From assembly GCA_963669435.1 (NCBI GenBank), contig OY770025.1:3445472-3509471 (forward strand): DNA of 64,000 nucleotides. Reading direction: 5' to 3'. Shown here one piece after another: positions 1 through 64,000 of this stretch. A program made the translations under genes and the position numbers. Numbering within the stretch: the stretch's first letter is position 1; each line of letters starts with the position of its first letter. The notes below the pieces were generated by a model. That model made no database searches and was not told the origin of the DNA. It saw only the letters and a program-made list of their open reading frames with translations. This DNA comes from Halieaceae bacterium (GTDB taxonomy: Bacteria > Pseudomonadota > Gammaproteobacteria > Pseudomonadales > Halieaceae).

Positions 1-627
1 CTCAGGCTCTCCGCCTCTGTATTCAGCTATGACTACAAGGACCAGCACGTGCAGGTGATCTCCGCGGATGCTTCAGCGCTCGTTCAAAATGCCGCCAGTT
101 CAAGCATTGAGGGCTTCGAACTCGAAGGGCAGGTAATTTTCGCACCCTGGTTCTCACTGGACTTCGGTTTCTCCGTGCTGGACGCAGAATATGATGAATT
201 CCCTAACGCACAGGCGTTCATCATTGGGACAAGCCCGGGAGATCTCGACCCCACAGGCTTCATCAACCAGACCACCAGCGTGGACGCCTCAGGCAACCAG
301 ACGGTGAGGAGTCCCGATTTTACCTACTTCATCGCCCCGCGCTTTGATATTCCAGTGTCATCAGGTTCACTGGTACTCTCCGGCATCTACTCCTACTCGG
401 ATGAATTCACCTACGATGCCGCTGGACAGGGCGTACAGGATGACTATGGCGTACTCAACGCTTCACTGACATATACCTCTGAAAACGAGGGCTGGTATGC
501 ACGTCTGTGGGGGAAAAATCTCACCGATGAGGAGTATTTTGTGTACGTGGCCGTCGACAACGTGGGGGTTAAAAACTCCTGGGCAGCGCCCATAACGTAC
601 GGGCTCTCGGTCGGTGTAAATTTCTAG
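1..627 (+). CDS. TonB-dependent receptor, C-terminal portion (5' end outside window)
   Basis: Frame 1 is open from base 1 (LRLSASVFSYDYKDQH...) into listed ORF 49..627. Beta-barrel-like sequence with 'WGKNLTDEEY' and terminal '...YGLSVGVNF', whose C-terminal Phe is typical of the OMP/TBDR beta-signal. Confidence 0.85.
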   Translation, partial: LRLSASVFSYDYKDQHVQVISADASALVQNAASSSIEGFELEGQVIFAPWFSLDFGFSVLDAEYDEFPNAQAFIIGTSPGDLDPTGFINQTTSVDASGNQTVRSPDFTYFIAPRFDIPVSSGSLVLSGIYSYSDEFTYDAAGQGVQDDYGVLNASLTYTSENEGWYARLWGKNLTDEEYFVYVAVDNVGVKNSWAAPITYGLSVGVNF

Positions 628-648
628 CCGGCTTGTGCAACTCCCTTT

Positions 649-681
649 TGGGGGCCCAGTAACAGAGGGCCCCCACTTTTT
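649..681 (+). terminator. Rho-independent terminator after the TBDR fragment
   Basis: Perfect 9-bp stem TGGGGGCCC / GGGCCCCCA (649-657 / 667-675) with a 9-nt loop, followed by CTTTTT (676-681), 22 nt after the stop codon. Confidence 0.6.
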
Positions 682-833
682 CCTGCAACAGGAAACATTA
701 ACCTACTTCGAGGTGTTGCTTTGTGTAATTCTTGGTGTTGACTGCCTGGCTCCAGGGCCGGCGGACAATGTTTAGTTGGAATCCAACCTAAACTACCAGA
801 GAACCCTGAACCGATATATCACCGGAGATCGAT

Positions 834-1856
834 ATGACAACGCTTGCCACGCAACCAAGATTGGTCCTTTTTGGTGTGGGGTTTGTCGGCCAGCGCCTGG
901 TGCGAATCGCTGACATGAAGGGCTGGCCGATTGTCGCCGCCTTTAACCGGGCGGGCGACAAGGTGGGCCAGGATATTGGTCGACTCGCCGGGCTGGATAA
1001 AGACCTTGGCGTAGTCGTCCTGGATAACGAGCAGGCCGATTATGCAAATCTCGATGCCGATATCGCGCTTATTGCAGCAACCGACAGGCTGGAAGTGAAT
1101 TACCCGATTTACGAGGCCTTTCTTAACGTTGGCATCAACGTGTTATGTCACGGCATGCAGGCTTACCTCCCCTACTGGGCCAATAATGAACTTGCTGAGA
1201 CGATAGACGCTCTGGCGAGGGACAACGGTGTTACGTTCAGCGGAGGTGGAATCTGGGATTCCACCCGCATCTGGGCCGGCCTGGTAACCGCCGGGCCCTG
1301 CGTGCGAATCGATTCCTTGGTGCATCGCAGCAGCACTGAAATCGCCCGCCAGGGCTTGCACTTTTTTGCCCAGCAGGGTGTTGATATGACCCTGCACGAC
1401 TACGAGGAAAAAGTTGGGCGTGAAGCAGACTTCATGACCGATTGCCTGCAAATACCTTCGGTTGCAGTTATCCAATCGCTTGGCTACACCGTTAGCAATG
1501 TCAATGCGCGCCGGGAGCCCGTTGTCTGGGATGAACCCGTATTTGTACCGGAGTTGGACAAGGAACTGGCGCCGGGAACCTGCCTGGGCAGTCGGATCAT
1601 CATCGATGTAGAGACCGAGGAAGGTGTCCCAGCGCACAATGAGATTGAGTATCGGATATTCAAGCCTGGCGAAGACGAGATCATGTTCTGGCGCATTAAT
1701 GGCTTACCCGGTATGGAGATGACCCTGAAAAGGGAAGATTCGGATATGGCATCAGCATCGAGTTTGATTAATCGCATACCCGATGTCATTGCGGCAGAAG
1801 CCGGCCTTAAACAATTAACCCGGCTTGGGCCATTAAATCCAACAGCGGTTCTATAA
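834..1856 (+). CDS. NAD(P)-binding oxidoreductase, DapB-N-like / amine-dehydrogenase-like family
   Basis: 340-aa ORF with GGAG RBS before the ATG. N-terminal Rossmann 'LVLFGVGFVGQRLV', then 'AAFNRAGDKVGQDIGRLAGL', as in the dihydrodipicolinate-reductase-like amine dehydrogenase family. Family assignment is from memory. Confidence 0.6.
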   Translation: MTTLATQPRLVLFGVGFVGQRLVRIADMKGWPIVAAFNRAGDKVGQDIGRLAGLDKDLGVVVLDNEQADYANLDADIALIAATDRLEVNYPIYEAFLNVGINVLCHGMQAYLPYWANNELAETIDALARDNGVTFSGGGIWDSTRIWAGLVTAGPCVRIDSLVHRSSTEIARQGLHFFAQQGVDMTLHDYEEKVGREADFMTDCLQIPSVAVIQSLGYTVSNVNARREPVVWDEPVFVPELDKELAPGTCLGSRIIIDVETEEGVPAHNEIEYRIFKPGEDEIMFWRINGLPGMEMTLKREDSDMASASSLINRIPDVIAAEAGLKQLTRLGPLNPTAVL

Positions 1857-1901
1857 CCGTTCGACAAGAAAAACAGGGGGAGTAAGCCGAGGTAGGAAAT
1901 T

Positions 1902-2021
1902 ATGAGTTACAAATTCAGCGAGAACAATGTGAGCGCCGACAGCCTGATGGCTGATGCAGTGAAAGCAACGGGACTGGATGATTTTGGCGATACGGGGTGT
2001 GAATTCCAGGCACATAATTAG
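1902..2021 (+). pseudogene. Remnant of a sulfotransferase gene (N-terminal ~35 codons only)
   Basis: 39-codon ORF MSYKFSENNVSADSLMADAVKATGLDDFGDTGCEFQAHN*. It aligns with the N-terminus of the intact sulfotransferase at 12704..13870 (QQNINAVSLMSEAVAESGLEDFGDTWIQPH) and then stops. The PAPS-binding loop is absent. Confidence 0.5.
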
Positions 2022-2085
2022 TTGCATTGTCTGCAGATCTAGGCTCAAATCCTAACGTCAATCTGAGTCGAGTCGCCTACAGTCG

Positions 2086-2748
2086 ATGCCCGCTAAAGCC
2101 CCAAACCGCAATTACTTGCGAATACTTGATAAAAGTATGGAGATGTTTAACCAGGATGGCGTGATCCGGGTTACTGTACAGAATATTGCAGAAGCGTTAT
2201 CTATTAGTCCTGGCAACGTTACGTACCACTTCAAGAAAAAGGTTGATATTGTCCACGCTATTCTGGACCGTCTGGAACGAGAATTGATCGAGCTACTCGA
2301 TCGGGGTATCCATTTGAAGAGCAAGGTGGATCCCGAAGAGCACTATGAACTGGTGGTATCAATTAGTCGCCTACTGTGGAGATACCGTTTCATCTTTAAT
2401 TTTATCCTCTACCTGAATTCCCTGGACCCCAAATTTGGAGAGCGCTTTAAGCTCTTCCAGGAGCACGTAACTGATGCAATGATGGCCCTGGTCGACCAGT
2501 CGATAAATAACGGTTGGATAAAAAAATCGCGAGCGCCGAGAGACAGGCGACTGCTCAGCGATAACTTATGGTATATCTGGCTCAGTGCGATCAGGGTGAG
2601 TGAGCTGGAGCCCGACAATGGTAAAAACTCAGAACAGCGCAGTGTTGTCTCGGCGCTGAAGCATCACATGTCCTATATGGAAAATTACTACGACGAGAAG
2701 ATGTACCAGGAATGGGATGCCTACCTCGCCAGAATCGACACGGACTGA
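2086..2748 (+). CDS. TetR family transcriptional regulator (paralog 1 of 3)
   Basis: HTH 'VTVQNIAEALSISPGNVTYHFKKKVDIV'. Shares the 'LWRYRFIFNF' block with the ORFs at 38776 and 49390. Confidence 0.85.
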   Translation: MPAKAPNRNYLRILDKSMEMFNQDGVIRVTVQNIAEALSISPGNVTYHFKKKVDIVHAILDRLERELIELLDRGIHLKSKVDPEEHYELVVSISRLLWRYRFIFNFILYLNSLDPKFGERFKLFQEHVTDAMMALVDQSINNGWIKKSRAPRDRRLLSDNLWYIWLSAIRVSELEPDNGKNSEQRSVVSALKHHMSYMENYYDEKMYQEWDAYLARIDTD

Positions 2749-2751
2749 CGG

Positions 2752-4095
2752 TTAGGACGCTGTTTCTTGCCAGGCAGTGGCCGGAATGCGTTGCCTGATA
2801 TCCTCCGCGGCCAGTCGTGCGGTTTCTGCTCCCAACGCCAAACCCACGAACCCTGGCACACGAATTCCATCGCCCACATTGTAGAGATTCTGGACCGGTG
2901 TTTTCTGCGGCAGGTAATGTGACATCGCGCGAAATACAGGCCAGTCGCGATCAAAGTTCTCAATTGACAGAATATTGCTCTTCTCCAGGGCGCCGGGTAT
3001 AAACTGCCCGATCTCGGCAATTGTCGAATCAATTTCCAACTGCACATCAATTTGGGTGTCAGCAGTTACCGGATCCGGAATAGAAGCCCACACCTCAGTG
3101 AGGTGTTTCCCCTCGGGTGCTAGCTCAGGGCAACTGTTGGTGGGGCAGAACATGGCAGATATTTTTTTCGTGCCCACAGGAAATATCAGGTAAGGATGGT
3201 CAATAAGGGGAGCGTCGCTTTCGAGCAGAACCACCGTATACAGGGGAGCATACTGGCAACGTGCCAGTTCTTTCAGGTAGGCCGGGTCGAAATGCTCGTG
3301 GCCGGTTATCCTCGCCGTCGGGTGAGGCCCCATGTTACTCACCACTGCCTGTGAGGACACTTCGAGACTCTCGCCGCGCTTATTGGTCAAACGTACGCCT
3401 TTAGTCTGGTGATCTTCTACGAGTACCTGCTCAACCTGGCAGTTCTTCCACACCTCGCCTTCGTTGGCCTTGACCACATTGACCAGCGGTTTAAGAAATT
3501 CAGCGTTGCCCTTAGGTGCGACTGTAATTCGCCAGGGACGCTGCATTTGCCCCTTGACCAGGGCCAGCAGGTCGGTGACGTCCAACTCGTCGTAATTGGA
3601 ACACAAAAAAGCCGTAATCACCGGGAAAAAGGGCTCCATGACCTTTGGGTCAGCGGTGTATTGACCTATCCAGTCGCGAAAACTCATCCCCGGGGTGGGG
3701 AGTTCCCAGGTTAGCGCTCTTTCGAGAGCCTGTAACACCCGCATTGCCCCTTCCTTGTCGTCGGCGACGGTCATAATCGAATGGCCCAGGCCATCGGCAA
3801 TGGTTGAGATGTTGTCCTCGCCATTGACCCGCCACGCCAACGCATCAATATCCCGGCCAGGAAAGTCCAGGCCGCACTCGGTAAAAGTGTCTTCAATTAC
3901 GCTGTTGGCCGGTACGATGATCGCCCCCGTGGTTTTGACAAACCCTTTGGTCTTAATCGCCGAAAAGCGCCCACCGATTAGCGATGTACGCTCTGCGAGT
4001 AATACTCTGTAGCCGGCATTGGACAGGCGTGCAGCAGTGCATACCCCACCGATGCCGGCGCCTATTACAACGACATCGAACTCAAGGGGCTTCAC
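2752..4095 (-). CDS. NAD(P)/FAD-dependent oxidoreductase (phytoene-desaturase-like fold)
   Basis: N-terminal dinucleotide motif 'DVVVIGAGIGGVCTAARLSNAGYRVLLAERTSLIGGR'. GTG start overlaps the stop of the upstream ferredoxin gene (GTGA). Confidence 0.8.
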   Translation of the reverse strand: MKPLEFDVVVIGAGIGGVCTAARLSNAGYRVLLAERTSLIGGRFSAIKTKGFVKTTGAIIVPANSVIEDTFTECGLDFPGRDIDALAWRVNGEDNISTIADGLGHSIMTVADDKEGAMRVLQALERALTWELPTPGMSFRDWIGQYTADPKVMEPFFPVITAFLCSNYDELDVTDLLALVKGQMQRPWRITVAPKGNAEFLKPLVNVVKANEGEVWKNCQVEQVLVEDHQTKGVRLTNKRGESLEVSSQAVVSNMGPHPTARITGHEHFDPAYLKELARCQYAPLYTVVLLESDAPLIDHPYLIFPVGTKKISAMFCPTNSCPELAPEGKHLTEVWASIPDPVTADTQIDVQLEIDSTIAEIGQFIPGALEKSNILSIENFDRDWPVFRAMSHYLPQKTPVQNLYNVGDGIRVPGFVGLALGAETARLAAEDIRQRIPATAWQETAS

Positions 4096-4358
4096 CCTTG
4101 TGCCTCCAACACCTCTTTACTGTTTACTTCGAATGCACCCAGGACGGGGCAATGGTGGAAGCAAAGAAGGCACTTGGGCATTCCGGAGCGCGTGTAAGTC
4201 CCGTCAAACGCAATGCAGCTCTTTTCCTTCAGAAGCGCGATACCGGTATCGGTATGTATGGCATCCTCAGGGCAAATCGCTTCGCAGTTACCACAGCCCA
4301 CGCAGGATGACGTTACCGCCAGTGGTACCAATCCGGGGTGCTGTTGCTCTTTACCCAC
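4092..4358 (-). CDS. 4Fe-4S dicluster ferredoxin-like protein
   Basis: 'CVGCGNCEAICP' is a canonical CxxCxxCxxxCP. The second motif is C-x14-C-x2-C-x3-CP ('CIAFDG...KCLLCFHHCP'). 4-nt overlap with the downstream FAD oxidoreductase. Confidence 0.8.
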   Translation of the reverse strand: MGKEQQHPGLVPLAVTSSCVGCGNCEAICPEDAIHTDTGIALLKEKSCIAFDGTYTRSGMPKCLLCFHHCPVLGAFEVNSKEVLEAQG

Positions 4359-4367
4359 CTGCGTTAT

Positions 4368-5405
4368 TTAGCGCGCGAATGTCTTACAGATCTGAATGAA
4401 GGAGTCGTAGCTTTCCTCTTCAGTTAATGGGGGTACGTAGGGTGTATGTAGCACCGCGTGAGGAACAAAGTCGGTAAAATAACTCAATTGCTGACGGCAC
4501 TCCTGGGGTGTTCCTACCACGGCGTAGCGCTCCAGAAGCACATCCGACACCGTTTCCGCGAGGGTGGCCGGGCCTCCAGTCATCAGGCCGTCCATGACCT
4601 TGTTGCGTTCATCAAGGAGTCCGTCCCTGGCCAGCACAAAGTCTCCCAATGGGTGGCAAACGTAGGTACCCACCTGTATGCGCGCCCTGTACAGGGCGAC
4701 TTCCCGGTCATCATGGGGACTGCAGATGACATACTGTACGATATCAATTTCGCTCTCGTCACGGTCCGCCCGTGCCGCACCCTCGGCCAGTCCTGGAATC
4801 AAGTGGTTTTGTAGGAGGTCGGGTGAGGGCAGGAAACCCATGATGCCATCACAGAGTTCACCTGCCAGGCGTAACATGGCGGGCTGAATTGCGCCCAGGT
4901 AGAGTGGGAAATCGGGCAGCGGGAACGGGCGTTGTCCGAATGGATTGTGCGGCGGAGTGGCAGATTTGTAAAACTCTCCTTCAAATGAAAATTCTTCCCC
5001 GGAGCGCGCGTGTTCGAGGTACATCTTCATGATCTTGACGTACTCGCGCATGCGGGTGGCTGGTCGATCCAGCTTTACGCCATTATAGAATTCGTTAAAG
5101 CTGGCGCCCCCCGGCCCGATAACAAGTCGCAAACGCCCGTTTGATAGCTCGTTGACATCCATGGCAGCGTTGGACATTTCAAACGGCGTCCTTTGTGCTG
5201 CGGCGGCAAGGCCAATTGCCAGGTCAATCTTGCTTGTTGTTGTGGCCGCTGTCGCCTGTTGAACGAACCCATTGCGATACGCTTCGTACCCCCAGACAGA
5301 GTCGAAACCGCTGTCTTCTGCCAACCGGGCCATTTCGCCAAAGCGGTGCATGGGTTGGTTAACGCCGGGCATAGATACGCCCAGCCTGGAAATTCTATTT
5401 GCCAT
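4368..5405 (-). CDS. LLM-class (luciferase-like) flavin/F420-dependent oxidoreductase
   Basis: 345 aa. N-terminus 'LGVSMPG...FGEMARLAEDSGFDSVWGYEAY' is typical of the bacterial luciferase-like monooxygenase TIM barrel. First gene of the LLM-ferredoxin-FAD oxidoreductase operon. Confidence 0.8.
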   Translation of the reverse strand: MANRISRLGVSMPGVNQPMHRFGEMARLAEDSGFDSVWGYEAYRNGFVQQATAATTTSKIDLAIGLAAAAQRTPFEMSNAAMDVNELSNGRLRLVIGPGGASFNEFYNGVKLDRPATRMREYVKIMKMYLEHARSGEEFSFEGEFYKSATPPHNPFGQRPFPLPDFPLYLGAIQPAMLRLAGELCDGIMGFLPSPDLLQNHLIPGLAEGAARADRDESEIDIVQYVICSPHDDREVALYRARIQVGTYVCHPLGDFVLARDGLLDERNKVMDGLMTGGPATLAETVSDVLLERYAVVGTPQECRQQLSYFTDFVPHAVLHTPYVPPLTEEESYDSFIQICKTFAR

Positions 5406-5549
5406 AGTAAAGATCCACTAGTTGTCTAATAACTTGACGACTTACGACGAATACTGCCTCACTCGTTGGTTCCTGCTTCCGTCGATTGGTCGTTGTGTTG
5501 CAAGTTCGTCCTCGGTGAAATTCGAAAATGGTGTTGTGTAATAATACGT

Positions 5550-5567
5550 ATAGTTGTACTATACTAA
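5550..5567. promoter_or_regulatory. Operator-like inverted repeat aTAGT-N8-ACTAA in the divergent LLM / hypothetical-gene intergenic region
   Basis: ATAGTtgtactatACTAA. Same half-sites and same 8-nt spacing as the sites at 50311, 50337 and 52277. Sits 30 nt upstream of the ATG at 5597. Confidence 0.3.
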
Positions 5568-5596
5568 TTATCGAAATGCAACCGTGGAAAGCAACC

Positions 5597-6613
5597 ATGT
5601 CAGATAACAAAACGTTCTTTGTCACCAACCATGACGAGAAAACCTTTGGCACTTTCACCGAGAAAGATGATTTTCTGCATCCGCAGATGAACGCCCTTAT
5701 CACCACTGATGAGGCCACTGAAACACAGTATTTTGGATTCAGTGTCCCCGAAGAGAACATTCATGCCGTCATTTATTTGTGGCACCACGTGAATCTCGGC
5801 ACTGTCTCTGGTGGCGTAATGGTCTGGCAAGGCATAAAGCCCCAGCCACTGGCCGCAGAAATATTTGACTGGCGTCACCACATGAGTGACCGGGTTCTGC
5901 GGAACGATCTTCACAGCTTTGAGTTTGTCAACGGATACAAGGTCGACGTTATCGAGCCACTGAATAAAATTCGCGCCCGCTACGATGACGACAGCCGGGG
6001 TAATAGCTTTGATATCACTTTGAGCGCTGTTGTTGATCCGGTGATGCTGGCCAGTAACGCGCACTTTGAACAGGCAATGCGGGCCCGGGGACAACTTACC
6101 CTGCGTGGCAAATCCTATTCCGTCGATTGCTATAACGTCAGGGATCGCTCCTGGGGCGAAAGCCGTGGCGAGCAACTGTTGCCCATACCACCGGTAACCT
6201 GGATGACGGCAGTATTCGACGAAAACTTTATATTCAGCTGCAACATTACAGACCATCCAGACAAAAACCCGATCTGGAGGAACGCATTCGATGTCAATCC
6301 GGACTCCGTGGTGAAACACGGCTGGATCTATAAGGATGGTGATTTTCTACATGTGATCAAAGCAGAGAAGCTTACCCATTATCGACGCGATACGCTCATC
6401 CCTACCCGGTGCGAAATGGTGCTCATTGACGAACAGGACAATCGTTATGAAATTGAGGGTGAAGTCATAGCGTCCTGTAATTGCAACCTGTGGGCCAATA
6501 TGTCCGCCCCTGTCGCCCTGGTCAAATGGACTTGTGGCGACAAGGTCGCCTATGGTGACTTTATGGATGCTCAGTGGGGTGACTTCGTAAGCCGCTTCAC
6601 TGAGTATGAGTAG
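5597..6613 (+). CDS. Hypothetical protein (possible CrtC/AttH-like beta-sandwich fold)
   Basis: Long ORF. I prefer the ATG at 5597 (MSDNK...) over the listed 5528 because the first 23 codons lie in an AT-rich promoter-like region. The 'VRDRSWGES' motif recalls CrtC/AttH-like hydratase-fold proteins, but this is a weak memory-based call. Confidence 0.55.
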   Translation: MSDNKTFFVTNHDEKTFGTFTEKDDFLHPQMNALITTDEATETQYFGFSVPEENIHAVIYLWHHVNLGTVSGGVMVWQGIKPQPLAAEIFDWRHHMSDRVLRNDLHSFEFVNGYKVDVIEPLNKIRARYDDDSRGNSFDITLSAVVDPVMLASNAHFEQAMRARGQLTLRGKSYSVDCYNVRDRSWGESRGEQLLPIPPVTWMTAVFDENFIFSCNITDHPDKNPIWRNAFDVNPDSVVKHGWIYKDGDFLHVIKAEKLTHYRRDTLIPTRCEMVLIDEQDNRYEIEGEVIASCNCNLWANMSAPVALVKWTCGDKVAYGDFMDAQWGDFVSRFTEYE

Positions 6614-6822
6614 AGCGCCAACCTGGATAACTGAGGCGAAGCCGGACAGTCAGCCGGAGTGTCGAAGTGACATGTGGCGATCAAGCTTGGCTCTTGCGTT
6701 CCGTCGCACATCCCCCCAAAAGTTGAATGCGGATTACGGGTATCACTTAATCTGTGCCGGGCCAGTCTCTGTCGAGCCATTAGAAAACATGTTGATTTCA
6801 CCACAATATATTCTCGAGGGCA

Positions 6823-6836
6823 TGACAAATTTGTCA
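6823..6836. promoter_or_regulatory. Perfect 14-bp palindrome TGACAAATTTGTCA upstream of the LLM gene
   Basis: TGACAAA|TTTGTCA is perfectly self-complementary. It lies 110 nt upstream of the ATG at 6947 in a 330-nt gap without a convincing ORF. Confidence 0.3.
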
Positions 6837-6946
6837 GTTCTCCATTACGAGCAAGTTTGTTCAAAAAGCTTTGCAAGTTAGTTCAAACCTTCTTGCGGCT
6901 GTTCCGTTACAGTAATACCCACAATCAATGAGACTGGAGATTTTTG

Positions 6947-8056
6947 ATGAGCAAGCAGCGGTTTCCCGAATTAGGCTTCTTTACCTGCCCCGGTTATGCA
7001 CTCGATCCAAAGAATGTTTTCGAAGAGGTAACCAGTGGCAGTAAACTCGGCTTCGGCTCAGTGTGGATTTCCGAACGATTCAACACCAAGGATATTGGTG
7101 TAATGTCCGGTATCGCTGCTGCCCTGGCACCGGATATGGCGGTGACGGCCGGCCTGGTCGGCAATTTGCCTCTGCGTCACCCACTGGCCCTGGCCAGCTA
7201 CGCATCCACGATGACGTGCGTCACTGACAAGTTTACCCTGGGTATTGGTCGTGGCATGGATCAGCTTGCGGACTGGTCTGGCACACCCCGCGTAACGTTT
7301 AAGATATTGGAGACCTACATTGACCTGCTGCGGCGCATGTGGAATGGCGAGGTGGTAAGTCACGATGGGCCTCTGGGTAAGTTCGATAAAGTTGGACTGG
7401 GCATGAAGCTGGATAATCCGCCGCCTATTGTAATGGCAGTTATGGGTGATAAGACTTCAGAGTGGGCCGGCGCAAACTGCGACGGGGTGCTTTACAACAG
7501 TCTTTGGTCTGCGCAGGCGATTGAACGCTCAACCGCTGCGGTCAAACGCGGCGCAGAGAGGGCGGGTCGGGACCCCGAGTCGGTGCGGGTCTGGACCGTA
7601 CAAATGACAGCCTGTGAGACGTCCGAAGAGGATGAATTGAATTATATTATCCGGCGCATGAATACTTATGTACGCTTCCCGCCCATGTTCAAAGTCATGT
7701 GTGAGTTCAATGGATGGGACTACAGTGTGGCGGAGAAAATCATGCAGAAGCTGGATGAACTTGATGGCAAGGGATATTCAGAGGGTGGCGGTGTAGGGGA
7801 TGAGCATACCACCCGTAATCTGGACGATTTGCGCACTGTTCGCGATATGTATCCTTTGCAATGGATCGAGGATGGTTGTGCCGTTGGCAGTGCCGATCAT
7901 TGTGCCAGGTTGATGCAGGCCCGCTTTGACGCCGGAGCCGACAGTGTGTTGTTTCATGGTAGCCCGCCCGGGAAGATTGCACCCTTACTGGATGTTTGGG
8001 ACAACTATCGGCCTGCTGCCGCAATGGAATTGCCCGTAACATCAGGAAACAAGTAG
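6947..8056 (+). CDS. LLM-class flavin/F420-dependent oxidoreductase
   Basis: 'FGSVWISERFNTKDIGVMSG' is typical of an LLM N-terminus. ATG at 6947 has GGAG 8 nt upstream; the listed start 6944 is a TTG one codon earlier. Confidence 0.8.
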   Translation: MSKQRFPELGFFTCPGYALDPKNVFEEVTSGSKLGFGSVWISERFNTKDIGVMSGIAAALAPDMAVTAGLVGNLPLRHPLALASYASTMTCVTDKFTLGIGRGMDQLADWSGTPRVTFKILETYIDLLRRMWNGEVVSHDGPLGKFDKVGLGMKLDNPPPIVMAVMGDKTSEWAGANCDGVLYNSLWSAQAIERSTAAVKRGAERAGRDPESVRVWTVQMTACETSEEDELNYIIRRMNTYVRFPPMFKVMCEFNGWDYSVAEKIMQKLDELDGKGYSEGGGVGDEHTTRNLDDLRTVRDMYPLQWIEDGCAVGSADHCARLMQARFDAGADSVLFHGSPPGKIAPLLDVWDNYRPAAAMELPVTSGNK

Positions 8057-8122
8057 CTCGTTAGGGGGCCGCCTTCCAACAGGGGCGAGCCTGGATAACT
8101 AATAAAAGCCACGGTCGTTATT

Positions 8123-9634
8123 ATGTATATCAAATCCACCTCTCGCTATTTGCAGTACATCAGTCATGGCCTGGAAACAGTCATAGCGCCGCTGGTAGAA
8201 GGTGAGCAAGCCAGTTTTGTTATGGACTCGATTCAACTCGCATTGCGGGAACTCCACAAGCGCGAGACCCGAACGCCGGCAATGCTTCAGGAAAGCCTGG
8301 GAGAGGGCAACGCCCTGGCGGCGGAGATGCTCGCCCTGTTGGACACTCTGGAAGGCTCTTGTGTGCTGCGCAGTGACTACGAAGCGCTGGTGGCTGACGC
8401 GAATGCAGCACAGGAGATCGTATTTGCTGTATACCTGCAGCTGTACAACCGTGCCAACGCGTTGATTGAAAGGTTGGGCGCAGCATTATCACTGGCGAGG
8501 GTTAATGCAAACGAGGAGCAGAACGCTGAAATAGGTAACTTGTTACGCCGGGCTGCGGAATGGGATTTTGCTTTTATGTCGGCGCAGAGCGAGCCTATCG
8601 AGTTTGAACCATTTGATCTACCGCCGCCATTGGAAGGCGAGGATGTCAACGCAGAGAACCTGAAAGCGTTTGTCGAGAGTCAGTTGGATGGCGTTGAAGT
8701 TACTGTACGAGATCTGGCCAGAGTTCCTGGAGGCAATGTAAAGCGTACCTATTCTTGTACGCTGGACTATTCAGACGGTCGCAGTGACGACGTCATTATT
8801 CGCAAAGAAGAGCAGCGTCCCGTGTTTAACCGCGGAGCCGCAAGTATTCACGCGGAGTACGCAATGCTACAGGAGATTGTAGATACCGGGTTTCCAGCGC
8901 CGGAACCCTACTATCTTGCGCACCGACAGGAGCCGTTTGACACTGACTTTTTTATCATGAGGCGCATGCCCGGGTCGCCAGCGGGCACCTTGTTCGGCCC
9001 TCTGGTCGATATGACTGAAGAGCTGTTGCTCGACATAGCAGCCAATATGGCGCGATTACACAGTATTCCGATAGAAAACTTCGATGACTACTTCGCCAGG
9101 TATGTCCCTGATCTACTGGGATGCGATATTGAAACCGCTTATCGGAAGGAAATTGAATACTACCGCCACTACTACACAACTGAACAGCCCGGTACACCAT
9201 GTCCCTCCGCTGTATTCCTGATCGACTGGTTACTGGAGAACATTCCACAGACACGTGAAAAGCCGGTTCTGGTCCACGGCGACTTCAATCTACAAAATAT
9301 GCTGGTGGAAAATGGCAGGGTCAGCGCGGTATTTGACTGGGAGTCCGTAATGCCAGGTGATCCCGCCCAGGAACTGGCTTATATACAGCCTCATATTGAA
9401 CAGTACATCGAGTGGGACAAATTCCTGCAGCATTACTATGACAATGGTGGACGGCAAATAGATGAGAACCTGTTTACCTTTGCGCGTGCATTCTCGAATA
9501 TTCGAGGTGTTGTAGGTACCGCACATAATATGACGCAGTTCGATCTGGCGCGTAACGACGACGTCCGCTACTTGGCACATGACATGCAGTATTTCCCCAT
9601 GTTTACGGGAAATGCCATCGCGTGCGCAAAGTAG
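8123..9634 (+). CDS. Phosphotransferase (APH / choline-kinase-like kinase fold) with ~190-aa N-terminal helical extension
   Basis: Catalytic loop 'VLVHGDFNLQNMLVENGRVSAVFDWE' (HxDxxxxN ... DWE). The exact start is uncertain because there is no clear RBS at 8123. Confidence 0.75.
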   Translation: MYIKSTSRYLQYISHGLETVIAPLVEGEQASFVMDSIQLALRELHKRETRTPAMLQESLGEGNALAAEMLALLDTLEGSCVLRSDYEALVADANAAQEIVFAVYLQLYNRANALIERLGAALSLARVNANEEQNAEIGNLLRRAAEWDFAFMSAQSEPIEFEPFDLPPPLEGEDVNAENLKAFVESQLDGVEVTVRDLARVPGGNVKRTYSCTLDYSDGRSDDVIIRKEEQRPVFNRGAASIHAEYAMLQEIVDTGFPAPEPYYLAHRQEPFDTDFFIMRRMPGSPAGTLFGPLVDMTEELLLDIAANMARLHSIPIENFDDYFARYVPDLLGCDIETAYRKEIEYYRHYYTTEQPGTPCPSAVFLIDWLLENIPQTREKPVLVHGDFNLQNMLVENGRVSAVFDWESVMPGDPAQELAYIQPHIEQYIEWDKFLQHYYDNGGRQIDENLFTFARAFSNIRGVVGTAHNMTQFDLARNDDVRYLAHDMQYFPMFTGNAIACAK

Positions 9635-9648
9635 AGTCTTCTATTTTC

Positions 9649-10449
9649 ATGTCGAGAAATCTGGATCTGGTCGGTACCCCCAATGCTCGCGACTTTGGTG
9701 GCTACGCAACATCTGATGGTGGTCACATACGCCGCGGTTCTCTTTTTCGGTCCGGGCGATTGTCAGACCTCACTGCTGAAGATCAACAGCGGTTGCAAGG
9801 GTTGGATGTGAAGACGGTAATCGATTTCAGGGGTTCTGAAGAAGCCAAGATTAGCCCGAGTGCCCTGGACGGTTTGGCGGGTCATACAGTGCGCCACCTG
9901 GCCATTGAGCATGGAAGTTATGGCGATTTCATGCGACGCGTTGACCGGGGTGCGCTGACCTACCAGGTGATGCACGAGCAGATGAGGACGGTTTACCGCG
10001 AGTTGGCAATAGAGCATGGCGCTTGTTTCAGGCAGCTTTTCCAATTGTTGATAAATGCCGAAGGTGGTTTGTTACTCCATTGTTCCGCCGGTAAGGACAG
10101 AACCGGCTTTGCAGTTGCACTCATTCAATATGCCCTGGGCGTGCCGCTTGAACTGATCATTGATGACTACCTGCTCACCTCGCGGTTTTATCCGCCCGCG
10201 GGCGAGGTGGAGCGTTTTCGGCGGGATTATTCCGAGTATTTCACGGGTGTCGATAACCCGCAGGTCTTTTCTGCGGTCATGGAGGTCAGTGAGACCTATC
10301 TGTTTTCGGCTTTTGATGCAATTGATGAGCAGTATGGTGACCTTGACACATATCTCGAAGACGTGTTGGGAATGACGCTCAGCTTAAGAGGTGAGCTCCG
10401 CGAGAAGTATGTACTTAACGGCGTGGAGTTGGATGCTGTCACCCAATAA
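9649..10449 (+). CDS. Tyrosine-phosphatase-like protein (CX5R, Y_phosphatase3-like)
   Basis: P-loop 'HCSAGKDRTG' (HCx5R). The listed ORF begins at GTG 9622 and overlaps the kinase gene; ATG 9649 (MSRNLDLVG...) is preferred. Confidence 0.8.
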   Translation: MSRNLDLVGTPNARDFGGYATSDGGHIRRGSLFRSGRLSDLTAEDQQRLQGLDVKTVIDFRGSEEAKISPSALDGLAGHTVRHLAIEHGSYGDFMRRVDRGALTYQVMHEQMRTVYRELAIEHGACFRQLFQLLINAEGGLLLHCSAGKDRTGFAVALIQYALGVPLELIIDDYLLTSRFYPPAGEVERFRRDYSEYFTGVDNPQVFSAVMEVSETYLFSAFDAIDEQYGDLDTYLEDVLGMTLSLRGELREKYVLNGVELDAVTQ

Positions 10450-10486
10450 GGTGGCGTATCTCAATACAAACTAGCAGGAGAGGGCG

Positions 10487-11302
10487 ATGGCAGTAACGGT
10501 CGTGGTAACAGGTGCCAATGGATCGATTGGCCGTGAAGTGGTTAAGCAGGCTCTATCACAGGGACGTCGCGTTATAGCCACAGTTTTGGATGAGGCGCAG
10601 CGCGAAAACTTTGATGATCACCATACGCTGACGATATTGGCTATGGATATCACCCAGAAAGCGTCGGTAGAGTCATGCTTTGCAGAGATCGACAGATTGC
10701 TCGATGGACAGTGTCCGGACGCGATTATCCATTGTGCCGCCGTTATTTCACCTTCGACTATCGAAAATGTTGCCCAGGAGAACCTGGAGAACATATTGAG
10801 AATTAACGCGGTCGGTAGCGTGAATATCATGCAGGCCGCCTTCCCGCGCTTGAGGGGAACCGGCAATAACCTGGTGTTGTGCAGCTCGTTCTGGGGGATT
10901 ATCTCTGGCCCAATGGTGGGAGCCTATGCTGCGTCCAAGTGGGCGTTGGAAGCGCTTGCTGATGCTGCACGGCGCGAAACTAAAGGCATGGGCTTTTTCA
11001 TTACCTTAGCCAACATTGGCGCTGTGCGTGGAACGCGGATGTTGGTTGGGCACAAGGAGAAGGTAAATGAGTTATTGGCCCGACCTGAGGATGACCTTTA
11101 CAGACATATTTACGAGGCGCAGTTGGAATCGCTGGAAAAAGCTGATCCGGTGTTTTCTGATGTAGACAAGGTTGCCGCAAAACTGCTTAGAATTGCGGAT
11201 AAATCCAAACCTGCACCGCGCTACAAAGTAGGTAGGGATTCAGCCCTCGTGGGTCTATTTGACTGGCTGTTGCCGGCGAGTTGGCTGGATAAGGCACTGT
11301 AG
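10487..11302 (+). CDS. SDR family oxidoreductase (paralog group A)
   Basis: 'VVVTGANGSIGREV', 'NLVLCSSFWGIISGPMVGAYAASKWALEALADAARRETKGMGF' (YxxxK). Close paralog of the ORFs at 13913 and 52364. Confidence 0.85.
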   Translation: MAVTVVVTGANGSIGREVVKQALSQGRRVIATVLDEAQRENFDDHHTLTILAMDITQKASVESCFAEIDRLLDGQCPDAIIHCAAVISPSTIENVAQENLENILRINAVGSVNIMQAAFPRLRGTGNNLVLCSSFWGIISGPMVGAYAASKWALEALADAARRETKGMGFFITLANIGAVRGTRMLVGHKEKVNELLARPEDDLYRHIYEAQLESLEKADPVFSDVDKVAAKLLRIADKSKPAPRYKVGRDSALVGLFDWLLPASWLDKAL

Positions 11303-11366
11303 TGTCGTTGTCGGCTAGATATTGTGCTGAGCGAACGACCGAGTCGAATTACCCTTATCGCATAGT

Positions 11367-11675
11367 TTGTTGGATCGACCATGCCGGGTCGCGATTGTGA
11401 GGCAGTACGGATTGAGAAGGCAGTTTATTGAAGTGGCTAACCTGGGTCCAACCTCAGTAAAGGTGGACTCGCATAGCCATTTTTTTGACGTTGATCTAGG
11501 CCTGCAATTCGACAGAAAGGCAGCGTTCGGCTGCCGACTCAATCTTGCCCCGGGCACCGGTATACGATTTAAACCCGGAGCGACAAGAGTCGTTGAGTTG
11601 ATCGACTTCTCAGAAACCCGTGAAATTTATGGAGACAAATTAAAACGGCCCGGCCGGTCAATTCAAAACAGCTGA
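11367..11675 (+). CDS. Urease beta-subunit-like protein, orphan (no ureA/ureC/accessory genes nearby)
   Basis: 'VANLGPTSVKVDSHSHFFDVDLGLQFDRKAAFGCRLNLAPGTGIRFKPGATRVVELIDF' lines up with the UreB core '...GDRPIQVGSHYHF.E.N..L.FDR..A.G.RL.I.AGTAVRFEPG....V.LV'. Only a TTG start is available in frame. Confidence 0.6.
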   Translation: MLDRPCRVAIVRQYGLRRQFIEVANLGPTSVKVDSHSHFFDVDLGLQFDRKAAFGCRLNLAPGTGIRFKPGATRVVELIDFSETREIYGDKLKRPGRSIQNS

Positions 11676-11760
11676 GGCTGTGCAAAAAAGGTTAATCGGC
11701 GCTAACCAGGCAGCAAACAATGGATGGGCTTCTGCCATCATCTGTATTCGAAGGAGAATT

Positions 11761-12447
11761 ATGACAACTACAAGTTTACCCATTTTGGCCATTCTGGGCG
11801 GTACAGGGGACCTAGGAACAGGCCTCGCTCGGCGTTGGGTCCAGGCGGGCTACAAAGTGATTATTGGTTCACGTACGCAGGAAAAAGCTGAAGAGGCTGT
11901 AGCGGATCTGCGCAATGTACTGGCGCGGCGGGGCGCCGTGCTCGTCAACGTGGAAGCCATGCAGAATCTGGCCGCGGCGGAGGCTGCGGATATCGTTGCC
12001 ATTACTGTGCCGTTCTCTCATCAGGCGAGCACTCTCGAGCAGGTGAAACCCGCTTTGCAGGGTAAAATACTGATCGATGTAACCGTGCCGCTGGTGCCGC
12101 CTAAAGTTGCTCGAGTGCAGTTGCCTGAAGGAGGCAGCGCAGGGCAGATCGCCCAGGAGCTTTTAGGGGATGAGGTCGCGGTGGTATCCGCGTTCCAGAA
12201 TGTGGCGGCTGCCCACCTGCATGAAGGGAGTGGGCTGGACTGCGATGTGCTGGTCTGCGGTAATAAAAAAGCGGCCCGTGAGGAGGTAATCAAGCTGGTT
12301 GAAGCCGCGGGTATGCGCGGTTTCCACGCAGGAATGATTAATAATGCCGCCGCCGCGGAGGCGCTTACTTCAGTATTGATCGTCATCAATAAGCAGTACA
12401 GTTGTCATGCCGGGATTTTTATTACCGGCCTTGGCGAAACTGACTAG
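11761..12447 (+). CDS. NADPH-dependent F420 reductase-like protein (NpdG/Fno family, F420_oxidored fold)
   Basis: ATG at 11761 preceded by AGGAG. 'LAILGGTGDLGTGLARRWVQAGYKVIIGSRTQEKAEEAV' matches the N-terminal signature of the NpdG family. The listed upstream extension (11680) is unlikely. Confidence 0.7.
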   Translation: MTTTSLPILAILGGTGDLGTGLARRWVQAGYKVIIGSRTQEKAEEAVADLRNVLARRGAVLVNVEAMQNLAAAEAADIVAITVPFSHQASTLEQVKPALQGKILIDVTVPLVPPKVARVQLPEGGSAGQIAQELLGDEVAVVSAFQNVAAAHLHEGSGLDCDVLVCGNKKAAREEVIKLVEAAGMRGFHAGMINNAAAAEALTSVLIVINKQYSCHAGIFITGLGETD

Positions 12448-12703
12448 CAGCGAGCGCGAAATTACACCGTTGATTACCGGTGGCCGGACAGGCGGAGAGT
12501 CATACCGGGGACGGCAAACCACATAGCTTCAGGTCTGCGCAGTAGCACTTGCACAAGAGCGCGGCGGATGGGTCTCCGGTGGTTACATCAGCCCGGCGAC
12601 GTGACATTGTTATGAAGATAACTCCGTCAATAGGTAATTCAAAATGCTTGCATGATATTGCAGATATTATTGAATGCGCCTGAGTTAGTTCCCTCGTTGC
12701 GCG

Positions 12704-13870
12704 TTATACGCCGTAGCGTTGACGATAGACCGAGAATGCCCTGTTGATGATGTCATCTGTGAGCCCGAACTTCTCGGCGCTGTAGTCGTGTTTGCCGAAC
12801 TTGTGCTGGGCGTTATTGCCCTCCCAGTTGAGCATGTTGGTTCTAGAGATATCGGATGGCAGTACCCCGGAAAAATCGTATATTTCATCGATTACCTGTT
12901 GCATGTTCCTTACCACATCAGTGAACAACAGGTCTTTAACTTCAATGTCCTCCCTCGCGTCCCTTATTTGCATATTCCTGGTCATAATTTTCAGCCAGTA
13001 TGAAAGCTGATCGGGGCCTATTCGCCTGGGATCCACCGAATCGCTGTATACCTTGCGGAACACTTCTATCAGGCTGCTCCATGAGCTGATGACATCGGGT
13101 ACCTTACGATGTATCTGAATCAGCCTGGCATCCGGGAAGGCATGCAGCAGTTCTTCCAGGAATTCATTGTGATATACCGCCTTGAGTAGCCAGGGCTTGC
13201 GGGTACCTCCCTGTTGCCACTGCAGATATTTCATCCACTGCTTCAATTCCTGGTAGACAGGTTTGTTGTCGCAGGTGTCGACATACTCGTTGAAGCCGGG
13301 AACGTACGACTCTGTGTGCGTGATTTTGGTCAGGAAACTGTGCTGCATAAGAAGGATTTCCTCCTCCGGTTCCTCGACGTCCATCTCGTGAACCTGCATG
13401 ATCTCGGGTGAATTTTCCTTGAGTAACTTGCAGTAATCATCACCCGCCTGCTTTCTACGCGCGGTATCTTCGGGTGACATCTTGCCCTCGATCACTGGCT
13501 CCAGGGTTTGCCACAGTGGTAGGGTGGTAAAGTCGCCGCTGGCAGCGAGCATTCGATGCAACTTGGTGGTGCCGGTGCGTGGGAGTCCGATGATTATTAC
13601 CGGACTCTCAACAGTCTCTTTATTGATTTCGGGAAACTTCAGTAGCTGTTGTTGAAAGCGCAGTCGCGTAATCAACAGGCGCCTGAAACGTTCGGTCATC
13701 ACGGCGCAGCCCTGAGCACTCAGATTGGCGGTGGTATCGAGTTCAGAAAGTAAGCGGTCCAGGTGGGGTTGAATCCATGTATCCCCGAAATCCTCGAGTC
13801 CGGATTCTGCGACTGCCTCGGACATCAGGGATACTGCGTTGATGTTTTGTTGGTAGAACCTGGTTGTCAT
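12704..13870 (-). CDS. Sulfotransferase family protein
   Basis: 5'-PSB loop 'IIGLPRTGTTKLHRML'. ATG at 13870 has AGGAGG 6 nt upstream; the listed start 13900 is 10 codons further up. Confidence 0.8.
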   Translation of the reverse strand: MTTRFYQQNINAVSLMSEAVAESGLEDFGDTWIQPHLDRLLSELDTTANLSAQGCAVMTERFRRLLITRLRFQQQLLKFPEINKETVESPVIIIGLPRTGTTKLHRMLAASGDFTTLPLWQTLEPVIEGKMSPEDTARRKQAGDDYCKLLKENSPEIMQVHEMDVEEPEEEILLMQHSFLTKITHTESYVPGFNEYVDTCDNKPVYQELKQWMKYLQWQQGGTRKPWLLKAVYHNEFLEELLHAFPDARLIQIHRKVPDVISSWSSLIEVFRKVYSDSVDPRRIGPDQLSYWLKIMTRNMQIRDAREDIEVKDLLFTDVVRNMQQVIDEIYDFSGVLPSDISRTNMLNWEGNNAQHKFGKHDYSAEKFGLTDDIINRAFSVYRQRYGV

Positions 13871-13912
13871 TCGAATCCTCCTGACGGTTCCGTGGTGCAT
13901 GCTGGATCGGTA

Positions 13913-14734
13913 TTAGAGTGCGTCGAACCATGCCACTGGTAGTAACCAGCTTAGAAAGCACATCAGCTTTGTATCGCTCCCAACGCGGTATCGAGGCCGG
14001 GGATTCGACATGTCGGTGATCCGAAGAATTTCTCTGGAACTGCGCTCCACCCTATAGAATAGAGGGTCCAGGCGCTTCAGGCTCACCAACATGTCGCTGT
14101 AAACCTTGCCGTAAAGGAGCTTTTCTTCTTCGCTGGTCTGGTCGGCCAGTGCCTGTGTATTTTCCTTATTGCCATCGAGCATACTGGTGCCCTTGTTTGC
14201 GCCGATGTTTATGCTGGTTATCGAAAACCCCATGCCGCGGGTTTCCCTTCTGGCGGCATCCACCATCGCTTCCAGCCCGAATTTGGAAATGGCGTAGGCC
14301 CCGAGGGTGGGCCCTGATACACGGCCGTAGATTGAGCTGCATAAAACCAGGTTTCCGTTGCTACTGCGCAGCCTTGGGAAGGTTTCTTGCATAATATTCA
14401 GGCTGCCAACCGTGTTTGTCTTGAAAATCCTCTCCAGTGTTTCCGGTTTTAGAAACTCGATGGTGGAGGGTTCGATGATTGCCGCCGCGTGAATAATGGC
14501 ATCAAGGGGCCTTCCGGAGAGCGCTCGGTCCAGTTCCGAGAAGCCCGCGCGAACTGATTCGCGATCTGATACATCCATCATTAGAACGCTCAGGTTCTTG
14601 TGATCTGGAAATGTGGAAAGCTGGGCCTCATTCCGGATGGTGGTAAACACGGTTTTTCCGGCTTCCAAAGCGAGGTCTATGAGGCACCGTCCGAAGTCGC
14701 CGTTACCGCCGGTGATAAGAATTGTTTGGGCCAT
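13913..14734 (-). CDS. SDR family oxidoreductase (paralog group A)
   Basis: 'ILITGGNGDFGRCL', 'NLVLCSSIYGRVSGPTLGAYAISKFGLEAMVDAARRETRGMGF'. Immediately upstream of the sulfotransferase on the same strand. Confidence 0.85.
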   Translation of the reverse strand: MAQTILITGGNGDFGRCLIDLALEAGKTVFTTIRNEAQLSTFPDHKNLSVLMMDVSDRESVRAGFSELDRALSGRPLDAIIHAAAIIEPSTIEFLKPETLERIFKTNTVGSLNIMQETFPRLRSSNGNLVLCSSIYGRVSGPTLGAYAISKFGLEAMVDAARRETRGMGFSITSINIGANKGTSMLDGNKENTQALADQTSEEEKLLYGKVYSDMLVSLKRLDPLFYRVERSSREILRITDMSNPRPRYRVGSDTKLMCFLSWLLPVAWFDAL

Positions 14735-14972
14735 CTGGTTCTTCCTCTATCGACGTGGATAATCTGCCTGAGTTTGCGGATAATAGATCGCAGCGCTCAG
14801 TAGATCGAGCTGAGTGCCACACCTTGAATAGTGACGCCAGTGTGGCGGGGGGGCCACCGTGTAACAGTACGCGTTTAGCCACCTCCTGAAGAGTCTCCCT
14901 CGTCTCAATGGCAAACCCGGGACATGTGTGAAATCGCAGTTCCGGGTACATTGGCGTCATAGTATTGCCCAT
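14703..14972 (-). pseudogene. 5' remnant of an LLM-class oxidoreductase gene
   Basis: 'YPELRFHTCPGFAIETRETLQEV...LFKVWHSARST' parallels the N-terminus of the LLM at 6947 ('FPELGFFTCPGYALDPKNVFEEV...GFGSVWISERFNT'). It then degenerates and runs into the start of the SDR gene (overlap 14703..14734). Confidence 0.5.
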
Positions 14973-15231
14973 CTTTTTCTGATCGCTGCGCAGTTCTACC
15001 CTACAGAAATTGGCGTATTCATGTGGTCATCTTACTTTGACCAACTGTGAATCGATTGAATAGGAAGGAAATTGCTCTGTTTAATGATCATTCTTGCTTT
15101 TGTTCATGTTCTACGCTGGAAATACCTGTTCGAAGGTAGATAATCGGCTTGCTGCCATACGTGCGGATTTTTCTTGAGCAATCCAACTTAATGGATTTGC
15201 TTGTAATACAGCCTGATCAGGGGGAATTGAA

Positions 15232-16086
15232 GTGAGTAAAAGTGTGCTGGTGGTGGGTGCTGATAGCGGTATGGGACGGGAATTCGTCGGGAGGTTGCTT
15301 GCCCAGCGGTACAGGGTTATCGCTACTGTGTTTGATGATACTGGCCGTCAGAAATTGGAAGACCGGCACCCCTCGGTAGAGACGGTGGTGCAGCTTGACC
15401 TGGCAGACCCCGACTCCGCTCGAACAAGTATTGGTTCCGTCCTCGATGGCCCTGATCTGGAGCTTTCAGGAGTGATCGTATTTGCCGCCACCCTGTGCCC
15501 CGGTCCGCTTGAAGTCATTTCCCTGGATGATTATCGCAAGTCGCTGGAAGTAAACAATGTGGCCGCGCTGATGCTCTACCAGGTAACCATGCCGGCATTG
15601 AGGAGATCTAAAGGTTGGCTTGCCTTTGTCAGTTCCGAAGCTGGCAAAGTGGCGTTCCCATATATGGGCTTGTATATCAGTTGCAAGCATGCCCTCGAAG
15701 GCTTGTGCGACGTCATGCGCCAGGAAGCGGCAGCGTTTGATGTGGATGTCGTGGTGTTTGAGCCCGGCGCGGTGAAAACCGAGATGCTGAATGAATCCCG
15801 AGACAGGGTACTCCGTCTCCTGGAGTCAATGCATTCAACCATAGGCGAATTGTATGCAGATCGAACCAGGCAGTTTGCAGACTTTGTGCAATCAAATATA
15901 GAAAATGGCATATCCCCGGCGGAAGCTGCAGCGCGCATGATGGAAGAACTCGAGAAGGAGACTCCCGATACCCGGTGCGTGATCGGGCAGGATGCCGAAC
16001 AATTATTGCAGATGCGCCGCGAGTTATCAGACAGAGAGATGGACGAAATGTTTGCGAAAGTCTATGGGTCGGTGAGCTCGGCCTGA
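15232..16086 (+). CDS. SDR family oxidoreductase (284-aa type)
   Basis: GTG start. 'VLVVGADSGMGREF', 'YISCKHALEGL' (YxxxK). Similar architecture to the ORF at 54728. Confidence 0.8.
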   Translation: MSKSVLVVGADSGMGREFVGRLLAQRYRVIATVFDDTGRQKLEDRHPSVETVVQLDLADPDSARTSIGSVLDGPDLELSGVIVFAATLCPGPLEVISLDDYRKSLEVNNVAALMLYQVTMPALRRSKGWLAFVSSEAGKVAFPYMGLYISCKHALEGLCDVMRQEAAAFDVDVVVFEPGAVKTEMLNESRDRVLRLLESMHSTIGELYADRTRQFADFVQSNIENGISPAEAAARMMEELEKETPDTRCVIGQDAEQLLQMRRELSDREMDEMFAKVYGSVSSA

Positions 16087-17282
16087 TTTTCGCTCGCAGA
16101 AGTATTCCGCCAGGAGCCGGGAGATTGACCTGTTATTTGTTTGAAAACGCGACTCAGGTGCGCCTGGTCCGAGAATCCGCAGGATAGCGCGATATCAAAA
16201 AGAATGGCATCGTTCTTTCTAGACATCATCTGTTTCGCTTTCTCTACCCTGAATGCCAGCAGAAACTGGTGCGGCGACTGGCCCACAGTCTGCTTGAAGA
16301 GCCTTGAAAAATGGTAGGTGCTCAAGCCCGCCACCGTTGCAAGATCCTCCAGCAGGATACGGCGCGCGAAGTTCTCTTCGATAAAGTGGAGAACTTCACG
16401 ATACTGGGTGGCAGTAAAGCTGCGGCTGAAAACCTGTTCTTGCTCTGACTCAAGGCCATACTTGTGAATTAGTTTAACCAGGAACACGCGTGCGTAGCAC
16501 TCGTACATAACCTCTGCACCTGGTTTCTGCAGACGAAGTGCGTCCAACATCATGCAACCCGCTGTGGCGATGTCCTCGTCCAGAAATTGTGGCGTGTTCT
16601 GGAGTTGCTCGCTGGTCAGGGAGATGGAAAGTTCCCGGCGCGCAAAGTTCTCAAATTTTGCCGGCTCAAGAGTAACGAGTAAGGTCATAGCCTTGCTGTG
16701 CCAGCGCCAGCCCACGTGCATACCTGCGGGGGTCAGGACTATTTCGTGCCGCTTGAACAGGAAGTCCCGCCGCTCATCGCCTCGCCAATTTTCGACTCTG
16801 TAGGGCTTTGGGTTCAGGTTGATCAAAATATGATGCTGATCATACTTTTGAGGGGGCATCGTTGCGGGCTCCGCCTCAAAATACTCCAGGTTAAGCAGCT
16901 CGGCTGCCGCCGCTCGCGCCTGATTTGAACTGCGAAAGAGCGGGTCAGAAGGAAAGGCATCTTGGTAGGTGCGTCCAACCATATTCCACGACCAAGCTAA
17001 TGAAGTATGTGAAATGACCAGTGCCATTATGCCTGAGCCGGTTTGGACATCAAATGCATAACCCGGGGGCCAATAATTGTGTGTGCAAGGAAAGCTGGGT
17101 GATTCAAAGGTATGAAAGTCGGGAATGCCTGATAATTCCTCAATGGTGGGTGTTGCCGCTTCCGCCCGGCTGAGAACCGGCGCGCGACCTGGTCGCCTGT
17201 AAGCCGACATGATTTGTTTCTTTGTGCTCAGTTTTGCGAACCTGCTAACTGAGTGCGAGGAGGGAGCGAAGGCGGCTCTCAT
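16062..17282 (-). CDS. AraC family transcriptional regulator
   Basis: C-terminal double HTH 'LEDLATVAGLSTYHFSRLFKQTVGQSPHQF...IALSCGFSDQAHLSRVFKQITGQSPGSWR'. GAGGA lies 5 nt upstream of the ATG at 17282. The 3' end overlaps the convergent SDR gene by 25 nt. Confidence 0.8.
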   Translation of the reverse strand: MRAAFAPSSHSVSRFAKLSTKKQIMSAYRRPGRAPVLSRAEAATPTIEELSGIPDFHTFESPSFPCTHNYWPPGYAFDVQTGSGIMALVISHTSLAWSWNMVGRTYQDAFPSDPLFRSSNQARAAAAELLNLEYFEAEPATMPPQKYDQHHILINLNPKPYRVENWRGDERRDFLFKRHEIVLTPAGMHVGWRWHSKAMTLLVTLEPAKFENFARRELSISLTSEQLQNTPQFLDEDIATAGCMMLDALRLQKPGAEVMYECYARVFLVKLIHKYGLESEQEQVFSRSFTATQYREVLHFIEENFARRILLEDLATVAGLSTYHFSRLFKQTVGQSPHQFLLAFRVEKAKQMMSRKNDAILFDIALSCGFSDQAHLSRVFKQITGQSPGSWRNTSASENQAELTDP

Positions 17283-17376
17283 TCAAATCCTCGATCGACC
17301 TCGCAATGGCTTTTTCCCGGCCTGGGAAGAAGCCCAACCTCCCTACTAATTGATTGAAAAAATTGGCTTTTTTATA

Positions 17377-17518
17377 GGTGTTAGTGCCGGGCTTCTCCGC
17401 TCTTTGGCCAAAGTCAAATAATTCTGTCGTAAACCTGCGAAAGTTTCATGGCAGATTTTTCTCACTCGCCTGTCTTCTAGAAGTAGGGGGTATTTAGAGG
17501 CCCGTGGTGTTAGAGCCG
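17377..17518. promoter_or_regulatory. Two copies of GGTGTTAG(T/A)GCCG in the AraC / TBDR-1 divergent intergenic region
   Basis: 17377..17389 ggtgttagtgccg and 17506..17518 ggtgttagagccg (12/13 identical, same orientation, 129 nt apart). Confidence 0.25.
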
Positions 17519-17669
17519 CTGTTTGTATTACGAACGGGGTTCGGACCTGACAAGCCACCTGAAGACGAGAGTCTATGAAGCCAGACCTCATCTTTGATCC
17601 TCGAATGTGAATGACGAGTGTTCGCCACCCAGCCAACTATGCGCTTTTGATCTGATAGAAGGTAATAAT

Positions 17670-20075
17670 ATGAAAAGCAACGTAAGAAATCTGCTCGCGA
17701 TCTCGGTGTCGCTCTGTGCCGCTGCATCTGTAGCAAACGCAGAAACTCAGGCTCTTGAAGAAATTGTCGTCACCGCCCGGAAGGCCGCAGAAAGTCTGCA
17801 GGATGTTCCGGTAACCGTCACCGCTATCAGTGACGAAACCATTGATCAGTTAGGTCTGGATGATGCGTCCGAGCTGACCAATCTGATTCCCAACCTGACT
17901 ATCCAGAAGGGCGGTACCGGCGGGGGCGGTATGATCCGTCTTCGAGGTATCGGGTCCAGCGCGATCAGTAGCGCATTCGATACTGCCGTCGCGTTTAATA
18001 TCGACGGCATCCAGGTCAACAGCAGCAAGTACATGTTCCATAACATGTTCGACCTGGGGCAGATCGAAGTGCTCAAGGGCCCCCAGAGCCTCTACTTCGG
18101 CAAGAGTGCATCCGCGGGCGTGGTGACCCTGCGCTCGAATGACCCGGGCAGCGAGTTTGAAGCCAGCCTGGGCGGTAGCTACGAGTTCGAGGAAGCCGGC
18201 AGCAAGTACGAGGCGGTCATCTCGGGCCCACTCACCGATACCCTCGGCGCGCGCCTGGCCCTGAAGTGGTCAGAAGTGGATGAGATCGCCAGGAACAACG
18301 CCACGCCCGCCAACTGGGGATCCATCGCCGCGGGCGGCCCTCCCTACCTGGGCGCCGATACCCAGGGGCCCCGTAATGACTATCGCGGCGAGGAAAGTCG
18401 CGATATGCGTGCCACGGTGGTCTGGGCGCCGTCAGATCGTCTATTAGTAAACTTCAAGGGACTTTACAGCGAGTACGAGACGGACGGTTACAGTTATATG
18501 CTGGATGTTGCCTGTGTGGGAGATACAGCCCAGGATACCGCGCTGCCCCTGATAGAGGGCTATACCGTACCCTCTGGCCTGGATTGTGATCCCACCGATG
18601 GGGTGGTGCAACTGGGCGATATCCCCGAGATCGAGGGTGCGGGTACGCCGCGGGGCAGGGTGCCCTTTTATGATTCGGAAGTGGCGTCTCTGGGGTTGAC
18701 CATCGATTACAACCTCACCGATGACCTGACGCTGACCTCGGTCACCGGCTGGATCGAGAACGATGTCGAGGCGCTTGATGGCGCCAGCTACGATGTCAAT
18801 GCGTCACCGGGATCCCTGCAGGAAGACACCCGCCGGGAAAACTACTCCCAGGAGTTTCGCCTTAGCCGTAATTCGGGTGGGTTCTTCGATTACACGCTGG
18901 GCGCTTTTTATCAGACTCGCGAGATCGACTTTGTCGCCAATCACACGACAACGAGTCCCGCGATTGTGTTTGGCCCAGATTCAACCGGTTATACCGCCGG
19001 TTACCTGAAGGTGCACGAGACCGAGGCGGATGCGTACTCCCTGTTCTTCAGTACTACCTTCCGGCCCACCGACACGGTTGAGATCACGGCGGGTGCACGC
19101 TACAGCGATGAGGAGCATGAAAATACCATCACCGTACCGAGGGTCCACGAATCCCTCTCAGGATTTGGCCTGTTTTTGCCCTCTGGCTCACGCATTACCG
19201 GCCTGGAGTTTGAGGATGACTCGATTGACCCTGAAGTCAGCGTGAAGTGGCAGGTGGCTGACGAGGTCAACCTGTTTGCGGTGTACAAGTCCGGGTTCAA
19301 GTCGGGTGGTATCGACAATAGTGCGCTGCCGACCCCGGATTTACCGGTCACGGCAGGGGATCTGCTGGTGTTTGATTCCGAAACGGTTGACGGTTTTGAA
19401 GTAGGCATGAAGTCGGACCTGCTGGACCAGACCTTGCGCTTCAATGCGACGGTGTACCTGTACACGTATGAGGACCTGCAGACGCAGGAGTTCGACCTGG
19501 ATGCCTTTAACTTCGTCACGCTGAATGCGGGTGAGGTGGAGTCCAGGGGGGCGGAACTGGAGACGGTATGGCTGACACCCTACGAGGGCCTGGTGTTTGA
19601 CCTTCGCCTTGCCTACAGCGACAGCGAGTATACCGACGACTTTTTTGTGACGGGGGAAACCAACCTGGACCCTGAGACCGGCCTTGAGAACATGAAGGGC
19701 CGGCAGATCCAGGGTAATTCCTATTGGTCGGGCAATGCGAGCCTTAACTATGAGCGGTCGCTGACGTCGCTGCCGATCGATCTGAACCTGGGCCTGTTTG
19801 CCAGTTATCGCAGCAAATTCCAGGCGGGTATTTTCAGCAACTCGCCGGACCAGGGCGACTTCTGGAAGTTTGATGCGACGGTGGGTGTATCCAGTACGGA
19901 TGGTCAATGGGAGTTGGCATTGATTGCCCAGAACCTTGAGGATGAGCGGACGCTGAACTCATCCATTGCGGGGCGTGTGAGCACGGTACCGGAGGCGGAC
20001 ACCGGTTTCAGGGACCAGCTGATCAGTTTCTCTCACGGCCGGCAGGTTACTCTGCAGGCTAAGTGGAACTTCTAG
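17670..20075 (+). CDS. TonB-dependent receptor (TBDR-1, no signalling domain)
   Basis: ATG 17670 gives signal peptide MKSNVRNLLAISVSLCAAASVANA, TonB box 'EEIVVTA', plug, a long barrel and C-terminal '...LQAKWNF'. Confidence 0.9.
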   Translation: MKSNVRNLLAISVSLCAAASVANAETQALEEIVVTARKAAESLQDVPVTVTAISDETIDQLGLDDASELTNLIPNLTIQKGGTGGGGMIRLRGIGSSAISSAFDTAVAFNIDGIQVNSSKYMFHNMFDLGQIEVLKGPQSLYFGKSASAGVVTLRSNDPGSEFEASLGGSYEFEEAGSKYEAVISGPLTDTLGARLALKWSEVDEIARNNATPANWGSIAAGGPPYLGADTQGPRNDYRGEESRDMRATVVWAPSDRLLVNFKGLYSEYETDGYSYMLDVACVGDTAQDTALPLIEGYTVPSGLDCDPTDGVVQLGDIPEIEGAGTPRGRVPFYDSEVASLGLTIDYNLTDDLTLTSVTGWIENDVEALDGASYDVNASPGSLQEDTRRENYSQEFRLSRNSGGFFDYTLGAFYQTREIDFVANHTTTSPAIVFGPDSTGYTAGYLKVHETEADAYSLFFSTTFRPTDTVEITAGARYSDEEHENTITVPRVHESLSGFGLFLPSGSRITGLEFEDDSIDPEVSVKWQVADEVNLFAVYKSGFKSGGIDNSALPTPDLPVTAGDLLVFDSETVDGFEVGMKSDLLDQTLRFNATVYLYTYEDLQTQEFDLDAFNFVTLNAGEVESRGAELETVWLTPYEGLVFDLRLAYSDSEYTDDFFVTGETNLDPETGLENMKGRQIQGNSYWSGNASLNYERSLTSLPIDLNLGLFASYRSKFQAGIFSNSPDQGDFWKFDATVGVSSTDGQWELALIAQNLEDERTLNSSIAGRVSTVPEADTGFRDQLISFSHGRQVTLQAKWNF
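17750..20068 (+). repeat. Direct repeat copy 1 (perfect core 18003..20068)
   Basis: Collinear with 26715..29033 at a constant offset of 8965 nt. Diverged up to 18002, apparently identical thereafter. Confidence 0.9.
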
Positions 20076-20173
20076 GTTCCATCGGGTAGATGGAAGATGT
20101 AGGTGAATGCTGCACACCAAGGCTTTGCCCCAGGCAAGGCCTTTGTTGTATAGGGATGATTTTGTGATGCAAA

Positions 20174-22252
20174 GTGGGTTTCCAGGTGTATAAGCGTATA
20201 GGCATAGCCGCCTGGATTTTGTGCACTATTGTGACTCGGCAAGCCTTGGGAACCGCGCCCGATTTGGGCTGGGCGCAGCATGGACTCGATCACAGCGAGA
20301 CACGGTTTAGCGAAATTGATCAGGTTGATACAAAGACGGTACGCCGCCTCGGCCTGGCCTGGTATAAAGATTTACCGCGCGCTAAAAGCCTCGAGGCAAC
20401 GCCACTACTCATAGACGGGGTGATGTACTTCACCACCAACGACTCGGTCGTCTTCGCTGTCGATGGTCGAACTGGGAGCACGCTTTGGAGCTACGACCCC
20501 GAAGTATGGAAGGTAGCAGGTAAGCGTTATCGGCAGGTATTTCACGTAAATCGGGGTGTCGCACATTGGGACGGGAAAATTTACGTTGGTACCTTTGATG
20601 GGCGGCTGATCGCACTTAACGCAAAAACAGGGAAGCAGGTTTGGTCAGTGCAAACCCTTGAGCAGGGCCGAGTTGGGTACATTACCGGTGCGCCGCGGAC
20701 ATTCAATGGGAAAGTGATCATTGGTCAGGGCGGCACCGAGGCGGGATATGCTCGCGGCTATGTCACCGCCTATGACGCTCAATCTGGCGACCAGGTATGG
20801 CGCTTCTACGTTGTTCCCGGTAACCCGGATGACGGCTTCGAAAATCCGGCCATGGAAATGGCGGCGAAAACCTGGACGGGTGAGTGGTGGAATCACGGCG
20901 GGGGAGGCTCGCCATGGAATGCGCTGACTTTCGATCCCGAACTCAACCGCGTTTATATTGGCACTGGAAACGGCTCGCCCTGGAATCACAAAGTGCGCAG
21001 CCCCGGTGGTGGGGACAACCTGTTCCTTTGTTCCATCGTCGCGGTTGATGCTGATACGGGAGAATATCAGTGGCATTACCAGACGAATCCGGGTGAGACC
21101 TGGGACTACACATCCACCCAGGACATTGTGCTTGCTGATATGGACCTGGACGGTAAGCGCCGACAGGTGATTCTTCATGCCCCCAAGAATGGCTTCTTCT
21201 ACGTCATCGATCGCGTTACGGGAAAATTGCTTTCGGCCGAAAAACTGGGAACCGTGACCTGGGCCGAGCGCATCGACCTGGCGTCGGGGCGCCCCGTTGA
21301 AACTGCTGGTGCACGATTTCCTGAAGGTGACGGCCTGATCTATCCCAGTGGGGCCGGACTGCACAATTGGCACTCCATGTCCTTTAACCCAAACACCGGA
21401 CTGGCCTACCTGCCGAAGCTGGAAATGCCCATGTACTTCAGTGAAAAGACGGTAGATCACCAGAACTGGCGTGCTCGAAAGTACTTTTTCAATACCGGCT
21501 TTGATCTGTTGGAGATGGAGGGGCTGGGGGACCTTGCCCTGGAGGGCTCGTTGCTTGCCTGGAACCCACAGACGCAGAGTCGCGCCTGGGAAGTGCCTCT
21601 GCCGGGAATCTGGAATGGAGGTACATTGAGTACGGCGGGTAACCTGGTGTTTCAAGGCAACGCCGGAGGGGAGTTCGCGGCCTATCATGCAGAAACGGGA
21701 GAGAAGCTCTGGTCGACCGATGTCGGCCTGGGTGTTGTGGCTGCACCCATGACCTATCGCCTTGACGGCACCCAGTATATTGCCCTGCTGGTTGGTTGGG
21801 GTGGCAGTATCCCCAGCATGTTTGGCCTGGGTGTGAACGAATACGGCTGGCAGTACGGAAAACAAGTTCGACGCCTGCTTGTGTACGTCCTGGACGGCAA
21901 TGCAGAACTGGAACTGGCTGGAAAGTCCCCAGTGCCAACACCACTGGATCCCCCCGAGTTTGTCATTGACCAGTCGGTGGTCAAACAGGGTAGCGAACTG
22001 TTCAACTCTACCTGCCAGGCTTGTCATGGCTACTCGGTCGTCGCCGGTGGCATGGCGCCTGATCTTCGCGCCTCTTATATCGCCGCCAATATGGATAGTT
22101 TCGACAAAGTTGTCCGGGAGGGCGCGCTGGAGGCCAGGGGAATGCCGAAGTACGCGGATTTAAACGACGCGGAGGTGAAGCAGCTATACCACTACATTCG
22201 TCATCGGGCCCGGATAGACCTCAAGAAGCGCTCGACAGCGCCTCAACAATAG
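20174..22252 (+). CDS. PQQ-dependent quinohemoprotein alcohol dehydrogenase (type II ADH-like, C-terminal cytochrome c domain)
   Basis: 'GAPRTFNGKVIIGQGGTEAGYARGYVTAYDAQSGDQVWRFY', 'GGGGSPWNALTFDPELNRVYIGTGNGSPWN', 'ETWDYTSTQD', 'APKNGFFYVIDRVTGK', and the C-terminal heme motif 'CQACHG'. The start is uncertain (GTG 20174 or GTG 20186). Confidence 0.85.
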   Translation: MGFQVYKRIGIAAWILCTIVTRQALGTAPDLGWAQHGLDHSETRFSEIDQVDTKTVRRLGLAWYKDLPRAKSLEATPLLIDGVMYFTTNDSVVFAVDGRTGSTLWSYDPEVWKVAGKRYRQVFHVNRGVAHWDGKIYVGTFDGRLIALNAKTGKQVWSVQTLEQGRVGYITGAPRTFNGKVIIGQGGTEAGYARGYVTAYDAQSGDQVWRFYVVPGNPDDGFENPAMEMAAKTWTGEWWNHGGGGSPWNALTFDPELNRVYIGTGNGSPWNHKVRSPGGGDNLFLCSIVAVDADTGEYQWHYQTNPGETWDYTSTQDIVLADMDLDGKRRQVILHAPKNGFFYVIDRVTGKLLSAEKLGTVTWAERIDLASGRPVETAGARFPEGDGLIYPSGAGLHNWHSMSFNPNTGLAYLPKLEMPMYFSEKTVDHQNWRARKYFFNTGFDLLEMEGLGDLALEGSLLAWNPQTQSRAWEVPLPGIWNGGTLSTAGNLVFQGNAGGEFAAYHAETGEKLWSTDVGLGVVAAPMTYRLDGTQYIALLVGWGGSIPSMFGLGVNEYGWQYGKQVRRLLVYVLDGNAELELAGKSPVPTPLDPPEFVIDQSVVKQGSELFNSTCQACHGYSVVAGGMAPDLRASYIAANMDSFDKVVREGALEARGMPKYADLNDAEVKQLYHYIRHRARIDLKKRSTAPQQ

Positions 22253-22259
22253 CCATGGT

Positions 22260-24266
22260 GTGTTGTTTATGACAACGAGATTATTTAGTCAGACTTGCCT
22301 TATGCTGCTTGGCTTACTGGGTTTTTCGCTCGCGCAGGCTGCGCCGTGGAGCTATTTTGGCGGTGATTCGGGGGCGCAGCGCTATGCACCCCATACCCAG
22401 ATCACCGCGGAAAATGCCAAGCACCTCGAGCCTGCCTGGATTGCAAGAACAGGGGAGCAGGAAGAGTTCGGGAAGCTGTATAACTTGTCGAGTTTTCAAA
22501 ATACGCCTGCGTTAATCGGAGACTCACTTATTGCCTGCTCGTCATTTAGTCGAGTGATTGCCTACGACCCCGCTTCCGGAGAGGAGAAATGGCGCTATGA
22601 TCCCTGGGAATCCATAGAGTTTTTCGACCACTTTACCTATCGGTGCCGGGGCCTGGCTTATTGGCAAGGCGAAAAGGACAAGCATGAGATCGAGGGTGAG
22701 GCCCAGGAAACGGCAGACCTCAAAGACCGATGCAATGAGCGTATTTTCCTGGCAACCGCTTCTAATCATGTTATCGCCCTCGATCCAGGCAATGGTCAAA
22801 CCTGTCCAGACTTTGGCGATAACGGAATTGTGTTTATCGATCGTACTGGCGAGCAGGCTTTCCCGGGGGAGGTTTACCTGAATAACCCTGGAACCGTCGT
22901 AGGTGATGTTGTCGTATTTGGCTCGCCGATATTGGATAGCTACAGAGCCGGAGCGCCCACCGGGAAAATCATGGCCTTTGACGTGTACACAGGCGAGTTG
23001 CGCTGGGAGTTCGATCCGATTCCTCGCGACGACTCTGCCTATGCCAGGGAAAACTGGCTGGACGATAGCGCCAGGAGCAGTGGCGGAGCCAACGTATGGT
23101 CCACAATGACCGCCGATGAAGAGCGTGACCTGCTGTTTGTGCCCACGGGTAGTCCGTCCCCCGATTTTTACGGCGCTTTAAGGCCGGGTGATAACCGCGA
23201 TGCCAATTCCCTGGTCGCACTGAAGGGGCAGACGGGAGAAAAGGTGTGGAGCTTCCAGTTCGTCCACCATGACTTATGGGACTACGATGTTGCCTCGCCG
23301 CCTGTGCTGGTTGATCTGCAGCGCAGTGGCAGTACGGTGCCAGCCGTTGTCCAGAATACCAAGCAGGGACTCATCTTTGTGTTCAATAGAGAGACCGGAG
23401 AGCCTCTGTTTGATATTGAGGAGAGGCCAGTTCCACAGTCTGATGTACCGGGTGAATGGACCTCTCCCACCCAACCCTTTCCCGTGAAGCCCGAACCACT
23501 GGTTGAGTTCAGTCTTGGGCCTGGCGACGCCTGGGGGTTCACCTTCTGGGATGAAGGCAAGTGTAGGGAGAAGATCAGTGCTCGCGGTAATAGTGGCATT
23601 TATACTCCCCCGTCGCTCAACGGCACTGTACAAAGGCCCGCATGGATGGGAGGTACCAACTGGGGAGGACCTGCCATAAACCCCCGGACCGGCGTGATGG
23701 TGGTTAACTTCAGCAATGTTATCACCGAGGTGCTACTGGAGCGGCGCACCGGTGACCTCAAGCCCTTACCTGTAATAACCGTAGATGACACAGCCGCCTG
23801 GCGACGGCACGTAGGCGGGGAAATGCTTGGAACGCCTTATCGACTCAAGTTGGATTTTTTGCGTTCACCTTTTGGGGCCCCCTGCAACGCTCCGCCCTGG
23901 GGAGAGTTGGCGGCAGTCGATTTAAACAGCGGGGACATCCTGTGGAAGCGGACGCTGGGAAACCTCGAAGAACTCGCACCGGTTCCGTTGCCACTTGAAC
24001 TGGGCACACCAAATATAGGGGGTCCTCTGGTGACCGAGAGTGGCGTCGTATTCATTGCCGCCACCATGGACAATCGTATCCGGGCCTTTCATCTGGAAAC
24101 TGGCGAAGAAGTGTGGAGCGCCAAGTTGCCCGCTGGCGGGCAGGCTGGAGTGATGAGCTATGCCTGGAAGGGCAAACAGTACGTGGTCATCGGTGCGGGA
24201 GGTCATGCATGGATGGATACCCCAAGGGGAGACTATTACGTAGCCTATGCTCTTCCCGAAAAATGA
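22260..24266 (+). CDS. PQQ-dependent dehydrogenase (glucose/quinate-dehydrogenase-like propeller, secreted, no cytochrome domain)
   Basis: Signal peptide (alternative ATG at 22269: MTTRLFSQTCLMLLGLLGFSLAQA), 'FVHHDLWDYDVASPP', 'GGTNWGG', repeated propeller W-motifs. Only 7 nt after the preceding gene. Confidence 0.8.
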   Translation: MLFMTTRLFSQTCLMLLGLLGFSLAQAAPWSYFGGDSGAQRYAPHTQITAENAKHLEPAWIARTGEQEEFGKLYNLSSFQNTPALIGDSLIACSSFSRVIAYDPASGEEKWRYDPWESIEFFDHFTYRCRGLAYWQGEKDKHEIEGEAQETADLKDRCNERIFLATASNHVIALDPGNGQTCPDFGDNGIVFIDRTGEQAFPGEVYLNNPGTVVGDVVVFGSPILDSYRAGAPTGKIMAFDVYTGELRWEFDPIPRDDSAYARENWLDDSARSSGGANVWSTMTADEERDLLFVPTGSPSPDFYGALRPGDNRDANSLVALKGQTGEKVWSFQFVHHDLWDYDVASPPVLVDLQRSGSTVPAVVQNTKQGLIFVFNRETGEPLFDIEERPVPQSDVPGEWTSPTQPFPVKPEPLVEFSLGPGDAWGFTFWDEGKCREKISARGNSGIYTPPSLNGTVQRPAWMGGTNWGGPAINPRTGVMVVNFSNVITEVLLERRTGDLKPLPVITVDDTAAWRRHVGGEMLGTPYRLKLDFLRSPFGAPCNAPPWGELAAVDLNSGDILWKRTLGNLEELAPVPLPLELGTPNIGGPLVTESGVVFIAATMDNRIRAFHLETGEEVWSAKLPAGGQAGVMSYAWKGKQYVVIGAGGHAWMDTPRGDYYVAYALPEK

Positions 24267-24443
24267 TGACGCGGTGCTCCAGGGATCGGGTTTTATTATT
24301 GGATGTAAACGGACCAGGGGATAGCACCGACCAGGTCCGGGTAATTGGCAAAGATTTACTGCGGTTACATGCAGATTGATTGAAGACTCCAGTGCTTCTC
24401 GCAAGAAGCATAAACTATAAGTATTAAGGGAGTAGTTAAGTAG

Positions 24444-25004
24444 ATGAAGCGAGACACTCGCCAGAATCGACCAGATGCCAGGGATGGTAGTGGCATACAT
24501 GAGGCATTTATGGAGAATATGACAGCGCTCAAGCGATTTCTGTCCAGGCGACTGCCTTGCCACGCGGATGTAGAGGATTTGCTGCACGATACATACTTGA
24601 AAGCGATAAGTGCCGAAAGGAAGGCAAGCATCAATAAGCCAACCCACTTTCTCTACAAGGTCGCAAAGAATGCTGCGATCAATTACAAGGCGCGGGCGCA
24701 CCATCGATTGAGTGAAAGTATTGAAAATTTCGACGAGCTAAATGTACTGATTAATGAGAGAACACATGAATTCACGGCGGACCAGGACAGGCAGTTAAGC
24801 CTATTCTGTGAGGCGGTAGGTCGATTACCCGAAAAGTGTCGCGAGGCATTTGTCCTGAAAAAAGTTTATGGTCTGAGCCATCAGGAGATTAGTCAGCGTA
24901 TGGGAATCGGTATCAGTACAGTCGACAAACATGTCGCCAGGGGGTTGCGCGAATGTCGGACGAGGCTCAGGTCGGCCGGTTACGGCCTGTCCCCTGAAGG
25001 CTGA
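24444..25004 (+). CDS. ECF (FecI-type) RNA polymerase sigma factor
   Basis: Region 2 'EDLLHDTYLKA...FLYKVAKNAAINY', region 4 'LSHQEISQRMGISISTVDKHVARGL'-type HTH. AAGGGAG RBS. Confidence 0.85.
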   Translation: MKRDTRQNRPDARDGSGIHEAFMENMTALKRFLSRRLPCHADVEDLLHDTYLKAISAERKASINKPTHFLYKVAKNAAINYKARAHHRLSESIENFDELNVLINERTHEFTADQDRQLSLFCEAVGRLPEKCREAFVLKKVYGLSHQEISQRMGIGISTVDKHVARGLRECRTRLRSAGYGLSPEG

Positions 25005-25066
25005 ATGGGCGAGATTTTTTTTGGTGTTATCAAGTTAAAGTAATAGTAAATACAGGATTAGACGCA

Positions 25067-26152
25067 ATGACGGTCACGAGACTGGAATCGCAAGTGATTA
25101 TTGAAGAGCAGGCAGCGGAGTGGGTAGCTCGGTTGTTTGATCGAAGGTTAACCGAGTCCGAGGAGGTGGAGTTTGTCGCCTGGCTCGAGCAGGGCGAGCG
25201 TTATCGCCAGGCCTTTGACCAGTTCTGCGAGGTTTATACCAAAAGTGAACAACTGGGAGCGCTCAAAGATGTGCTCCCGCTCGTCGAGCAAGACTCTTCA
25301 ACCCTCACGGAAGGTAATACGCACCAGCATCAGGCCAGGGGTAGCCGCTTTTCTGTGTCTGCTCCACTTGCATTGGCAGCGAGTTTGTTCATCGCTGTCT
25401 GTTTGTCATTCTATCCCTATCTATGGGAAGACTCAGCGCCAAACCCGGCACTTGCCGAGATTCACAGTACCCAGGTCGGGCAATCCAAGACCTTAACGTT
25501 ATCAGACGGGAGCGTAGTTGCCCTCAATACAGATACTGAGATTGCCGTCAGGTTCGGCTCCCAACAGCGATCAATCGAGTTGTTGCAAGGGGAGGCCCAC
25601 TTTGATGTCGCTCATAGCCGTGAACGCCCGTTTATAGTGACCGTAGGAGGGGCGACGGTGCGTGCTGTGGGTACCGCGTTCAATGTGGACTTTTCGAAAG
25701 ATCTTGTCGATGTCACCGTAACGGAAGGTACGGTTGAGGTTAACACTGAGTTGTTCAAGGACATCTCATACCAGGAAAGTCGAGAACTGCTCGAAGAAGA
25801 GGCTGCTGCAGTAGTAACCCAGGTGCTGGTCTCGGCCGGTAGTTCGGTAACTTTTGGGCAGTTAATTGAGTCGGTGCAGCCAATCAAAAGCAGCCAGCTT
25901 GAAAAGAAGTTGTCGTGGCAAGAGGGAGTTTTGGTTTTCAATGGTGATACTTTAGAGCAGGTAGTTGAAATGCTGTCGCGCTATACCACCGTCAAAATTG
26001 TATTCACCGATGAGTCAGTCAAGGATATTCCTATTGGCGGCTATTTCCCGATTGGGGAAATCGACACAATGCTGGCTGCGCTGGAGTCTGGTTTTAAGAT
26101 TAATGTTAATCGCGTCAGTGATGATCTGGTTCTTTTATCTAGCAGCTTGTGA
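25067..26152 (+). CDS. FecR family anti-sigma factor / transmembrane sensor
   Basis: N-terminal 'AAEWVARL' anti-sigma domain, one central hydrophobic helix (LALAASLFIAVCLSFYPYL), and periplasmic FecR domain 'LSDGSVVALNTDTEI...LLQGEAHFDVAH...PFIV'. Confidence 0.85.
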   Translation: MTVTRLESQVIIEEQAAEWVARLFDRRLTESEEVEFVAWLEQGERYRQAFDQFCEVYTKSEQLGALKDVLPLVEQDSSTLTEGNTHQHQARGSRFSVSAPLALAASLFIAVCLSFYPYLWEDSAPNPALAEIHSTQVGQSKTLTLSDGSVVALNTDTEIAVRFGSQQRSIELLQGEAHFDVAHSRERPFIVTVGGATVRAVGTAFNVDFSKDLVDVTVTEGTVEVNTELFKDISYQESRELLEEEAAAVVTQVLVSAGSSVTFGQLIESVQPIKSSQLEKKLSWQEGVLVFNGDTLEQVVEMLSRYTTVKIVFTDESVKDIPIGGYFPIGEIDTMLAALESGFKINVNRVSDDLVLLSSSL

Positions 26153-26271
26153 TGGTCCGCACGGGGTTTGAGGCTTCGCTTGGCGGCAGTAATAGATGCA
26201 CCGGGTAATTCTGCCAGGGTCAGAATCCGCTCGATCCTTGTCTAAAAAAACGATCTTGCTGGCCACGTAGT

Positions 26272-29040
26272 ATGCGGATCGAGTTTTCCAGACCAGTGCT
26301 TGGACTAGTATCGGTTATAGTCATACTACTCTCAGGTCTCCCCGGCGCTCACGCGAGCGAAGCGCCTGTTCTGCACAGCTTCTCTATCCCGCCTCAGGAA
26401 CTTACACGCGCATTGGTGCAATTCGCGCAGCAGTCGAAAACTCACGTGTTGTATCAGTACGACAAATTGGAGAGTTTTCAATCCAATGAATTAATCGGAA
26501 AGCACTCCGTGGAAGCTGGTTTTTTGATACTGCTGCGGGGGACTGATTTGACAGTTACCAATGTGAGCGACGGGGTCTATACGGTGCACTCTCTCCCGGA
26601 ATTGGACACACCGGTTCAAAGGGGCGGCGAGTTCAGTATCGGGGCATTTTTCAGGAACTTGTTTCGTCTTGATGGCGCTAAAGATGAGCCCTTCGTCGCC
26701 ACACCCAGGAGATACCGACTCGAGGAGGTTGTGGTTACAGCCCGCAAGACAACGGAGAGACTGCAGGATGTGCCTGTCACCGTCATCGCCATGGGTGCTG
26801 ACAGAATTGAACCTCTTGATCTCGATGATATCTCCGAGTTATCCAACCTGATTCCCAACCTGACCATCCAGAAGGGCGGTACCGGCGGGGGCGGTATGAT
26901 CCGTCTTCGGGGTATCGGGTCGAGCGCGATCAGTAGTGCGTTCGATACTGCTATCGCCTTTAACTTTGACGGCATCCAGGTCAACAGCAGCAAGTACATG
27001 TTCCATAACATGTTCGACCTGGGGCAGATCGAAGTGCTCAAGGGCCCCCAGAGCCTCTACTTCGGCAAGAGTGCATCCGCGGGCGTGGTGACCCTGCGCT
27101 CGAATGACCCGGGCAGCGAGTTTGAAGCCAGCCTGGGCGGTAGCTACGAGTTCGAGGAAGCCGGCAGCAAGTACGAGGCGGTCATCTCGGGCCCACTCAC
27201 CGATACCCTCGGCGCGCGCCTGGCCCTGAAGTGGTCAGAAGTGGATGAGATCGCCAGGAACAACGCCACGCCCGCCAACTGGGGATCCATCGCCGCGGGC
27301 GGCCCTCCCTACCTGGGCGCCGATACCCAGGGGCCCCGTAATGACTATCGCGGCGAGGAAAGTCGCGATATGCGTGCCACGGTGGTCTGGGCGCCGTCAG
27401 ATCGTCTATTAGTAAACTTCAAGGGACTTTACAGCGAGTACGAGACGGACGGTTACAGTTATATGCTGGATGTTGCCTGTGTGGGAGATACAGCCCAGGA
27501 TACCGCGCTGCCCCTGATAGAGGGCTATACCGTACCCTCTGGCCTGGATTGTGATCCCACCGATGGGGTGGTGCAACTGGGCGATATCCCCGAGATCGAG
27601 GGTGCGGGTACGCCGCGGGGCAGGGTGCCCTTTTATGATTCGGAAGTGGCGTCTCTGGGGTTGACCATCGATTACAACCTCACCGATGACCTGACGCTGA
27701 CCTCGGTCACCGGCTGGATCGAGAACGATGTCGAGGCGCTTGATGGCGCCAGCTACGATGTCAATGCGTCACCGGGATCCCTGCAGGAAGACACCCGCCG
27801 GGAAAACTACTCCCAGGAGTTTCGCCTTAGCCGTAATTCGGGTGGGTTCTTCGATTACACGCTGGGCGCTTTTTATCAGACTCGCGAGATCGACTTTGTC
27901 GCCAATCACACGACAACGAGTCCCGCGATTGTGTTTGGCCCAGATTCAACCGGTTATACCGCCGGTTACCTGAAGGTGCACGAGACCGAGGCGGATGCGT
28001 ACTCCCTGTTCTTCAGTACTACCTTCCGGCCCACCGACACGGTTGAGATCACGGCGGGTGCACGCTACAGCGATGAGGAGCATGAAAATACCATCACCGT
28101 ACCGAGGGTCCACGAATCCCTCTCAGGATTTGGCCTGTTTTTGCCCTCTGGCTCACGCATTACCGGCCTGGAGTTTGAGGATGACTCGATTGACCCTGAA
28201 GTCAGCGTGAAGTGGCAGGTGGCTGACGAGGTCAACCTGTTTGCGGTGTACAAGTCCGGGTTCAAGTCGGGTGGTATCGACAATAGTGCGCTGCCGACCC
28301 CGGATTTACCGGTCACGGCAGGGGATCTGCTGGTGTTTGATTCCGAAACGGTTGACGGTTTTGAAGTAGGCATGAAGTCGGACCTGCTGGACCAGACCTT
28401 GCGCTTCAATGCGACGGTGTACCTGTACACGTATGAGGACCTGCAGACGCAGGAGTTCGACCTGGATGCCTTTAACTTCGTCACGCTGAATGCGGGTGAG
28501 GTGGAGTCCAGGGGGGCGGAACTGGAGACGGTATGGCTGACACCCTACGAGGGCCTGGTGTTTGACCTTCGCCTTGCCTACAGCGACAGCGAGTATACCG
28601 ACGACTTTTTTGTGACGGGGGAAACCAACCTGGACCCTGAGACCGGCCTTGAGAACATGAAGGGCCGGCAGATCCAGGGTAATTCCTATTGGTCGGGCAA
28701 TGCGAGCCTTAACTATGAGCGGTCGCTGACGTCGCTGCCGATCGATCTGAACCTGGGCCTGTTTGCCAGTTATCGCAGCAAATTCCAGGCGGGTATTTTC
28801 AGCAACTCGCCGGACCAGGGCGACTTCTGGAAGTTTGATGCGACGGTGGGTGTATCCAGTACGGATGGTCAATGGGAGTTGGCATTGATTGCCCAGAACC
28901 TTGAGGATGAGCGGACGCTGAACTCATCCATTGCGGGGCGTGTGAGCACGGTACCGGAGGCGGACACCGGTTTCAGGGACCAGCTGATCAGTTTCTCTCA
29001 CGGCCGGCAGGTTACTCTGCAGGCTAAGTGGAATATTTAA
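26272..29040 (+). CDS. TonB-dependent transducer (TBDR-2, with N-terminal STN signalling domain)
   Basis: Signal peptide, then 'FSIPPQELTRALVQFAQQSKTHVLYQYDKLES...' (secretin/TonB N-terminal signalling domain), TonB box 'EEVVVTA', and a plug and barrel identical to TBDR-1. Ends '...LQAKWNI'. Confidence 0.9.
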   Translation: MRIEFSRPVLGLVSVIVILLSGLPGAHASEAPVLHSFSIPPQELTRALVQFAQQSKTHVLYQYDKLESFQSNELIGKHSVEAGFLILLRGTDLTVTNVSDGVYTVHSLPELDTPVQRGGEFSIGAFFRNLFRLDGAKDEPFVATPRRYRLEEVVVTARKTTERLQDVPVTVIAMGADRIEPLDLDDISELSNLIPNLTIQKGGTGGGGMIRLRGIGSSAISSAFDTAIAFNFDGIQVNSSKYMFHNMFDLGQIEVLKGPQSLYFGKSASAGVVTLRSNDPGSEFEASLGGSYEFEEAGSKYEAVISGPLTDTLGARLALKWSEVDEIARNNATPANWGSIAAGGPPYLGADTQGPRNDYRGEESRDMRATVVWAPSDRLLVNFKGLYSEYETDGYSYMLDVACVGDTAQDTALPLIEGYTVPSGLDCDPTDGVVQLGDIPEIEGAGTPRGRVPFYDSEVASLGLTIDYNLTDDLTLTSVTGWIENDVEALDGASYDVNASPGSLQEDTRRENYSQEFRLSRNSGGFFDYTLGAFYQTREIDFVANHTTTSPAIVFGPDSTGYTAGYLKVHETEADAYSLFFSTTFRPTDTVEITAGARYSDEEHENTITVPRVHESLSGFGLFLPSGSRITGLEFEDDSIDPEVSVKWQVADEVNLFAVYKSGFKSGGIDNSALPTPDLPVTAGDLLVFDSETVDGFEVGMKSDLLDQTLRFNATVYLYTYEDLQTQEFDLDAFNFVTLNAGEVESRGAELETVWLTPYEGLVFDLRLAYSDSEYTDDFFVTGETNLDPETGLENMKGRQIQGNSYWSGNASLNYERSLTSLPIDLNLGLFASYRSKFQAGIFSNSPDQGDFWKFDATVGVSSTDGQWELALIAQNLEDERTLNSSIAGRVSTVPEADTGFRDQLISFSHGRQVTLQAKWNI
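26715..29033 (+). repeat. Direct repeat copy 2 (perfect core 26968..29033)
   Basis: See copy 1. ORF-track translations in the coding frame, two other + frames and two - frames are identical to those of copy 1. Confidence 0.9.
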
Positions 29041-29083
29041 TGTCTATCTCAGCATCCAACATTATCCCAGGGCAGGGCACAGC

Positions 29084-29569
29084 ATGAATGAACCGTATAT
29101 ATCCAACAACAGTGGACACCTTCTTTCTTTCAAAATAGCCGACAATGAGGTCAAGGACTCCCTGCCGGGAATACATATAGCACCTTGCTTTATCGACCCG
29201 GCCAGCGACTCCTGGGTCGTTTATACCCGATTCGACCCGAATACAACGCTACCGAGTCACTTCCATACAGGTCCGGTTCATGTCTACACGACCTCCGGTT
29301 CCTGGTACTACCTGGAACATCCGACCGATGTGCAGACCGCCGGCTCTTACGTCTATGAGCCCGGTGGAGCTACCCACACCTTTGTCACGGAGGAAGGTGC
29401 AGAGCTGTTTATTGTGGCTCAGGGCGCTAACGTCAACTTCGAGGAAGATGGATCGTTCATCAATATTCAAGACGCTACGATGATTACGCATATGCTGGAA
29501 GAGGCCTGCAAGGCGAATTCCCATGAGATGCCCAAATACGTCAGATCCTCGGGATTTCGCTTAGCTTGA
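29084..29569 (+). CDS. Cupin-fold protein, 2,4'-dihydroxyacetophenone dioxygenase-like
   Basis: 161 aa. 'LPSHFHTGPVHVYTTSGSWYYLEH...YVYEPGGATHTF' shows cupin His-containing motifs. Family call is from memory. Confidence 0.65.
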   Translation: MNEPYISNNSGHLLSFKIADNEVKDSLPGIHIAPCFIDPASDSWVVYTRFDPNTTLPSHFHTGPVHVYTTSGSWYYLEHPTDVQTAGSYVYEPGGATHTFVTEEGAELFIVAQGANVNFEEDGSFINIQDATMITHMLEEACKANSHEMPKYVRSSGFRLA

Positions 29570-29670
29570 GCTTCTGTCGCCGTTTTATCACACCGGTCGA
29601 AATACAGACGGTGAGGATCAATTTCTACCAGGCAGCGCGGTGAGCTGTTTTCTGCTTACGAGGTATTCAA

Positions 29671-30093
29671 TTGGACACGCCCCCCGAATTTATTGTTTTC
29701 AAGGGAAACAGTGTTGCCGAAGACCTGAATGGTCCATTTTACTATCGCAAGACCGACAGTGACCTCCGCTTCGGGTTTCGGGCGCAGGAAAAGAATTGCA
29801 ATGGCCTGGGTATCGTACATGGGGGTGTACTGACATTATTTGCCGATTACGCCGCGACAATGGCGGGCGTATCGGGCGTGAAAGAGTACTGCACAACCAT
29901 CAGTTTGAATTGTAATTTTCTGTCAGTGGTGAATCTACATGATTGGGTTGAGGCTCAATGTGTCATACAACGGAGAACGCGCAGGATGACATTCGTACAT
30001 GGGATTATGCAGGTGGGTGACGAGCAGGCACTTTCATTTCAGGCCGTACTTCGCCGGTTGCCGATTCAACAACGCGAAAACTCGAAGGCCTGA
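29671..30093 (+). CDS. PaaI-family (hotdog) thioesterase
   Basis: 'NGLGIVHGGVLTLFADYAATMAG' hotdog active-site region. TTG start with a weak RBS. Confidence 0.65.
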   Translation: MDTPPEFIVFKGNSVAEDLNGPFYYRKTDSDLRFGFRAQEKNCNGLGIVHGGVLTLFADYAATMAGVSGVKEYCTTISLNCNFLSVVNLHDWVEAQCVIQRRTRRMTFVHGIMQVGDEQALSFQAVLRRLPIQQRENSKA

Positions 30094-30227
30094 GTTTTGT
30101 CACACCCTGGTTGTGCCCAAGCCATCCACATTAAGTTGGAAATTGCTAACACCTTGCCCGCTTTTTATTGAGGCGATGTTGCAGACATATGGTTTCTCGA
30201 CTTCTAGAATTCGAATCATCCACTGCG

Positions 30228-30300
30228 CTACAGCATCAAATATTAGCCTGAAGAACCAAAAAAAGCAGTATTGCTTGTTTTATTTAGCGTGATGCTGTAG
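30228..30300. promoter_or_regulatory. 11-bp perfect inverted repeat enclosing a small AT-rich hairpin, upstream of SDR 30341
   Basis: CTACAGCATCA (30228-30238) and TGATGCTGTAG (30290-30300). Inner 'aaaaaagcaGTATtgcttgtttt' is a weak terminator-like hairpin. Confidence 0.3.
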
Positions 30301-30340
30301 GTTTAGGGTCCGCTTGGATAATAAATACCGTGGTGGTCGC

Positions 30341-31108
30341 ATGAAATTTGATCTCGGACTAAAGGGAAAGAAGGCAATAGTAGTCGGGGGTGCACGTGGA
30401 ATTGGTCGAGCGACCGCGGAAATGTTAGCTGCCAGTGGTGCGGATGTGTCGATTTGCGCGCGCGGTTCAGCGGATGTTAAGGGCGCTGTAGAGTCACTGC
30501 TGAGCCATGGTGTATCTGCCTACGGAAAGGCTATAGATGTCACGGACAAAGCCGCTTACCAGGAATGGATCTCTGAGGCCGGCGCCGAAATGCACGGCAT
30601 CGATATTTTGATTGTTATGGCTAGTGGCGTCGGTGGTTCTGTGGACGAAGAAAGTTGGTACGCTAACTTAGAAACCACTGTCCTTGGTGCCAGTCGTGCT
30701 GTCGAAGCAGCGGTACCATTTCTCGAGAAGTCTGACTTCGGCTCAATTATTTTGATGAGCTCGACCTCTGCTGTAGAAACTTTTTTTGCGCCGCAGCCAT
30801 ACAACGCGCTGAAAGCATCATTGTTAACTTATAGCAGCCAGTTGGGGCAAGCGCTGGGTAGTCAGGGTATTAGGGTAAATTGTGTTTCACCAGGTCCTAC
30901 CACCTTTGAGGGTGGAAACTGGGAGATAATCGAGAGTAACGCCCCGGAAATTTTCAAAGGTGTTGTTGCGAACTTCCCTGGTGGTCGGCTGGGGTCCGCG
31001 GTTGAAGTTGCAAATGCAGTGGTCTTTCTTGCGAGTCCCGCTGCAAGCTTTATTACGGGCGCGAACCTTGTTGTTGATGGTGGATATACTAAGCGAGTGC
31101 AGTTTTGA
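30341..31108 (+). CDS. SDR family oxidoreductase
   Basis: 'KAIVVGGARGIGRATAEML', 'YNALKASLL', 'GIRVNCVSPG', and C-terminal 'ASFITGANLVVDGG'. Confidence 0.85.
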   Translation: MKFDLGLKGKKAIVVGGARGIGRATAEMLAASGADVSICARGSADVKGAVESLLSHGVSAYGKAIDVTDKAAYQEWISEAGAEMHGIDILIVMASGVGGSVDEESWYANLETTVLGASRAVEAAVPFLEKSDFGSIILMSSTSAVETFFAPQPYNALKASLLTYSSQLGQALGSQGIRVNCVSPGPTTFEGGNWEIIESNAPEIFKGVVANFPGGRLGSAVEVANAVVFLASPAASFITGANLVVDGGYTKRVQF

Positions 31109-31111
31109 ACC

Positions 31112-31381
31112 TTGGATTGGCGGCAAGATTTTTATAGTTCCTTGGAGTTTGTTTTGCTTACTGATATACAGAATTGGTGTGATGAAGCGAAAAGTAATGG
31201 CAAGAGTAGTCGCAAATGGAGCCATTTGAAACAGCTTTATCTTGTCCCCGGGAAAACTGAGGACGATCTACGCGCGAGTTTGAATGGCATGGCGAAGAAC
31301 AATTTACTTTCTATTGAGTACAAACCGATCAGAGAAACTGGTCTGATTGATGATGAGCTAGCCATATTGTTTGTACAGTAA
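31112..31381 (+). CDS. Hypothetical small protein (doubtful)
   Basis: 89-codon ORF with a TTG start in an AT-rich patch and no recognisable motif. An overlapping alternative ORF lies at 30960..31229. Confidence 0.25.
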   Translation: MDWRQDFYSSLEFVLLTDIQNWCDEAKSNGKSSRKWSHLKQLYLVPGKTEDDLRASLNGMAKNNLLSIEYKPIRETGLIDDELAILFVQ

Positions 31382-31847
31382 CTTTATAGATTTGAATTTT
31401 TATGAAGTCAGACTGATTGGCGTTCCTGTCCAATGCTATGCCATTTAGCTAAAGACGCCCAGAGCCTACAGTTTAGCTAGCTCCTATCAATGGACTAAAT
31501 CGATGTGAGTTATCGTGGGATTACGTTGCCTATCCTTTCAGTTATCCCATATCTCACAGCTCCGTATCCCTCACAATATCTTATTTTTAAGTTACGTTTT
31601 TAGCCCTCGCGTAATTATGAGGTATAGGTTACGCCTAGGCGTCTAACATAGGGTGGCCTATTCCTGTTTCGACGATAGAGGTGACTAGTGCTCTCCTATG
31701 CATTCAGTCATCATCTTCTTGCAAGACACGGCCCCAGCCTAATGTCAGCTCAGGATTCGGATTCTTGCCAATGGTTGGGTTACATGCAGAGCGGTCAGGA
31801 TAAATAGGTGCGAATTTCAGACGCACTAACGGTCTTGGAAGTAATTT

Positions 31848-32525
31848 ATGAAAGAAAATATTGAATATTCCAGCTTTGAGAGATTCGTACGAATATCCCT
31901 AGATGACGGTAAGGCTAATGCCCTTTCTAGCGAATTAATTCAGCTTCTAATGTCGGCGCTCGACCGCGCCGAATCCGAAGAAAAAGTTGTAATAATTGGC
32001 GGTAGGGACGGGAAATTTTCAGCTGGATTTGATCTTAACGAGATAACCGCAGGAGAAACATGTAAAAAGCGTCTTGTTCGAGCTGGTGCGGAGCTTAGTC
32101 TTAAAATACTGGATTTGAACGTCCCAGTGGTTCTCGCGGTCAGTGGGCATGCCCTGGCAATGGGGGCGTTGTTACTTCTGGCAGCGGATTACCGAATTGG
32201 CGTCCACGGGAATTATCGAATTGGATTGAATGAAGTGGCTATCGGCATGACTATGCCACAATTCGGAGTGGAGCTTGCACGAGGCAAGCTCGATAAAGCT
32301 TTTTTGGGAATGTCGGTTAATTTGGGAAAAGTGTATCCGCCGGAAGAGGCGATAACAGCTGGTTTTCTGGATGAGGCAGTTGAATCAAGTCAATTAACTA
32401 TCCGAGCGAGCACTGTCGCGAGTGCTCTCTCCGAACTCAACATGAAGGCGTATCTTGAGACTAAAAAACGCGCACAGCGCGAGCTCGTGCGGCGAGTCGA
32501 GAATGCCATACAGGCAGGCTTATAG
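31848..32525 (+). CDS. Enoyl-CoA hydratase/isomerase (crotonase) family protein
   Basis: 'GKANALSSELIQLLMSALDRAE...VVIIGGRDGKFSAGFDLNE', the crotonase oxyanion-hole region. Confidence 0.8.
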   Translation: MKENIEYSSFERFVRISLDDGKANALSSELIQLLMSALDRAESEEKVVIIGGRDGKFSAGFDLNEITAGETCKKRLVRAGAELSLKILDLNVPVVLAVSGHALAMGALLLLAADYRIGVHGNYRIGLNEVAIGMTMPQFGVELARGKLDKAFLGMSVNLGKVYPPEEAITAGFLDEAVESSQLTIRASTVASALSELNMKAYLETKKRAQRELVRRVENAIQAGL

Positions 32526-32601
32526 ACCCGATTAACTTTGGTGCCCAGCGAATGAAAAGCGCGTGGGTCCAGACAACCATACTTTTGCTGGAGAATTATT
32601 A

Positions 32602-33741
32602 ATGGGACCCTTGCGAGGACTAAAGGTCATCGAATTGGCGGGGATCGGGCCGGCCCCAATGGCCTGCATGATTTTAGCGGATATGGGGGCTGAGGTAGTC
32701 AGAATTGAGCGCGGCAAAACTCGCCCGAGCACTCACAAGCACGATGTTAGCAATCGAGGGAAAAAGTCATTAGTGCTTGACCTTAAGGCTGACAAAGGCA
32801 AAGAGATTCTTTTCGAACTGGTTGCTGGCGCTGATGTGTTGGTAGAAGGTTTTCGTCCCGGGGTGATGGAAAAGTTGGGCTTTAGTCCAGAGGCCTGTTT
32901 CGCGAAAAACAAGAAGCTGATTTATGGGCGCATGACGGGCTGGGGACAGACAGGGCCGCTGGCCCACACGGCCGGACATGATATTAACTACATTGCTATC
33001 ACAGGTGCGCTTCACGCCGTTGGCAGACAGGGTGAGAAGCCGGTAGTCCCTCTTAACCTTTTTGGTGATATGGGCGGAGGGGGTATGCTACTCGTAAGCG
33101 GAATACTGGCGGCTCTGTATGAGTCTCAAACTTCTGAAGAAGGACAGGTTATCGACGCTTCCATGGTAGATGGGGCTGCTCAGTTAATGTGGATGATGCA
33201 TGGCTTTCACGCAAACGGTCGATGGAACGCTGAAGATCGGGGGTCTAATTTGTTGGACGGCGCGGCACATTTCTATGATACCTATGAGACTAGTGATCAG
33301 AGATATATAGCGTTGGGTGCCATCGAGCCGCAATTTTACCGAGAGTTGATTGAGCGCGCAGGTTTTGATGCAGCCGAGTTCTCTGGTGAAAAACAAATAG
33401 ACAAGAGCCAGTGGTCAGAGCAAAAAACAAGATTTGCGGAATTGTTCCGCCAGAAGACCCAGGAGGAGTGGTGCGACATCTTGGAGGGTACGGATGCTTG
33501 TTTCTCTCCGGTGTTGAATTTTCTCGAGGCGCCAGGGCACGAGCATAACCAGGCCAGGTCTACCTATATTGAGGTTGATGGTTTTATGCAGCCTGCCCCA
33601 GCTCCCCGGTTCAGTCGGACTGAGTCCCGCGTTGCACACGGGCAGCATGACCTTGGTCAGGACTCTGCTCTTGTTCTGGCTGATTTCGGATACTCTGAAG
33701 CGGAAATCGAAGCGTTGCGTGAGTCCGGCGTTATATCGTGA
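32602..33741 (+). CDS. Family III CoA-transferase (CaiB/BaiF; alpha-methylacyl-CoA racemase-like)
   Basis: ATG 32602 after GGAGAA. 'LRGLKVIELAGIGPAPMACMILADMGAEVVRIER', 'LVEGFRPGVMEKLG', 'GHDINYIA'. Confidence 0.85.
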   Translation: MGPLRGLKVIELAGIGPAPMACMILADMGAEVVRIERGKTRPSTHKHDVSNRGKKSLVLDLKADKGKEILFELVAGADVLVEGFRPGVMEKLGFSPEACFAKNKKLIYGRMTGWGQTGPLAHTAGHDINYIAITGALHAVGRQGEKPVVPLNLFGDMGGGGMLLVSGILAALYESQTSEEGQVIDASMVDGAAQLMWMMHGFHANGRWNAEDRGSNLLDGAAHFYDTYETSDQRYIALGAIEPQFYRELIERAGFDAAEFSGEKQIDKSQWSEQKTRFAELFRQKTQEEWCDILEGTDACFSPVLNFLEAPGHEHNQARSTYIEVDGFMQPAPAPRFSRTESRVAHGQHDLGQDSALVLADFGYSEAEIEALRESGVIS

Positions 33742-33817
33742 AGGCGGAAATGCCCATCAGTTGATCAGGATCTTTTGCCCGTCGCCCCCGACCATTGATC
33801 GGGGGGCGTTATTTGAC

Positions 33818-34198
33818 TCAACCCATATTGTGAAGGGCGCATATTTTGTTCCCGGCCGGGTCCCGCAGATAGGCAAGATATAATTTGCCGGCCGCGCCTT
33901 CCCTGACGCCTGGTGGATCCTCACAGGTCGTGCCGCCTTTGGCGAGCCCAACCTTGTGCCATTCCTCCACTGCCTCTGGGCTGTCGGCTGCGAATCCAAT
34001 GGTACTTCCATTGCCACAGCTGGCCGGATTGCCATCGATTGGTTCGCTCAAAGCAAATACGCCCGTTGGTGACATATAAAAGCACCTGCCCTGGTCGTCA
34101 ATAAATCCAGGCTCATGCCCCATGGAGCCGAGTAGAGCGTCGTAGAAGCGCTTGGATTCTTCAATACTGTTAGCCCCGATCATTACATGACTGAACAT
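33818..34198 (-). CDS. VOC (glyoxalase/bleomycin-resistance/dioxygenase) family protein
   Basis: ATG 34198 with AGGAGA RBS. 'MFSHVMIGANSIEESKRFYDALLG...LAYLRDPAGNKI'. Confidence 0.75.
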   Translation of the reverse strand: MFSHVMIGANSIEESKRFYDALLGSMGHEPGFIDDQGRCFYMSPTGVFALSEPIDGNPASCGNGSTIGFAADSPEAVEEWHKVGLAKGGTTCEDPPGVREGAAGKLYLAYLRDPAGNKICALHNMG

Positions 34199-34281
34199 AA
34201 CTTCTCTCCTATATTTCAATAATTACTGCCAGTAGGTTTGTTGATCGATGATTTCTTGTCTGGTAGCACGCTTTTCAGGCG

Positions 34282-35043
34282 CTACGGGTTGACGCTCTCA
34301 CCCCCATCCACCGGAAGAGCGTGACCGGTTATAAAAGCTGCCCTATCCGAGCAGAGAAAACTTGCTGCATACGCTACTTCTTCCGGCTTCCCTAGCCGAC
34401 CAAGGGCGTGAGAATTCGATAGCTTTTCCTTTTCGTTGGGGCTATTTTCGAAGTAACGTTCGATGCCAGGTGTGAGAATACCGCCAGGGCAGATGGCGTT
34501 GACTCTGATTTCCTGCCGGGCGTACTCTGCAGCGGCGGTATATGTAAGACCGAGTACCCCTGATTTAGCAGCGGAATAGGGGGACTGCTGGATTTCTCCG
34601 CGGATCGCGGCCATTGAAGAAATATTGACAACCGAGCCTCCCGAGCCCGCCAACATGGCGCCGATTTGGGCTCGCATACAGTAAAACACCGAGCTCAGAG
34701 TGGCCGCTATGGTCTTGTCCCAGCCCTTGTCTTCCGTCTCGTTAAGCGGTGCAAAGCTGGCGTTGAAAGCGGCGTTGTTGACGGCGCAGTCCAGTTTCCC
34801 CCAGCGCTGCAGGGCTGCATCTACCATAGCCTGGATCATTACCTTGTCGGTAACGTCAACCTCGAAAAACTCGGCGTCGCCACCGCTGGCACGTATAGAT
34901 TCGACGGTTTCCAACCCTTTGGCGCGGTCCCGGTCCGCCACGAGAACCGCCGCTCCATCCAGGCTGAATACAGTCGCTATGGCCTTTCCTATACCACTAC
35001 CCCCGCCTGTGACTACCGCAACCTTGTCATCAAGAAGTAGCAT
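34282..35043 (-). CDS. SDR family oxidoreductase (FabG-like)
   Basis: 'KVAVVTGGGSGIGKAIA', 'NNAA', 'YSAAKSGVLGLT', 'IRVNAICPG'. Confidence 0.85.
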   Translation of the reverse strand: MLLLDDKVAVVTGGGSGIGKAIATVFSLDGAAVLVADRDRAKGLETVESIRASGGDAEFFEVDVTDKVMIQAMVDAALQRWGKLDCAVNNAAFNASFAPLNETEDKGWDKTIAATLSSVFYCMRAQIGAMLAGSGGSVVNISSMAAIRGEIQQSPYSAAKSGVLGLTYTAAAEYARQEIRVNAICPGGILTPGIERYFENSPNEKEKLSNSHALGRLGKPEEVAYAASFLCSDRAAFITGHALPVDGGESVNP

Positions 35044-35212
35044 TTGTTGCCTCTTATCCTAATTGCGCCTTTGAATATTAGACGAATGCCCCACCCCAGG
35101 ACCACAATGTTACTGCGTTAATCGCCGCCAATTGTGGGCGGGTTGGTAGGGTATGCACCGGCCATAATCGTCTAATTGTTCAGATACTGAGTTGATATGG
35201 GGAGTCCCGTTG

Positions 35213-36190
35213 ATGAGTGAAACACTGGATACGAATACGCATCTGTCCATGTACCGGAAAATGGTTCTGGTAAAACTGAATGACGATAGATTGCACACAG
35301 AGATTCGGGCGGGCCGCCTGATCTCTCCTTTATATTCCGCCCGTGGGCAGGAAGTTATCCCCGCGGCAGTTTCCGTGAACCTGCAGCCGGAGGATTACGT
35401 TGTTACGATTTATCGAGGCATACACGACTCGCTTGCTAAAGGGGTGCCGGTCAATGATTTGTGGGCCGAACTCGCCGGCCGGGCTGCGGGTACCTGCAAA
35501 GGCAAGGGTGGTCCGATGCATATCACCCATCCTAAAACGGGTGTGATGGTAACCACGGGAATTGTTGGCTCAGGGATTCCAATCGGTGCCGGCCTGGCGC
35601 TCTCATCGGCGTTCAAGAAAGACGGTCGTGTAACTATTTCCAACTTCGGTGATGGTGCCAGCAATATTGGTTCTTTTCACGAAGGCCTGAATCTGGCCTC
35701 GGTTTGGAACCTGCCGGTCGTGTTTGTGTGCCAGAACAATCGATACGCTGAACACACAGCCTATTCCAAGGGTACGTCAATAGAACGCATCTCTGACCGC
35801 GCCGCGGCTTACGGTATGCCGGGCATCCACGTCGATGGGAATGATCCTATCGCGATGCATGCGGCGGCGAAAGAAGCCATCGATAGGGCCCGAAACGGTG
35901 GTGGCCCAACGCTGATCGAGGCCATGACGTTCCGCTTTTGCGGGCACATTATTGGCGATGACAGTCATTACATTCCCGAAGCGGAAATGGCTGAGGCCCA
36001 GGCGAATGATCCCTTGCCTCAGTACAGGCAGTGGCTGATTGATAATGGTCATGCGAGCGACGAAGAGTTGGCATCCATGGAAGCCGATATAGGCAACCAA
36101 ATCGATGCCGCCGTCGAGTATGCCTACAGCTGTGATTACGCTGATCCCATTGAGGTCAAGCGTGATGTCTATGCACACGAAATCGCCTAG
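35213..36190 (+). CDS. Thiamine-diphosphate-dependent 2-oxoacid (acetoin/pyruvate-type) dehydrogenase E1 alpha subunit
   Basis: TPP motif 'NFGDGASNIGSFHEGLNLASVWNLPVVFVCQNNRYA', 'GKGGPMH'. ATG 35213 preceded by GGGGAG. Confidence 0.85.
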   Translation: MSETLDTNTHLSMYRKMVLVKLNDDRLHTEIRAGRLISPLYSARGQEVIPAAVSVNLQPEDYVVTIYRGIHDSLAKGVPVNDLWAELAGRAAGTCKGKGGPMHITHPKTGVMVTTGIVGSGIPIGAGLALSSAFKKDGRVTISNFGDGASNIGSFHEGLNLASVWNLPVVFVCQNNRYAEHTAYSKGTSIERISDRAAAYGMPGIHVDGNDPIAMHAAAKEAIDRARNGGGPTLIEAMTFRFCGHIIGDDSHYIPEAEMAEAQANDPLPQYRQWLIDNGHASDEELASMEADIGNQIDAAVEYAYSCDYADPIEVKRDVYAHEIA

Positions 36191-36202
36191 GAGAATTTAG
36201 CA

Positions 36203-37189
36203 ATGAGCGAGAAAAAGATATCAATACTCCAGGCCATAAACATGGCAATCCATGATGCGATGGAGGCAGACGACCAGGTAATTCTTTTTGGGGAAGATGT
36301 AGCGGATCCCGAGGGAGGTGGCGTTTACCAGGTCACCAGGGGGCTCTCTACAACCTTTGGTGACATGCGTGTCAGGTCCACCCCGATATCCGAGCAGGGC
36401 TTCGTCGGTGCGGGGGTAGGGGCTGCAATCGGCGGTATGCGTCCAATCGTGGAAGTAATGATGGTTAACTTCCTCACCGTCTGTATGGATCAAATCGTCA
36501 ACCACGCGGCGAAAATCCGCTTCATGAGTGGTGGCCAGACTTCCGTGCCAATGACGCTTCGAAGCATGAGCGGCGCAGGTTTCAGTACCGGTGGTCAGCA
36601 TTCAGACTGGACTGAGGCCTGGTTCGCCCACACGCCGGGGATGAAAGTGGTTATGCCATCTAACCCAGCTGACGCTTATGGCCTCCTTCGAGCCTGCATT
36701 GAAGATGATGACCCGTGTTTGCACCTCGAGCATATGGCGCTTTACTCCGCCCGCGGTGCAGCACCGGAAAAAGGCCATATTGTACCCCTGGGCAAGGCCA
36801 ACATCGTCCAGGAGGGCGGTGATGTGAGCCTGATTACCTACGGGAAGGGCGTTAGCGACTGCCAGGCGGCCGCGGCGAAACTGGCGGAAGACGGTGTCAA
36901 TGTGGAGATTATCGATCTGCGCACTATTTCCCCACTCGACAATGATACGATTCTGAACTCTGTCGCCAAAACCGGCCGGGCTGTTGTTGTACACGAGGCA
37001 GTCCGCAATTTTGGGGTAGGTGCTGAAATATCTTCACGAATCCACGAACACCTGTTCTCAGACTTGAAGGCACCCGTGCAGCGACTCGGTGCAGCGGAAA
37101 GTCCTGTCCCGTTCAGTAAGCCTCTCGAGGAAGCTTACCTGTACAGCCAACAGCAGATTATTGATGCCGCGAAAGTAACGCTTGCTTAA
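36203..37189 (+). CDS. 2-oxoacid dehydrogenase E1 beta subunit
   Basis: 'VILFGEDVADPEGGGVYQVTRGL...FGDMRVRSTPISEQGFVGAGVGAA'. AGGAGA RBS. Confidence 0.9.
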   Translation: MSEKKISILQAINMAIHDAMEADDQVILFGEDVADPEGGGVYQVTRGLSTTFGDMRVRSTPISEQGFVGAGVGAAIGGMRPIVEVMMVNFLTVCMDQIVNHAAKIRFMSGGQTSVPMTLRSMSGAGFSTGGQHSDWTEAWFAHTPGMKVVMPSNPADAYGLLRACIEDDDPCLHLEHMALYSARGAAPEKGHIVPLGKANIVQEGGDVSLITYGKGVSDCQAAAAKLAEDGVNVEIIDLRTISPLDNDTILNSVAKTGRAVVVHEAVRNFGVGAEISSRIHEHLFSDLKAPVQRLGAAESPVPFSKPLEEAYLYSQQQIIDAAKVTLA

Positions 37190-37212
37190 TTGATTAAACC
37201 TCCAGGAGAAAG

Positions 37213-37446
37213 ATGATGAGTACTGAAATTTTACTTCCCAAAATTGGATTTTCGATGACCGGCGCCAAGTTTGTGGAGTGGCACGTCGATGACGGTGCTG
37301 AGGTCAAGGAAGGTGATCTGCTTTATTCCATTGAGAATGATAAAGCCATTGAGGAAGTACCGTCTCCGGGAACGGGCGTGTTGAAGCGGATGGCCGAGGA
37401 AGACGAGGAATATGAAGTTGGCGATGTCTTGGGTCTGCTCGAATGA
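37213..37446 (+). CDS. Stand-alone lipoyl-domain protein (E2 N-terminal domain as a separate 77-aa polypeptide)
   Basis: 'EGDLLYSIENDKAIEEVPSPGTGVL' carries the lipoyl-lysine DKA motif. AGGAGA RBS. The stop overlaps the next start (ATGA at 37443-37446). Confidence 0.8.
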   Translation: MMSTEILLPKIGFSMTGAKFVEWHVDDGAEVKEGDLLYSIENDKAIEEVPSPGTGVLKRMAEEDEEYEVGDVLGLLE

Positions 37447-38192
37447 GCGATCCCAATGAATTGAATCTCGCGCCGTGGCCAAAGGATGATTTTTCGGCCT
37501 ATGGCGAGGTGGACGTCCAGCCAATTCCAAGAATCCAGCAACTCGTCGGGTCCTTTTTAGGCCGCAATTGGGTACGCATTCCCCACGTTTTTCATCAGGA
37601 TGAGGCAGACATCACGCGCCTCGATGCCTATCGCAAGGAATTGAATGCGAAAAACCCCGAGCAAAAGCTCACTCCGTTACCCTTCATCATGAAGGCGCTG
37701 GCGGCTGCCCTTGCGGAGTTTCCGCAATTCAATGCGTCCCTGGATGGTGAGGGAAACCTGGTATACAAGAAGTACTTTCATATCGGTGCGGCAGTAGATA
37801 CGCCCGGCGGACTTCTGGTACCCGTGATTCGTGATTGCGACAGTCGCACGGTGTATGACATTGCGCAGGATCTCGCGACTGTTTCAGAAAAAGCAAGAAC
37901 CAAGGGGCTTTCTACCGCGGAGATGTCCGGTGGCTGCGTAACAGTAAGTTCTCTCGGCCATATTGGTGGTACCGGTTTTACGCCGATCATCAATGCGCCC
38001 CAGGTCGCCATTCTGGGCCTGACCAAGGCAGTGTGGAAGCAGGTTGTACACGCACCTGAAGAGGTCGAGTATCAGTACAGACTGCCCCTGTCGCTCAGCT
38101 ATGATCATCGAATCATTAATGGCGCCGATGCTGCCAGGTTCTGTGTAAGGCTTGCGCAATTACTGGCGCACCCTGAAGAACTGGTCGAATAG
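37443..38192 (+). CDS. 2-oxoacid dehydrogenase E2 acyltransferase catalytic domain only
   Basis: 'IPRIQQLVGSFLGRNWVRIPHVFHQDEADIT', 'LSLSYDHRIINGADAARF' (DHR catalytic His). No lipoyl domain and no peripheral-subunit-binding domain. Confidence 0.85.
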   Translation: MSDPNELNLAPWPKDDFSAYGEVDVQPIPRIQQLVGSFLGRNWVRIPHVFHQDEADITRLDAYRKELNAKNPEQKLTPLPFIMKALAAALAEFPQFNASLDGEGNLVYKKYFHIGAAVDTPGGLLVPVIRDCDSRTVYDIAQDLATVSEKARTKGLSTAEMSGGCVTVSSLGHIGGTGFTPIINAPQVAILGLTKAVWKQVVHAPEEVEYQYRLPLSLSYDHRIINGADAARFCVRLAQLLAHPEELVE

Positions 38193-38350
38193 GTAGCCCG
38201 GCGGCAGAGACTATATATCTACCAGCCAGCTCCATGTTGGCGAGTTTGCCGCCTGGGGACCCGTGGAATATTCGAAGTGAACAATGCTGAGACAGCACCC
38301 GGGTACAAGTGGCTTGAGACAGGCGCTGCCGCAGATAAAGGAGGAAAACT

Positions 38351-38659
38351 ATGGTTCAGGTAACAGTCCTATACCCCCGTACAGACGGAGCGTCTTTTGA
38401 TTTCGAGTACTATGCAGACCACCATATGGGGCTGGTGAGACGTTTCTTCGGCGAGGACGCGTGGGATATCCAGGTGGAGAGAGGCATAGAGGGCGGACGA
38501 CCGGGTTCAAAGCCTGCCTATGTTGCGCTGTGTCGACTACAGACCCATTCCAGTGAGACCTGGCACAAGTACATCGGCGAAAACTTCGACGAGTTTGTCG
38601 GGGATATTCCTAAATTCACTACAATACAGCCCAAAATCCTCTTCACTGAAATTCTGTGA
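38351..38659 (+). CDS. EthD family protein
   Basis: 102 aa. 'VTVLYPRTDGASFDFEYYADHHMGLV' is typical of the EthD/TIGR02118-like dimeric alpha-beta barrel. Strong AAGGAGG RBS. Confidence 0.7.
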   Translation: MVQVTVLYPRTDGASFDFEYYADHHMGLVRRFFGEDAWDIQVERGIEGGRPGSKPAYVALCRLQTHSSETWHKYIGENFDEFVGDIPKFTTIQPKILFTEIL

Positions 38660-38775
38660 TCTTACAGCCAGCGAGGAATGATAGTGGGGATAATCAAGTG
38701 CTCATAATTGGCAATGAAGTCCTCAGGAGGCATACTTGAGGCAGCCGTTGCTTAATCACCCGTCATGTAACCCTG

Positions 38776-39450
38776 ATGAACAAGCCCAAAGACAAACCCA
38801 TTCGCGAACGTATCCTGGAAACAAGCCTGAGCCTTTTCAACAACCACGGGTACCAGACGACCACGGTGCGAAAGATCGCCCAGCAACTGGACGTAAGCTC
38901 TGGCCACGTCCAGTACCATTTCAAGAGCAAAAATGACATCGCCTTGGCGCATTTCCCTTCGTTGGAGCATGAAATCGAAAGTCAGGTATTGGACGTTGTC
39001 AAACCCGATCAAATGTTTACACCTTATGTAGGTGCCCGGGATGCTATAGCGATAGTCAGGACCATCTGGCGATACCGTTTCATATTTCTCTCGCTCAATA
39101 CCTTGCTCAAGGAAGATGAGGAAATCCGCAGGAGATATTTGAGGCTCCAAGAGTCCATTATCAGCTATGCCGAGTCCGCCTTCCAGCAATTGATAGCGTC
39201 AGGAGAGATGCGCTTACCCGAGTGGCCAAATTCTCCGCGCTCTCTGGCAGAGAGCTGGTGGTACGTGTGGTTGGGCTGGCTACGAACCGAAGAACTGCAG
39301 TATCACGCCCACGATATGCTCCCCGACAAAGTCGTCTACGAGGGGGCTTTGATTACCTTTGGCGTGGTTTCGCCATTTCATAGTGAAGCCTTTGCCGAGG
39401 GCTTCAAACAGAGCTCTCAGGATATATTGCCTGCTTACTCCGGGAATTGA
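38776..39450 (+). CDS. TetR family transcriptional regulator (paralog 2 of 3)
   Basis: 'TTVRKIAQQLDVSSGHVQYHFKSKNDI', 'IWRYRFIFLSL'. Confidence 0.85.
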   Translation: MNKPKDKPIRERILETSLSLFNNHGYQTTTVRKIAQQLDVSSGHVQYHFKSKNDIALAHFPSLEHEIESQVLDVVKPDQMFTPYVGARDAIAIVRTIWRYRFIFLSLNTLLKEDEEIRRRYLRLQESIISYAESAFQQLIASGEMRLPEWPNSPRSLAESWWYVWLGWLRTEELQYHAHDMLPDKVVYEGALITFGVVSPFHSEAFAEGFKQSSQDILPAYSGN

Positions 39451-39589
39451 TTCCCGATTACCGTTTCCCGGACCAGGGGGCAATTCAACGTGTTTCATGC
39501 GACGTGCTGAGGTCTTTGACCTCGGTGTTCGTCTTAAAAGAACAACAGAATGCTACCAGCACTTCCCGTAGGCAATCAGGTGAGACGAG

Positions 39590-41005
39590 ATGAGCAAAGA
39601 AGAAATCTATGATTACGAAAGTGGCTATGTGTCCTACCCACACATCACTGATCCGGACGCGGTAGAGGCGAAAGCCCCCTACATAGATCACGGCACCGAC
39701 AAGCCGGATAAAAATCGATATATAGATCGTGATGAAGCCGAGTTAGAGTGGCAGCACGTATTTCGTAAGACCTGGTTGTTCGCGGGCGTCACCTTCGACC
39801 TTAAGAAAAAAGGCGATTTTTTTACTTACGATATTGGTCGGGAGGCATTCATCGTCCTGAAGGTCGGTGAAGGTGAATCGGACATTAATGTATTTTTCAA
39901 CGTCTGCCCCCATCGTGGTAATCGTCTTGTCACCGATGACTTTGGAAATATCGGCTCCAATTTTTATTGTAATTTTCATGGATGGAAGTTCAATTCCGAA
40001 GGCGAGAATATAAAGGTTAAAGACGAATTTATATTCCGCGAGGAGGCCCTGAAGACAAGGTTGTGCCTGAAAAAGGTGCGTTGTGATATCTGGAATTCTC
40101 TTATATTTATCAATATCGATGGAGAGGCTCAGCCCCTGGAGGATTACCTTGATGTAATCCCAGGGCATCTCAAGAACTACCCCATTGGCGAGTTTCGAGT
40201 GCTGCGTGACTTTGAAGCAGACTGGCCCGCGAATTGGAAAACTGCGATGGACGCATTTGTAGAGTTCTACCACTCTGACGATGTGCATCCCGAACTCATT
40301 CCCATTATGTCGACCTACGACGTGCAGTACGATTTGTACAAAAATGGCATGAGCAGAATGTTTCTCAAAAACGGCTTTGCCCCGCCCAGGTTGAATGATC
40401 GGGAAGAGGTGAACCCTTCGCTCAAGGCCCTGGTAGAGTTGTACGGCGGTAATAATGACGACTTTACCCATCTCAAAGGCCATGAATATAAACAGGCACT
40501 GGTCCAGACCAAGAGAGCGTGGGGCAAGAAACACGGCTACGATTTTTTCGATGATCTGACCGACGACCAGATTACCGATGACTGGAACTATCACATCTTC
40601 CCCAACATTACGCTCAACTGTTTTTCCGATGGTCTGCTGATCCAGCAGTGGAAGCCGCACCCGGACGACCCGAATAAGAGTTACTACTGGGCTCTCACCC
40701 TGTGTCTCCCCGTGGCCGATCCGGAGATTCGGGTAATGGACATTAACAACTTTGGTCCTGACAGCTATGGACCCCCAGGGTGGGATGGCTCTGAAAGGCC
40801 AGAGCGCGAGCGACCCAAGTGGGGAGTACCTGAAGATTGTAACTCCAAGGTGTGGGGTCACGTGTTGTGGCAGGATGCGGAGCGGGTTCCCAATGTGCAT
40901 CAGGGTATGCGATCAGAGGCATTCGATGGCCCAATTCTCTCGGAAGCAGAGATACGTATTCGACATTATCTGGCCGAAATCGATCGGCTAATCGGCAGGG
41001 ACTAA
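39590..41005 (+). CDS. Rieske [2Fe-2S] non-heme-iron oxygenase alpha subunit (paralog A)
   Basis: Rieske 'CPHRGNRL...(19 aa)...CNFHGWKF'. Mononuclear-iron motif 'DAFVEFYHSDDVHPE' (H-x4-H). 471 aa. Confidence 0.85.
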   Translation: MSKEEIYDYESGYVSYPHITDPDAVEAKAPYIDHGTDKPDKNRYIDRDEAELEWQHVFRKTWLFAGVTFDLKKKGDFFTYDIGREAFIVLKVGEGESDINVFFNVCPHRGNRLVTDDFGNIGSNFYCNFHGWKFNSEGENIKVKDEFIFREEALKTRLCLKKVRCDIWNSLIFINIDGEAQPLEDYLDVIPGHLKNYPIGEFRVLRDFEADWPANWKTAMDAFVEFYHSDDVHPELIPIMSTYDVQYDLYKNGMSRMFLKNGFAPPRLNDREEVNPSLKALVELYGGNNDDFTHLKGHEYKQALVQTKRAWGKKHGYDFFDDLTDDQITDDWNYHIFPNITLNCFSDGLLIQQWKPHPDDPNKSYYWALTLCLPVADPEIRVMDINNFGPDSYGPPGWDGSERPERERPKWGVPEDCNSKVWGHVLWQDAERVPNVHQGMRSEAFDGPILSEAEIRIRHYLAEIDRLIGRD

Positions 41006-41034
41006 GCCTCACAAGCCCATTTTGAGCGTACTGT

Positions 41035-41931
41035 ATGGCAATTTCTCCAAACCACAAAATAGTAAGCCCGCCATCGGCGGAAACGATATTCCTGCCTGCC
41101 AACGAATTCGAAGGCCAATCAGTGGTGGTAACGGGAGGTAGCTCTGGTATGGGGCTGGGTATGGCATCGGCTTTTGCTCGTGCTGGCGCGAATGTTGTTG
41201 TTATGGGAAGGTCTGAGGACAAGGCCATGGATGCGGCAGCATTCTTGTCGAGAACCGCCGCAGCCAGTGGTACCTGTTTCGGTGTTGCGGCTGATGTGCG
41301 AGATCCGGATCAGGTCAGTGCCGCATTCGACGTGGCGGAATCCAAGGTCGGCCCTATCTCTATATTGGCCAACAATGCCGGAGGTAATTTCCCGGCGCTT
41401 GCCGAAAAGATATCAACCAACGCCTGGCGGGCGATCTCCAGAATTGCAATTGATGGCACATTCATAGCTTCATCGGAGTTTGCTCGTCGCCTGAAGGGTC
41501 GCGGAGCGATCGGTAGCATTGTCAACAATAGCGCTCAATATATCTGGACTGGATTTCCAGGGGACGCTCATTCCGCCTCGGCCAAAACAGCGGTTGCAAC
41601 AATGACGCGATCGATGGCCCGGGAGTGGAAGGCTGATGGCATACGGGTGAATTGCGTTGCCGCCGGTATGTTTCCCCATGAACAGGCGGCCGCTATGGGT
41701 GGGCTGGACCAGGAAGTACTTGATACGTATGCAGGTATGGTGCCTGCCGGACGGGTTGGTCAAATGCAGGAGTTTGGTTGGGCGTCGGCATTTTTGTGTT
41801 CATCATTGGCCGGGCCGATTTCCGGCCAGGTTTTGATGATCGACGGGGGTGATAGCCTCAGGCGATCCTTGATATCCCCGGCGTATGTTCCCCCCAGGGA
41901 GCGAAAAGAAATTTGGGGATACGAGGCATGA
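41035..41931 (+). CDS. SDR family oxidoreductase (2,4-dienoyl-CoA-reductase-like subgroup)
   Basis: 'VVVTGGSSGMGLGMASAFARAGANVVVMGR', 'LANNAGGNF', 'SASAKTAVATMTRSMAREWKADGIRVNCVAAG'. Confidence 0.8.
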   Translation: MAISPNHKIVSPPSAETIFLPANEFEGQSVVVTGGSSGMGLGMASAFARAGANVVVMGRSEDKAMDAAAFLSRTAAASGTCFGVAADVRDPDQVSAAFDVAESKVGPISILANNAGGNFPALAEKISTNAWRAISRIAIDGTFIASSEFARRLKGRGAIGSIVNNSAQYIWTGFPGDAHSASAKTAVATMTRSMAREWKADGIRVNCVAAGMFPHEQAAAMGGLDQEVLDTYAGMVPAGRVGQMQEFGWASAFLCSSLAGPISGQVLMIDGGDSLRRSLISPAYVPPRERKEIWGYEA

Positions 41932-42527
41932 GTAACGGAGCCCAGTGGTTAGCGGGCAAAGTCGCACTCCTGGTTGGTGAGGGCCCAGGCCTTAAAGCGG
42001 TTGGGGAAGCAATTGTGGCTGCCGGTGGCCAAGTTGAGTACGGGGACTTTTGTGATGATTTGGAGGGCGCCAAGTCGGTGATTGGCGCCCATTCGGGCGA
42101 TCAGACTTCGTCTATCGATATCCTCGTCCATGCGGGTACCCGGCGCGCGCCCGTAGCAAGTGAGACCATGTCACTGGCTGACTGGCGTGATACGATGAAG
42201 GAAAACCTCGACAGCAAATTTTATTACTCCAGCGCCCTGGCCAATCAGGTTATTGGTACGGACCAACGGGCGTCTATTTTGTACCTGGAACCAGCCTCGG
42301 CCATCGATAGTACCTCCTCTATGGCGTCAAATGGTGCCATGAGCAGCCTTACCAAAACGCTGGCGACAGAGTGGGCCAGAGACGGTATTCGTGTTAACGC
42401 GATAACCTCGGACGTGAACTACGAGGGTGGCCTGGCTCAGTTGCAAGCACTGGGGCACCTGGCTACCTATCTGTGCAGCGATTATGCCGCCTATGTTACT
42501 GGCGCCTCCCTCGGGATTGAGGACTAG
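41928..42527 (+). CDS. Degenerate SDR-fold protein lacking catalytic Tyr/Lys (predicted non-catalytic partner subunit)
   Basis: ATG 41928 overlaps the upstream stop (ATGA). 'LAGKVALLVGEGPGLKAVGEAI' replaces TGxxxGxG. 'SMASNGAMSSLTKTLATEWARDGIRVNAI' has S/N where YxxxK is expected. C-terminal 'YLCSDYAAYVTGASLGI' retains the SDR signature. Confidence 0.65.
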   Translation: MSNGAQWLAGKVALLVGEGPGLKAVGEAIVAAGGQVEYGDFCDDLEGAKSVIGAHSGDQTSSIDILVHAGTRRAPVASETMSLADWRDTMKENLDSKFYYSSALANQVIGTDQRASILYLEPASAIDSTSSMASNGAMSSLTKTLATEWARDGIRVNAITSDVNYEGGLAQLQALGHLATYLCSDYAAYVTGASLGIED

Positions 42528-42625
42528 TAGCAGAAATTCCACATGGCCAGGCTCAGCCATGGTCCTTCGCTAGTAAATTCGAAAACCCTGGCGTATGCCA
42601 GGGTCTTCTACTCCTGATTGGAACG

Positions 42626-44035
42626 CTATGCCCTCCCCACAAGTCGATCAATTTCGGCGAGATAATGCCGAATTCGGATCTCCGATTCATTCAGGATGGC
42701 GCCTTTGAACGAGTCAGACTGAATACCCCGCTGAACGAAAGGCACGCGTTCAGCATCCTGCCACATCACTCTGCCCCAAACGTCATAGCCGGTTTCTTCG
42801 GGGTTGTTCCAGTCAGGTCGGAAACATTCGGGTCTGTCAGAGCCATCCCAGCCTTTCGGTCCAAAGCTATCGGGCCCAAAGTTATTAATGTCCATGACAC
42901 GTATCTCGGGGTCGCTCACTGGCAGGCAAAGCGTTAATACGTAGTAGTAGCTCTGGGTAGGATCCGTCGCGTGGGGCTTCCAGGACTGGATCATCAAGCC
43001 ATCCGAGAAGCAGTTTAGAGTCGTATTGGGGAACAAATGATAGTTCCAATCATCGGTAATCTGGTCATCGGTCAGGTCATCAAAAAAATCGTAGCCGTGT
43101 TTTTTACCCCACTTGCGTTTGGTATCGCAAAATGCCGCTTTGAACTCGGTTCCCTTGAGGCCCTTGTAATCATCGATGTTCCCGTCATACATCTCGATGT
43201 ACATTTTCAGGAAGTCGTTGACCTCCTCGGGATTGGGTGTCTTCTCAAATGCCGCGCCATTCCGCAGGAACATGCGGCTGACTCCCTTGTCGTAGCAATC
43301 GTACTGTGAGTCCACGGTGGACATTACCGGTACCACTTCCGGGTGCACATCATCGCCATGATAAAACTCGAGGAAGGCCTCCATGGCAGTCTTCCAGTTG
43401 GTTGGCCACTGGGCCTCGAACTCTCTCAGTACGCGAAATTCGCCAAACTGGTAGTTCTTCAGGTGTTCGGGGATCACGCCCAGCGCCTCATGCAGCGGCT
43501 CTGCATCATCGTCCATGTTGATGAAGATGAGGGAATTCCAGATCTCGCAGCGTACTTTTGGCAGGCATAGGGGGTTCTGTAGCGTTTCTTCCCGGAAGAT
43601 AAATTCGTCCTTGACCCTTATGTTCTCGCCGTGCAGATCCCATTTCCAGCCGTGGAAATTGCAGTAGAAGTTGCCGTCGATATGCCCCCGGTCTTGGGTG
43701 ACGATAAAATTGCCTCGGTGCGGGCAGACGTTATAGTACGCTGCAATGTCATCGCTATCCGGACCATGGCGGACAATGATGAAAGATTCCTTGCCCAGGT
43801 CGTACTTGATGTAGTCTCCAACTTCGGGAACGTCAACAACCAGACCGGCGAAGGTCCAGGTCTTCTTGAACACGTGCTCCCACTCCAGGCCCTGTTCTTC
43901 GTGTGAGTAATAGCGCGTTTTGTCAGGCATGTCCGTGCCGTGATCGATGTAGGGTGCCTTGGCCTCAACCGCGGTCGGGTCAGTGATTTCCGGATAAGAG
44001 ATATACCCCTGCTTGTAGTCAAATTTTGCTGGCAT
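42626..44035 (-). CDS. Rieske [2Fe-2S] non-heme-iron oxygenase alpha subunit (paralog B)
   Basis: ATG 44035 (MPAKFDYKQGYISYPEITDP...) with GGAG RBS. 'CPHRGNFI...CNFHGWKW', 'EAFLEFYHGDDVHPE'. Collinear with paralog A over its whole length. Confidence 0.85.
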   Translation of the reverse strand: MPAKFDYKQGYISYPEITDPTAVEAKAPYIDHGTDMPDKTRYYSHEEQGLEWEHVFKKTWTFAGLVVDVPEVGDYIKYDLGKESFIIVRHGPDSDDIAAYYNVCPHRGNFIVTQDRGHIDGNFYCNFHGWKWDLHGENIRVKDEFIFREETLQNPLCLPKVRCEIWNSLIFINMDDDAEPLHEALGVIPEHLKNYQFGEFRVLREFEAQWPTNWKTAMEAFLEFYHGDDVHPEVVPVMSTVDSQYDCYDKGVSRMFLRNGAAFEKTPNPEEVNDFLKMYIEMYDGNIDDYKGLKGTEFKAAFCDTKRKWGKKHGYDFFDDLTDDQITDDWNYHLFPNTTLNCFSDGLMIQSWKPHATDPTQSYYYVLTLCLPVSDPEIRVMDINNFGPDSFGPKGWDGSDRPECFRPDWNNPEETGYDVWGRVMWQDAERVPFVQRGIQSDSFKGAILNESEIRIRHYLAEIDRLVGRA

Positions 44036-44308
44036 GTTTGTCGCTCCGCTAGTTAGGTTTACCAAAAGTGTTGCTACCGCCCAGTCGGGTGGCGATGAGA
44101 TTTTTCTGATCGACACTCGATCTAATTGAATTGACGGGAGTTGGTGGCACTCCCCTCAGCGCTTCTCGGCCCCATCTGGTTTTGCACTGATGTAAGTCAA
44201 GAAAATAGGCGATTTTGGCGTCAAAGTACGGGTTGGGGTCACCGCTATCCCCAAACGTCTTTATAGGAGTAACGCGATATTGAAACCTGTAATTCAAGGA
44301 GTACCTCG

Positions 44309-45901
44309 GTGGCAAGCCAATATGACATTGTTTGCGTTGGAGCGGGCAGTAACACCCTTGTTGCCGCTGCGTATCTGGCGAAAGCCGGTAAGAAGGTTTT
44401 ATTACTGGAGAAAAATAGTCAGGCCGGAGGCGGTGTCGTTTCCGTAAATATTGCGCCAGGTTTTGTCCATGACCCGCATGCTACGGGTTACATTTCTTTC
44501 CAGGCCAACCCTGCAATTAAGGATGATGAGTTGGGCTTGTTTTCCCAGTTTGGATTGGAAACTTTTACTTATGAGGCCAGCTTCGCCAGTATATTTGATT
44601 CGGGAGATGGTCTGATTTCGTACACGGATCTTGATCGATCCTGCCAGGAATTGGCGAAATATTCCCAGCGCGACGCTGATAATTACCGGGCGTTTGTCGG
44701 TCGGGCGCAGCAGGTGTTACCCATGCTCGCCCGTGGCGCATCAACGCCTCCCTTGCCCATGTCCGGTTTCTTTAATCTTCTGCAGGGTAGCCCTCTCGCC
44801 GAAGAATTGGCCAGCGCGTTGTTCAAAAGCGCTTATGACATTATCGAGGAGTTGTTCGAATCGGTGGAGGCAAAGCTGCACTATGCAAAATGGTGTGCTG
44901 AGGTCATGGAGAATCCTGAAACCAAGGGCACTGGCATCGTGATGTATAACCTTTGCGGATTGGCACACACCTACGAAGCGCTGGCGATAACCGGAGGTTC
45001 GAAGAACTTAACCAATGCGCTCATTCGCGCGGTCGAACATTACGGCGGAGAGCTCATTACCGGCGCCGAGGTTACCAAGGTCAAAATTGAATCCGGTGTT
45101 GCCAAGGGCGTCGAGCTGAAGGATGGTCAGTTTATTGCCGCGAAAGACGCGGTGCTTGGCTGTATCCATCCCTGGAATCTCGGCACTGTAATTCCAGAAA
45201 TCGATCCGGGAGTGGCGGAGCGCGCGCGGCAGGTGAAGCTCAGCGGCCATGGGGCGATAAATCAGCAGATAGCCTTGACGGAACATCCCCAGTTTAAGGC
45301 TGACAACCCCGACGTTTACCACGACGCCATGTGTGTCGAATACGTGCCGAAGAATCTGGACGGAATCCGCAAAAGTTTCGATATGTACCGTTACGGTGAA
45401 CTCCCCGACGAATTCATCAGCCCCATGACGATGCTACATTCCCGCAAGGATCCCAGCCGGGTTCCGGATGCCGACAAGTGCGCGATGTATTTGTACCACT
45501 TTGCCCCCAGAGTGCTGAAAGATGGCGGTCTGCAGGGGTGGGAGCGACACCGGGAGGAATTCGCGGATGCAATCTGGGAAAGGTTTAAGCAATACACCAC
45601 CAACATGGATGACAGCAAAATTATAGCTCGGCTTGTGGAATCTCCGCAGGACCATCACAACCACTCTGCAAGTATGGTTAATGGTGACATCATCGGCATT
45701 GGTACGACAGTTGGGCAATTGAATGCCCACCGACCCAACGCGGAGCTTTCTAACTACACGGTCCCTGGATTGGAGCAATTCTATCTTGCCGGACCCTTCA
45801 TGCATCCGGGTGGTACCGTCTTATTTGGTGGGCGTGCCACGGCCATCAAGATGTGCAAGGACATGGGAATTCCTCTCAAGTCTGCGTTCGATTATATCTA
45901 G
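44309..45901 (+). CDS. NAD(P)/FAD-dependent oxidoreductase (phytoene-desaturase/CrtI-like family)
   Basis: GTG start 7 nt after AAGGAG. 'YDIVCVGAGSNTLVAAAYLAKAGKKVLLLEKNSQAGGG'. 530 aa. Confidence 0.8.
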   Translation: MASQYDIVCVGAGSNTLVAAAYLAKAGKKVLLLEKNSQAGGGVVSVNIAPGFVHDPHATGYISFQANPAIKDDELGLFSQFGLETFTYEASFASIFDSGDGLISYTDLDRSCQELAKYSQRDADNYRAFVGRAQQVLPMLARGASTPPLPMSGFFNLLQGSPLAEELASALFKSAYDIIEELFESVEAKLHYAKWCAEVMENPETKGTGIVMYNLCGLAHTYEALAITGGSKNLTNALIRAVEHYGGELITGAEVTKVKIESGVAKGVELKDGQFIAAKDAVLGCIHPWNLGTVIPEIDPGVAERARQVKLSGHGAINQQIALTEHPQFKADNPDVYHDAMCVEYVPKNLDGIRKSFDMYRYGELPDEFISPMTMLHSRKDPSRVPDADKCAMYLYHFAPRVLKDGGLQGWERHREEFADAIWERFKQYTTNMDDSKIIARLVESPQDHHNHSASMVNGDIIGIGTTVGQLNAHRPNAELSNYTVPGLEQFYLAGPFMHPGGTVLFGGRATAIKMCKDMGIPLKSAFDYI

Positions 45902-45919
45902 CTAAATTGGGAGACCAGC

Positions 45920-46129
45920 ATGAAATTGTACGCGTCAGATAACTCTGAACTGATGGAAGTGGAATCCATCGAACGGGTGGATAACAACCTGGTTGTCGAA
46001 GGCACAATCATGGGATCTATGCCTATTCGGGCAACAGTCAAACCTGCCGAGGTGCGCAAGGTCTTTAAGTTGCTGAGTTTCAGCACGATTATTTTTGCCA
46101 TCAGCATGCTGTTCCGCGGTTCCAGGTAA
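45920..46129 (+). CDS. Small hypothetical protein with C-terminal hydrophobic helix
   Basis: 69 aa, GGGAGA RBS, C-terminal 'VFKLLSFSTIIFAISMLF'. Wedged between the FAD oxidoreductase and the mutase with short spacers. Confidence 0.4.
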   Translation: MKLYASDNSELMEVESIERVDNNLVVEGTIMGSMPIRATVKPAEVRKVFKLLSFSTIIFAISMLFRGSR

Positions 46130-46175
46130 ACCTGCTTCCTGTGTTCAGCCCGGAATTGCCGGAGATCAAAAGCCA

Positions 46176-47819
46176 ATGAGTGACGACAAAAATTCCGCGA
46201 TTGAGAGCGTCAAGGTCAAGCTCTCTCGAACCAGGACCTGGGGCGGTATGGAGACCGAGAATGTCTACAGACCTGAGACAGGGATCGACCAGGAGTATGA
46301 AGAGAAACTCGGCGACCCTGGCCAGTACCCCTACACCCGAGGTGTTTCGGAAAGTGGTTATCGCAGAAAAATGTGGACGCTTCGCAACATCGTCGGATAC
46401 GGCGCGCCAGAAGATACGCTTGAAGGAATTAGAAGCGCGTTGGCAGCGGGTACGGCAGGGATTAATGTTGTACCGGATGCGCTGACCCAGCAAGCGGTCG
46501 ATCCCGATCATCCGGCGTTTGGGGTGGAAGTAGGTGCGGAGGGATGTTCCATCGCCTGCGCCCGGGATATGGAGCGACTGACTCAGGATATAGATATCAC
46601 TCAGTCAGGTGTTGCCTACCACTATGGCATGCTGGCATACGCCGTTTCGGCTGCAGTTGCCACCAGGCGTGGTATATCGCTGGACAAGATGTTGGGCTCT
46701 TCCATGCCTGACTTTCTTTCCTATTCACTATCTGGTTGGGGTCAGCAGGTTTTCCCGGCCGCCTTCGCTCATAAGGCGACACTGGATTGTCTCGAATTCT
46801 CCACCCAAAATAGCCCCTACTGGGCCGTTGCTATGCCGCAGGCCTATGACTTGCGCGAGAGGGGGGCGCCACCCTGGGGCGAGATTGCCTATGGTATGGC
46901 GATCGTCAACAGGACCATGGAAGATCTTGTTTCCCGTGGTCTGAGTGTTGATGAAGTGGCACCGAGCCTCGCCTGGGTGTCTACCTCGGACATCGACTTC
47001 TTTGAAGAAGTGGCCAAGTTCAGGGCTGTGCGGCGCGTATGGGCCCGTACCATGAAGGAGCGGTTTGGCGCGACCAACCCCAGGGCAATGAGCATCCGCA
47101 TGGCCTGCCACACTGCCGGAAAATCCCTGGTCTACCAGCAGCCGCTGAATAATCTCAGCCGGGTGGCAATCCAGTCGTTTGCGGCACTCTGCGGAGGTGT
47201 TCAATCCCTGGAAGCCTGCACCTTCGATGAACCGATCTGTATTCCCACTCCCGAAGCCCGAGAGTTGGCAACCCGCACCCAGCAGATACTGGCTCACGAA
47301 GTTGGAGCGGCGCGGACAATAGATCCTCTGGGAGGAAGCTACTATGTCGAGGCGTTGACCGACGAGATAGAAAGTCGTGCTCTGGCAATGCTGGCCGATA
47401 TCGAGGAAAAAGGCATCGTCGAGGCAATAGCCGACGGCTCGTTGGAGAAGCTCATGGATGAGCACAACCTGACGCAGGAGCGTGAAATGGCGTCCAAGGA
47501 TCGGATCATGGTCGGTCGAAACGATTTTGTTCCTGGAGAGGAAGAGCAACCGAAACGCTTCACTTTTGATAAAGAGAATACGCGCAAGCATATTGCGCGA
47601 TTTATTGAGATGAAGAAAACCCGGGACAACGACTTGTTGCAAGATAAGCTACGTAAGTTGTATCTCATCGCGCAGGGCGACGATAATTTCCACCAGGCGA
47701 TGATTGATGCTTTTGTCGCGGATGGTACTATCGGTGAAGTCTGGGGTACCGTGAGGATGGCGAACGGTCTCAGCTACGACCCATTCCACGTGATTGAGTC
47801 GCCGTTCTCCTTTAACTGA
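46176..47819 (+). CDS. Coenzyme-B12-dependent acyl-CoA mutase, large (substrate-binding) subunit, divergent
   Basis: 'PGQYPYTRGV', 'ACHTAGKSLVYQQPLNNLSRVAIQSFAALCGGVQSLEACTFDE', 'IDPLGGSYYVEALT' are methylmalonyl-CoA-mutase-family blocks. ATG 46176 is preferred over the listed TTG 46095. Confidence 0.85.
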   Translation: MSDDKNSAIESVKVKLSRTRTWGGMETENVYRPETGIDQEYEEKLGDPGQYPYTRGVSESGYRRKMWTLRNIVGYGAPEDTLEGIRSALAAGTAGINVVPDALTQQAVDPDHPAFGVEVGAEGCSIACARDMERLTQDIDITQSGVAYHYGMLAYAVSAAVATRRGISLDKMLGSSMPDFLSYSLSGWGQQVFPAAFAHKATLDCLEFSTQNSPYWAVAMPQAYDLRERGAPPWGEIAYGMAIVNRTMEDLVSRGLSVDEVAPSLAWVSTSDIDFFEEVAKFRAVRRVWARTMKERFGATNPRAMSIRMACHTAGKSLVYQQPLNNLSRVAIQSFAALCGGVQSLEACTFDEPICIPTPEARELATRTQQILAHEVGAARTIDPLGGSYYVEALTDEIESRALAMLADIEEKGIVEAIADGSLEKLMDEHNLTQEREMASKDRIMVGRNDFVPGEEEQPKRFTFDKENTRKHIARFIEMKKTRDNDLLQDKLRKLYLIAQGDDNFHQAMIDAFVADGTIGEVWGTVRMANGLSYDPFHVIESPFSFN

Positions 47820-47836
47820 AACTTGGCAGGCAATCT

Positions 47837-48262
47837 ATGAACGACAGTGCAAATCCGCAATCCGGTAAAATTCGCTGTTTACTCGGAATGCTCGGTACTG
47901 ATGTGCACAGCAAGGGAATTCGGACCCTGGCCCAGTTGTTGCGTGACGCGGGAATCGAGGTGATCTATATCGGCGAGCATAATACCGTACCTGGAATGGT
48001 GCGATCTATTATCGTCGAAGATGCCGATGTCGTCGGACTCAGTTTTTTGTCGTCCAACTATCTGGACTACTGCGAACAGTTACGCGATGAAATGCGTGAC
48101 GCCGGGGCCTCAGACACACCCGTGATGGTTGGTGGGATCATCCATCAGGAAGACTATGAAGCCCTCGGAGCACTCGGTGTATCGGGCATTTTTGGGCCGG
48201 GCTCCACCACCCAGGACGTTCTGGATTTTCTGCAGCAGGCCACCGGTAAGACGCTCAACTGA
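47837..48262 (+). CDS. Acyl-CoA mutase small subunit (cobalamin-binding domain)
   Basis: 'LLGMLGTDVHSKGIRTLAQLLRDAGIEVIYIG' contains the base-off/His-on DxHxxG motif. 141 aa. Confidence 0.85.
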   Translation: MNDSANPQSGKIRCLLGMLGTDVHSKGIRTLAQLLRDAGIEVIYIGEHNTVPGMVRSIIVEDADVVGLSFLSSNYLDYCEQLRDEMRDAGASDTPVMVGGIIHQEDYEALGALGVSGIFGPGSTTQDVLDFLQQATGKTLN

Positions 48263-48309
48263 TTGGGTCGTTACGATCGTACCGGTTGATGTTCAAACCC
48301 CGTTGAAGC

Positions 48310-49254
48310 ATGGAACCCCTGGACTTGGAACAAATAATCTCAGCTCTGCGAGCAGGGGAGCTGCGCACTGCCGCCAGGCTTATTAGCCGGATTGAAAACA
48401 ACGATCCTGAACTGCTCCCTCTGCTCAAGAAACTTTATCTTCTCGGCGGTAATACCCAGGTTGTGGGTATCACCGGTCCCCCTGGTGCGGGAAAGAGCAC
48501 ACTGGTAAACCAGCTCGTAAGCAGCTATCGGCAAAATGATAAGCGTGTAGCTGTACTGGCCGTGGACCCTTCCAGCCCATTCAGCGGGGGCGCCATTCTG
48601 GGAGACAGGGTGCGAATGAGCCGACATGATGCTGACCCGGGCGTTTTTATCCGCAGTATGGCCAGTCGCGGCAGCCTCGGGGGGCTGGCAAATGCGGCAG
48701 CGGACACAATCAGCTTGCTCGATATCATGGGCTGGGACCTGATCATTGTTGAGACGGTCGGGGTAGGGCAGAACGAACTCGAGATTATGCGACATGCAGA
48801 TACGGTAGTACTTATTCAAACACCGGAGTCCGGTGATGCGGTGCAGGCTGTGAAAGCGGGAGTTCTGGAAATTGGAGACATTTTCGCGGTAAACAAAGCC
48901 GATCACCATGACGCTGATAAACTGGCTGCCGCAATTGCGGATATGGTTGCCAGCAAGGGTTTAGTCGAGGGCTGGATACCTGAGGTCATTAAGACGGAGG
49001 CGGTCTCCGGGAAAGGTATTGATGAGCTCATGACTCATATAGGGGCTCACCAGAACTTCCTTAAAGATAGCACCCCGGCAGTACGGGCCAGAAATCTGCA
49101 GAAAGTGAGATTTCGCGTATTGGACATCTGCAAACAGAATGCCACCAGAAAGCTGCTTGAAGGCCAATACGCCTCCGATATTGAACCGAAGCTGTCGGCA
49201 GTCGTTGATCGCGAGTCCGATCCCTACACAGTCGCTGCGGAACTCATAGACTAG
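48310..49254 (+). CDS. meaB: Methylmalonyl-CoA-mutase-associated G3E GTPase (MeaB/ArgK family)
   Basis: P-loop 'GITGPPGAGKSTL', 'VDPSSPFSGGAILGDRVRM', 'VETVGVGQ', 'NKAD'. Confidence 0.9.
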   Translation: MEPLDLEQIISALRAGELRTAARLISRIENNDPELLPLLKKLYLLGGNTQVVGITGPPGAGKSTLVNQLVSSYRQNDKRVAVLAVDPSSPFSGGAILGDRVRMSRHDADPGVFIRSMASRGSLGGLANAAADTISLLDIMGWDLIIVETVGVGQNELEIMRHADTVVLIQTPESGDAVQAVKAGVLEIGDIFAVNKADHHDADKLAAAIADMVASKGLVEGWIPEVIKTEAVSGKGIDELMTHIGAHQNFLKDSTPAVRARNLQKVRFRVLDICKQNATRKLLEGQYASDIEPKLSAVVDRESDPYTVAAELID

Positions 49255-49389
49255 TCTTGCCGACTTTGTCACTTTTTTCAGGACCTTATTGAGGTACAGC
49301 CTTCTCGGATTCGTCACAATCTATGGGCATGTTAGGAATGCTTGAGTATGATGCGAGGTGGCATCGGGGCGCTCAAGTCAAAACTACTT

Positions 49390-50082
49390 ATGAACACTAA
49401 AGAACGGATCATTCTTAAGAGTATCGAGCTATTCAATCGCGACGGGGTAGATGGCGTTCCGCTTCACCGTATCGCCGCTGAACTCGGGATGAGCCCCGGG
49501 AACTTAACCTACCATTACAAAAACAAGGACGAGCTGATTGCGGCCATCTACCCCAGCATGGCAGATGCACTGAAGCAGGCACTGCGGCTTCCGGCGGACG
49601 CAGATCGCCCTTTGTCAGCTGCTTATGTCGCACAGTATCAAATTGGTATCTTAAGAGTCCTCTGGAGCTACCGGTTTTTCTTTATAGGCTTGAAGTCCAT
49701 CCTGGCGAAAGACCCCGCGTTGGAAGCTGAGTACTGGCAGTTTCATGATTGGGTGATCGATAGGCTGGGACGATTACTCGAAGGGGAGATCGAAGCCAAA
49801 GGCATGAGACCAATCCTTCCCCCCAGTACAACCGCTGTCGTAGCCACTAACCAATGGTATTTGTGGGTGAGTTTTCTGTTCTTCCAGGGACATGAGAGCA
49901 AGGTCCAGAATTTGGACATTCAGGAAGTTATCTACAATGGTGTGCTGCGCAACTTCAGTCTGTTGCTTCCATACTGTACCGAGTCTTTCGCTGAGCAATT
50001 TGTGTGCGAATGTCGCAGGCAACTGGAAATTGACCTGGCCGACGAAACTATCGATGGATTCCACGCCGTTATGTCTGGCTAA
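49390..50082 (+). CDS. TetR family transcriptional regulator (paralog 3 of 3)
   Basis: ATG 49390 (MNTKERIILKSIELFN...). 'LHRIAAELGMSPGNLTYHYKNKDELI', 'LWSYRFFFIGL'. Confidence 0.85.
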   Translation: MNTKERIILKSIELFNRDGVDGVPLHRIAAELGMSPGNLTYHYKNKDELIAAIYPSMADALKQALRLPADADRPLSAAYVAQYQIGILRVLWSYRFFFIGLKSILAKDPALEAEYWQFHDWVIDRLGRLLEGEIEAKGMRPILPPSTTAVVATNQWYLWVSFLFFQGHESKVQNLDIQEVIYNGVLRNFSLLLPYCTESFAEQFVCECRRQLEIDLADETIDGFHAVMSG

Positions 50083-50298
50083 GTTTGTTCTTGCTCTATT
50101 GCGCACCGACCTTCACTGAATTAAGCTCTCCGACCCCTGCCAGGTAACCAACTACACCCATCGCTGTCGTTGCCTGGCTTTATCTTCCCTGAAACGTTTC
50201 GAACCTGCAGAGCGTAACCCATGTAATACGCGCTAGCGGCGCGGGCCGGGCGCACGCGCGCGTAATTGGATAGCGCGACAAATTCTCGACTCCACTCC

Positions 50299-50354
50299 TT
50301 GACATAGTTATTAGTTACTATAGACTAATTAGGTTGTTAGGTACAAATGACTAA
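50299..50354 (+). promoter_or_regulatory. Sigma70-like promoter plus two TTAGT-N8-ACTAA operator-like sites upstream of the ECF sigma gene at 50393
   Basis: TTGACA (50299-50304), 16 nt, TAGACT (50321-50326). Site a is TTAGTtactatagACTAA at 50311-50328 and overlaps the -10. Site b is TTAGGtacaaatgACTAA at 50337-50354. Confidence 0.4.
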
Positions 50355-50392
50355 ATAATCTCTAACATAGCCAGCTACCTGGAGCCCGCCCG

Positions 50393-50941
50393 ATGAAACT
50401 TACCCAAGAGAAAGTTAACGAGTTGTTTTCCAAGGAATACTCAGCGCTGGTCACACGCATGCTACAGGTGCTCAAACGGCCTGAAGATGCAGAGGATATG
50501 GCGCAGGAGGCATTCATCAAACTCAGCTTGAAGGCAGCAGAGGGGTACGAGGTGAACTACCCTAGAGCGTTCTTATACCGTGTGGCCCACAATATGGCTC
50601 TTGATTATTTGCGCAAGCGAAATCGTGAAGATAGCCGGATACTCGCCACAGAGGCCGACGTCAGTGAAGTAGAGAGTAGCGCCGTGGTTGAACAATGGCC
50701 GATGACCGGCGGGTTGGAAGGGCAGTTGGACAATGAACGCGCGCTTACCCAGGTGTTTAATTCACTGTCTGTACTTCCCGGTAAATGCCAGGAAGTGTTC
50801 ATTAATCATAAGGTGCATCAGTTCAGTTACCGGGAGACGGCCAACCATATGGGCTTGAGTGTCAGCATGGTAGAGAAGTACATGTCCAAGGCGCTCAAGC
50901 ATGTGCGGAGCGATCCGCGGTTGCTCCAACAAGCGGCCTGA
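50393..50941 (+). CDS. ECF (FecI-like) sigma factor, no adjacent anti-sigma gene (paralog 1)
   Basis: 'PEDAEDMAQEAFIKL...AFLYRVAHNMALDYLRKR' (region 2), 'FSYRETANHMGLSVSMVEKYMSKAL' (region 4). Confidence 0.85.
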   Translation: MKLTQEKVNELFSKEYSALVTRMLQVLKRPEDAEDMAQEAFIKLSLKAAEGYEVNYPRAFLYRVAHNMALDYLRKRNREDSRILATEADVSEVESSAVVEQWPMTGGLEGQLDNERALTQVFNSLSVLPGKCQEVFINHKVHQFSYRETANHMGLSVSMVEKYMSKALKHVRSDPRLLQQAA

Positions 50942-50989
50942 TACTCGCTGCAAGGCCCCTGGCCAGACAGACCGGCTTGCTCTACGGTT

Positions 50990-51457
50990 TTAGCCCGTAG
51001 TGACCCGCTCCAACACAACCACCGGGATTTCCCGAATACCGCGAGCCTTCTCTTCATAACCTCGGTATGGAGGGAAGATTTCGACCATTTCATCCCACAA
51101 GCGCGCTCGCTCTTCACCCTCTGCGGTGCGCATGCGAACCTTGTAGTGGTCAGATTTCACCTGGACCCACGCTTCCCCGGCAGCTTCGAGATTCAGGAAC
51201 CAGGCGGGATTCTCGGGTGCCCCGCCTTTTGAGCCGATCACCGCGTAACCCTTATCGGTGTCACAGTAAATCAAGGGCAGGGATGTCGGTTTGCCTGACT
51301 TCCGGCCCACCGTGGTCAGTAGCAGCGTAGCGATAACTTTGTCGCCACCCACCGGGGTAGAGTCCCACATGTGGCCGACCTCGCCATCAGTTTCAATGTA
51401 ATCCGTCATGTGGCTTACGATCCAGCCAGGGAGGTTGGTATTCACGGTGGGCTTCAT
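50990..51457 (-). CDS. Deazaflavin (F420H2)-dependent nitroreductase/quinone-reductase family protein (DDN/FDOR-A-like)
   Basis: 'LLLTTVGRKSGKPTSLPLIYCDTDKGYAVIGSKGGAPENPAWFLNLEA...V.V...Y.V..R.A.GEERARLWDEMVEIFPPYRGYEEKA.GIREIPVVVLE' matches the family pattern. GGAGAG RBS. Confidence 0.8.
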   Translation of the reverse strand: MKPTVNTNLPGWIVSHMTDYIETDGEVGHMWDSTPVGGDKVIATLLLTTVGRKSGKPTSLPLIYCDTDKGYAVIGSKGGAPENPAWFLNLEAAGEAWVQVKSDHYKVRMRTAEGEERARLWDEMVEIFPPYRGYEEKARGIREIPVVVLERVTTG

Positions 51458-51591
51458 TTTTTACTCTCCAAAACGACCTGTTAGACGAGCCAGTTAGAAG
51501 TTACTCCTGGCAGAGTAGGCGGCGTAGTTAACACTATTCCGCCCTCATATCGGGCGGACACCAGTTGCGATTTTCTGTGCGGGGGGCGGGC

Positions 51592-52146
51592 TTAACCGGC
51601 AGCTGCCCGTTGGAACTGTGTTTCACTTTCCCGCACATGATGCAGAGCCTTGGACATGTACTTCTCAACCATGCTTACGCTAAGCCCCATTTCTTCTGCG
51701 GTTTCCTTGTAACTTAACTCGCGGAATTTGTGGTGGAAGAAGGCGAGTTGGCACTTGTCCGGGAGATCCGAGATGGTCACGATCACATTGTTCAACTGGC
51801 GTTCTGCATCAATGCCAGCTTCAGGGGAGGCGCTGCTGAACTCGTAAGCGGTGTTGCCCTTTTCATCGATATGCTGGTCATCAAGGGAAGAAGCAACGAA
51901 CCACTTTTTCTCGTTTTGGCATCGACGCAAATAGTCGATGGCCAAATTTTGCGCAACCTGGAACAGAAATGCTCGGCCGTACTGCACCTCGTAGCCTTCA
52001 TCCGCCTTTGCGATGAGTTTCAAATAAGCATTCTGGGCGATGTCTTCGGCGTCGGAGCGGTTGTGCAGGAGTGCGGTCAATTTGTTCAGAAGAGCCGAAT
52101 ATTCTTTAATAAACAGTGAGTTAACATAGTCTTCAGTCAGTTTCAT
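51592..52146 (-). CDS. ECF (FecI-like) sigma factor, no adjacent anti-sigma gene (paralog 2)
   Basis: Collinear with the ORF at 50393: 'MKLTEDYVNSLFIKEYSALL...SDAEDIAQNAYLKL...AFLFQVAQNLAIDYLRR...LSYKETAEEMGLSVSMVEKYMSKAL'. Confidence 0.85.
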   Translation of the reverse strand: MKLTEDYVNSLFIKEYSALLNKLTALLHNRSDAEDIAQNAYLKLIAKADEGYEVQYGRAFLFQVAQNLAIDYLRRCQNEKKWFVASSLDDQHIDEKGNTAYEFSSASPEAGIDAERQLNNVIVTISDLPDKCQLAFFHHKFRELSYKETAEEMGLSVSMVEKYMSKALHHVRESETQFQRAAAG

Positions 52147-52276
52147 GGTCCACCTCGGCTTATCGCCTTTATTTAATTTGTACCAATTTACAACTTGAGT
52201 TACGAAAACTCCTCACGAATGTGCGACTGTTGCAACCAGTCCACCTTGGTGAGGCTAATTGTGCCGGTGGGCTCAA

Positions 52277-52334
52277 TTAGTCATTAGTAACTAACAACGA
52301 ATAGAATTGTAAATAGGTACAAATTATAAGTCAA
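52277..52334 (-). promoter_or_regulatory. Sigma70-like promoter plus TTAGT-N8-ACTAA operator-like site upstream of the ECF sigma gene at 52146
   Basis: On the minus strand: TTGACT (52334-52329), 17 nt, TACAAT (52311-52306), then gttgTTAGTtactaatgACTAA (52298-52277). This is 20/22 identical to 50333-50354. Confidence 0.45.
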
Positions 52335-52363
52335 GAGGTGCGGGAGGATTTTTGCTTGTGTCT

Positions 52364-53203
52364 CTACCTTTGCGTGGGTGTGCCCAGCAGCCTATCCATT
52401 GCCCTTGTAGGCAGGACGCGGGCGAGCGTACACAGTACTTTTGCGTCAAGGCCTATGCGGTAGCGTGGTTTGGGTGACGGATGTTCGGCGATATCGACCA
52501 GTTTGGCCGCAACTTTTTCGACGCTTATGGCTTTACTGTCCAATTTATTCACCATGTCTGTGTTGTGCCGATAAACATGTTCGTAGAGCGCTTTATGTTC
52601 AGCTGACAAAGTTGAGATCTGGTCGTCGAGGGCCTCGTTGTGGCCGGACAACATTTTCGATATCACGGCACCAATTTCAGCCAGAACGATGTTGAAACCC
52701 GTGCCCAGAGTTTCCCTGCGAGCTGCATCAACCAGGGCTTCCAATGCCCACTTGGACGCTGCGTAGGGGCCGACCATCGGCCCCGAGACACGCCCCCAGA
52801 GGGAACTGGATAGGACTATGTTACCTCCTGTTCCTCTGACACGGGGGATGGACTCCTGTAACACAGCGAGGCTACCCCCTGCATTTACCATCATTATTCG
52901 TTGGAAGTCCTCGAGGCTGAGCAGCTCAATTGGCTGCGGTTCCTGAATGGCGGCCGTATGGATAACGGCATCAATGGTTTCGCCGGCCAGCTTGTTGTCG
53001 ATCTCGTTGAAAGCAGCGCTGACCAAGGCGCGATCATCTGCGGACATGCGTACGAAAGAAAGCCGGTCGCTGGATGGAAAGGTATCTGCATACTCCAGTT
53101 TCCTCACCGATGCAATGACCCGGTGGCCACGCTTGAGAGCAGTATCGACAACGGCTCGTCCTATATCACCCGTTGCCCCCGTGACGACAATATTCCTGGC
53201 CAT
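52364..53203 (-). CDS. SDR family oxidoreductase (paralog group A)
   Basis: ATG 53203 (MARNIVVTGATGDIGRAV...). 'NIVLSSSLWGRVSGPMVGPYAASKWALEALVDAARRETLGTGF'. The listed 5' extension would overlap the WS/DGAT gene. Confidence 0.85.
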   Translation of the reverse strand: MARNIVVTGATGDIGRAVVDTALKRGHRVIASVRKLEYADTFPSSDRLSFVRMSADDRALVSAAFNEIDNKLAGETIDAVIHTAAIQEPQPIELLSLEDFQRIMMVNAGGSLAVLQESIPRVRGTGGNIVLSSSLWGRVSGPMVGPYAASKWALEALVDAARRETLGTGFNIVLAEIGAVISKMLSGHNEALDDQISTLSAEHKALYEHVYRHNTDMVNKLDSKAISVEKVAAKLVDIAEHPSPKPRYRIGLDAKVLCTLARVLPTRAMDRLLGTPTQR

Positions 53204-53258
53204 GGCTAGCCTACCCTGATTACTGGCAAATGGGACGTGGTGGTCGCTTCTGGCAAGG

Positions 53259-54698
53259 TCATGCCGACTTCCTCTTTTTCCTGGCGGGGCTGCGTGGTAC
53301 ACAGAGTTGCACCATTTCACCGTAGGACTCGACCAGGCATTGCTCGTAGAACTCGGGATCTGGCAGCATCATCCTGTCAGCGGAAATGCCGAAGCTGATC
53401 GTATCGCAATAGGAATTGACTGCATGGCAGAGGCCCAGGCCGTCGAGGTTGGGGGCGATACCGTAAAACTCCATCATCTTCGCCCCGTTGAGATACAGGG
53501 GCTCCCGGGAGCCGGGCACATTGGTTACCAGCGTATTCACCGGAATCTTGGCACCGAGGCCTATCCCCGTGGCAACTCGCGCGCCCAGGGACATGAGAGC
53601 TGCAGGCATGGCTTGTGCCGCGTCGGTCATGGTCTTGGCGCCGATCGCCTTTTGATAGGCCTTGGTGTAAATAGCGCTCTCATGTACGGCGTCTAGTCTT
53701 TCCACGGGATTCTCGATTGATGTGTGCATGATCAGTGAAGTGATGGAGACGAGATTCCCCTCCACATGTTTTTCGCTGTTGTCGCGAATGTTGATAGGCA
53801 TCATGGTAACCAGGTCCTCCTCCGGCAGGTCACCCTTCGCTAGTAGATAGCGACGCATGGCCCCTGCGGTCAAGGTTACGATGACGTCGTTTACCGTTGC
53901 CCCCTCGACAGCGGATTTCATCTTGCGGATCATGTTCAGGTCGAATACTTTAGTAATGAGTACGCGATGTGGTGAAACCTTGGCATTGAAGCGTGTCTCC
54001 ACGAACTCGTGATCTGCATGCTCAGGGAAGTTATGTTTAAAGTCTCGTCCCCGTTGCAGGGCGGGGAGGGTTTTCTTGGCGACTTTGGCTATTTCCCAGG
54101 GACGTTTTAACAGCTTCACATAACCCTTTCCGACCATCTCGGCGACGCTAGGAGAATCTTCTCCCTGCCATTCGTCCCTGGGTATCTTAGGTTTTTGCCC
54201 ATTCAGGGAGTCGTGAATTGACCAGATCAATTGATGCCCTGTATCTCCGTCGATCGCCGCGTGATGCACGCGAACGAGTACGGCGAAGCTGCCTTCAGGC
54301 AGGCCGTCTACATTGTCTAGCCCCTCGATGACATAAACGTCCCACAGGGGGCGACTGAGTCTCATGGGATGCCCGTGGAGGCGGGATACCAATATGTTAA
54401 GTTGCCGGCGGTCGCCCGGCTTGGGTAGCGCTATATGCCGTACGTGATACTCGATATCAAAGTCCGGGTCCTCGACCCAGTAGGGCTCATCGAGGTCGAG
54501 CGGCACCCGTACCAACTTACGTCTCAGGATGGGCGCCAGGGGGAGCCGCTCCTGGAATGTTGCCAGAATGTCCTTGAACCGAACCAGGCCGCCGGGCGCG
54601 GTGCTCTGATCGTAGAACGCCAGCATGCTGACATGCATAGGTACGCGATTGCTTTCTGTGTATATGAATACTGAATCTATGGGGCTTAATTGCTTCAT
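53259..54698 (-). CDS. Wax ester synthase / acyl-CoA:diacylglycerol acyltransferase (WS/DGAT) family
   Basis: Active-site 'VRVHHAAIDGDTG' (HHxxxDG). N-terminal 'LSPIDSVFIY.E....PMHV'. 479 aa. Confidence 0.85.
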   Translation of the reverse strand: MKQLSPIDSVFIYTESNRVPMHVSMLAFYDQSTAPGGLVRFKDILATFQERLPLAPILRRKLVRVPLDLDEPYWVEDPDFDIEYHVRHIALPKPGDRRQLNILVSRLHGHPMRLSRPLWDVYVIEGLDNVDGLPEGSFAVLVRVHHAAIDGDTGHQLIWSIHDSLNGQKPKIPRDEWQGEDSPSVAEMVGKGYVKLLKRPWEIAKVAKKTLPALQRGRDFKHNFPEHADHEFVETRFNAKVSPHRVLITKVFDLNMIRKMKSAVEGATVNDVIVTLTAGAMRRYLLAKGDLPEEDLVTMMPINIRDNSEKHVEGNLVSITSLIMHTSIENPVERLDAVHESAIYTKAYQKAIGAKTMTDAAQAMPAALMSLGARVATGIGLGAKIPVNTLVTNVPGSREPLYLNGAKMMEFYGIAPNLDGLGLCHAVNSYCDTISFGISADRMMLPDPEFYEQCLVESYGEMVQLCVPRSPARKKRKSA

Positions 54699-54727
54699 TA
54701 CGTTACCTTGAATGTATGTGTTACGTG

Positions 54728-55582
54728 TTAGTGATCGACCAGGTCGTTGGTGTATAGCTTGTCCTGCATGCGATCTGGCAGGTTGGCGATAACCTTGGAG
54801 AGCAGGGTAGGTTGGATGCCACAGAAGTAGCGCGTCTTGGGCGATCTTTCAGTTAACGCCCGGTAGATATCCTCGGCGACCCGCTCGGGTGTCACCCCCA
54901 CCTTTGCACCGGCGCCAATCAGCTTGGAATGAATTCTGTACAGTGATTCGTATTTACTCGCCAGCGGACCCTCTAGTTCCCTGCCAGCCTCAAGCGCCTC
55001 TGCCGCGAGGTTCTCTGACATGGGTGTTTTGATGGCGGCCGGGATGACCAGGGATACGGGGATTTTCCACGGGTCCAGCTCTTGGCGTAAGGTATCGACA
55101 GTCGCCTCAACAGCATGTTTGCTGCCACTGTAAGCGCCCAACAATGGCATTACGACCGACCCGGCTGTCGAGCCAACCCAGACGATTCGTCCCTTTGATT
55201 TTCTCAGCAGTGGAATGGTCTTGCGTATTATCGAGATATTGCTGAACAAATTGATCTGGTACATGCGCTTGATTTCTTCATCGGTCGAGAACTCGAGCGC
55301 CTTGGGAGTTGTCACTCCGGCGCACAGTACCACCCCGTGCAGCCTGGGCAACGACAGTTTATCCAGGGCATCAAGCAATTGGCCCCCGCACTGCTCATCA
55401 GCCAGGTCTGCAAGGATAGCGTGGTGGCAGAGCCTGTTGGATTCGAGTGCTTTCACTTGTTTTTTACTGCGGCAGGTGGCGAAGACTTTATAGCTGCCAT
55501 CATCCATCAGTTTCCTTGCGACCGCCTCACCGACGCCGCCCGTCACACCTGTCACTACCACGTTTTTGGCTCGCATATTCAT
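54728..55582 (-). CDS. SDR family oxidoreductase (284-aa type)
   Basis: 'VVVTGVTGGVGEAVARKL', 'YSGSKHAVEATV'. The start overlaps the patatin gene stop (ATGA). Confidence 0.8.
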   Translation of the reverse strand: MNMRAKNVVVTGVTGGVGEAVARKLMDDGSYKVFATCRSKKQVKALESNRLCHHAILADLADEQCGGQLLDALDKLSLPRLHGVVLCAGVTTPKALEFSTDEEIKRMYQINLFSNISIIRKTIPLLRKSKGRIVWVGSTAGSVVMPLLGAYSGSKHAVEATVDTLRQELDPWKIPVSLVIPAAIKTPMSENLAAEALEAGRELEGPLASKYESLYRIHSKLIGAGAKVGVTPERVAEDIYRALTERSPKTRYFCGIQPTLLSKVIANLPDRMQDKLYTNDLVDH

Positions 55583-57018
55583 CCTCTGGAGTTGGTCCTG
55601 CGTCTAACGATGTCATCCAGTGTGCTGCTTATCCTGGTGCAGTTGCGGATCATCTCGATTTTTTGCCAGGTAGCCTGTTCGCCGGCGTTAATGATCTTGT
55701 TTATTGTGTCGTCGCTGACTTGCCCAAGGCTTTTCCATGGCCTAACGAAGCCCAGGGGAGGAACGATGTTTATGTTGCCTTCATATTCCTGCAGCCAAAC
55801 GGAGGCCAGGCTATTCACCGAATAGCGAAGCACAGGGCGATGCTTTCCATAGCGCTCCACTGCTTTCTCGGCCCAGGTCATAAAAATCTTGGAGGAGTGA
55901 TGCCACATCTCAAAAACATCGCGAGCAAGCGTGGTCTTTTTTGCTTGGTCGGCCAGAGCTGCCATCGCGAAGGGGTTGACCTGGCTGACAATGAAATTGT
56001 TACAGCCGTAGAGGCGCGAGAGTCTTCGGCTTGGAATATCGGAGCTCAGCGACCCATCCACCCAGAGATGGCCGGGAAGATACGATTGCGTCTTCCCGTC
56101 TTCTGTTTTCGCGGTCAGTTCAACCGGCGGGTAGATGCCGGGTACCGCGCAGGAAGCCATCACAGCAGAACGGACATGGACATTGGGCGAGGTAACCGCA
56201 TTCATCAGGCGGGAGGGCTGATTGAGCTCCGCCGGCGAGATACTGATATTCAGGTTAATACCGGTCAGTTCATAAGCCTCCTGAAAGGTCAGGTCTGGAA
56301 TGACCCGCTCGAAATGTTCTATCAGTTCGCTCAGTTCAAATTTGGGAATAAACTCCTTGAGTTTTTGACTTATTGACCTGCGCTGGTACTGCGGCCCGAT
56401 CTGTAGACTGGAAGGGTCAAAATACTGCTCCAGTTCGTCCTTTGGGTGTGTCGCTACGATAGCGGCCATCATCGATCCTGCGCTCGATCCGGAGATGGTG
56501 GTGGGCAACAGATCCTGTTCTATCAGTGCTTTGAGCACTCCAACGTGAAAGTTTCCGTAAACGCCCCCGCCGCTCAGGCTCAGTGCGGTGTGGCCGTAAC
56601 AGCGCTGCGCACGAATGAAAAAATCCAGCTTCTCCGTTTCCGGGACCCTCTCGTCCTGGATGCCGTCCAGGTAGATCAACGAGTCATCTATCTCCTCGAT
56701 GTACTGCTCAATGAGATGCTTGGTGCCAAATTTAGAGCGGTTGTACAGCTCTGCATTGCCGATTCCACACATGTTTCCATGCACGCCTTCATTGAGGGCA
56801 TAGAGCAGACCATGATTGTCTTTTGAACTGCGCAAGGCGCGCAGTTGGTAGAGCCGCTCACGGATGGCTGAATAGTCGTAAAGTCGGGTGGAATCGGCAC
56901 CTCTCCAGTCTTCCATGCCGGAGGTCTGGTCGTGCAACCTGGCCGCTTCCGACCAATCCGTGTAGGTCTTTGCAGCAGTAGTAGAGCAAATGTTGTCAGA
57001 TCGAAGTGGAAACCGCAT
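55579..57018 (-). CDS. Patatin-like phospholipase / triacylglycerol lipase-like protein
   Basis: Oxyanion 'LSLSGGGVYGNFHVGVLKAL', nucleophile elbow 'ISGSSAGS' (GxSxG), and downstream 'VDGS' (catalytic Asp region). Confidence 0.85.
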   Translation of the reverse strand: MRFPLRSDNICSTTAAKTYTDWSEAARLHDQTSGMEDWRGADSTRLYDYSAIRERLYQLRALRSSKDNHGLLYALNEGVHGNMCGIGNAELYNRSKFGTKHLIEQYIEEIDDSLIYLDGIQDERVPETEKLDFFIRAQRCYGHTALSLSGGGVYGNFHVGVLKALIEQDLLPTTISGSSAGSMMAAIVATHPKDELEQYFDPSSLQIGPQYQRRSISQKLKEFIPKFELSELIEHFERVIPDLTFQEAYELTGINLNISISPAELNQPSRLMNAVTSPNVHVRSAVMASCAVPGIYPPVELTAKTEDGKTQSYLPGHLWVDGSLSSDIPSRRLSRLYGCNNFIVSQVNPFAMAALADQAKKTTLARDVFEMWHHSSKIFMTWAEKAVERYGKHRPVLRYSVNSLASVWLQEYEGNINIVPPLGFVRPWKSLGQVSDDTINKIINAGEQATWQKIEMIRNCTRISSTLDDIVRRRTNSRG

Positions 57019-57142
57019 CGATGATCAGTCCTGTTACACGTTAGACCTACGTCCGGGAGTGGGGTAGGCACCTCTATAGCAAGACGATTCGTGAGCGCGG
57101 CTACCTCAGTTGATGAATGGCGGCAGATTCACTATTGGGGGG

Positions 57143-57179
57143 CTGGATTGCAGGGGGCCGTGAGCCCCCTGCAATCCAG
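57143..57179. terminator. Strong 16-bp perfect hairpin downstream of TBDR 57194..59506 (no U-tract)
   Basis: CTGGATTGCAGGGGGC cgtga GCCCCCTGCAATCCAG. It lies 15 nt past the TBDR stop (minus strand) and upstream of the patatin gene. Confidence 0.45.
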
Positions 57180-57193
57180 AAGTGTGGGAGAAA

Positions 57194-59506
57194 TCAGTCG
57201 AATGAATAGGTCAGGGAGATACCGAGGGTTCGAGGACGGTTGACGTACTCGTTCACGGTAACGTCACCCGCCGTTTGTGACGCCTGTACCTCGATCTCAT
57301 TGGTGGCGTTGGTGACAAAGAGCGTCGCTGCATAGGTGTCGGATTCCAGGCCCAAGCGCAGGTTCAGTAATCCCAGTTCCTCGAGCTCTGATGCGGGTAC
57401 GTTGGTTGCTGAGCCAAACCGTTCCCCGATGTACTGGTAGTCAGCCCTGTAGGTGACATCCAGGCCATTGTCACCCATGGGAATACGTCCATCCAGCCCC
57501 AGGGAGTAGGTGTATTCGGGCACACCGGGCATTTCGTTGCCTGATTCGATGCCGCCCAGCGGAACGTCGTCCTGGTATTCGCCGTGGGTATAATTTCCGT
57601 TCAGGAAAAGGCTCAATGTATCCGTGGCAAGCCAGAAGAGTTCAAATTCAACGCCGTAGGTCTCGGCATCTGTCTCGTTGGAGATGTAAACGGGGTTGCC
57701 AATAGGCGTTTGGATGTCCTCCCACTCATTGAAGAAAATGGCGCCGTTTGCCGTCAACCGGCCGTCGGCTAGCGTGCTCTTCAGGCCAATTTCATAAGAG
57801 TCCACCAAGTCTTCGTCGTAGGTGATGGTGGCAGCAAATACTGCCTCATCCAGCGGTCGGGTCCCGCTCCCGGTTGCGTTTTGGAGAGCGGAGATAGGGG
57901 CGTTGATGTTTCCGCTGCGAATGCCGCGAGCGGCATTGGCGTAAAGCAGGATGTCATCACCCAGATCCAACTCGAGCGCGAGGCGCGGCAACCATTCTTT
58001 AACCTCGAAATCGAATGTTGTATCCAGTCCCAATGCAGCAAAGAGTGGTCCGTAGACTACCGGGAACACCGGATTGAAATTGGTGGCCGAGGGGAGGTTG
58101 ATTACCCCTGCCTCGTCGAGATTTGTCTCCAGTTCCTCGTCGACATAACGAACCCCCGCAATGACGCGAAAGCTGTCTGTCAGTTCAGCGGTAAATTCTA
58201 CAAATGCAGACAACTGCTCGGACTCGTATAACGTGTCGCCCGCAAACAAAACCGGCGAGTTCATGAATGTATAGGGCGCTATCCCGGGTGAGATAGCCGC
58301 CTGGTTAGAGGTGAACTCGTTGTCCTGGTAATAGAGGCCGCTGGTAAAGTTCAGCATTCCGTCGAGATTACTGATCAGGCGAAACTCCTGGGTAAAGTTT
58401 TCATCCTTGGCGTACAGGGACCGAAAGGTGGTGGGGTCCTCCAGGGGGTTGCCGATTATCTGACCAATAGCGCCATAAGTGGCCACGACGATACCGCTCA
58501 GTCCTGCATCATAGAGCTGGCTATCGGTCTCACGCTCATAGTGCCCGGTGATTGAGCTAAGTGTGTAGTCACTGAAGTTGTAATCGACGACAAGACTATA
58601 CAGGTCGAAGTTGTCTTCTGTCTCTGCCGATATCGGGTTGGCGAGGACCAGGTCAGATGGGTCGCTCCCTGGGGTGATTTCCCAGCGATCACCAAGGTCA
58701 GAGTCTTCAGTCTGATAGCCAAAATCGATGGACAGGTTTTCTGTCGGTTGGTACAGCAGTCGAATGCGTCCTCCGCTATTTTCATAGTGATTGACCTCAT
58801 CTTCGCCATTTACGACGTTGTCTATGAAGCCGTCATCGTCGCGGTAAAATCCTGATACCCTCACCCCCAGGGTGTCTTCAATCAGGGTTGTTCCGGCGGC
58901 GCCTTGTATCAACCATGAATCACCGCCATCGTCGAAATTTGAGTAGGTAGCGTTAATGCGACCGTCAAATTCGCCATTGCGATCCAGGCTGGGCTTGGTA
59001 GAAAAGTAGCGAATAGTGCCCCCCACAGATCCCTCTCCAAACAGTGTGGGCTGGGGGCCGCGCAGGATTTCGACCCTGTCGAGATCGAACAGGTTGAAGC
59101 TTCTCTGGTTTGCATTGTTTGTTGTCACCGCAATCTCGTCCAAGTACATGGTGACGACAGGATTTGCGGTAAGTGTGTCAGCCAGACCAGCGCTTACGGC
59201 CTTTGATACGCCTCTAATGGAAACTTCGTTCTGGTTCGGGGACCTGTTCTGTAAATCCAGGCCGACGGTCCTGTAGGCGATATCCTGAAAACTGATCATC
59301 CCTGACTTTTCCATCTGGTCCCCGGAGAATCCTTTAATACTGGCTCCGATATCCTGTGCGCTTTCCTGCCTGAAGCGTGCGGTGACCAGGATCTCCTCCA
59401 GTAACGGTTGCTCGGATTCCTGTGCAACACTGGGCGGGGCAGCAACGCCCAGGGCCAGGCTGCCTAGGATTCCTGCGCGGATGCTGAGTGCGATTGAGTG
59501 TTTCAT
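57194..59506 (-). CDS. TonB-dependent receptor
   Basis: ATG 59506 with GGGAGA RBS. Signal peptide MKHSIALSIRAGILGSLALGVAAPPSVAQ, TonB box 'EEILVTA', plug 'RVEILRGPQPTLFGEGSVGGTIRY'. Ends '...LTYSFD'. Confidence 0.9.
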   Translation of the reverse strand: MKHSIALSIRAGILGSLALGVAAPPSVAQESEQPLLEEILVTARFRQESAQDIGASIKGFSGDQMEKSGMISFQDIAYRTVGLDLQNRSPNQNEVSIRGVSKAVSAGLADTLTANPVVTMYLDEIAVTTNNANQRSFNLFDLDRVEILRGPQPTLFGEGSVGGTIRYFSTKPSLDRNGEFDGRINATYSNFDDGGDSWLIQGAAGTTLIEDTLGVRVSGFYRDDDGFIDNVVNGEDEVNHYENSGGRIRLLYQPTENLSIDFGYQTEDSDLGDRWEITPGSDPSDLVLANPISAETEDNFDLYSLVVDYNFSDYTLSSITGHYERETDSQLYDAGLSGIVVATYGAIGQIIGNPLEDPTTFRSLYAKDENFTQEFRLISNLDGMLNFTSGLYYQDNEFTSNQAAISPGIAPYTFMNSPVLFAGDTLYESEQLSAFVEFTAELTDSFRVIAGVRYVDEELETNLDEAGVINLPSATNFNPVFPVVYGPLFAALGLDTTFDFEVKEWLPRLALELDLGDDILLYANAARGIRSGNINAPISALQNATGSGTRPLDEAVFAATITYDEDLVDSYEIGLKSTLADGRLTANGAIFFNEWEDIQTPIGNPVYISNETDAETYGVEFELFWLATDTLSLFLNGNYTHGEYQDDVPLGGIESGNEMPGVPEYTYSLGLDGRIPMGDNGLDVTYRADYQYIGERFGSATNVPASELEELGLLNLRLGLESDTYAATLFVTNATNEIEVQASQTAGDVTVNEYVNRPRTLGISLTYSFD

Positions 59507-59526
59507 AATTTTCTCCCGTTGGGTTT

Positions 59527-60588
59527 TTATATTTGGTCGCAATGATCAAGATAGAGGTCGTTCGTGCTCCGCTCCAGGCCTCCTGTCAAGGGGCGGCGAT
59601 TGAACACTTCTACGCAAGTGCGATAGAGCTTTTCTTTGGGTTTGGGTGTTTCCAGTGTCTGCAGCCAGTCTACGATCTTGTCAATAGCCAGGTTGGTTTC
59701 CGGTATGAAGGGCTTGAGCATGAATACGTGTGGCAGGCCTCGCCAAATGTGTACATTGGCGCGCACGCCGTGTTCGATAGCCTTTTTTACCGCCCCCACA
59801 CTATCGTCCACCAGTACTTCGATACTGCCCACTACAAAGAGCAATGGTGGAAAACCGGCGTAGTTGCCGTAAACGGGGGAGGCTATCGGGTCGATCGGGC
59901 TGCTTCCCTGCAGGTAGTGTCTGGCGGGATTCACTACTGCATTGAGCGGATAAATAGGATCTGATTTCGTATTCAGGCGCCAGGTAGCGCTGATCTGCGC
60001 AAAATCGATCACCGGCGATAGCATGACCGCTGCGCCAGGCATCTCCAGATTGTTGCGCTTGATCAGGTGAATCAGGCTCAGCGCCAGGTTGCCGCCAGCG
60101 GAGTCGCCCATGACCACAATGTCTTTGGCCTTGTGACCGCTCTCCAGCAGGTAGCGATAGGCCAGCAGGCAGTCTTCGGGCGCCGCCGGGAACGGATCTT
60201 CAGGCGCCAGCCGATACCAGGGGAGAAAGGCGTTTGCATCGCAGGCGGCACAAATTTGTGCCACCATGCTGCTGTGACTATTGGGAAGCCGCAGGACAAA
60301 TGCTCCGCCATGTAAATACAGGATGGTGCGTTTTGCGCCCGTGTACTTGATCCAACGTCCGGGCCGGGGATCGTCTTGATCCTGTAACGTTATACCGTCG
60401 GGGATGTTCCCCAATTTGTCCATCACGGCGAGGTTTTCACGCTGCTTGCGCACATCCCCGAGATCCTTTGATTTCAACTTCATGAAAAGCCGCGTTGCGG
60501 CCACTAGCAGGCGGGATCGCATACTCGCCATAGGGTTTTGCCCATCCCTGGTTATTCTATACTTAGTATATGGACGCTCCGGACACAC
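59527..60588 (-). CDS. Alpha/beta hydrolase (hormone-sensitive-lipase-type esterase/lipase)
   Basis: 'LYLHGGAFVL' (HGG oxyanion motif), 'VMGDSAGGNLA' (GDSAG nucleophile). GTG 60588 has GAGGG 5 nt upstream. Confidence 0.8.
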   Translation of the reverse strand: MCPERPYTKYRITRDGQNPMASMRSRLLVAATRLFMKLKSKDLGDVRKQRENLAVMDKLGNIPDGITLQDQDDPRPGRWIKYTGAKRTILYLHGGAFVLRLPNSHSSMVAQICAACDANAFLPWYRLAPEDPFPAAPEDCLLAYRYLLESGHKAKDIVVMGDSAGGNLALSLIHLIKRNNLEMPGAAVMLSPVIDFAQISATWRLNTKSDPIYPLNAVVNPARHYLQGSSPIDPIASPVYGNYAGFPPLLFVVGSIEVLVDDSVGAVKKAIEHGVRANVHIWRGLPHVFMLKPFIPETNLAIDKIVDWLQTLETPKPKEKLYRTCVEVFNRRPLTGGLERSTNDLYLDHCDQI

Positions 60589-60657
60589 TAATCCCTCAGT
60601 CGTTTTGAGGAAAATTTAGTGAATATTACCGAAACTGCATGAAATGGTTTCGTACCG

Positions 60658-61425
60658 CTAACCTGCGGTATACCCGCCATCCACGGGGATGGCCACTCCC
60701 GTGATATAGGCTGCGCCACTGGAGGTGAGCCACATAACCACGTTAGCGATTTCCTTCGGCTCCGCCAGGCGTGCAAGCGGGGTGCGAGATATCAGGGCCT
60801 CCCTGGCTCTGGGATTGAGCGAGTCCTGTGCCATAGGGGTCATGACAAAGCCTGGACATACGGCGTTAACACGGATGTTGTCGCGGGCGTGGTCCAGCGC
60901 TGCGGAGCGGGTCAGGCCAACAACCGCATGCTTGGATGCACTGTATGCGGGAACCTTGTGGCCCCCGCGCAAGCCCATAATTGAAGCGTTGTTGACCACC
61001 GCGCCTCCTGTGCCCAGGTCGCGCATCGCCTTGATTTCCGACTGTAAGCAGTTGAACAGGCCACCAACATTGATCTCCAGGACTTTGCGCCACTCATCTC
61101 CCTGGTAGTCAGCAGTTGGGGTCATGCTGCCCATGATGGCTGCATTATTGAAGGCGATATCCAGGCGCTTAAAATTTTCGATCGCAGATTGCACCATGGC
61201 ATCACAGTCCTGTGCACTGGAGATATCGGCCTGGACAAAAACCGCCTCACCGCCCTGATTGTTGATCCGTTGAGCCAGATTGTTGCCGGCTTCGGCGGAG
61301 ACATCTGCGAGAACAACTGCAGCGCCGGCGCTGGCAAATTGCAGGGCAGTGGTTTCACCGATACCCGACGCGGCCCCGGTGACCAGGGCGACCTGTCCGG
61401 AGAAATCAAACTGGGGATTAGACAT
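60658..61425 (-). CDS. SDR family oxidoreductase (classical)
   Basis: 'VALVTGAASGIGETTA', 'NNAA', 'YSASKHAVVGLT', 'IRVNAVCPG'. Confidence 0.9.
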   Translation of the reverse strand: MSNPQFDFSGQVALVTGAASGIGETTALQFASAGAAVVLADVSAEAGNNLAQRINNQGGEAVFVQADISSAQDCDAMVQSAIENFKRLDIAFNNAAIMGSMTPTADYQGDEWRKVLEINVGGLFNCLQSEIKAMRDLGTGGAVVNNASIMGLRGGHKVPAYSASKHAVVGLTRSAALDHARDNIRVNAVCPGFVMTPMAQDSLNPRAREALISRTPLARLAEPKEIANVVMWLTSSGAAYITGVAIPVDGGYTAG

Positions 61426-61437
61426 TAGCTTGCGGGT

Positions 61438-63039
61438 CTAGGCCTTGGCGGGCGAATATTTTGCCTGTAGCTCGAACTTCTGGATTTTTCCCGACGCCGT
61501 CGTGGGAAAAGCGTCTACGCGATGCCACTGTCGTGGGACTTTGTGTCTGGCGATGTGCTCGCGCAGAAACTCCATCAGCGCTTCGTCTTCTGGATTGGAG
61601 CCGGGCTTCACGCGGATCGCCGCAGCGACCTGCTCCCCCCAATCAGCATCGGGGACACCAAAAACGGCGACTTCCAGAATATCTTCGTGGGTGATGAGCA
61701 CATCCTCGATTTCTCTCGGGAATATGTTCTCACCGCCGCGGATGATCATATCCTTGATACGACCAGTGATCTTGCAGTAGCCATCCTCGTCCATCACCCC
61801 CAGATCGCCCATGTGCAGCCAGCCGTTGTAGTCGACGGCGCGGGCGGTGGCTTCCGGCCTCTCAAAGTACTCATCCATCACGCAGACACTGCGAATGCAA
61901 ATCTCGCCTATCTCGCCGATAGGTTTAATCGCGCCTGACTCCGGGTCCTGGATGCTCATTTCCACATGCGGCATCGCCTTGCCCACGGTTGACGACTTGT
62001 GTTCCAGGGTGTCCCCTCTCACCGTCTGCGAGGCCATGCCACATTCGGTTTGGCCGAACAGCATGACAAACTCGGCGCCGAAACTCTGTTCCAGCCGGGT
62101 AACGAGCTCTGGGGGTATGGTTGTGGCTCCGCCGCCGATGACAATAACGGAAGACCTGTCGTAGCTATCAAAGTCCTCCAGCTCCAGCATCTGGAAATAC
62201 ATGGTTGGGACGGACCAGATAAAATGCGCCTTGTATTTATCTACGACTTTCATCACGGCGGTTGGTTCGAAGCCATCCAGTAGCAGGTGTTGGCCCTCAT
62301 TCCAGACGCAACCCAGGGCCATATAGATGCAGCCCCCGGTATGGAACATGGGCATAAAGTTAACCCATTTGGAACCCATAGGCAGGTCCAGACCTGCAGC
62401 GGAAAACTTGGCGTAGTTGACAACGGCGCGGTGGCTCAGCAATGCGCCTTTCGGTTTTCCTGTCGTTCCCGACGTGTACTGGATCATGCAGCGATCGTCG
62501 GGCTTCACCTCAGGCAGCTCGGCCCCCTCCGAGGATGCCTGATCGGCCAGGATGCGAGATACCTCCTCATCCAGGCTGTGGACACCCAGCGGGCCATCGA
62601 GACGCTCCCCGATGTTGGTTGCATGATCTACCAGATTGCGCCCGCGAAATTCCTTCGCAGCAAACACGGCTCTGGAACGGGATTGGCCGAGCACATACTC
62701 CGCCTCATTCTCCAGAAAGCTGGGATTGACGGTAACCAGCGTCATTCCCGCCATACTGGTGCCCAGTTGCAGCAAAAACCAATTCAGGTTATTCGGTGCC
62801 CATACGGCGATATGGTCCCCGGGCCGGTAATGGTCCAGCAACCATTGCGCAATTTTCGTAGATTTTGCGAGTAGATCGGCGTAGGTGATATTTGCACCTT
62901 CATCACCGGATAAGTGGCATTCGATGACCGCGGTTTTATCGGGAACTCTGGCGGCGACGGTCTGCAGCAAGCCGCCCACGGACAGTTCGGCAATTTCAAT
63001 GTCAGCGTGCGGAGTGGTGTGCGAGCCTGTCAGGGCCAT
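61438..63039 (-). CDS. AMP-dependent acyl-CoA synthetase/ligase
   Basis: AMP-binding motif 'IQYTSGTTGKPKGALLSH', 'GQTE', 'GWLHMGDLG', and C-terminal 'SGKIQKF'. GAGGA RBS. Confidence 0.9.
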   Translation of the reverse strand: MALTGSHTTPHADIEIAELSVGGLLQTVAARVPDKTAVIECHLSGDEGANITYADLLAKSTKIAQWLLDHYRPGDHIAVWAPNNLNWFLLQLGTSMAGMTLVTVNPSFLENEAEYVLGQSRSRAVFAAKEFRGRNLVDHATNIGERLDGPLGVHSLDEEVSRILADQASSEGAELPEVKPDDRCMIQYTSGTTGKPKGALLSHRAVVNYAKFSAAGLDLPMGSKWVNFMPMFHTGGCIYMALGCVWNEGQHLLLDGFEPTAVMKVVDKYKAHFIWSVPTMYFQMLELEDFDSYDRSSVIVIGGGATTIPPELVTRLEQSFGAEFVMLFGQTECGMASQTVRGDTLEHKSSTVGKAMPHVEMSIQDPESGAIKPIGEIGEICIRSVCVMDEYFERPEATARAVDYNGWLHMGDLGVMDEDGYCKITGRIKDMIIRGGENIFPREIEDVLITHEDILEVAVFGVPDADWGEQVAAAIRVKPGSNPEDEALMEFLREHIARHKVPRQWHRVDAFPTTASGKIQKFELQAKYSPAKA

Positions 63040-63300
63040 GAGGTCGTCCTCTTGGGTAGGTAAGATGATAATACTGGTACCCCATTAGACGTGCATCTGT
63101 CTGCTGTACCTCAATTGGTAGCGACATCTCTCTCGCCGCTCTTTAATCGGGCACTTACCGCGTTCATGCGCAAAATATCCAGCCGACTGTGGTACCCGGG
63201 CAGTTCGAACGTCTATTCATTGTCCTGTCAGTCGCTTAAGTGGCTGGAAAGGCAGGTTTTTTTGTTCAAAAAATGTCCACCAGCTGCGTCGAGACCAGTA

Positions 63301-64000
63301 ATGCCGGAAGCTTATATATACGACCATGTACGTACTCCCCGGGGCCAGGGAAAGCCCACCGGGGGCTTGCACTCCGTGACTGCCGTGGAGCTACTGGCCA
63401 CGGCCCTGCGGGCATTGAGAGATCGAAATCAGCTGGATACGTCAGCGGTTGAGGACGTCATCGCCGGATGTGGTTCCCCGGTGGGCGAGCAGGGCAGCGC
63501 GATCGGTAGAACTGCGGTACTCGCAGCTGGCTATAGTGAATCGACGCCGGGTCAGCAGGTACACCGGTTCTGCGCCTCGGGTCTGGAAGCCCTGAGCCTT
63601 GCCGCAGCGAAGGTTATGGCCGGACAGTGTGAGCTGACCATTGGCGGGGGTGTTGAGACCATGTCGCGCATTCCCATGGGGTCGTCGGGAGGAGCCTGGT
63701 ATGCAGATCCGGCTGTGGCGCATGAAGTTTACTACGTTCCCCAGGGGGTCTCGGCGGACTTGATCGCAACGCTGTATGGATTCAGCCGAAATGATCTCGA
63801 CGCCTACGCCTGTGAAAGCCAGCGCCGTGCCTTCCGTGCACAGTCTGAAGGTTACTTCGACCAATCAATAGTACCGGTATTTGACGATATCGGCCTGCCG
63901 CTGCTGGAAAAGGATGAGTATCTCAGGCCCGGGACAACCGTTAACAGCCTGGCGTCCCTGGCTCCCGCCTTTGAACAAATAGGCGCCAGTGGATTCGATA
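63301..64000 (+). CDS. Thiolase (acetyl-CoA C-acyltransferase), N-terminal part (3' end outside window)
   Basis: Not in the ORF track because there is no stop inside the window. My frame-1 translation from ATG 63301 is MPEAYIYDHVRTPRGQGKPTGGLHSVTAVELLATALRALRDRN...VHRFCASGLEALSLAAAKVMAG...GGGVETMSRIPM, with the active-site Cys in 'RFCASGLEA'. Open to base 64000. Confidence 0.85.
   Translation, partial: MPEAYIYDHVRTPRGQGKPTGGLHSVTAVELLATALRALRDRNQLDTSAVEDVIAGCGSPVGEQGSAIGRTAVLAAGYSESTPGQQVHRFCASGLEALSLAAAKVMAGQCELTIGGGVETMSRIPMGSSGGAWYADPAVAHEVYYVPQGVSADLIATLYGFSRNDLDAYACESQRRAFRAQSEGYFDQSIVPVFDDIGLPLLEKDEYLRPGTTVNSLASLAPAFEQIGASGFD

What the first reader, a model, noticed from the sequence alone, without database searches (positions are those of the whole stretch)
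17750..29033. 2,066-nt apparently perfect direct repeat makes a plain TonB-dependent transporter and a sigma-coupled TonB-dependent transducer identical from mid-plug to the penultimate codon
What the sequence shows:
- TBDR-1 (17670..20075) has a signal peptide directly followed by the TonB box.
- TBDR-2 (26272..29040) carries an extra N-terminal STN signalling domain and sits behind a FecI-type sigma (24444) and a FecR-type anti-sigma (25067).
- The two genes are collinear at a constant offset of 8965 nt from about 17750/26715.
- The first ~250 shared nt are clearly diverged. I counted about a dozen mismatches between 17882 and 18002, the last at 18002/26967.
- From 18003 to 20068 every stretch I compared equals 26968 to 29033.
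- The ORF-track translations of this part are identical in the coding frame, two other + frames and two - frames.
- Identity ends inside the penultimate codon (aac ttc tag versus aat att taa).

Interpretation:
- An abrupt switch from diverged to identical inside one gene points to recent gene conversion or segmental duplication rather than old paralogy.
- The sensor and the transporter would then have identical barrels and loops, and so identical ligand specificity. This could be a way of keeping a cell-surface-signalling sensor and its bulk transporter matched.
- The repeats bracket both PQQ dehydrogenases and the sigma/anti-sigma pair. Homologous recombination between them would excise that 8,965-nt unit.
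- No IS element or integrase flanks the repeat.
Basis: partly seen in the sequence, partly recalled or inferred. Interest (0 to 1): 0.8.

Follow-up and report, generated by a model that had tools for sequence, protein, structure and literature searches.

The report
Sensor and transporter share one barrel
Two neighbouring outer-membrane transporter genes, one an ordinary importer and one a signalling sensor wired to a sigma factor, carry a 2,066-base stretch that is identical to the letter, most likely because one gene recently overwrote the other by gene conversion, so both should recognise the same (probably non-iron, alcohol-like) substrate.

Summary
Window 18003-20068 equals 26968-29033 (2,066 nt, no mismatch, offset 8,965).

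- **5' edge:** a graded, mosaic zone of homology. dS is about 1.5, then 0.19, then 0.95, then 0.
- **3' edge:** identity ends abruptly 7 nt before the stop codons.
- **TBDR-1 (17670-20075):** a plain TonB-dependent transporter, downstream of and divergent from an AraC-family regulator gene.
- **TBDR-2 (26272-29040):** has a genuine but very divergent N-terminal signalling domain. It follows a complete ECF sigma / FecR pair.
- **Between the repeats:** a type II quinohemoprotein alcohol dehydrogenase and a soluble glucose-dehydrogenase-like PQQ enzyme.
- **Context:** a lipid/alcohol catabolic island, with no Fur box and no mobile-element gene.

Best explanation: old paralogs (neighbouring paralogs in other genomes are 68-72% identical) whose plug-to-C-terminus part was homogenised very recently by intragenomic gene conversion. 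The result is a natural counterpart of the engineered PupB-PupA chimera.

The core's GC3 is raised (0.73 against 0.60±0.04). This hints at recurrent conversion, but codon adaptation or foreign origin could also explain it.

No relative above 57% identity exists in any collection searched. The within- versus between-genome test, the direction of transfer and any adaptive "matching" therefore stay untested. An assembly artefact is unlikely but not excluded.

Known mechanism, new configuration; moderate interest.

The parts
16062..17282 (-). AraC-family regulator gene, divergent from TBDR-1. It is the likely local regulator of TBDR-1; this is an inference.
   Evidence: Pfam HTH_AraC and HTH_18. 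NCBIfam AraC-type hits.
17670..20075 (+). TBDR-1: plain TonB-dependent transporter of 801 aa. The signal peptide is followed directly by the TonB box (LEEIVVTA). The protein ends ...KWNF.
   Evidence: Pfam Plug and TonB_dep_Rec_b-barrel. Translation. Identical to public protein P0001.
17754..18002 (+). Graded, mosaic homology zone, copy 1 (TonB box to mid-plug). dS is 1.5 at 17754-17879, 0.19 at 17880-17945 and 0.95 at 17946-18002.
18003..20068 (+). Exact repeat, copy 1 (mid-plug to the penultimate codon). GC3 is 0.73.
20119..20143 (+). Terminator-like G+C-rich hairpin with a T-rich tail, just after TBDR-1. It suggests that TBDR-1 is at least partly a separate transcript from the PQQ genes.
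   Evidence: Best hit of the consensus scan, 11 pairs. This is a consensus match only.
20174..22252 (+). Type II quinohemoprotein alcohol dehydrogenase: PQQ propeller plus C-terminal cytochrome c. The WDYT motif points to the Ca2+ type, not the lanthanide type.
   Evidence: TIGR03075 at 554 bits, above its cut-off. PDB 1KV9 (ADH IIB) at E 3e-212. Motif read.
22260..24266 (+). Soluble PQQ dehydrogenase. It resembles the periplasmic domain of membrane glucose/quinate dehydrogenases (HHDLWDYD motif) and has a signal-peptide-like N-terminus.
   Evidence: PF01011 over its full length, 703 bits. TIGR03074 positions 154-783, below its cut-off.
24337..24346 (+). CCGGGTAATT, 107 nt upstream of the sigma gene. 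It is a candidate -35 element or operator shared with TBDR-2.
   Evidence: The exact 10-mer occurs only twice in 64 kb, both times in these two intergenic regions.
24444..25004 (+). FecI-type ECF sigma factor.
   Evidence: Pfam Sigma70_r2 and r4_2. NCBIfam FecI-like hits below their cut-offs.
25067..26152 (+). FecR-type anti-sigma/sigma regulator. It has an N-terminal anti-sigma domain with the two conserved Trp residues, a transmembrane helix at residues 95-113, a GT site at residue 202, and FecR and FecR_C periplasmic domains.
26201..26210 (+). CCGGGTAATT, 71 nt upstream of TBDR-2. This is the second and last copy of the 10-mer.
26272..29040 (+). TBDR-2: TonB-dependent transducer of 922 aa. 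In order it has a signal peptide, the N-terminal signalling domain, a linker, the TonB box LEEVVVTA, the plug and the barrel. The protein ends ...KWNI.
26368..26592 (+). N-terminal signalling (STN-type) domain of TBDR-2. It is very divergent; the best relative anywhere is 41% identical.
   Evidence: Match to the FecA N-terminus, E 7e-8. In 32 of 33 long hits the match lies at the extreme N-terminus. A profile built around it hits only the signalling domains of FpvA, PupA, PupB, HasR, FoxA, FemA, FecA and CntO in the PDB.
26719..26967 (+). Graded, mosaic homology zone, copy 2.
26968..29033 (+). Exact repeat, copy 2.
29084..29569 (+). ChrR-type cupin gene, 44 nt after TBDR-2. It is probably co-transcribed and so a possible target of the sigma factor; this is an inference.
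   Evidence: Pfam Cupin_7.

Best explanation
TBDR-1 and TBDR-2 are old paralogs lying 9 kb apart in direct orientation.

**The event.** Very recently, RecA-type non-reciprocal recombination (intragenomic gene conversion) copied one gene over the other, from mid-plug to the end of their homology. TBDR-1 was probably the donor. The two proteins now differ only in three places:
- the N-terminus: signal peptide, presence or absence of the signalling domain, TonB-box region and first half of the plug;
- two substitutions just upstream of the tract;
- the last residue (F versus I).

**Functional consequence (inferred).**
- TBDR-2 is the cell-surface-signalling sensor. When ligand binds its barrel, its N-terminal domain acts on the FecR-type regulator and releases the ECF sigma factor.
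- The sigma factor probably transcribes its own operon and TBDR-2, possibly with the downstream cupin and other genes.
- TBDR-1, next to an AraC-family regulator gene, imports the same ligand without signalling.
- The ligand is probably not an iron chelate but an alcohol- or lipid-like carbon substrate, oxidised in the periplasm by the two PQQ dehydrogenases encoded between the repeats.
- As a by-product, the 2-kb direct repeats make the 8,965-nt unit prone to RecA-dependent deletion or tandem amplification.

**What is shown.** The repeat, its boundaries, the dS profile, the domain architecture and the genomic context.

**What is inferred.** The direction of transfer, the nature of the ligand, the sigma regulon and any selective value.
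For: **The tract and its boundaries.**
- The tract is exact over 2,066 nt, with 0 differences at 491 synonymous sites. It sits next to a zone with dS of 0.2-1.5 in the same reading frame. P is about 1e-53 under uniform divergence.
- The 5' boundary is a mosaic, as expected from several conversion events or from patchy heteroduplex repair.
- The 3' boundary coincides with the end of homology, that is, the end of the gene.

**Baseline and transfer direction.**
- Neighbouring TBDR paralogs in other genomes are 68-72% identical at the DNA level. This equals the unconverted zone here.
- The nearest relatives of the barrel are all plain transporters of about 800 aa, 53-57% identical, in SDR/APH/sulfotransferase contexts like this window.
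- TBDR-1's unconverted 42-aa segment scores better than TBDR-2's against 99 of 119 family members.
- Only TBDR-1's 5' segment still aligns at the DNA level with L022.

**The signalling module is complete.**
- The signalling domain is confirmed.
- FecR and the sigma factor are complete.

**The assembly.** Both genes are intact and are deposited in a genome with a 4.84-Mb contig.

**Function.**
- The PupBA chimera shows that the barrel sets specificity and the N-terminal domain sets signalling (PMC9249621).
- No Fur-box-like site is present; the best match is 10 of 19 positions, which is background.
- The surroundings are catabolic.
- PQQ-DH1 matches ADH IIB at E 3e-212.

**Recurrence.** GC3 of the core is 0.73 against 0.60±0.04 elsewhere in the window, and 0.57-0.59 in the 5' parts of the same two genes. 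This fits GC-biased gene conversion (PMC4450053).
Against: - Only one genome is available. Nothing closer than 57% (TBDR) or 38% (FecR) identity exists in the collections searched. The classical test, paralogs more alike within a genome than orthologs between genomes, could not be run.
- At the 3' end no flanking homology is left to explain how a purely homologous event was resolved.
- The ancestral identity of about 65-70% is low for RecA-dependent exchange.
- The raw reads are not available, so a small number of true differences between the copies could have been erased by the assembler.
- No experiment links the sigma factor, the ligand or the PQQ enzymes to either transporter.
- The shared 10-mer has no evident common -10 element (read by eye).
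Confidence: 0.75

Rival explanations
1. This was a one-off barrel swap by duplication and insertion, with a homologous crossover at the 5' side only and an illegitimate or microhomology join at the 3' side. It replaced the barrel of a more distant transducer with a copy of TBDR-1's barrel. The chimera would then be brand new, and not the product of concerted evolution between two full-length paralogs.
For: - The 3' boundary is abrupt, 7 nt before the stop codon, with random sequence beyond it.
- Transducer-length members are rare in this TBDR family: 1 of the 119 other listed hits.
- The N-terminal domain, FecR and the sigma factor have no close relatives. The signalling module and the barrel may therefore have different histories.
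- In L027, the one other transducer of the family sits near a plain TBDR with an unrelated barrel.
Against: - The 5' side shows 250 nt of genuine, graded and mosaic homology starting exactly at the TonB box. This implies an older paralogous relationship and more than one exchange.
- The raised GC3 of the core suggests a longer history of conversion.
- Homology between paralogs ends at the stop codon in any case, so a tract that runs to the end of homology is also expected under repeated conversion.
Confidence: 0.14
2. This is an assembly or polishing artefact. Either the genome has one barrel copy that was placed twice, or it has two slightly different copies that were collapsed to one consensus and written out twice.
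For: - Perfect identity over 2 kb, ending at the first true mismatch, is what a collapsed repeat node in an assembly graph looks like.
- Reads could not be inspected.
Against: - Each copy is joined in frame to a different, intact and functional-looking 5' gene part, and to different 3' flanks.
- With a single copy, one 5' part would be an orphan fragment. The alternative path would leave an unmaintained 8,965-bp circle.
- The graded 5' homology is biological, not an assembler product.
- The contig is 4.84 Mb. The repeat was therefore spanned rather than left as a break.
- Long-read errors would create differences between the copies, not remove them.
- At most, a few true SNPs were lost. That would not change the interpretation.
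Confidence: 0.08
3. These are ordinary paralogs, with the barrel kept identical by very strong purifying selection or codon bias and without any recombination.
For: The family is conserved at the protein level. The Gly-rich plug motif is also nearly identical in the zone outside the exact tract.
Against: - There are no differences at 491 synonymous sites, next to dS of 0.95-1.5.
- The closest homologs elsewhere are only 53-57% identical.
- Selection on protein sequence cannot freeze synonymous sites.
Confidence: 0.01

Closest known systems
Engineered PupB-PupA chimeric receptors of Pseudomonas putida/capeferrum (Koster et al. 1994, as reviewed in PMC9249621)
   Same: - The N-terminal signalling region of one TonB-dependent receptor is joined to the plug and barrel of another.
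- The chimera transported and signalled in response to the ligand of the barrel donor. This is the behaviour inferred here for TBDR-2.
   Different: - The Pup chimera was built in the laboratory, between two ferric-siderophore receptors, and was joined at residue 86.
- The case here arose naturally. The junction is in mid-plug, the barrel donor remains next door as a working gene, and the system is probably not iron-related.
Intragenomic gene conversion and concerted evolution of outer-membrane-protein paralogs, e.g. Helicobacter pylori babA/babB/babC chimeras (PMC4552749; Pride & Blaser 2002 cited there) and tufA/tufB in Salmonella (own knowledge)
   Same: - Non-reciprocal homologous recombination between paralogs in one genome.
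- It gives chimeric genes with identical 3' parts and distinct 5' parts.
- It re-assorts regulatory or functional N-terminal features with the body of the protein.
   Different: - The bab exchanges serve antigenic, adhesin and phase variation between dispersed loci.
- Here the partners are a signalling and a non-signalling TonB-dependent transporter 9 kb apart, in direct orientation.
- The outcome is shared ligand specificity rather than variation.
FecA/FecR/FecI-type cell-surface signalling (also Fpv, Fox, Fiu, Has and Pup systems)
   Same: - The parts list is the same: a transducer with an N-terminal signalling domain ahead of the TonB box, a FecR-type regulator with the conserved Trp residues, a transmembrane helix and a GT site, and an ECF sigma factor.
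- The gene order is sigma, regulator, transducer.
   Different: - There is no Fur box, and the surroundings are catabolic rather than iron-related.
- The signalling domain is at most 41% identical to any other in 1.8 billion representatives.
- The barrel belongs to a family of mostly non-signalling transporters found in lipid/alcohol catabolic clusters.
- A second, non-signalling copy of the same barrel sits alongside.
Sensor/bulk-transporter pairs for one ligand, e.g. HasR (sensor) and PhuR (main heme importer), or FpvA and FpvB, in Pseudomonas aeruginosa (own knowledge)
   Same: One transducer and one non-signalling receptor serve the same ligand class in one cell.
   Different: - In those pairs the barrels are distantly related and the genes are unlinked.
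- No sequence homogenisation is involved.

Membership tests
TonB-dependent transducer / cell-surface signalling system (FecIRA type) | An N-terminal signalling domain of about 80 aa (STN fold) between the signal peptide and the TonB box. | tested here: met
   - Match to the FecA N-terminus, E 7e-8.
- 215 phmmer hits; in 32 of 33 long ones the match is at the extreme N-terminus.
- A profile hits only known signalling domains in the PDB, E down to 3e-21.
- Pfam STN alone is sub-threshold, E 0.013.
- The single-sequence AlphaFold model was uninformative, pLDDT 38.
TonB-dependent transducer / cell-surface signalling system (FecIRA type) | TonB box, plug and beta-barrel. | tested here: met
   Pfam Plug and TonB_dep_Rec_b-barrel in both genes. 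The TonB boxes LEEIVVTA and LEEVVVTA were read.
TonB-dependent transducer / cell-surface signalling system (FecIRA type) | An adjacent FecR-type regulator (cytoplasmic anti-sigma domain, one transmembrane helix, periplasmic FecR domains) and a FecI-type ECF sigma factor. | tested here: met
   - DUF4880, FecR and FecR_C domains; sigma regions 2 and 4.
- FecR equivalog hit at E 5e-33, below its cut-off.
- Conserved Trp residues, transmembrane helix at 95-113 and GT at 202.
TonB-dependent transducer / cell-surface signalling system (FecIRA type) | Ligand- and TonB-dependent activation of the sigma factor. | not testable with these tools
   Needs reporter or RNA-seq experiments.
Iron-carrier cell-surface signalling specifically | Fur-controlled promoter and an iron-uptake gene context. 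| tested here: not met
   - No Fur-box-like site better than 10 of 19 positions in the four intergenic regions, which is background level. The E. coli consensus was used.
- The neighbours are PQQ dehydrogenases, SDRs, oxygenases and CoA enzymes.
Intragenomic gene conversion between paralogs | An abrupt change from diverged to identical sequence within an otherwise collinear pair, beyond what uniform divergence allows. | tested here: met
   dS of 1.5, 0.19 and 0.95 in the 5' zone against 0 over 688 codons. P is about 1e-53.
Intragenomic gene conversion between paralogs | Paralogs within a genome are more alike than orthologs between related genomes. | not testable with these tools
   No relative above 57% identity was found in 5.8 billion proteins, the GTDB species genomes or the metagenomes.
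Intragenomic gene conversion between paralogs | No mobile element accounts for the duplication. | tested here: met
   No transposase or integrase domain in any ORF of 110 aa or more in the window. There are no other long repeats.
Lanthanide-dependent PQQ dehydrogenase / lanthanophore uptake cluster (considered) | An additional Asp two residues after the catalytic Asp (DxD) in a XoxF/PedH-type enzyme. | tested here: not met
   - PQQ-DH1 has WDYT and is closest to the Ca2+-type ADH IIB, PDB 1KV9.
- PQQ-DH2 belongs to the glucose-dehydrogenase-like clade, whose HHDLWDYD motif is not the lanthanide signature. The meaning of the signature is from my own knowledge.

The most novel reading that the evidence does not exclude
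The pair is not a frozen accident but a maintained arrangement. Recurrent, GC-biased gene conversion would keep the ligand-binding barrel of a non-iron cell-surface-signalling sensor identical to that of its neighbouring bulk transporter, so that sensing and uptake specificity co-evolve as one unit. The N-terminal regions would be protected from homogenisation by their different functions. The same 2-kb direct repeats would give the cell a reversible way to amplify or drop the dehydrogenase/sigma cassette.
Probability: 0.2. Interest if true: 0.65.

Novelty: new variant of a known kind. Interest (0 to 1): 0.4.

Why it matters
If the repeat is real, this is a natural version of the classic domain-swap experiment that defined cell-surface signalling. 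The same plug-and-barrel body is present once with and once without a signalling domain in one cell.

**What it offers experimentally.**
- A clean system to ask what a signalling domain adds to an otherwise identical transporter.
- A way to ask whether a dedicated sensor plus a bulk importer is advantageous.
- A way to study cell-surface signalling for a non-iron, probably alcohol- or lipid-like substrate in marine-type Gammaproteobacteria, where such sigma/FecR/transducer cassettes are common but uncharacterised.

**What it shows about evolution.** Gene conversion can rewire the input specificity of a signalling pathway in a single step.

**Practical point.** The 2-kb direct repeats predict spontaneous deletion or amplification of the PQQ-dehydrogenase/sigma cassette. 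Anyone cultivating or engineering the strain should expect this.

Tried and rejected
**Orthologous loci for a within- versus between-genome test**
- The genome-contig scan with the barrel gave at best 37% identity.
- The 5.8-billion-protein search gave at best 57% apart from the genome's own two proteins.
- FecR gave at best 38%.
- The N-terminal domain gave nothing in the word-indexed search and at most 41% identity in the full HMMER scan.
- An exact 38-mer scan of the metagenomes gave 0 hits.
- The test was therefore impossible.

**Source genome**
- There was no match in the plasmid collection.

**Structure of the N-terminal extension**
- The single-sequence AlphaFold model failed, pLDDT 38.
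- I replaced it with a profile search of PDB sequences.

**Lanthanide idea**
- I considered a TBDR next to XoxF-like enzymes acting as a lanthanophore receptor and a sigma-based lanthanide switch.
- I rejected it because the lanthanide Asp signature is absent.

**Iron control:** no Fur box was found.

**Shared ECF promoter**
- Only a shared 10-mer was found.
- No convincing common -10 element was seen, and there is no copy upstream of TBDR-1 or the PQQ genes.

**The one other transducer of the family (P0064, locus L027)**
- The locus has the same architecture, but the two barrels are unrelated.
- Barrel sharing is therefore not a general feature of that architecture.

**Literature:** searches for gene conversion involving TonB-dependent receptor paralogs found no comparable case.
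Full report
**1. The observation**

Window 18003-20068 is identical to 26968-29033, a run of 2,066 nt with no mismatch. It is the only long direct repeat in the window.

Upstream, the two genes stay collinear back to 17754/26719, with falling identity:

| Segment | Identity or mismatches |
|---|---|
| 50-nt windows starting at 17750, 17800, 17850 | 64%, 70%, 78% |
| 17880-18002 | 12 mismatches, the last at 18002 |
| Upstream of 17750 | random, about 28% |

Downstream, identity stops at 20068, within AAC TTC TAG versus AAT ATT TAA. Beyond that the sequences are unrelated.

Measured codon by codon:

| Segment | dS | dN |
|---|---|---|
| 17754-17879 | about 1.5 (saturated) | 0.23 |
| 17880-17945 | 0.19 | 0 |
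| 17946-18002 | 0.95 | 0.05 |
| 18003-20066 | 0 (0 of 491 synonymous sites) | 0 |

With 55 mismatches in 2,322 aligned positions, a clean window of 2,066 nt has a probability of about 1e-53 under uniform divergence.

**2. What the genes are**

*TBDR-1* (ATG 17670, 801 aa) has a signal peptide ending ANA|E, followed at once by the TonB box LEEIVVTA, then a plug and a barrel.

*TBDR-2* (26272-29040, 922 aa) has about 120 extra residues between its signal peptide and its TonB box LEEVVVTA. Pfam's STN model misses its threshold on this extension (E 0.013). Three other lines show that it is a real signalling domain:
- It aligns to residues 22-120 of the FecA equivalog model at E 7e-8.
- A full HMMER scan of 1.8 billion representatives gives 215 hits. 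In 32 of the 33 long hits the match sits at the extreme N-terminus.
- A profile built around it retrieves from the PDB only the N-terminal signalling domains of FpvA, PupA, PupB, HasR, FoxA, FemA, FecA and CntO, with E down to 3e-21.

The domain is unusually divergent. Its best relative is 41% identical.

*The sigma/anti-sigma pair* lies directly upstream:
- An ECF sigma factor with regions 2 and 4 (24444-25004).
- A complete FecR-type regulator (25067-26152). It has DUF4880, FecR and FecR_C domains, the two conserved N-terminal Trp residues, a transmembrane helix at residues 95-113 and a GT site at residue 202.

*Between the repeats* lie two PQQ enzymes:
- A type II quinohemoprotein alcohol dehydrogenase. 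It scores above the cut-off of TIGR03075, matches PDB 1KV9 (ADH IIB) at E 3e-212, and has a C-terminal cytochrome c domain.
- A soluble PQQ dehydrogenase of the glucose/quinate-dehydrogenase type.

*Flanking features:*
- An AraC-family regulator gene lies divergent from TBDR-1.
- A strong terminator-like hairpin follows TBDR-1 at 20119-20143.

**3. Context**

The window is a catabolic island. It encodes many SDRs, APH-type kinases, a sulfotransferase, luciferase-like monooxygenases, Rieske oxygenases, CoA-transferase and hydratase enzymes, a 2-oxoacid dehydrogenase, a B12-dependent mutase, a wax-ester synthase, a patatin-like lipase, an esterase and an acyl-CoA synthetase.

- No transposase or integrase domain occurs in any ORF of 110 aa or more.
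- The nearest relatives of the shared barrel (53-57% identical) are plain transporters of about 800 aa. They lie next to the same kinds of genes: SDR, APH, DUF7064, sulfotransferase, TetR and AraC.
- No Fur-box-like site is present; the best match is 10 of 19 positions, which is background.
- PQQ-DH1 has WDYT rather than the lanthanide DxD signature.

The ligand is therefore probably an organic, alcohol- or lipid-like substrate rather than an iron or lanthanide chelate. This is an inference.

Sigma-FecR-transducer cassettes next to non-iron genes are common in related marine Gammaproteobacteria.

**4. Origin of the repeat**

A simple segmental or tandem duplication does not fit. Only 2.3 kb of the 8,965-nt period is repeated, and the 5' 250 nt are old.

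Ordinary paralogy is excluded by dS = 0 next to dS of 1-1.5.

Neighbouring TBDR paralogs in other genomes of this family are 68-72% identical at the DNA level. This matches the unconverted zone here and gives the expected state without conversion.

The best explanation is recent non-reciprocal homologous recombination (gene conversion) between old paralogs.
- The non-monotonic 5' mosaic (1.5, 0.19, 0.95, 0) suggests more than one event or patchy heteroduplex repair.
- The tract runs to the end of homology at the 3' side.

The converted core has GC3 = 0.73. Three comparisons make this stand out:
- Twenty-two other ORFs in the window average 0.60±0.04, with a maximum of 0.68.
- The 5' parts of the same two genes are at 0.57-0.59.
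- Homologous TBDR genes in L022, L023 and L027 are not raised above their neighbours.

This is what GC-biased gene conversion would produce (PMC4450053), and it hints at a history of repeated conversion. Codon adaptation or a foreign origin of the barrel are alternative explanations, so I treat it as suggestive only.

*Direction of transfer.* TBDR-1's unconverted segment is closer to the family than TBDR-2's in 99 of 119 comparisons. It is also the only one still aligning at the DNA level with L022. TBDR-1 keeps the canonical C-terminal Phe, whereas TBDR-2 ends in Ile. I therefore favour TBDR-1 as donor, at roughly 2:1.

**5. Rival explanations**

- *One-off barrel replacement.* A single event with an illegitimate 3' join remains possible. 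It is supported by the sharp 3' edge and by the rarity of transducers in this family (1 of the 119 other listed hits). It is a variant of the same idea.
- *Assembly artefact.* I cannot exclude this without reads, but it is unlikely.
  - Both copies are fused in frame to different intact 5' parts and to different flanks.
  - The graded 5' homology is biological.
  - The deposited contig is 4.84 Mb, so the repeat was spanned.
  - At worst, a few true SNPs between the copies were collapsed.

**6. How it probably works**

Koster's PupBA chimera (reviewed in PMC9249621) established that the barrel sets transport and induction specificity, and that the N-terminal domain passes the signal to the regulator. 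By that logic:
- TBDR-2 should sense exactly what TBDR-1 imports.
- It should signal through FecR to the ECF sigma factor.

A 10-mer, CCGGGTAATT, occurs exactly twice in 64 kb. One copy is 107 nt upstream of the sigma gene and the other 71 nt upstream of TBDR-2. It is a candidate shared promoter or operator element. It is absent upstream of TBDR-1 and the PQQ genes, which more probably depend on the AraC-family regulator.

Whether the match between sensor and importer is selected or accidental cannot be decided from one genome.

The 2-kb direct repeats must also make the 8,965-nt cassette unstable through RecA-dependent deletion or amplification. This follows from established knowledge and was not measured.

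**7. Comparison with what is known, and verdict**

- Gene conversion between outer-membrane-protein paralogs is well known, for example the H. pylori bab chimeras (PMC4552749).
- Cell-surface signalling is well known, and sensor/importer pairs exist (HasR/PhuR, from my own knowledge).
- I found no described case in which a transducer and a neighbouring plain transporter share one barrel through conversion.
- In the only other transducer locus of this family (L027), the architecture is the same but the barrels are unrelated.

I classify the finding as a new variant of known kinds: real, neatly documented and experimentally attractive, but mechanistically unsurprising. Interest is 0.4.

Noticed in passing
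window 18003-20066 (and 26968-29031): - GC3 of the converted core is 0.73, with peaks of 0.85 just inside the 5' boundary.
- Twenty-two other ORFs in the window average 0.60±0.04, and the unconverted 5' parts of the same genes are at 0.57-0.59.
- This may be a footprint of GC-biased gene conversion.
   Followed up: partly
window 24337-24346 and 26201-26210: - The 10-mer CCGGGTAATT occurs exactly twice in the window.
- Both copies are intergenic, upstream of the ECF sigma gene and of TBDR-2.
- No clear shared -10 element follows.
- It is absent upstream of TBDR-1 and the PQQ genes.
   Followed up: partly
L027 2095-12787 (Logan SRR30309651 contig): - The only other transducer-length member of the family (P0064, 35% identical) sits in the same architecture: plain TBDR, then enzymes and an MFS transporter, then sigma, FecR and the transducer.
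- The two barrels are unrelated.
- The two genes do share a 195-nt, 77%-identical leader and signal-peptide segment (2152-2346 and 9950-10144). This may be a duplicated promoter and leader.
   Followed up: partly
window 29029-29040 versus 20064-20075: TBDR-2 ends ...KWNI and so lacks the C-terminal aromatic residue typical of outer-membrane beta-barrels. TBDR-1 ends ...KWNF. This could lower the insertion efficiency of the sensor copy.
   Followed up: no
window 40436-40822 and 42809-43195: A 387-nt inverted repeat, 72% complementary. It corresponds to two oppositely oriented Rieske ring-hydroxylating oxygenase alpha-subunit paralogs (39590-41005 on the + strand, 42626-44116 on the - strand).
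   Followed up: partly
window 50393-50941 (+), 51592-52146 (-), 57194-59542 (-): - Two further ECF-type sigma genes.
- A third TonB-dependent receptor gene, only 25% identical to TBDR-1, inside a lipid-metabolism cluster (wax-ester synthase, patatin, esterase, acyl-CoA synthetase).
   Followed up: partly
L028 4331-14398 (Pseudoteredinibacter isoporae-like contig): Two consecutive sigma-FecR-transducer cassettes lie next to glycoside hydrolase, PI-PLC and PhoX genes. This is another example of apparently non-iron cell-surface signalling in this bacterial group.
   Followed up: no
window 26272-26718: The signalling domain of TBDR-2 is exceptionally divergent. It has no word-sharing relative in 5.8 billion proteins, and its best match among 1.8 billion representatives is 41% identical (E 4e-10).
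   Followed up: yes

What the first reader, a model, noticed from the sequence alone, without database searches (positions are those of the whole stretch)
38351..50082. TetR-bracketed supercluster: candidate uncharacterised pathway for a compound needing oxygenation plus carbon-skeleton rearrangement
One contiguous block with short spacers contains:
- EthD-family protein
- TetR
- Rieske oxygenase A
- dienoyl-CoA-reductase-like SDR
- degenerate SDR
- Rieske oxygenase B
- CrtI-like FAD oxidoreductase
- 69-aa membrane-anchored peptide
- divergent B12 acyl-CoA mutase (large and small subunits)
- MeaB
- a second TetR of the same subfamily

Immediately upstream are the E1/split-E2 genes, a family III CoA-transferase/racemase, a crotonase and a thioesterase.

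Among pathways I know, a Rieske monooxygenase combined with a B12 acyl-CoA mutase and a MeaB-type chaperone is best known from tertiary-alcohol / 2-hydroxyisobutyrate degradation (MdpJ plus HcmAB/MeaH). EthD was first defined in an ether-oxygenate degradation cluster.

That similarity is only by family, not by demonstrated orthology. It suggests a substrate with a tertiary or quaternary carbon, such as a branched, isoprenoid-derived or tertiary-alcohol compound. I know of no described pathway with this exact gene set.
Basis: inference. Interest (0 to 1): 0.7.

Follow-up and report, generated by a model that had tools for sequence, protein, structure and literature searches.

The report
Rieske oxygenase plus divergent B12 mutase module
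This is a real, uncharacterised bacterial breakdown gene cluster whose conserved core pairs an oxygen-inserting Rieske enzyme with an unusual vitamin-B12 enzyme that rearranges carbon skeletons, a pairing found in many soil and marine bacteria and probably used to degrade branched, hard-to-oxidise compounds.

Summary
All the listed genes are present at 38351-50082. Rieske B is on the minus strand, so the block is at least three transcription units.

- an alpha-only Rieske monooxygenase;
- a two-subunit AdoCbl acyl-CoA mutase;
- MeaB;
- a PF13972-type TetR.

This core recurs in Alpha-, Beta- and Gammaproteobacteria and in peat and soil metagenomes. It usually comes with an acyl-CoA ligase coupled to the mutase, a Rieske-type ferredoxin, crotonases and acyl-CoA dehydrogenases. 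A PDH-like E1ab plus free lipoyl domain is a less frequent companion. EthD, the CrtO-like flavoprotein with its 69-aa partner, and the SDR pair are conserved only in close relatives.

The mutase belongs to no characterised clade. It is 36% identical to HcmA and 30% to human MCM. Its active-site residues are replaced and invariant across the clade: Tyr89→Ile, Arg207→Trp, His244→Asp, Gln330→His, Asn366→Cys.

Best reading (about 0.5): a pathway with MdpJ/HCM-like logic for a hydrophobic branched, probably isoprenoid or alicyclic, substrate. The steps would be hydroxylation, CoA activation, a B12-dependent 1,2-shift past a fully substituted carbon, then beta-oxidation. The substrate is unknown. 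Eight literature searches found no description of this module. I class it as a new variant of a known kind.

The parts
35192..38192 (+). PDH/acetoin-dehydrogenase-like E1 alpha (35192-36190) and E1 beta (36203-37189). The E2 is split into a free 77-aa lipoyl domain with a DKA motif (37213-37446) and a catalytic core (37443-38192) that overlaps it by 4 nt.
   Evidence: Pfam. NCBIfam: E1b PRK09212 scores 342.7 against a cut-off of 321; E1a TIGR03182 scores 283, below 394; the E2 core resembles PDH acetyltransferase. PDB: PDH E1a scores 166 bits, BCKDH 115. Co-located with the mutase clade in L001, L082, L085, L096, L103, L115 and L143.
38351..38659 (+). EthD-family small protein (102 aa).
   Evidence: TIGR02118, 63.7 bits against a cut-off of 30.5. 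No Pfam hit. An orthologue was found only in the close relative L001, at 70% identity.
38776..39450 (+). TetR regulator 1 (PF00440 + PF13972 C-terminal domain).
   Evidence: TetRs of the PF13972 type sit next to the module in L084, L139, L142 and L143.
39590..41005 (+). Rieske non-heme-iron oxygenase A. It is alpha-only, with no beta-subunit gene. It has the Rieske motif CPH...CxxH and the iron motif EFYHxxxxH.
   Evidence: Pfam. Family alignment invariants C106/H108/C127/H130 and H228/H233. AF2 model with pLDDT 83.8, and folds Stc2/CntA/BphA1 at TM about 0.6. Orthologues at 50-57% identity lie next to the mutase in 13 loci.
41035..41931 (+). SDR resembling 2,4-dienoyl-CoA / enoyl-CoA reductases (298 aa).
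   Evidence: PRK07677 at 189 bits, below the cut-off of 318. 'AHSASAK' motif. 74% orthologue in L001.
41913..42527 (+). Truncated, degenerate SDR (204 aa). It overlaps the preceding SDR by 19 nt and lacks the YxxxK catalytic motif.
   Evidence: It is conserved as a 194-aa gene (55% identical) beside the SDR298 orthologue in L001, so it is probably a real non-catalytic partner subunit.
42626..44116 (-). Rieske oxygenase B, a paralogue of A (67% identity), on the minus strand.
   Evidence: An inverted repeat in the 98-bp convergent spacer, read directly from the sequence, could be a terminator; the terminator scan did not flag it.
44309..45901 (+). FAD oxidoreductase of the CrtI/CrtO (phytoene desaturase) superfamily (530 aa).
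   Evidence: NCBIfam CrtO at 208 bits against a cut-off of 1000, and crtI_fam at 63 against 238. Only a weak PDB hit, to CrtI 4dgk. Its family is broad and unnamed. Found next to the mutase in L001, L096 and L105.
45920..46129 (+). 69-aa protein with a C-terminal hydrophobic anchor. It is the conserved partner of the FAD protein.
   Evidence: Sequence. No family hit. Follows the FAD gene in L001 (80% identity) and L096 (46%). A 67% homologue is also present in L141.
46176..47819 (+). Large (substrate-binding) subunit of a divergent AdoCbl-dependent acyl-CoA mutase. The longest ORF starts at 46095; the database protein starts at 46176.
   Evidence: PF01642 at 430 bits. MCM equivalog at 296 bits against a cut-off of 876. 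HcmA 306 bits and 36% identity; MMUT 224 bits and 30% identity. Clade-invariant active-site replacements.
47837..48262 (+). Small B12-binding subunit (141 aa) with DVHSKG, i.e. the DxHxxG motif.
   Evidence: PF02310 and TIGR00640. Motif.
48310..49254 (+). MeaB-type G-protein chaperone.
   Evidence: PF03308 at 286.7 bits. TIGR00750 at 320.6 bits against a cut-off of 240.75.
49342..50082 (+). TetR regulator 2 (PF13972). It has a 62% orthologue in the relative's cluster.
29671..35043 (.). Upstream accessory genes: 4HBT thioesterase (29671-30093 +), SDR (30314-31108 +), crotonase (31848-32525 +), family III CoA-transferase (32563-33741 +), VOC/glyoxalase-fold protein (33818-34219 -) and SDR (34282-35043 -).
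   Evidence: The CoA-transferase has a 67% orthologue in the relative's cluster.

Best explanation
The region is a multi-operon catabolic island. Its evolutionarily conserved core has four parts:
- an alpha-only Rieske monooxygenase (two paralogues here);
- a heterodimeric adenosylcobalamin-dependent acyl-CoA mutase of a new subfamily;
- its MeaB chaperone;
- PF13972-type TetR repressors.

Proposed mechanism (the steps are inferred unless marked shown):
1. A hydrophobic, branched substrate is taken up through the neighbouring TonB-dependent receptors. It is probably isoprenoid-derived or alicyclic.
2. The Rieske enzymes hydroxylate an unactivated carbon. Shown: both have intact Rieske and 2-His iron motifs.
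3. Dehydrogenases take the product to a carboxylate or ketone.
4. The acid is made into a CoA thioester. In most relatives a ligase fused in translation to the mutase gene does this. In this window the family III CoA-transferase or the E1/E2 system presumably does it.
5. The mutase moves the -CO-SCoA group from a fully substituted alpha-carbon to the neighbouring carbon. Shown: the CoA-binding and B12-binding motifs are intact. Shown: the carboxylate-binding Arg207 position holds Trp, and the pocket residues are Ile, Val, Met, Trp and Cys, which argues for an uncharged, bulky acyl group.
6. Crotonases, acyl-CoA dehydrogenases, SDRs and a thiolase finish by beta-oxidation. The thiolase and the dehydrogenases are present in the relative's version of the cluster.
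7. The PDH-like E1ab, lipoyl domain and E2 release acetyl-CoA from a methyl-ketone or acyloin-type intermediate.
8. The CrtO-like flavoprotein with its 69-aa partner, the DECR-like SDR pair and EthD are lineage-specific accessories for unsaturated or ring parts of the substrate.
For: Gene identities.

Synteny of the core:
- Closest relative, with rearranged order: L001 + L139.
- Sphingobium faniae, L082.
- Gammaproteobacterial MAG, L084.
- Paraburkholderia plasmid, L085.
- Rhizorhabdus argentea, L143, and L142.
- Hydrocarboniphaga, L002.
- 53 metagenome loci retrieved with a clade-specific motif.

Counts and neighbours:
- A Rieske orthologue is present in 13 of 32 loci of at least 5 kb and in 7 of 14 of at least 12 kb.
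- An acyl-CoA ligase abuts the mutase gene (ORF ends within about 26 bp, often overlapping) in about 17 loci.
- A Rieske ferredoxin follows MeaB in L082, L103, L115, L116, L128, L142 and L143.

Mutase:
- It is divergent: 296 bits against the MCM cut-off of 876, 36% identity to HcmA and 30% to MMUT.
- Most of the signature (I, M, Y, H, E, C) is identical in all 35 core-clade loci, and W and D in 32-34 of them, so the protein is under purifying selection and is not a decaying MCM.
- The CoA-contact motif YPxTRG...YRxRxWTxR is conserved.
- DxHxxG is present in the small subunit.

Context: TonB receptors, PQQ alcohol dehydrogenases, WS/DGAT, a lipase and a CoA ligase surround the cluster.
Against: - No substrate, transcript or enzyme data exist. 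The direction and chemistry of the mutase step are inferred only from family membership and pocket residues.
- The catalytic His244 of known acyl-CoA mutases is Asp here. The enzyme may therefore use a different mechanism or substrate class than I assume.
- The window's cluster has no ligase, no ferredoxin or reductase for the Rieske enzymes, no acyl-CoA dehydrogenase and no thiolase. The pathway cannot be closed from the window alone.
- E1/E2, FAD530, EthD and the SDR pair are absent from most loci. Their roles in one pathway are the weakest part of the model.
- No shared TetR operator was found upstream of the operons.
- Half of the longer mutase loci lack the Rieske gene within 10 kb.
Confidence: 0.5

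Rival explanations
1. HCM-like alpha-hydroxylation route. The Rieske enzyme hydroxylates the tertiary C-alpha of a 2-methyl-branched acyl-CoA whose beta-carbon cannot be oxidised, for example one that is aryl or quaternary. This gives a 2-hydroxy-2-methylacyl-CoA. The mutase converts it directly to a 3-hydroxyacyl-CoA, as HcmAB does with 2-hydroxyisobutyryl-CoA. The new Asp at the His244 position would bind the hydroxyl in place of HcmA Asp117.
For: - HcmA is the closest characterised relative, and Ile90 is kept.
- An invariant new carboxylate, Asp225, sits in the active site while the Asp117 position is Val.
- A family III CoA-transferase/racemase-type protein and a VOC (epimerase-fold) protein lie upstream, as expected if stereoisomers of 2-methylacyl-CoA matter.
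- SDRs that could act as 3-hydroxyacyl-CoA dehydrogenases are abundant.
Against: - Nothing shows that this Rieske family acts on CoA esters.
- Only 36% identity to HcmA.
- The VOC and CoA-transferase genes are not part of the conserved core.
- The role proposed for Asp225 is pure inference.
Confidence: 0.15
2. Substituted succinyl-/malonyl-CoA mutase. It would be analogous to the phenylsuccinyl-CoA/benzylmalonyl-CoA mutase IaaGH, or to the proposed alkylsuccinyl-CoA mutases. It would work with the family III CoA-transferase and a bbs-like beta-oxidation set.
For: - A family III CoA-transferase sits next to crotonases, an SDR, acyl-CoA dehydrogenases and a thiolase in the relative's cluster.
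- IaaGH-type mutases with IaaL-type transferases are known (PMC8360864).
Against: - The carboxylate-binding Arg207 position is an invariant Trp, and no compensating basic residue is evident in the signature.
- Most loci use a monocarboxylate-type AMP-forming ligase, not a CoA-transferase.
- The organisms concerned are aerobes.
Confidence: 0.1
3. The block is a chance juxtaposition of unrelated catabolic operons within a large lipid/hydrocarbon island. On this view only the mutase-MeaB unit works as a unit, and the Rieske oxygenases act in another pathway.
For: - Rieske B is on the opposite strand, and there are several transcription units.
- EthD, FAD530, the SDR pair and E1/E2 are not widely conserved with the mutase.
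- Zhongshania has the Rieske gene alone.
- Variovorax has the ligase and mutase without the Rieske gene.
- No shared operator was found.
Against: - Adjacency of this rare Rieske family to this mutase clade recurs in three proteobacterial classes and across subclades of the mutase tree, often within 2 kb and on the same strand, with a Rieske ferredoxin after MeaB.
- The closest relative keeps all components together despite rearrangement.
Confidence: 0.12
4. Ordinary propionate metabolism. On this view the mutase is just a diverged methylmalonyl-CoA mutase with MeaB, serving propionyl-CoA from odd-chain or branched-chain beta-oxidation.
For: - Public annotations call it 'methylmalonyl-CoA mutase family protein'.
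- Beta-oxidation genes are nearby.
Against: - The MCM equivalog score is 296 against a cut-off of 876.
- Tyr89, Arg207 and His244 are all replaced.
- No propionyl-CoA carboxylase is in the cluster.
- A VOC-fold protein is present, but it gave no NCBIfam match at E<=1e-10.
Confidence: 0.03

Closest known systems
2-Hydroxyisobutyryl-CoA mutase HcmAB with MeaH, working downstream of the Rieske-type tert-butanol monooxygenase MdpJ (Aquincola tertiaricarbonis; structure 4R3U)
   Same: - The architecture matches: separate large and small subunits plus a MeaB-type G-protein.
- It is the best-scoring solved homologue (306 bits).
- Ile is kept at the MCM-Tyr89 position.
- The pathway logic is the same: a Rieske monooxygenase plus a B12 mutase to get past a fully substituted carbon.
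   Different: - Only 36% identical.
- The hydroxyl-binding Asp117 is Val, the catalytic His is Asp, and Gln and Asn are His and Cys.
- This Rieske protein's nearest folds are Stc2/CntA/BphA1 at TM about 0.6. MdpJ itself could not be compared.
- The partners differ here: ligase, E1/E2, beta-oxidation genes and TonB receptors point to a larger hydrophobic substrate.
Methylmalonyl-CoA mutase with MeaB (MCM; P. shermanii 1REQ, human MMUT)
   Same: - Same Pfam family, PF01642, plus PF02310.
- CoA-contact motif and DxHxxG cobalamin motif conserved.
- MeaB partner present.
   Different: - 30% identity.
- Below the equivalog cut-off (296 against 876).
- Tyr89→Ile, Arg207→Trp and His244→Asp. The roles of these residues are from my own knowledge of the MCM literature (Mancia & Evans; Thoma, Evans & Leadlay; Maiti & Banerjee), not from a paper read here.
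Isobutyryl-/pivalyl-CoA mutases (ICM, IcmF, PCM)
   Same: They act on uncharged branched acyl-CoAs, including a quaternary alpha-carbon (pivalyl-CoA). This is the chemistry proposed here.
   Different: - IcmF matches only weakly (105 bits in PDB; 126 bits in NCBIfam).
- The ICM-type signature (Phe at position 89, Gln at 207, and Tyr-His kept) is seen in other representatives (e.g. P0389, P0464) but not in this clade.
Quaternary-ammonium Rieske monooxygenases CntA, Stc2 and GbcA (alpha3 type)
   Same: - They are alpha-only Rieske oxygenases.
- CntA is the best profile hit, and these are among the best fold matches.
- The Rieske and 2-His motifs are present.
   Different: - 15-17% identity and TM about 0.6.
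- The GbcA equivalog scores 107 bits against a cut-off of 670.
- The catalytic domain is about 100 residues longer.
- The gene context is acyl-CoA metabolism, not amine metabolism.
Acetoin / pyruvate dehydrogenase E1ab-E2 systems (AcoABC, PDH)
   Same: - A TPP-dependent heterotetramer-type E1 alpha and beta.
- A lipoyl domain with the DKA motif.
- An acetyltransferase-like E2 core.
   Different: - The E2 is split into a free 77-aa lipoyl protein and a 249-aa core.
- Sphingomonad versions have no E2 core gene beside E1ab and lipoyl.
- There is no E3 gene.
- E1a is below the PDH equivalog cut-off.
CrtO beta-carotene ketolase / CrtI-family flavoproteins
   Same: Full-length similarity to CrtO (positions 3-505 of the protein, 208 bits).
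   Different: - Far below the cut-off of 1000.
- It has a conserved 69-aa membrane-anchored partner.
- The gene context is catabolic.
- The family is unnamed in public records.

Membership tests
AdoCbl-dependent acyl-CoA mutase superfamily | PF01642 substrate (TIM-barrel) domain together with a PF02310 B12-binding domain carrying DxHxxG | tested here: met
   PF01642 at 430.5 bits; PF02310 at 70.8 bits; DVHSKG in the small subunit.
Methylmalonyl-CoA mutase (MCM) | Reaches the NCBIfam equivalog PRK09426 cut-off | tested here: not met
   295.9 bits against a cut-off of 876.
Methylmalonyl-CoA mutase (MCM) | Tyr89, Arg207 (carboxylate binding) and His244 (P. shermanii numbering) | tested here: not met
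   These positions are Ile, Trp and Asp (Ile in all core-clade loci, Trp and Asp in nearly all). The Arg207 alignment is uncertain by about 1 residue.
2-Hydroxyisobutyryl-CoA mutase (HCM) | Ile90 and Asp117 (HcmA numbering), the latter binding the substrate hydroxyl | tested here: not met
   The Ile is kept; Asp117 is Val or Ala in all clade members. 36% identity.
Isobutyryl-CoA mutase (ICM/IcmF) | Phe at MCM-89 and Gln at MCM-207, with Tyr-His kept; reaches the IcmF equivalog | tested here: not met
   Ile, Trp and Tyr-Asp are found instead. IcmF model at 125.8 bits against a cut-off of 1500.
Ethylmalonyl-CoA, pivalyl-CoA and phenylsuccinyl-CoA (IaaGH) mutases | Phylogenetic placement within those clades | not testable with these tools
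   No reference sequences or models for these clades were available. Only the signatures of anonymous representatives could be compared.
MeaB G-protein chaperone | Reaches the TIGR00750 equivalog cut-off; encoded next to a mutase | tested here: met
   320.6 bits against 240.75; 47 bp downstream of the small subunit.
Rieske non-heme iron oxygenase, alpha subunit | Rieske CxH...CxxH cluster motif plus the mononuclear iron His-x4-His motif in a PF00848 domain | tested here: met
   PF00355 + PF00848. Invariant C106, H108, C127, H130, H228 and H233.
Glycine betaine / carnitine monooxygenase (GbcA, CntA) | Reaches the equivalog cut-off; close structural match | tested here: not met
   GbcA at 107 bits against 670. 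CntA at TM 0.6 and 15% identity.
MdpJ-type tertiary alcohol monooxygenase | Orthology to MdpJ | not tested
   No MdpJ sequence or model was available in the tools.
CrtO / CrtI carotenoid enzymes | Reaches the NF045689 (CrtO) or TIGR02734 (crtI_fam) cut-offs | tested here: not met
   208 bits against 1000, and 63 against 238.
EthD family | Reaches the TIGR02118 cut-off | tested here: met
   63.7 bits against 30.5.
2,4-Dienoyl-CoA reductase (SDR type) | Reaches the PRK07677 cut-off | tested here: not met
   189 bits against 318. A DECR-like SASAK motif is present, so the status is 'like' only.
PDH-type E1 | Reaches curated cut-offs for E1 alpha and beta | tested here: inconclusive
   E1b PRK09212 (subfamily) at 342.7 bits against 321: met. 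E1a TIGR03182 at 283 against 394: not met.

The most novel reading that the evidence does not exclude
The clade would be a new functional class of adenosylcobalamin acyl-CoA mutase. It would replace the canonical His244/Gln330/Asn366 catalytic constellation with Asp/His/Cys and an added Glu. It would catalyse a rearrangement not yet described, for example on bulky 2,2-dialkyl, alicyclic or aryl-substituted acyl-CoAs, or a ring contraction or expansion. Together with its dedicated Rieske monooxygenase and ferredoxin, it would give aerobic bacteria a general, widespread way to break quaternary carbons in terpenoid-like and alicyclic organic matter.
Probability: 0.25. Interest if true: 0.85.

Novelty: new variant of a known kind. 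Interest (0 to 1): 0.62.

Why it matters
Only a handful of acyl-CoA mutase reactions are known: MCM, ICM, PCM, ECM, HCM/RCM and the proposed IaaGH. Each has opened both a metabolic pathway and a biocatalytic tool.

This clade is widespread. It occurs in sphingomonads, Burkholderiales, Cellvibrionales-like marine bacteria and in peat and soil metagenomes. Its active site is rebuilt but strictly conserved. It has a dedicated oxygenase partner, which gives a ready handle for finding the substrate by induction, knock-out or TetR-ligand screening.

If the substrate carries a quaternary or tertiary carbon, the module would explain how aerobes mineralise branched terpenoid or alicyclic compounds that block beta-oxidation.

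Tried and rejected
1. A genome-contig scan with the full mutase alignment was wasted. The tool chose motifs common to all mutases, and only one of 80 loci (L002) belonged to the clade. I repaired this with a sub-alignment of a clade-specific segment for the metagenome scan.
2. I searched for a shared TetR operator or palindrome in ten intergenic regions and found nothing convincing.
3. The sigma-70 promoter and intrinsic terminator scan gave promoter hits no more frequent than in shuffles and listed no terminator in the intergenic spacers of the cluster, so it was uninformative for defining operons.
4. Exact-sequence look-ups for the source organism gave no name. The taxon is inferred only from best hits (Zhongshania 68%, Halieaceae 62-64%).
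5. Eight literature searches and checks of candidate papers gave no description of the module. The papers checked covered estrogen degradation (PMC7793797), Ambrox degradation (PMC13599519) and naphthenic acids (PMC10710301). None of the three reports a dedicated mutase: two do not mention one, and the estrogen paper cites only methylmalonyl-CoA mutase for propionyl-CoA. The Sphingobium Chol11 bile-salt preprints mention a Rieske monooxygenase but no mutase.
6. A steroid-catabolism reading was considered and set aside. No KshA/KstD/Hsa-type genes are in the window and no literature links them.
7. The PDB sequence search for the DUF7064 protein was uninformative.
8. Papers on HCM and RCM active sites (Kurteva-Yaneva 2015, Weichler 2015) were not held. 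Residue roles therefore rest on my own knowledge.

Full report
OBSERVATION

- EthD, 38351-38659: TIGR02118, 63.7 bits against a cut-off of 30.5. No Pfam hit.
- PF13972-type TetR, 38776-39450.
- Rieske oxygenase A, 39590-41005.
- A 298-aa SDR. Its best match is 2,4-dienoyl-CoA reductase at 189 bits, below the cut-off of 318.
- A 204-aa truncated SDR that overlaps the previous SDR by 19 nt.
- Rieske oxygenase B, 42626-44116.
- A CrtO/CrtI-like flavoprotein, 44309-45901.
- A 69-aa ORF with a C-terminal hydrophobic anchor.
- The mutase large subunit. The database start is 46176, giving 547 aa.
- The B12-binding small subunit with a DVHSKG motif.
- MeaB, above its equivalog cut-off.
- A second PF13972 TetR, 27% identical to the first.

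Two corrections apply. Rieske B is on the minus strand, so the block has at least three transcription units:
- EthD and TetR1 (each with its own spacer), then RieskeA-SDR298-SDR204;
- RieskeB, convergent with the SDR pair;
- FAD-pep69-mutL-mutS-MeaB-TetR2, divergent from RieskeB across 192 bp.

The two Rieske proteins are 67%-identical paralogues.

Two SDRs and a VOC-fold protein are also there and were not mentioned.

IS THE CLUSTER CO-CONSERVED?

I collected loci in four ways:
- exact-protein look-ups of mutase homologues;
- an annotated plasmid;
- a metagenome scan seeded with a clade-specific segment of the mutase, [RK]MWTLRNI / VGYGAPED, which returned 53 loci;
- reciprocal look-ups starting from Rieske homologues.

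tblastn of all window proteins against these loci gave the following.

- Orthologues of the Rieske protein (50-57% identity) are present in 13 of 32 mutase loci of at least 5 kb, and in 7 of 14 of at least 12 kb. They are usually within 2 kb of the mutase and often on the same strand.
- The Rieske family is small, about 370 proteins at E<=1e-30 among 5.8 billion. Many of its members sit on contigs of the same length as mutase hits. Chance adjacency is therefore not credible.
- Of five Rieske-anchored look-ups, three have the whole mutase module nearby and a fourth has only the small subunit and MeaB. Only the Zhongshania copy is solitary.
- Carriers include Sphingobium faniae, Rhizorhabdus argentea, Novosphingobium, Paraburkholderia sp. 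PGU19 (plasmid), Variovorax, Hydrocarboniphaga, Halieaceae MAGs and many peat and soil metagenomes.

Unsupervised clustering of all ORFs in the loci showed further partners.

- The most frequent partner of the mutase is an AMP-forming acyl-CoA ligase. Its ORF abuts the mutase ORF (ends within about 26 bp, often overlapping) in about 17 loci. The window's cluster lacks it. The nearest homologue (43% identity) is at 61438-63039(-).
- A Rieske-type ferredoxin follows MeaB in at least seven loci.
- A crotonase often precedes the mutase.
- PDH-like E1ab plus a free lipoyl domain occurs in seven clade loci in all (six of the 32 that are at least 5 kb) and in L143.
- PF13972 TetRs recur.
- EthD and the SDR298/SDR204 pair are found only in the 83%-identical relative. 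FAD530 with its 69-aa partner is found in three loci.
- That relative keeps the whole set within about 35 kb but in a different order. It adds three acyl-CoA dehydrogenases, a 601-aa crotonase-family (ECH-domain) protein and a thiolase in the Rieske operon.

The conserved unit is therefore Rieske + mutase + MeaB + TetR, with ligase, ferredoxin, E1ab-lipoyl and beta-oxidation genes as frequent additions.

THE MUTASE

It belongs to the acyl-CoA mutase superfamily (PF01642 at 430 bits) but to no characterised member.

- The MCM equivalog scores 296 bits against a cut-off of 876. The IcmF equivalog scores 126 against 1500.
- The best solved homologue is HcmA (306 bits, 36% identity), followed by human MMUT (224 bits, 30%).

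Residue-by-residue alignments to HcmA and to human, M. tuberculosis and P. shermanii MCM, plus a 40-sequence alignment of locus-encoded proteins, show a near-invariant signature (P. shermanii numbering):

| Canonical residue | In this clade |
|---|---|
| Tyr89 | Ile |
| Ser114 | Asn/Asp/Ser |
| Ala116 (HcmA Asp117) | Val |
| Phe117 | variable (Pro/Val/Ile/Leu/Phe) |
| Gln197 | Met |
| Arg207 region | Trp |
| Tyr243 | Tyr |
| His244 | Asp |
| Gln330 | His |
| His before Asn366 | Glu |
| Asn366 | Cys |

The CoA-contact motif (YPxTRG...YRxRxWTxR) is conserved. The functional roles of Tyr89, Arg207 and His244 come from my own knowledge of the MCM literature; the papers were not held.

Invariance across three proteobacterial classes argues for an active enzyme under selection. 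Loss of the carboxylate-binding Arg and a pocket of Ile, Val, Met, Trp and Cys argue for an uncharged, bulky acyl group. The one variable pocket position tracks sub-clades, which suggests related but non-identical substrates.

A profile search of 1.84 billion representatives adds context.

- The core clade collapses to one full-length 50%-identity representative (851 bits). Its own pocket residues differ slightly from the core signature (Tyr and Asn at the Trp and Asp positions).
- It is followed by a continuum of neighbouring uncharacterised groups (515 bits and below).
- Several of these share the Tyr-Asp...His...Cys core.
- The superfamily as a whole holds a very large variety of active-site signatures. 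This clade is one well-defined member of a largely unexplored radiation.

THE OTHER PARTS

The Rieske proteins have intact cluster and iron motifs and no beta subunit. An AF2 model (pLDDT 83.8) matches Stc2, CntA, TM1040_3219 and BphA1 about equally, at TM about 0.6 and 15-20% identity. They form a distinct family. No reductase or ferredoxin gene is in the window.

E1 is closer to PDH than to BCKDH, and the E2 core resembles an acetyltransferase. The system therefore probably releases acetyl-CoA. This fits cleavage of a methyl-ketone or acyloin intermediate better than formation of a long acyl-CoA.

SDR298 has a DECR-type active-site motif. SDR204 lacks catalytic residues but is conserved in the relative, so it is probably a structural partner.

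The flanks hold two nearly identical TonB receptors, two PQQ alcohol dehydrogenases, ECF sigma/FecR pairs, luciferase-like monooxygenases, APH-type kinases, DUF7064, WS/DGAT, a patatin lipase, an esterase and a CoA ligase. Several of these families also sit beside the mutase in S. faniae and in L097, L142 and L143: DUF7064, APH, an amine-oxidase-like FAD protein and F420_oxidored.

MECHANISM

My best-supported reading (about 0.5) is a catabolic route with MdpJ/HCM-like logic for a hydrophobic branched substrate:
1. uptake;
2. Rieske hydroxylation;
3. oxidation to the acid;
4. CoA activation;
5. a B12-dependent 1,2-shift of the thioester carbonyl away from a fully substituted carbon;
6. beta-oxidation, with acetyl release by E1/E2.

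Shown here: the gene identities, the cofactor motifs, the co-conservation and the pocket composition. Inferred: every chemical step and the nature of the substrate.

The surrounding isoprenoid/steroid-type families make a terpenoid-like or alicyclic substrate the most likely class, but this is weak evidence. These families are CrtI-like and HpnE-like flavoproteins, DUF1295, SRPBCC, SnoaL, and APH + ACAD pairs.

Rival readings:
- an HCM-like route through 2-hydroxy-2-methylacyl-CoA, in which the new Asp binds the hydroxyl (0.15);
- a substituted-succinyl-CoA mutase like IaaGH (0.1; the Trp at the Arg207 position argues against it);
- a chance juxtaposition of modules (0.12);
- ordinary MCM (0.03).

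KNOWN OR NEW

Eight full-text searches and inspection of candidate papers found no description of this Rieske-mutase module. Public records call the proteins only 'methylmalonyl-CoA mutase family protein' and 'aromatic ring-hydroxylating dioxygenase subunit alpha'.

A Rieske monooxygenase feeding a B12 mutase is a known pathway type (MdpJ/HcmAB), and the enzymes belong to known superfamilies. I therefore class the finding as a new variant of a known kind, not categorically new. I score interest at 0.62. The reasons for interest are a widespread clade, a rebuilt catalytic site and a clear experimental path. The limits are that the function is unproven and that many such orphan mutase clades exist.

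Noticed in passing
window 17607-20075 (+) and 26272-29040 (+): Two TonB-dependent receptors are 97% identical over 781 aa, and identical over roughly the last 700 residues. This points to a recent duplication or gene conversion of about 2 kb. The second copy carries an extra N-terminal extension and follows an ECF sigma/FecR pair, which is the transducer type. Two PQQ alcohol dehydrogenases lie between the two receptors.
   Followed up: partly
window 4368-5405(-), 6944-8056(+), 11680-12447(+), 50990-51457(-); L084 5058-9079; L143 17868-18435: The window of this proteobacterium holds F420-type genes: two luciferase-like monooxygenases, an F420_oxidored protein and a PF04075 deazaflavin-dependent reductase. 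A fused CofC/CofH-type F420 biosynthesis gene lies just upstream of the mutase in L084, and an F420_oxidored gene follows the module in L143. This may mean a deazaflavin dependence of the wider pathway.
   Followed up: no
window 1-14000 compared with L082 (Sphingobium faniae), L097, L142: The same unusual gene families accompany the mutase module in distant taxa and also occur 30-45 kb upstream in this window. They are DUF7064/DUF7065, two DAP_DH_C-like proteins, large APH-type kinases and an amine-oxidase-like FAD protein. The functional island may therefore be much larger than the flagged block.
   Followed up: partly
window 37213-38192; L082 13408-15635; L143 1385-3617: The E2 is split. A free 77-aa lipoyl protein overlaps a separate 249-aa catalytic core by 4 nt. 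In the sphingomonad loci E1a, E1b and the lipoyl protein are present, but no E2 core gene is adjacent.
   Followed up: partly
L141 (ena:ERZ25069412:ctg853832) 8507-11386: The B12-binding small subunit, MeaB and the Rieske oxygenase are adjacent, but no mutase large subunit lies within 10 kb. A 67% homologue of the 69-aa peptide sits next to a COX3-like gene there, without the FAD protein in view.
   Followed up: no
representative library hits P0365-P0514: Uncharacterised mutase-like proteins show a very wide range of residues at the canonical Tyr89, Arg207, His244, Gln330 and Asn366 positions. Recognisable MCM-, ICM- and HCM-type signatures are a minority among the top 150 representatives. The acyl-CoA mutase superfamily looks functionally far more diverse than the characterised members suggest.
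   Followed up: partly
window 2086-2748 (+), 24444-25004 (+), 50393-50941 (+), 51592-52146 (-): The window holds a third PF13972-type TetR and three ECF sigma factors. One ECF sigma lies directly after TetR2. The relative's cluster shows the same TetR-ECF sigma-Rieske neighbourhood (L139).
   Followed up: no
window 53259-63039 (-): A downstream lipid block holds WS/DGAT wax-ester synthase, SDRs, a patatin-like lipase with DUF3336, a TonB receptor, an Abhydrolase_3 esterase and the AMP-forming CoA ligase. That ligase is the nearest homologue (43% identity) of the ligase coupled to the mutase in other genomes.
   Followed up: partly
plasmid hits H3-H19: Distant full-length homologues (33-38% identity) of the Rieske protein occur on sphingomonad megaplasmids. 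Examples include Rhizorhabdus wittichii DC-6, Novosphingobium resinovorum and a series of Sphingobium 'Tom' strains. They form a wider Rieske family whose members are annotated only generically (ring-hydroxylating dioxygenase alpha subunit or hypothetical protein).
   Followed up: no

What the first reader, a model, noticed from the sequence alone, without database searches (positions are those of the whole stretch)
44309..49254. Divergent B12-dependent acyl-CoA mutase with altered substrate-pocket blocks, co-located with a CrtI-like flavoprotein and a mini-membrane protein
The large subunit (46176..47819) has the family blocks 'YPYTRG', 'HTAG.S...Q.P.NN..R....A..A..GG.QSL' and 'DPLGGSYY'. Regions that, as I recall them, are nearly invariant in methylmalonyl-CoA mutases are changed:
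- 'WT(I)RQ(Y/F)AGF(S/G)' reads 'WTLRNIVGYG'.
- 'GLSVAFDL(A/P)TH.GYDSD' reads 'GINVVPDALTQQAVDPD'.
- Around the Arg that binds the substrate carboxylate ('QND.LKEF.VRNTYI.PP') the sequence is 'MPDFLSYSLSGWGQQVFPA', with no Arg.

The cobalamin subunit (DVHSKG) and MeaB (GPPGAGKST) look standard. Substrate specificity is therefore unlikely to be methylmalonyl-CoA and is not assignable by eye.
Basis: partly seen in the sequence, partly recalled or inferred. Interest (0 to 1): 0.6.

Follow-up and report, generated by a model that had tools for sequence, protein, structure and literature searches.

The report
Uncharacterised B12 acyl-CoA mutase clade
These genes encode a complete vitamin-B12 acyl-CoA mutase from a widespread but unstudied branch whose whole substrate pocket, including the usual catalytic histidine, has been rebuilt, and which travels with a Rieske oxygenase and a fatty-acid-type CoA ligase, so it probably rearranges a bulky branched CoA ester that no studied mutase handles.

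Summary

On Propionibacterium MCM numbering:
- Tyr89 is Ile.
- Gln197 is Met.
- Arg207 is a Gly-Trp pair in a segment one residue longer.
- His244 is Asp.
- His328 is Ala and Gln330 is His.
- His364 is Glu and Asn366 is Cys.
- The CoA motif, the deoxyadenosine-binding Glu370, the DxHxxG B12 subunit and MeaB are intact.

These replacements are near-invariant across 120 cluster representatives. They are absent from MCM-type, ICM-type, HCM and PCM references. The clade is monophyletic (100% support) on a stem of more than 2 substitutions per site.

Gene context in 13 loci from gamma-, beta- and alphaproteobacteria:
- An orthologous Rieske oxygenase in 9 of 13.
- A FadD3/long-chain-type CoA ligase in 6 of 13.
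- A split E1/E2 thiamine-lipoyl system in 6 of 13.
- The CrtO-like flavoprotein with its mini-protein in 4 of 13.

The gene is missing from 80 relatives, including 4 genomes of the same genus.

Most likely this is an active AdoCbl mutase of a new specificity class in an aerobic catabolic route for a bulky, uncharged, branched acyl-CoA. The substrate itself is inferred, not shown. I found no published characterisation.

The parts
46176..47819 (+). Acyl-CoA mutase large (substrate/TIM-barrel) subunit, 547 aa, new clade (Ile72, Val99, Met177, Gly187-Trp188, Asp225, His312, Glu346, Cys348; Glu352 kept)
   Evidence: PF01642 430.8 bits and TIGR00641 370.4 bits. Best solved relative is HcmA 4r3u at 305.7 bits. 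AF2 pTM 0.81 and Foldseek TM 0.81 to 4r3u. Alignment, numbering and tree.
47837..48262 (+). B12-binding small subunit, 141 aa, DVHSKG (DxHxxG), SxL and GG motifs
   Evidence: PF02310 70.8 bits and TIGR00640 93.6 bits above its cut-off. Motifs. A homologue (43-73% identical) is encoded beside the large-subunit gene in all 12 other loci; in L102 it is on the opposite strand.
48310..49254 (+). MeaB-type G-protein chaperone, 314 aa, P-loop GPPGAGKST
   Evidence: TIGR00750 320.6 bits against a cut-off of 240.75. Present in 11 of 13 loci.
44309..45901 (+). CrtO/CrtI-like FAD oxidoreductase, 530 aa, same operon, 18 nt before the mini-ORF
   Evidence: NCBIfam CrtO 208 bits over the full length, far below the cut-off. 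crtI_fam 63 bits. PDB 4dgk CrtI 35 bits. Orthologues at 80%, 51% and 52% lie next to the mutase in L005, L092 and L102. The family is wider than the mutase clade.
45920..46129 (+). Conserved 69-aa partner of the flavoprotein, with a hydrophobic C-terminal segment (possible membrane tether)
   Evidence: No Pfam or NCBIfam hit. GGGAGA lies about 6 nt before the ATG. Homologues at 80%, 67% and 50%; in L005 and L102 they lie directly after the flavoprotein orthologue, in L092 about 1.2 kb away on the opposite strand. The L102 copy has a clear C-terminal TM helix.
39590..41005 (+). Rieske non-haem-iron oxygenase alpha subunit, copy 1 (471 aa), with no beta subunit
   Evidence: PF00355 and PF00848. 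Only weak similarity to GbcA-type oxygenases (107 bits against 670). Orthologues (50-57% identical) lie within 10 kb of the mutase in 8 other loci. It is translationally coupled to the mutase in L101. At least 16 contig lengths are shared between the two homologue lists.
42626..44116 (-). Rieske oxygenase alpha subunit, copy 2 (paralogue, 67% identical to copy 1), divergent from the flavoprotein-mutase operon
   Evidence: PF00355 and PF00848. Listed as P0131 at 67% identity.
41035..42527 (+). SDR (298 aa, 2,4-dienoyl-CoA-reductase-like) plus an overlapping truncated SDR-like partner (41913-42527)
   Evidence: The pair is conserved at 74% and 55% in L005.
35192..38192 (+). ThDP E1 alpha (35192-36190), E1 beta (36203-37189), stand-alone lipoyl protein (37213-37446) and E2 catalytic core (37443-38192). 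An acyl-CoA-forming oxidative decarboxylase or acyloin-cleaving system.
   Evidence: Orthologues at 46-70% (four of the five loci at 48-70%; the L102 lipoyl protein is 46%) lie near the mutase in L004, L005, L091, L096 and L102.
38776..39450 (+). TetR (PF13972 type) regulator upstream of Rieske copy 1
   Evidence: The same TetR type lies near the mutase in L006, L007, L092 and L102.
49342..50082 (+). Second TetR (PF13972 type) regulator directly after meaB
31848..33741 (+). Enoyl-CoA hydratase-family protein (31848-32525) and family III CoA-transferase (32563-33741). Probable feeders or consumers of the CoA ester.
   Evidence: The CoA-transferase has a 67% orthologue in L005.

Best explanation
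**What it is.** Genes 46176-49254 encode a functional adenosylcobalamin-dependent acyl-CoA mutase made of a large barrel subunit, a small B12 subunit and a MeaB chaperone. It belongs to a distinct, widespread and uncharacterised specificity class.

**Mechanism (inferred from the family).**
1. Homolysis of the Co-C bond gives a 5'-deoxyadenosyl radical, held by the conserved Glu352.
2. The radical abstracts a hydrogen from the carbon next to the thioester-bearing carbon.
3. The CoA-thioester group shifts 1,2.
4. The hydrogen is returned.

**What is different (shown).** The residues that hold and polarise the substrate in all studied members are replaced by a conserved new set. I infer that Asp225 and/or His312 take over the acid role of His244.

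**Substrate (inferred).**
- The carboxylate clamp (Tyr89/Arg207) is replaced by Ile, Val, Met and Gly-Trp.
- The linked CoA ligase is of the FadD3/long-chain type.
- So the substrate is most likely a medium-to-large, uncharged, lipophilic acyl-CoA whose alpha-carbon is fully substituted or tertiary. Candidates are gem-dimethyl or alpha-methyl isoprenoid or alicyclic acids.

**Pathway (inferred).**
1. The partner Rieske monooxygenase oxidises a methyl or methine group.
2. Dehydrogenases, or the E1/E2 system, CoA ligase or CoA-transferase, deliver the CoA ester.
3. The mutase converts it into a form that beta-oxidation enzymes (ECH, ACAD, SDR) can take.

**Graded odds.**

| Claim | Odds |
|---|---|
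| Active mutase with a specificity not yet described | about 0.85 |
| Non-carboxylated lipophilic substrate | about 0.6 |
| Pivalyl-type 'de-quaternising' shift specifically | about 0.3 |
For: **Family membership and intact cofactor machinery.**
- PF01642 430.8 bits; B12 subunit with DxHxxG; MeaB above its cut-off.
- YPYTRG, NN..R, FDE (Glu370) and DPLGGSYY are kept.
- The fold matches HCM, MCM and IcmF at TM about 0.8.
- The genome has a CobA-type adenosyltransferase.

**Rebuilt pocket under selection.**
- Replacements mapped on PDB numbering: Y89I, Q197M, R207 to G-W, H244D, H328A, Q330H, H364E, N366C.
- They are conserved in 99-120 of 120 cluster representatives. GYH and QND occur in none.
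- All MCM-type, ICM-type, HCM and PCM references keep His244, Gln197 and Gln330.

**Separate clade.** 100% SH-aLRT support, stem 2.1-3.0 substitutions per site, 30-36% identity to every reference.

**Not the housekeeping MCM.** A canonical fused MCM lies elsewhere in the genome.

**Context.**
- Rieske orthologue in 9 of 13 loci, including a single Rieske-ligase-mutL-mutS-MeaB operon (L103, L009) and a start/stop overlap (L101).
- Ligase orthologue in 6 of 13 loci, of FadD3/long-chain/steroid-24-oyl type and unrelated to the 2-HIBA ligase.
- E1/E2/lipoyl in 6 of 13 loci.
- ECH directly upstream in three loci.
- ACADs, TonB-dependent receptors and TetR regulators nearby.
-.
Against: - No enzymology, expression data or ligand is available.
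- The pocket also gains Asp225, Glu346 and Arg229, so a polar or charged substrate is not excluded.
- His244-to-Asp has no precedent among the mutases compared here, so the chemistry may differ from a plain thioester shift.
- The AF2 model has low confidence in the active-site loops (residues 57-69, 314-322, 348-362). No coordinates could be inspected, so 'first shell' rests on alignment to MCM and HCM.
- In this genome the best match to the clade-linked ligase is only 44% identical.
- Neighbourhoods differ between lineages, so the clade may cover several substrates.
Confidence: 0.6

Rival explanations
1. An HCM-like tertiary-alcohol mutase. It would interconvert a longer-chain or bulkier 2-hydroxy-2-alkylacyl-CoA and the 3-hydroxyacyl-CoA. 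The tertiary alcohol would be made by the Rieske monooxygenase, as MdpJ feeds HCM in tert-butyl alcohol degradation.
For: - HcmA is the best solved relative by sequence and by fold.
- Ile72 is the same residue as HCM Ile90.
- The Rieske plus ligase plus mutase logic mirrors mdpJ / hcl / hcmAB.
- An ECH lies directly upstream in three loci.
Against: - HCM Asp117, the hydroxyl-binding residue, is Val99 here. Gln208 and His245 are also changed.
- The ligase shows no similarity to HCL at E 1e-5.
- The Rieske protein has no relative on the M. petroleiphilum plasmid that carries the hcm cluster.
- Identity to HcmA is only 33-35% and the clades are separate.
Confidence: 0.17
2. A mutase for a positively charged or strongly polar CoA ester, such as an amino- or trimethylammonio-acyl-CoA. 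The new Asp225 and Glu346 with the Trp188 'cage' would replace the anion clamp.
For: - His244 to Asp, His364 to Glu, and a Trp at the Arg207 site.
- The Rieske partner's nearest curated models are betaine- or carnitine-type oxygenases, though weakly (JGI names).
- BKACE, 2,4-diaminopentanoate-dehydrogenase-like and amine-oxidase-fold genes recur in the neighbourhoods.
Against: - Arg229 is also gained.
- The ligase is a fatty-acid type.
- The flavoproteins are nearer to CrtI/CrtO than to amine oxidases.
- No aminotransferase or betaine transporter is present in the window.
Confidence: 0.1
3. A non-catalytic or regulatory mutase-like subunit, as MutA is in heterodimeric MCM, or a decaying paralogue.
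For: Loss of His244, Gln197, Gln330 and Arg207. Solved inactive beta chains also match this query at lower scores.
Against: - 58-84% identity among homologues from gamma-, beta- and alphaproteobacterial sources, with near-invariant new pocket residues.
- Glu370 and the CoA motifs are kept.
- It always comes with its own DxHxxG B12 subunit, and in 11 of 13 loci with its own MeaB.
- No second catalytic subunit is in the operon.
Confidence: 0.04
4. An ordinary methylmalonyl-CoA or isobutyryl-CoA mutase that is simply fast-evolving.
For: Source annotations read 'methylmalonyl-CoA mutase family protein'.
Against: - It lacks Tyr89/Arg207 and also Phe/Gln.
- It scores far below the MCM and IcmF equivalogs.
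- A canonical MCM is present in the genome.
- The gene is absent from 80 relatives.
Confidence: 0.02

Closest known systems
2-Hydroxyisobutyryl-CoA mutase HcmAB with MeaH (Aquincola tertiaricarbonis, PDB 4r3u; orthologues Mpe_B0541 of M. petroleiphilum PM1 and Xaut_5021)
   Same: - Split large and small subunits plus a G-protein chaperone.
- Best sequence match (305.7 bits) and best fold match (TM 0.81).
- Ile at the MCM-Tyr89 position.
- Operon logic of CoA ligase plus mutase, with an upstream Rieske hydroxylation.
   Different: - Only 33-35% identical.
- HCM Asp117 is Val, Gln208 is Gly-Trp, His245 is Asp. Gln (MCM 330) is His.
- The ligase is unrelated to HCL and of long-chain/FadD3 type.
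- A separate clade with 100% support.
Isovaleryl-CoA/pivalyl-CoA mutase PCM (Xanthobacter autotrophicus Py2 Xaut_5043/5044). That these genes are PCM is recalled from Kitanishi et al. 2015, a paper that was not held.
   Same: - A split mutase with MeaB and TetR.
- A hydrophobic residue replaces Tyr89 and there is no Arg207.
- Acts on an uncharged acyl-CoA with a quaternary alpha-carbon, the reaction type I think most likely here.
   Different: - 30% identity.
- PCM keeps His244, Gln197 and Gln330 and has its own signature (RQLIGLG, SLLPC, GQH).
- Its operon has a PaaD-type thioesterase and ABC transporter, not a Rieske oxygenase.
Methylmalonyl-CoA mutase (P. shermanii 1req, human MMUT 2xij, and the genome's own fused MCM)
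   Same: TIM-barrel substrate domain, CoA-binding YP[YF]TRG motif, Glu370, B12 domain with DxHxxG, MeaB/MMAA chaperone.
   Different: - 26-30% identity.
- Tyr89, Gln197, Arg207, His244, His328, Gln330, His364 and Asn366 are all replaced.
- Split rather than fused.
- Accessory and patchily distributed rather than housekeeping.
Isobutyryl-CoA mutase, ICM/IcmF type (C. metallidurans IcmF 4xc6; Phe/Gln-signature split mutases)
   Same: Uncharged substrate; no Arg207.
   Different: The Phe/Gln signature is absent. IcmF equivalog score is 126 against 1500. Only 105 bits to 4xc6. ICM-type sequences keep His244 and Gln330.

Membership tests
AdoCbl-dependent acyl-CoA mutase superfamily (PF01642 / TIGR00641) | Substrate-binding TIM-barrel domain recognised by the family models | tested here: met
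   PF01642 430.8 bits (cut-off 22.1) and TIGR00641 370.4 bits (cut-off 303.8). Foldseek TM 0.77-0.81 to HCM, MCM and IcmF.
AdoCbl-dependent acyl-CoA mutase superfamily (PF01642 / TIGR00641) | Cobalamin-binding Rossmann domain with base-off/His-on DxHxxG, SxL and GG | tested here: met
   Separate 141-aa subunit with DVHSKG, SFL and GG. TIGR00640 93.6 bits against 57.45.
AdoCbl-dependent acyl-CoA mutase superfamily (PF01642 / TIGR00641) | Glu that binds the 5'-deoxyadenosine ribose (MCM Glu370), and the CoA-binding N-terminal motif | tested here: met
   Glu352 aligns with Glu370. YPYTRG and WT.R are kept and invariant in the clade.
AdoCbl-dependent acyl-CoA mutase superfamily (PF01642 / TIGR00641) | AdoCbl-dependent isomerase activity | not testable with these tools
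   Needs enzyme assay or EPR.
Methylmalonyl-CoA mutase (MCM) | Carboxylate clamp Tyr89 and Arg207, and catalytic His244 | tested here: not met
   Ile72, Gly187-Trp188 and Asp225 at those columns. Numbering was checked on 5req (the Y89F chain) SEQRES. Equivalog NF006944 scores 295.6 against 876.
2-Hydroxyisobutyryl-CoA mutase (HCM) | Ile90 together with Asp117 (hydroxyl binding). Positions confirmed in PM1 and Py2 HcmA; their role is recalled from Kurteva-Yaneva et al. 2015. | tested here: not met
   Ile72 matches Ile90, but Asp117 is Val99.
2-Hydroxyisobutyryl-CoA mutase (HCM) | [quoted passage not shown] | tested here: not met
   Clade-linked ligases give no BLASTP hit to PM1 HCL at 1e-5. Their best NCBIfam models are long-chain/FadD3 type.
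Isobutyryl-CoA mutase (ICM/IcmF) | Phe at Tyr89 and Gln at Arg207 (roles recalled from the literature) | tested here: not met
   Ile and Gly-Trp instead. NF045497 scores 126 against 1500.
Pivalyl-CoA mutase (PCM) | Clustering with, and sharing the pocket signature of, Xaut_5043 | tested here: not met
   30.3% identity and a different signature. A separate clade, each with 100% support.
Ethylmalonyl-CoA mutase (ECM) and (R)-specific RCM; IaaGH-type arylsuccinyl-CoA mutase | Clustering with a verified reference sequence | not tested
   No verified ECM, RCM or IaaG sequence could be obtained. A 702-aa Methylobacterium plasmid protein with Tyr/Arg/His grouped with the MCM type. Carboxylated substrates are unlikely without Arg207.

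The most novel reading that the evidence does not exclude
The clade, with its Rieske oxygenase and CoA ligase, forms a previously unrecognised aerobic, B12-dependent route for removing quaternary or otherwise blocked carbons in natural lipophilic compounds such as gem-dimethyl terpenoid, carotenoid-end-group, triterpenoid or resin-acid-type acids.

The proposed steps are:
1. A methyl group on the blocked carbon is oxidised to a carboxyl.
2. The carboxyl is thioesterified.
3. The thioester is then shifted onto the neighbouring carbon.

The mutase would do this with a relocated catalytic acid, an Asp225/His312 pair in place of His244/Gln330. That would be a new catalytic solution within the acyl-CoA mutase family.
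Probability: 0.25. Interest if true: 0.8.

Novelty: new variant of a known kind. Interest (0 to 1): 0.62.

Why it matters
Only a handful of acyl-CoA mutase specificities are known: MCM, ICM/IcmF, ECM, HCM/RCM and PCM. Each one opened a pathway, in propionate, branched-chain, ethylmalonyl, fuel-oxygenate or pivalate metabolism, and gave a tool for synthetic carbon-skeleton editing.

This clade is large. All 120 best cluster representatives are at least 58% identical and come from marine and soil Proteobacteria. It is mobile, and it sits in a repeatable operon with an oxygenase and a CoA ligase, so the missing substrate is experimentally tractable.

It replaces the histidine that every other compared mutase keeps. 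It therefore also tests how far the radical-rearrangement machinery depends on that residue.

Cultured carriers exist, including Paraburkholderia sp. PGU19 (WP_180736718-20), Variovorax sp. HW608, Sphingobium faniae, Aurantiacibacter rhizosphaerae and Novosphingobium resinovorum.

Tried and rejected
**Literature.**
- Eight full-text searches found no paper on this clade or operon.
- The key mutase papers (Kitanishi 2015, Kurteva-Yaneva 2015, Weichler 2015, Yaneva 2012, Rohwerder 2006) are not held.
- The roles of the named residues are therefore from memory. I checked their positions on PDB and HcmA sequences.

**Searches that missed or gave nothing.**
- The genome-contig scan with the clade alignment was swamped by the generic FEE[VI]AKFR pattern. 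It returned 79 ordinary split mutases and one clade member. I used them as outgroups instead.
- A search of the PM1 plasmid for a relative of the Rieske partner (MdpJ hypothesis) found nothing.
- Rfam found no riboswitch or other RNA in the window.
- The promoter and terminator scan was no better than shuffles for promoters. The inverted-repeat search for TetR operators was uninformative.

**Readings I considered and rejected.**
- 'The flavoprotein is the mutase's obligate partner'. Its family is much wider and it is linked in only 4 of 13 loci.
- 'The window's CoA ligase at 61438-63039 is the clade-linked ligase'. It is only 43-45% identical, against 52-73% among the linked orthologues.

**Limit of the structure work.** AF2 gave no coordinates, so no pocket geometry or docking was possible.

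Full report
**Observation**

| Coordinates | Product | Size |
|---|---|---|
| 44309-45901 | CrtO/CrtI-like flavoprotein | 530 aa |
| 45920-46129 | mini-protein | 69 aa |
| 46176-47819 | mutase large subunit | 547 aa |
| 47837-48262 | B12 subunit | 141 aa |
| 48310-49254 | MeaB | 314 aa |

- All quoted strings occur exactly as written.
- Family assignments are firm. PF01642 scores 430.8 bits and TIGR00641 370.4 bits. PF02310/TIGR00640 match the small subunit. MeaB TIGR00750 scores 320.6 bits, above its cut-off.
- The large subunit fails every equivalog model. MCM NF006944 scores 295.6 against 876, and IcmF 126 against 1500.
- The genome carries a separate canonical fused MCM of 722 aa, 793 bits.

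**How different the pocket is**

I aligned the protein with these sequences:
- 18 clade members;
- the genome's own MCM;
- HcmA of M. petroleiphilum PM1 and of X. autotrophicus Py2;
- Xaut_5043, which I recall as the characterised pivalyl-CoA mutase, and a 60% identical Sulfitobacter homologue;
- 40 split mutases from many phyla.

I then fixed residue numbers on PDB sequences.
- In chain 5req_A (the Y89F mutant) the Phe lies opposite query Ile72.
- Counting along the same chain gives the table below.

| MCM residue | Query residue |
|---|---|
| Tyr89 | Ile72 |
| Gln197 | Met177 |
| Arg207 | Gly187/Trp188 (segment one residue longer) |
| Tyr243 | Tyr224 (kept) |
| His244 | Asp225 |
| His328 | Ala310 |
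| Gln330 | His312 |
| His364 | Glu346 |
| Asn366 | Cys348 |
| Glu370 | Glu352 (kept) |

HcmA has Ile90, Asp117, Gln208 and His245. Only Ile90 is shared, and Asp117 is Val99 here.

Every MCM-type, ICM-type, HCM and PCM sequence aligned keeps His244, Gln197 and Gln330. That replacement includes the histidine which, from established MCM work (PDB 1e1c is the H244A mutant), assists the rearrangement.

**The replacements are selected, not decay**

Counts across the 120 best cluster representatives, which are 58-83% identical (apart from the window's own protein at 100%):

| Motif | Representatives carrying it |
|---|---|
| GW | 120 |
| CHT[AS]G | 119 |
| PQ[AG]YD.RERG | 115 |
| GS.MPD | 115 |
| WT.RN[IV]VG[YF]G | 109 |
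| GYH | 0 |
| QND | 0 |

- Forty aligned members share 71% mean column identity.
- In ML trees the clade is monophyletic with 100% SH-aLRT support. Its stem is 2.1-3.0 substitutions per site, longer than the PCM stem (1.9) and the HCM stem (1.0).
- AlphaFold2 gives a confident barrel (pTM 0.81). Its best structural matches are HCM 4r3u (TM 0.81), human and bacterial MCM, and IcmF. The active-site loops have low confidence.

**Distribution**

- The gene is absent from 80 relatives, including four genomes of the same genus, and from a 300-genome sample of the class.
- Homologues at about 60% identity occur in Halieaceae, Sphingobium, Novosphingobium, Aurantiacibacter, Paraburkholderia (on a plasmid), Variovorax, Macromonas and Hydrocarboniphaga.
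- It is therefore an accessory, horizontally mobile function.

**Context**

I compared 13 loci: the window plus L003/L096, L004-L007, L009, L090-L092 and L101-L103.

| Partner | Loci | Notes |
|---|---|---|
| Small subunit | 13 of 13 | encoded beside the large-subunit gene (opposite strand in L102) |
| MeaB | 11 of 13 | |
| Rieske alpha subunit orthologue (50-57% identical) | 9 of 13 | two copies in the window; single Rieske-ligase-mutL-mutS-MeaB operon in L103 and L009; stop/start overlap with mutL in L101 |
| CoA ligase orthologue (at least 54% identical) | 6 of 13 | |
| Split E1-alpha/E1-beta/lipoyl protein/E2-core set | 6 of 13 | orthologues 46-70% identical (four of the five other loci at 48-70%) |
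| CrtO-like flavoprotein with mini-protein | 4 of 13 | |

- At least 16 contig lengths recur between the best-hit lists for the mutase and the Rieske protein.
- The ligase's best models are long-chain, FadD3, steroid-24-oyl and cyclohexanecarboxylate ligases. It is unrelated to the 2-HIBA ligase.
- The L102 mini-protein is 88 aa with a clear C-terminal TM helix.
- The flavoprotein family is much broader than the mutase clade.
- An ECH lies directly upstream in three loci.
- Recurrent accessory genes are ACADs, APH-type kinases, BKACE, CoA-transferases, DUF1295, AveC-like, DUF7064, PF13972-type TetR regulators and TonB-dependent receptors.
- The first 12 kb of the window holds the same accessory families.
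- In this genome the nearest relative of the clade-linked ligase is only 44% identical. The CoA ester may therefore be supplied here by the E1/E2 system or by the family III CoA-transferase, which has a 67% orthologue in L005.

**Interpretation**

*Shown:*
- A complete, conserved mutase system of a separate clade with a rebuilt pocket.
- Genetic coupling to a Rieske oxygenase, a fatty-acid-type CoA ligase and acyl-CoA-processing enzymes.

*Inferred:*
- It is an active AdoCbl isomerase. The cofactor and adenosine contacts are intact, it has a dedicated chaperone, and the genome has a CobA-type adenosyltransferase.
- The substrate is not a carboxylated C4/C5 ester.
- It is most likely a bulky, uncharged, alpha-branched acyl-CoA. 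I infer this from the hydrophobic replacements at the clamp and from the ligase type.

*Speculative:*
- The reaction is a pivalyl-type shift that de-quaternises a carbon whose methyl group was first oxidised by the Rieske enzyme.
- Asp225 and/or His312 substitute for His244.

*Rivals:*
- A bulky-substrate HCM-like reaction.
- A cationic substrate. Asp and Glu are gained, there is a Trp at the Arg site, and amine-type accessory genes recur.
- A non-catalytic subunit.
- A plain MCM or ICM.

**Comparison with known systems, and novelty**

The system works like HCM or PCM: a split mutase with a chaperone and a ligase. It is not a member of either, because tested defining residues are not met.

No publication on this clade was found in eight searches. 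Earlier AI notes of this scan on other genomes describe what appears to be the same His-to-Asp family and reach the same reading. I treat those as leads only.

I class it as a new variant of a known kind, of good interest to B12 enzymology and to the catabolism of branched or alicyclic compounds.

Noticed in passing
window 4368-5405 (-), 6944-8056 (+), 11680-12447 (+), 50990-51457 (-); genome C1:3378618-3378974: The island carries several F420-type genes: two luciferase-like oxidoreductases (one with best hits to F420-dependent LLM models), an Fno-like F420_oxidored protein and a DDN-type F420H2-dependent reductase. The genome also has a 1111-aa ORF with a CofH domain, about 67 kb upstream. 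L007, a mutase-clade locus, likewise carries a CofC/radical-SAM/CofH fusion. F420 use would be unusual for this kind of proteobacterium.
   Followed up: partly
window 37213-38192; L096 1369-2369; L005 5060-6033; L102 4544-5529: The E2 is split into a stand-alone lipoyl protein of about 76 aa and a catalytic core of about 250 aa, with no E3 nearby. The same split is kept in Paraburkholderia plasmid and metagenome loci that carry the mutase, so it is a stable architecture and not a local frameshift.
   Followed up: partly
window 41035-41931 and 41913-42527: A 298-aa SDR (best model 2,4-dienoyl-CoA reductase) overlaps a truncated SDR-like ORF. The pair recurs at 74% and 55% identity in L005, which suggests a heteromeric SDR with a pseudo-SDR partner.
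   Followed up: partly
L093 (Sulfitobacter sp. BSw21498 plasmid) 3449-9590: An operon of TetR, B12 subunit, mutase, MeaB and a hotdog thioesterase, 60% identical to Xaut_5043 and in the same gene order. It is followed by a carboxyl-transferase and a crotonase. This looks like a pivalate-to-isovaleryl-CoA-to-methylcrotonyl-CoA carboxylase route in a marine roseobacter.
   Followed up: no
L009 and L103 (two contigs of one Hydrocarboniphaga MAG, JAQGNT01): One genome holds two paralogous Rieske / CoA-ligase / mutase operons of this clade. This hints at several related substrates per organism.
   Followed up: no
window 8123-10449 and 12704-13900; L004 2488-5478; L103 1-1215: Long APH-type kinases of about 490-500 aa recur near the mutase in this window and in L004; in this window one is followed by a Y_phosphatase3 protein. 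A Sulfotransfer_3 protein recurs near the mutase in this window and in L103. Their function is unknown. The APH/ACAD pairing in L003 resembles 4-hydroxyacyl-CoA processing (lva-type).
   Followed up: no
window 29084-29569; L101 656-1129: A ChrR-type Cupin_7 protein lies next to a TonB-dependent receptor both in the window and in a distant mutase-clade locus.
   Followed up: no
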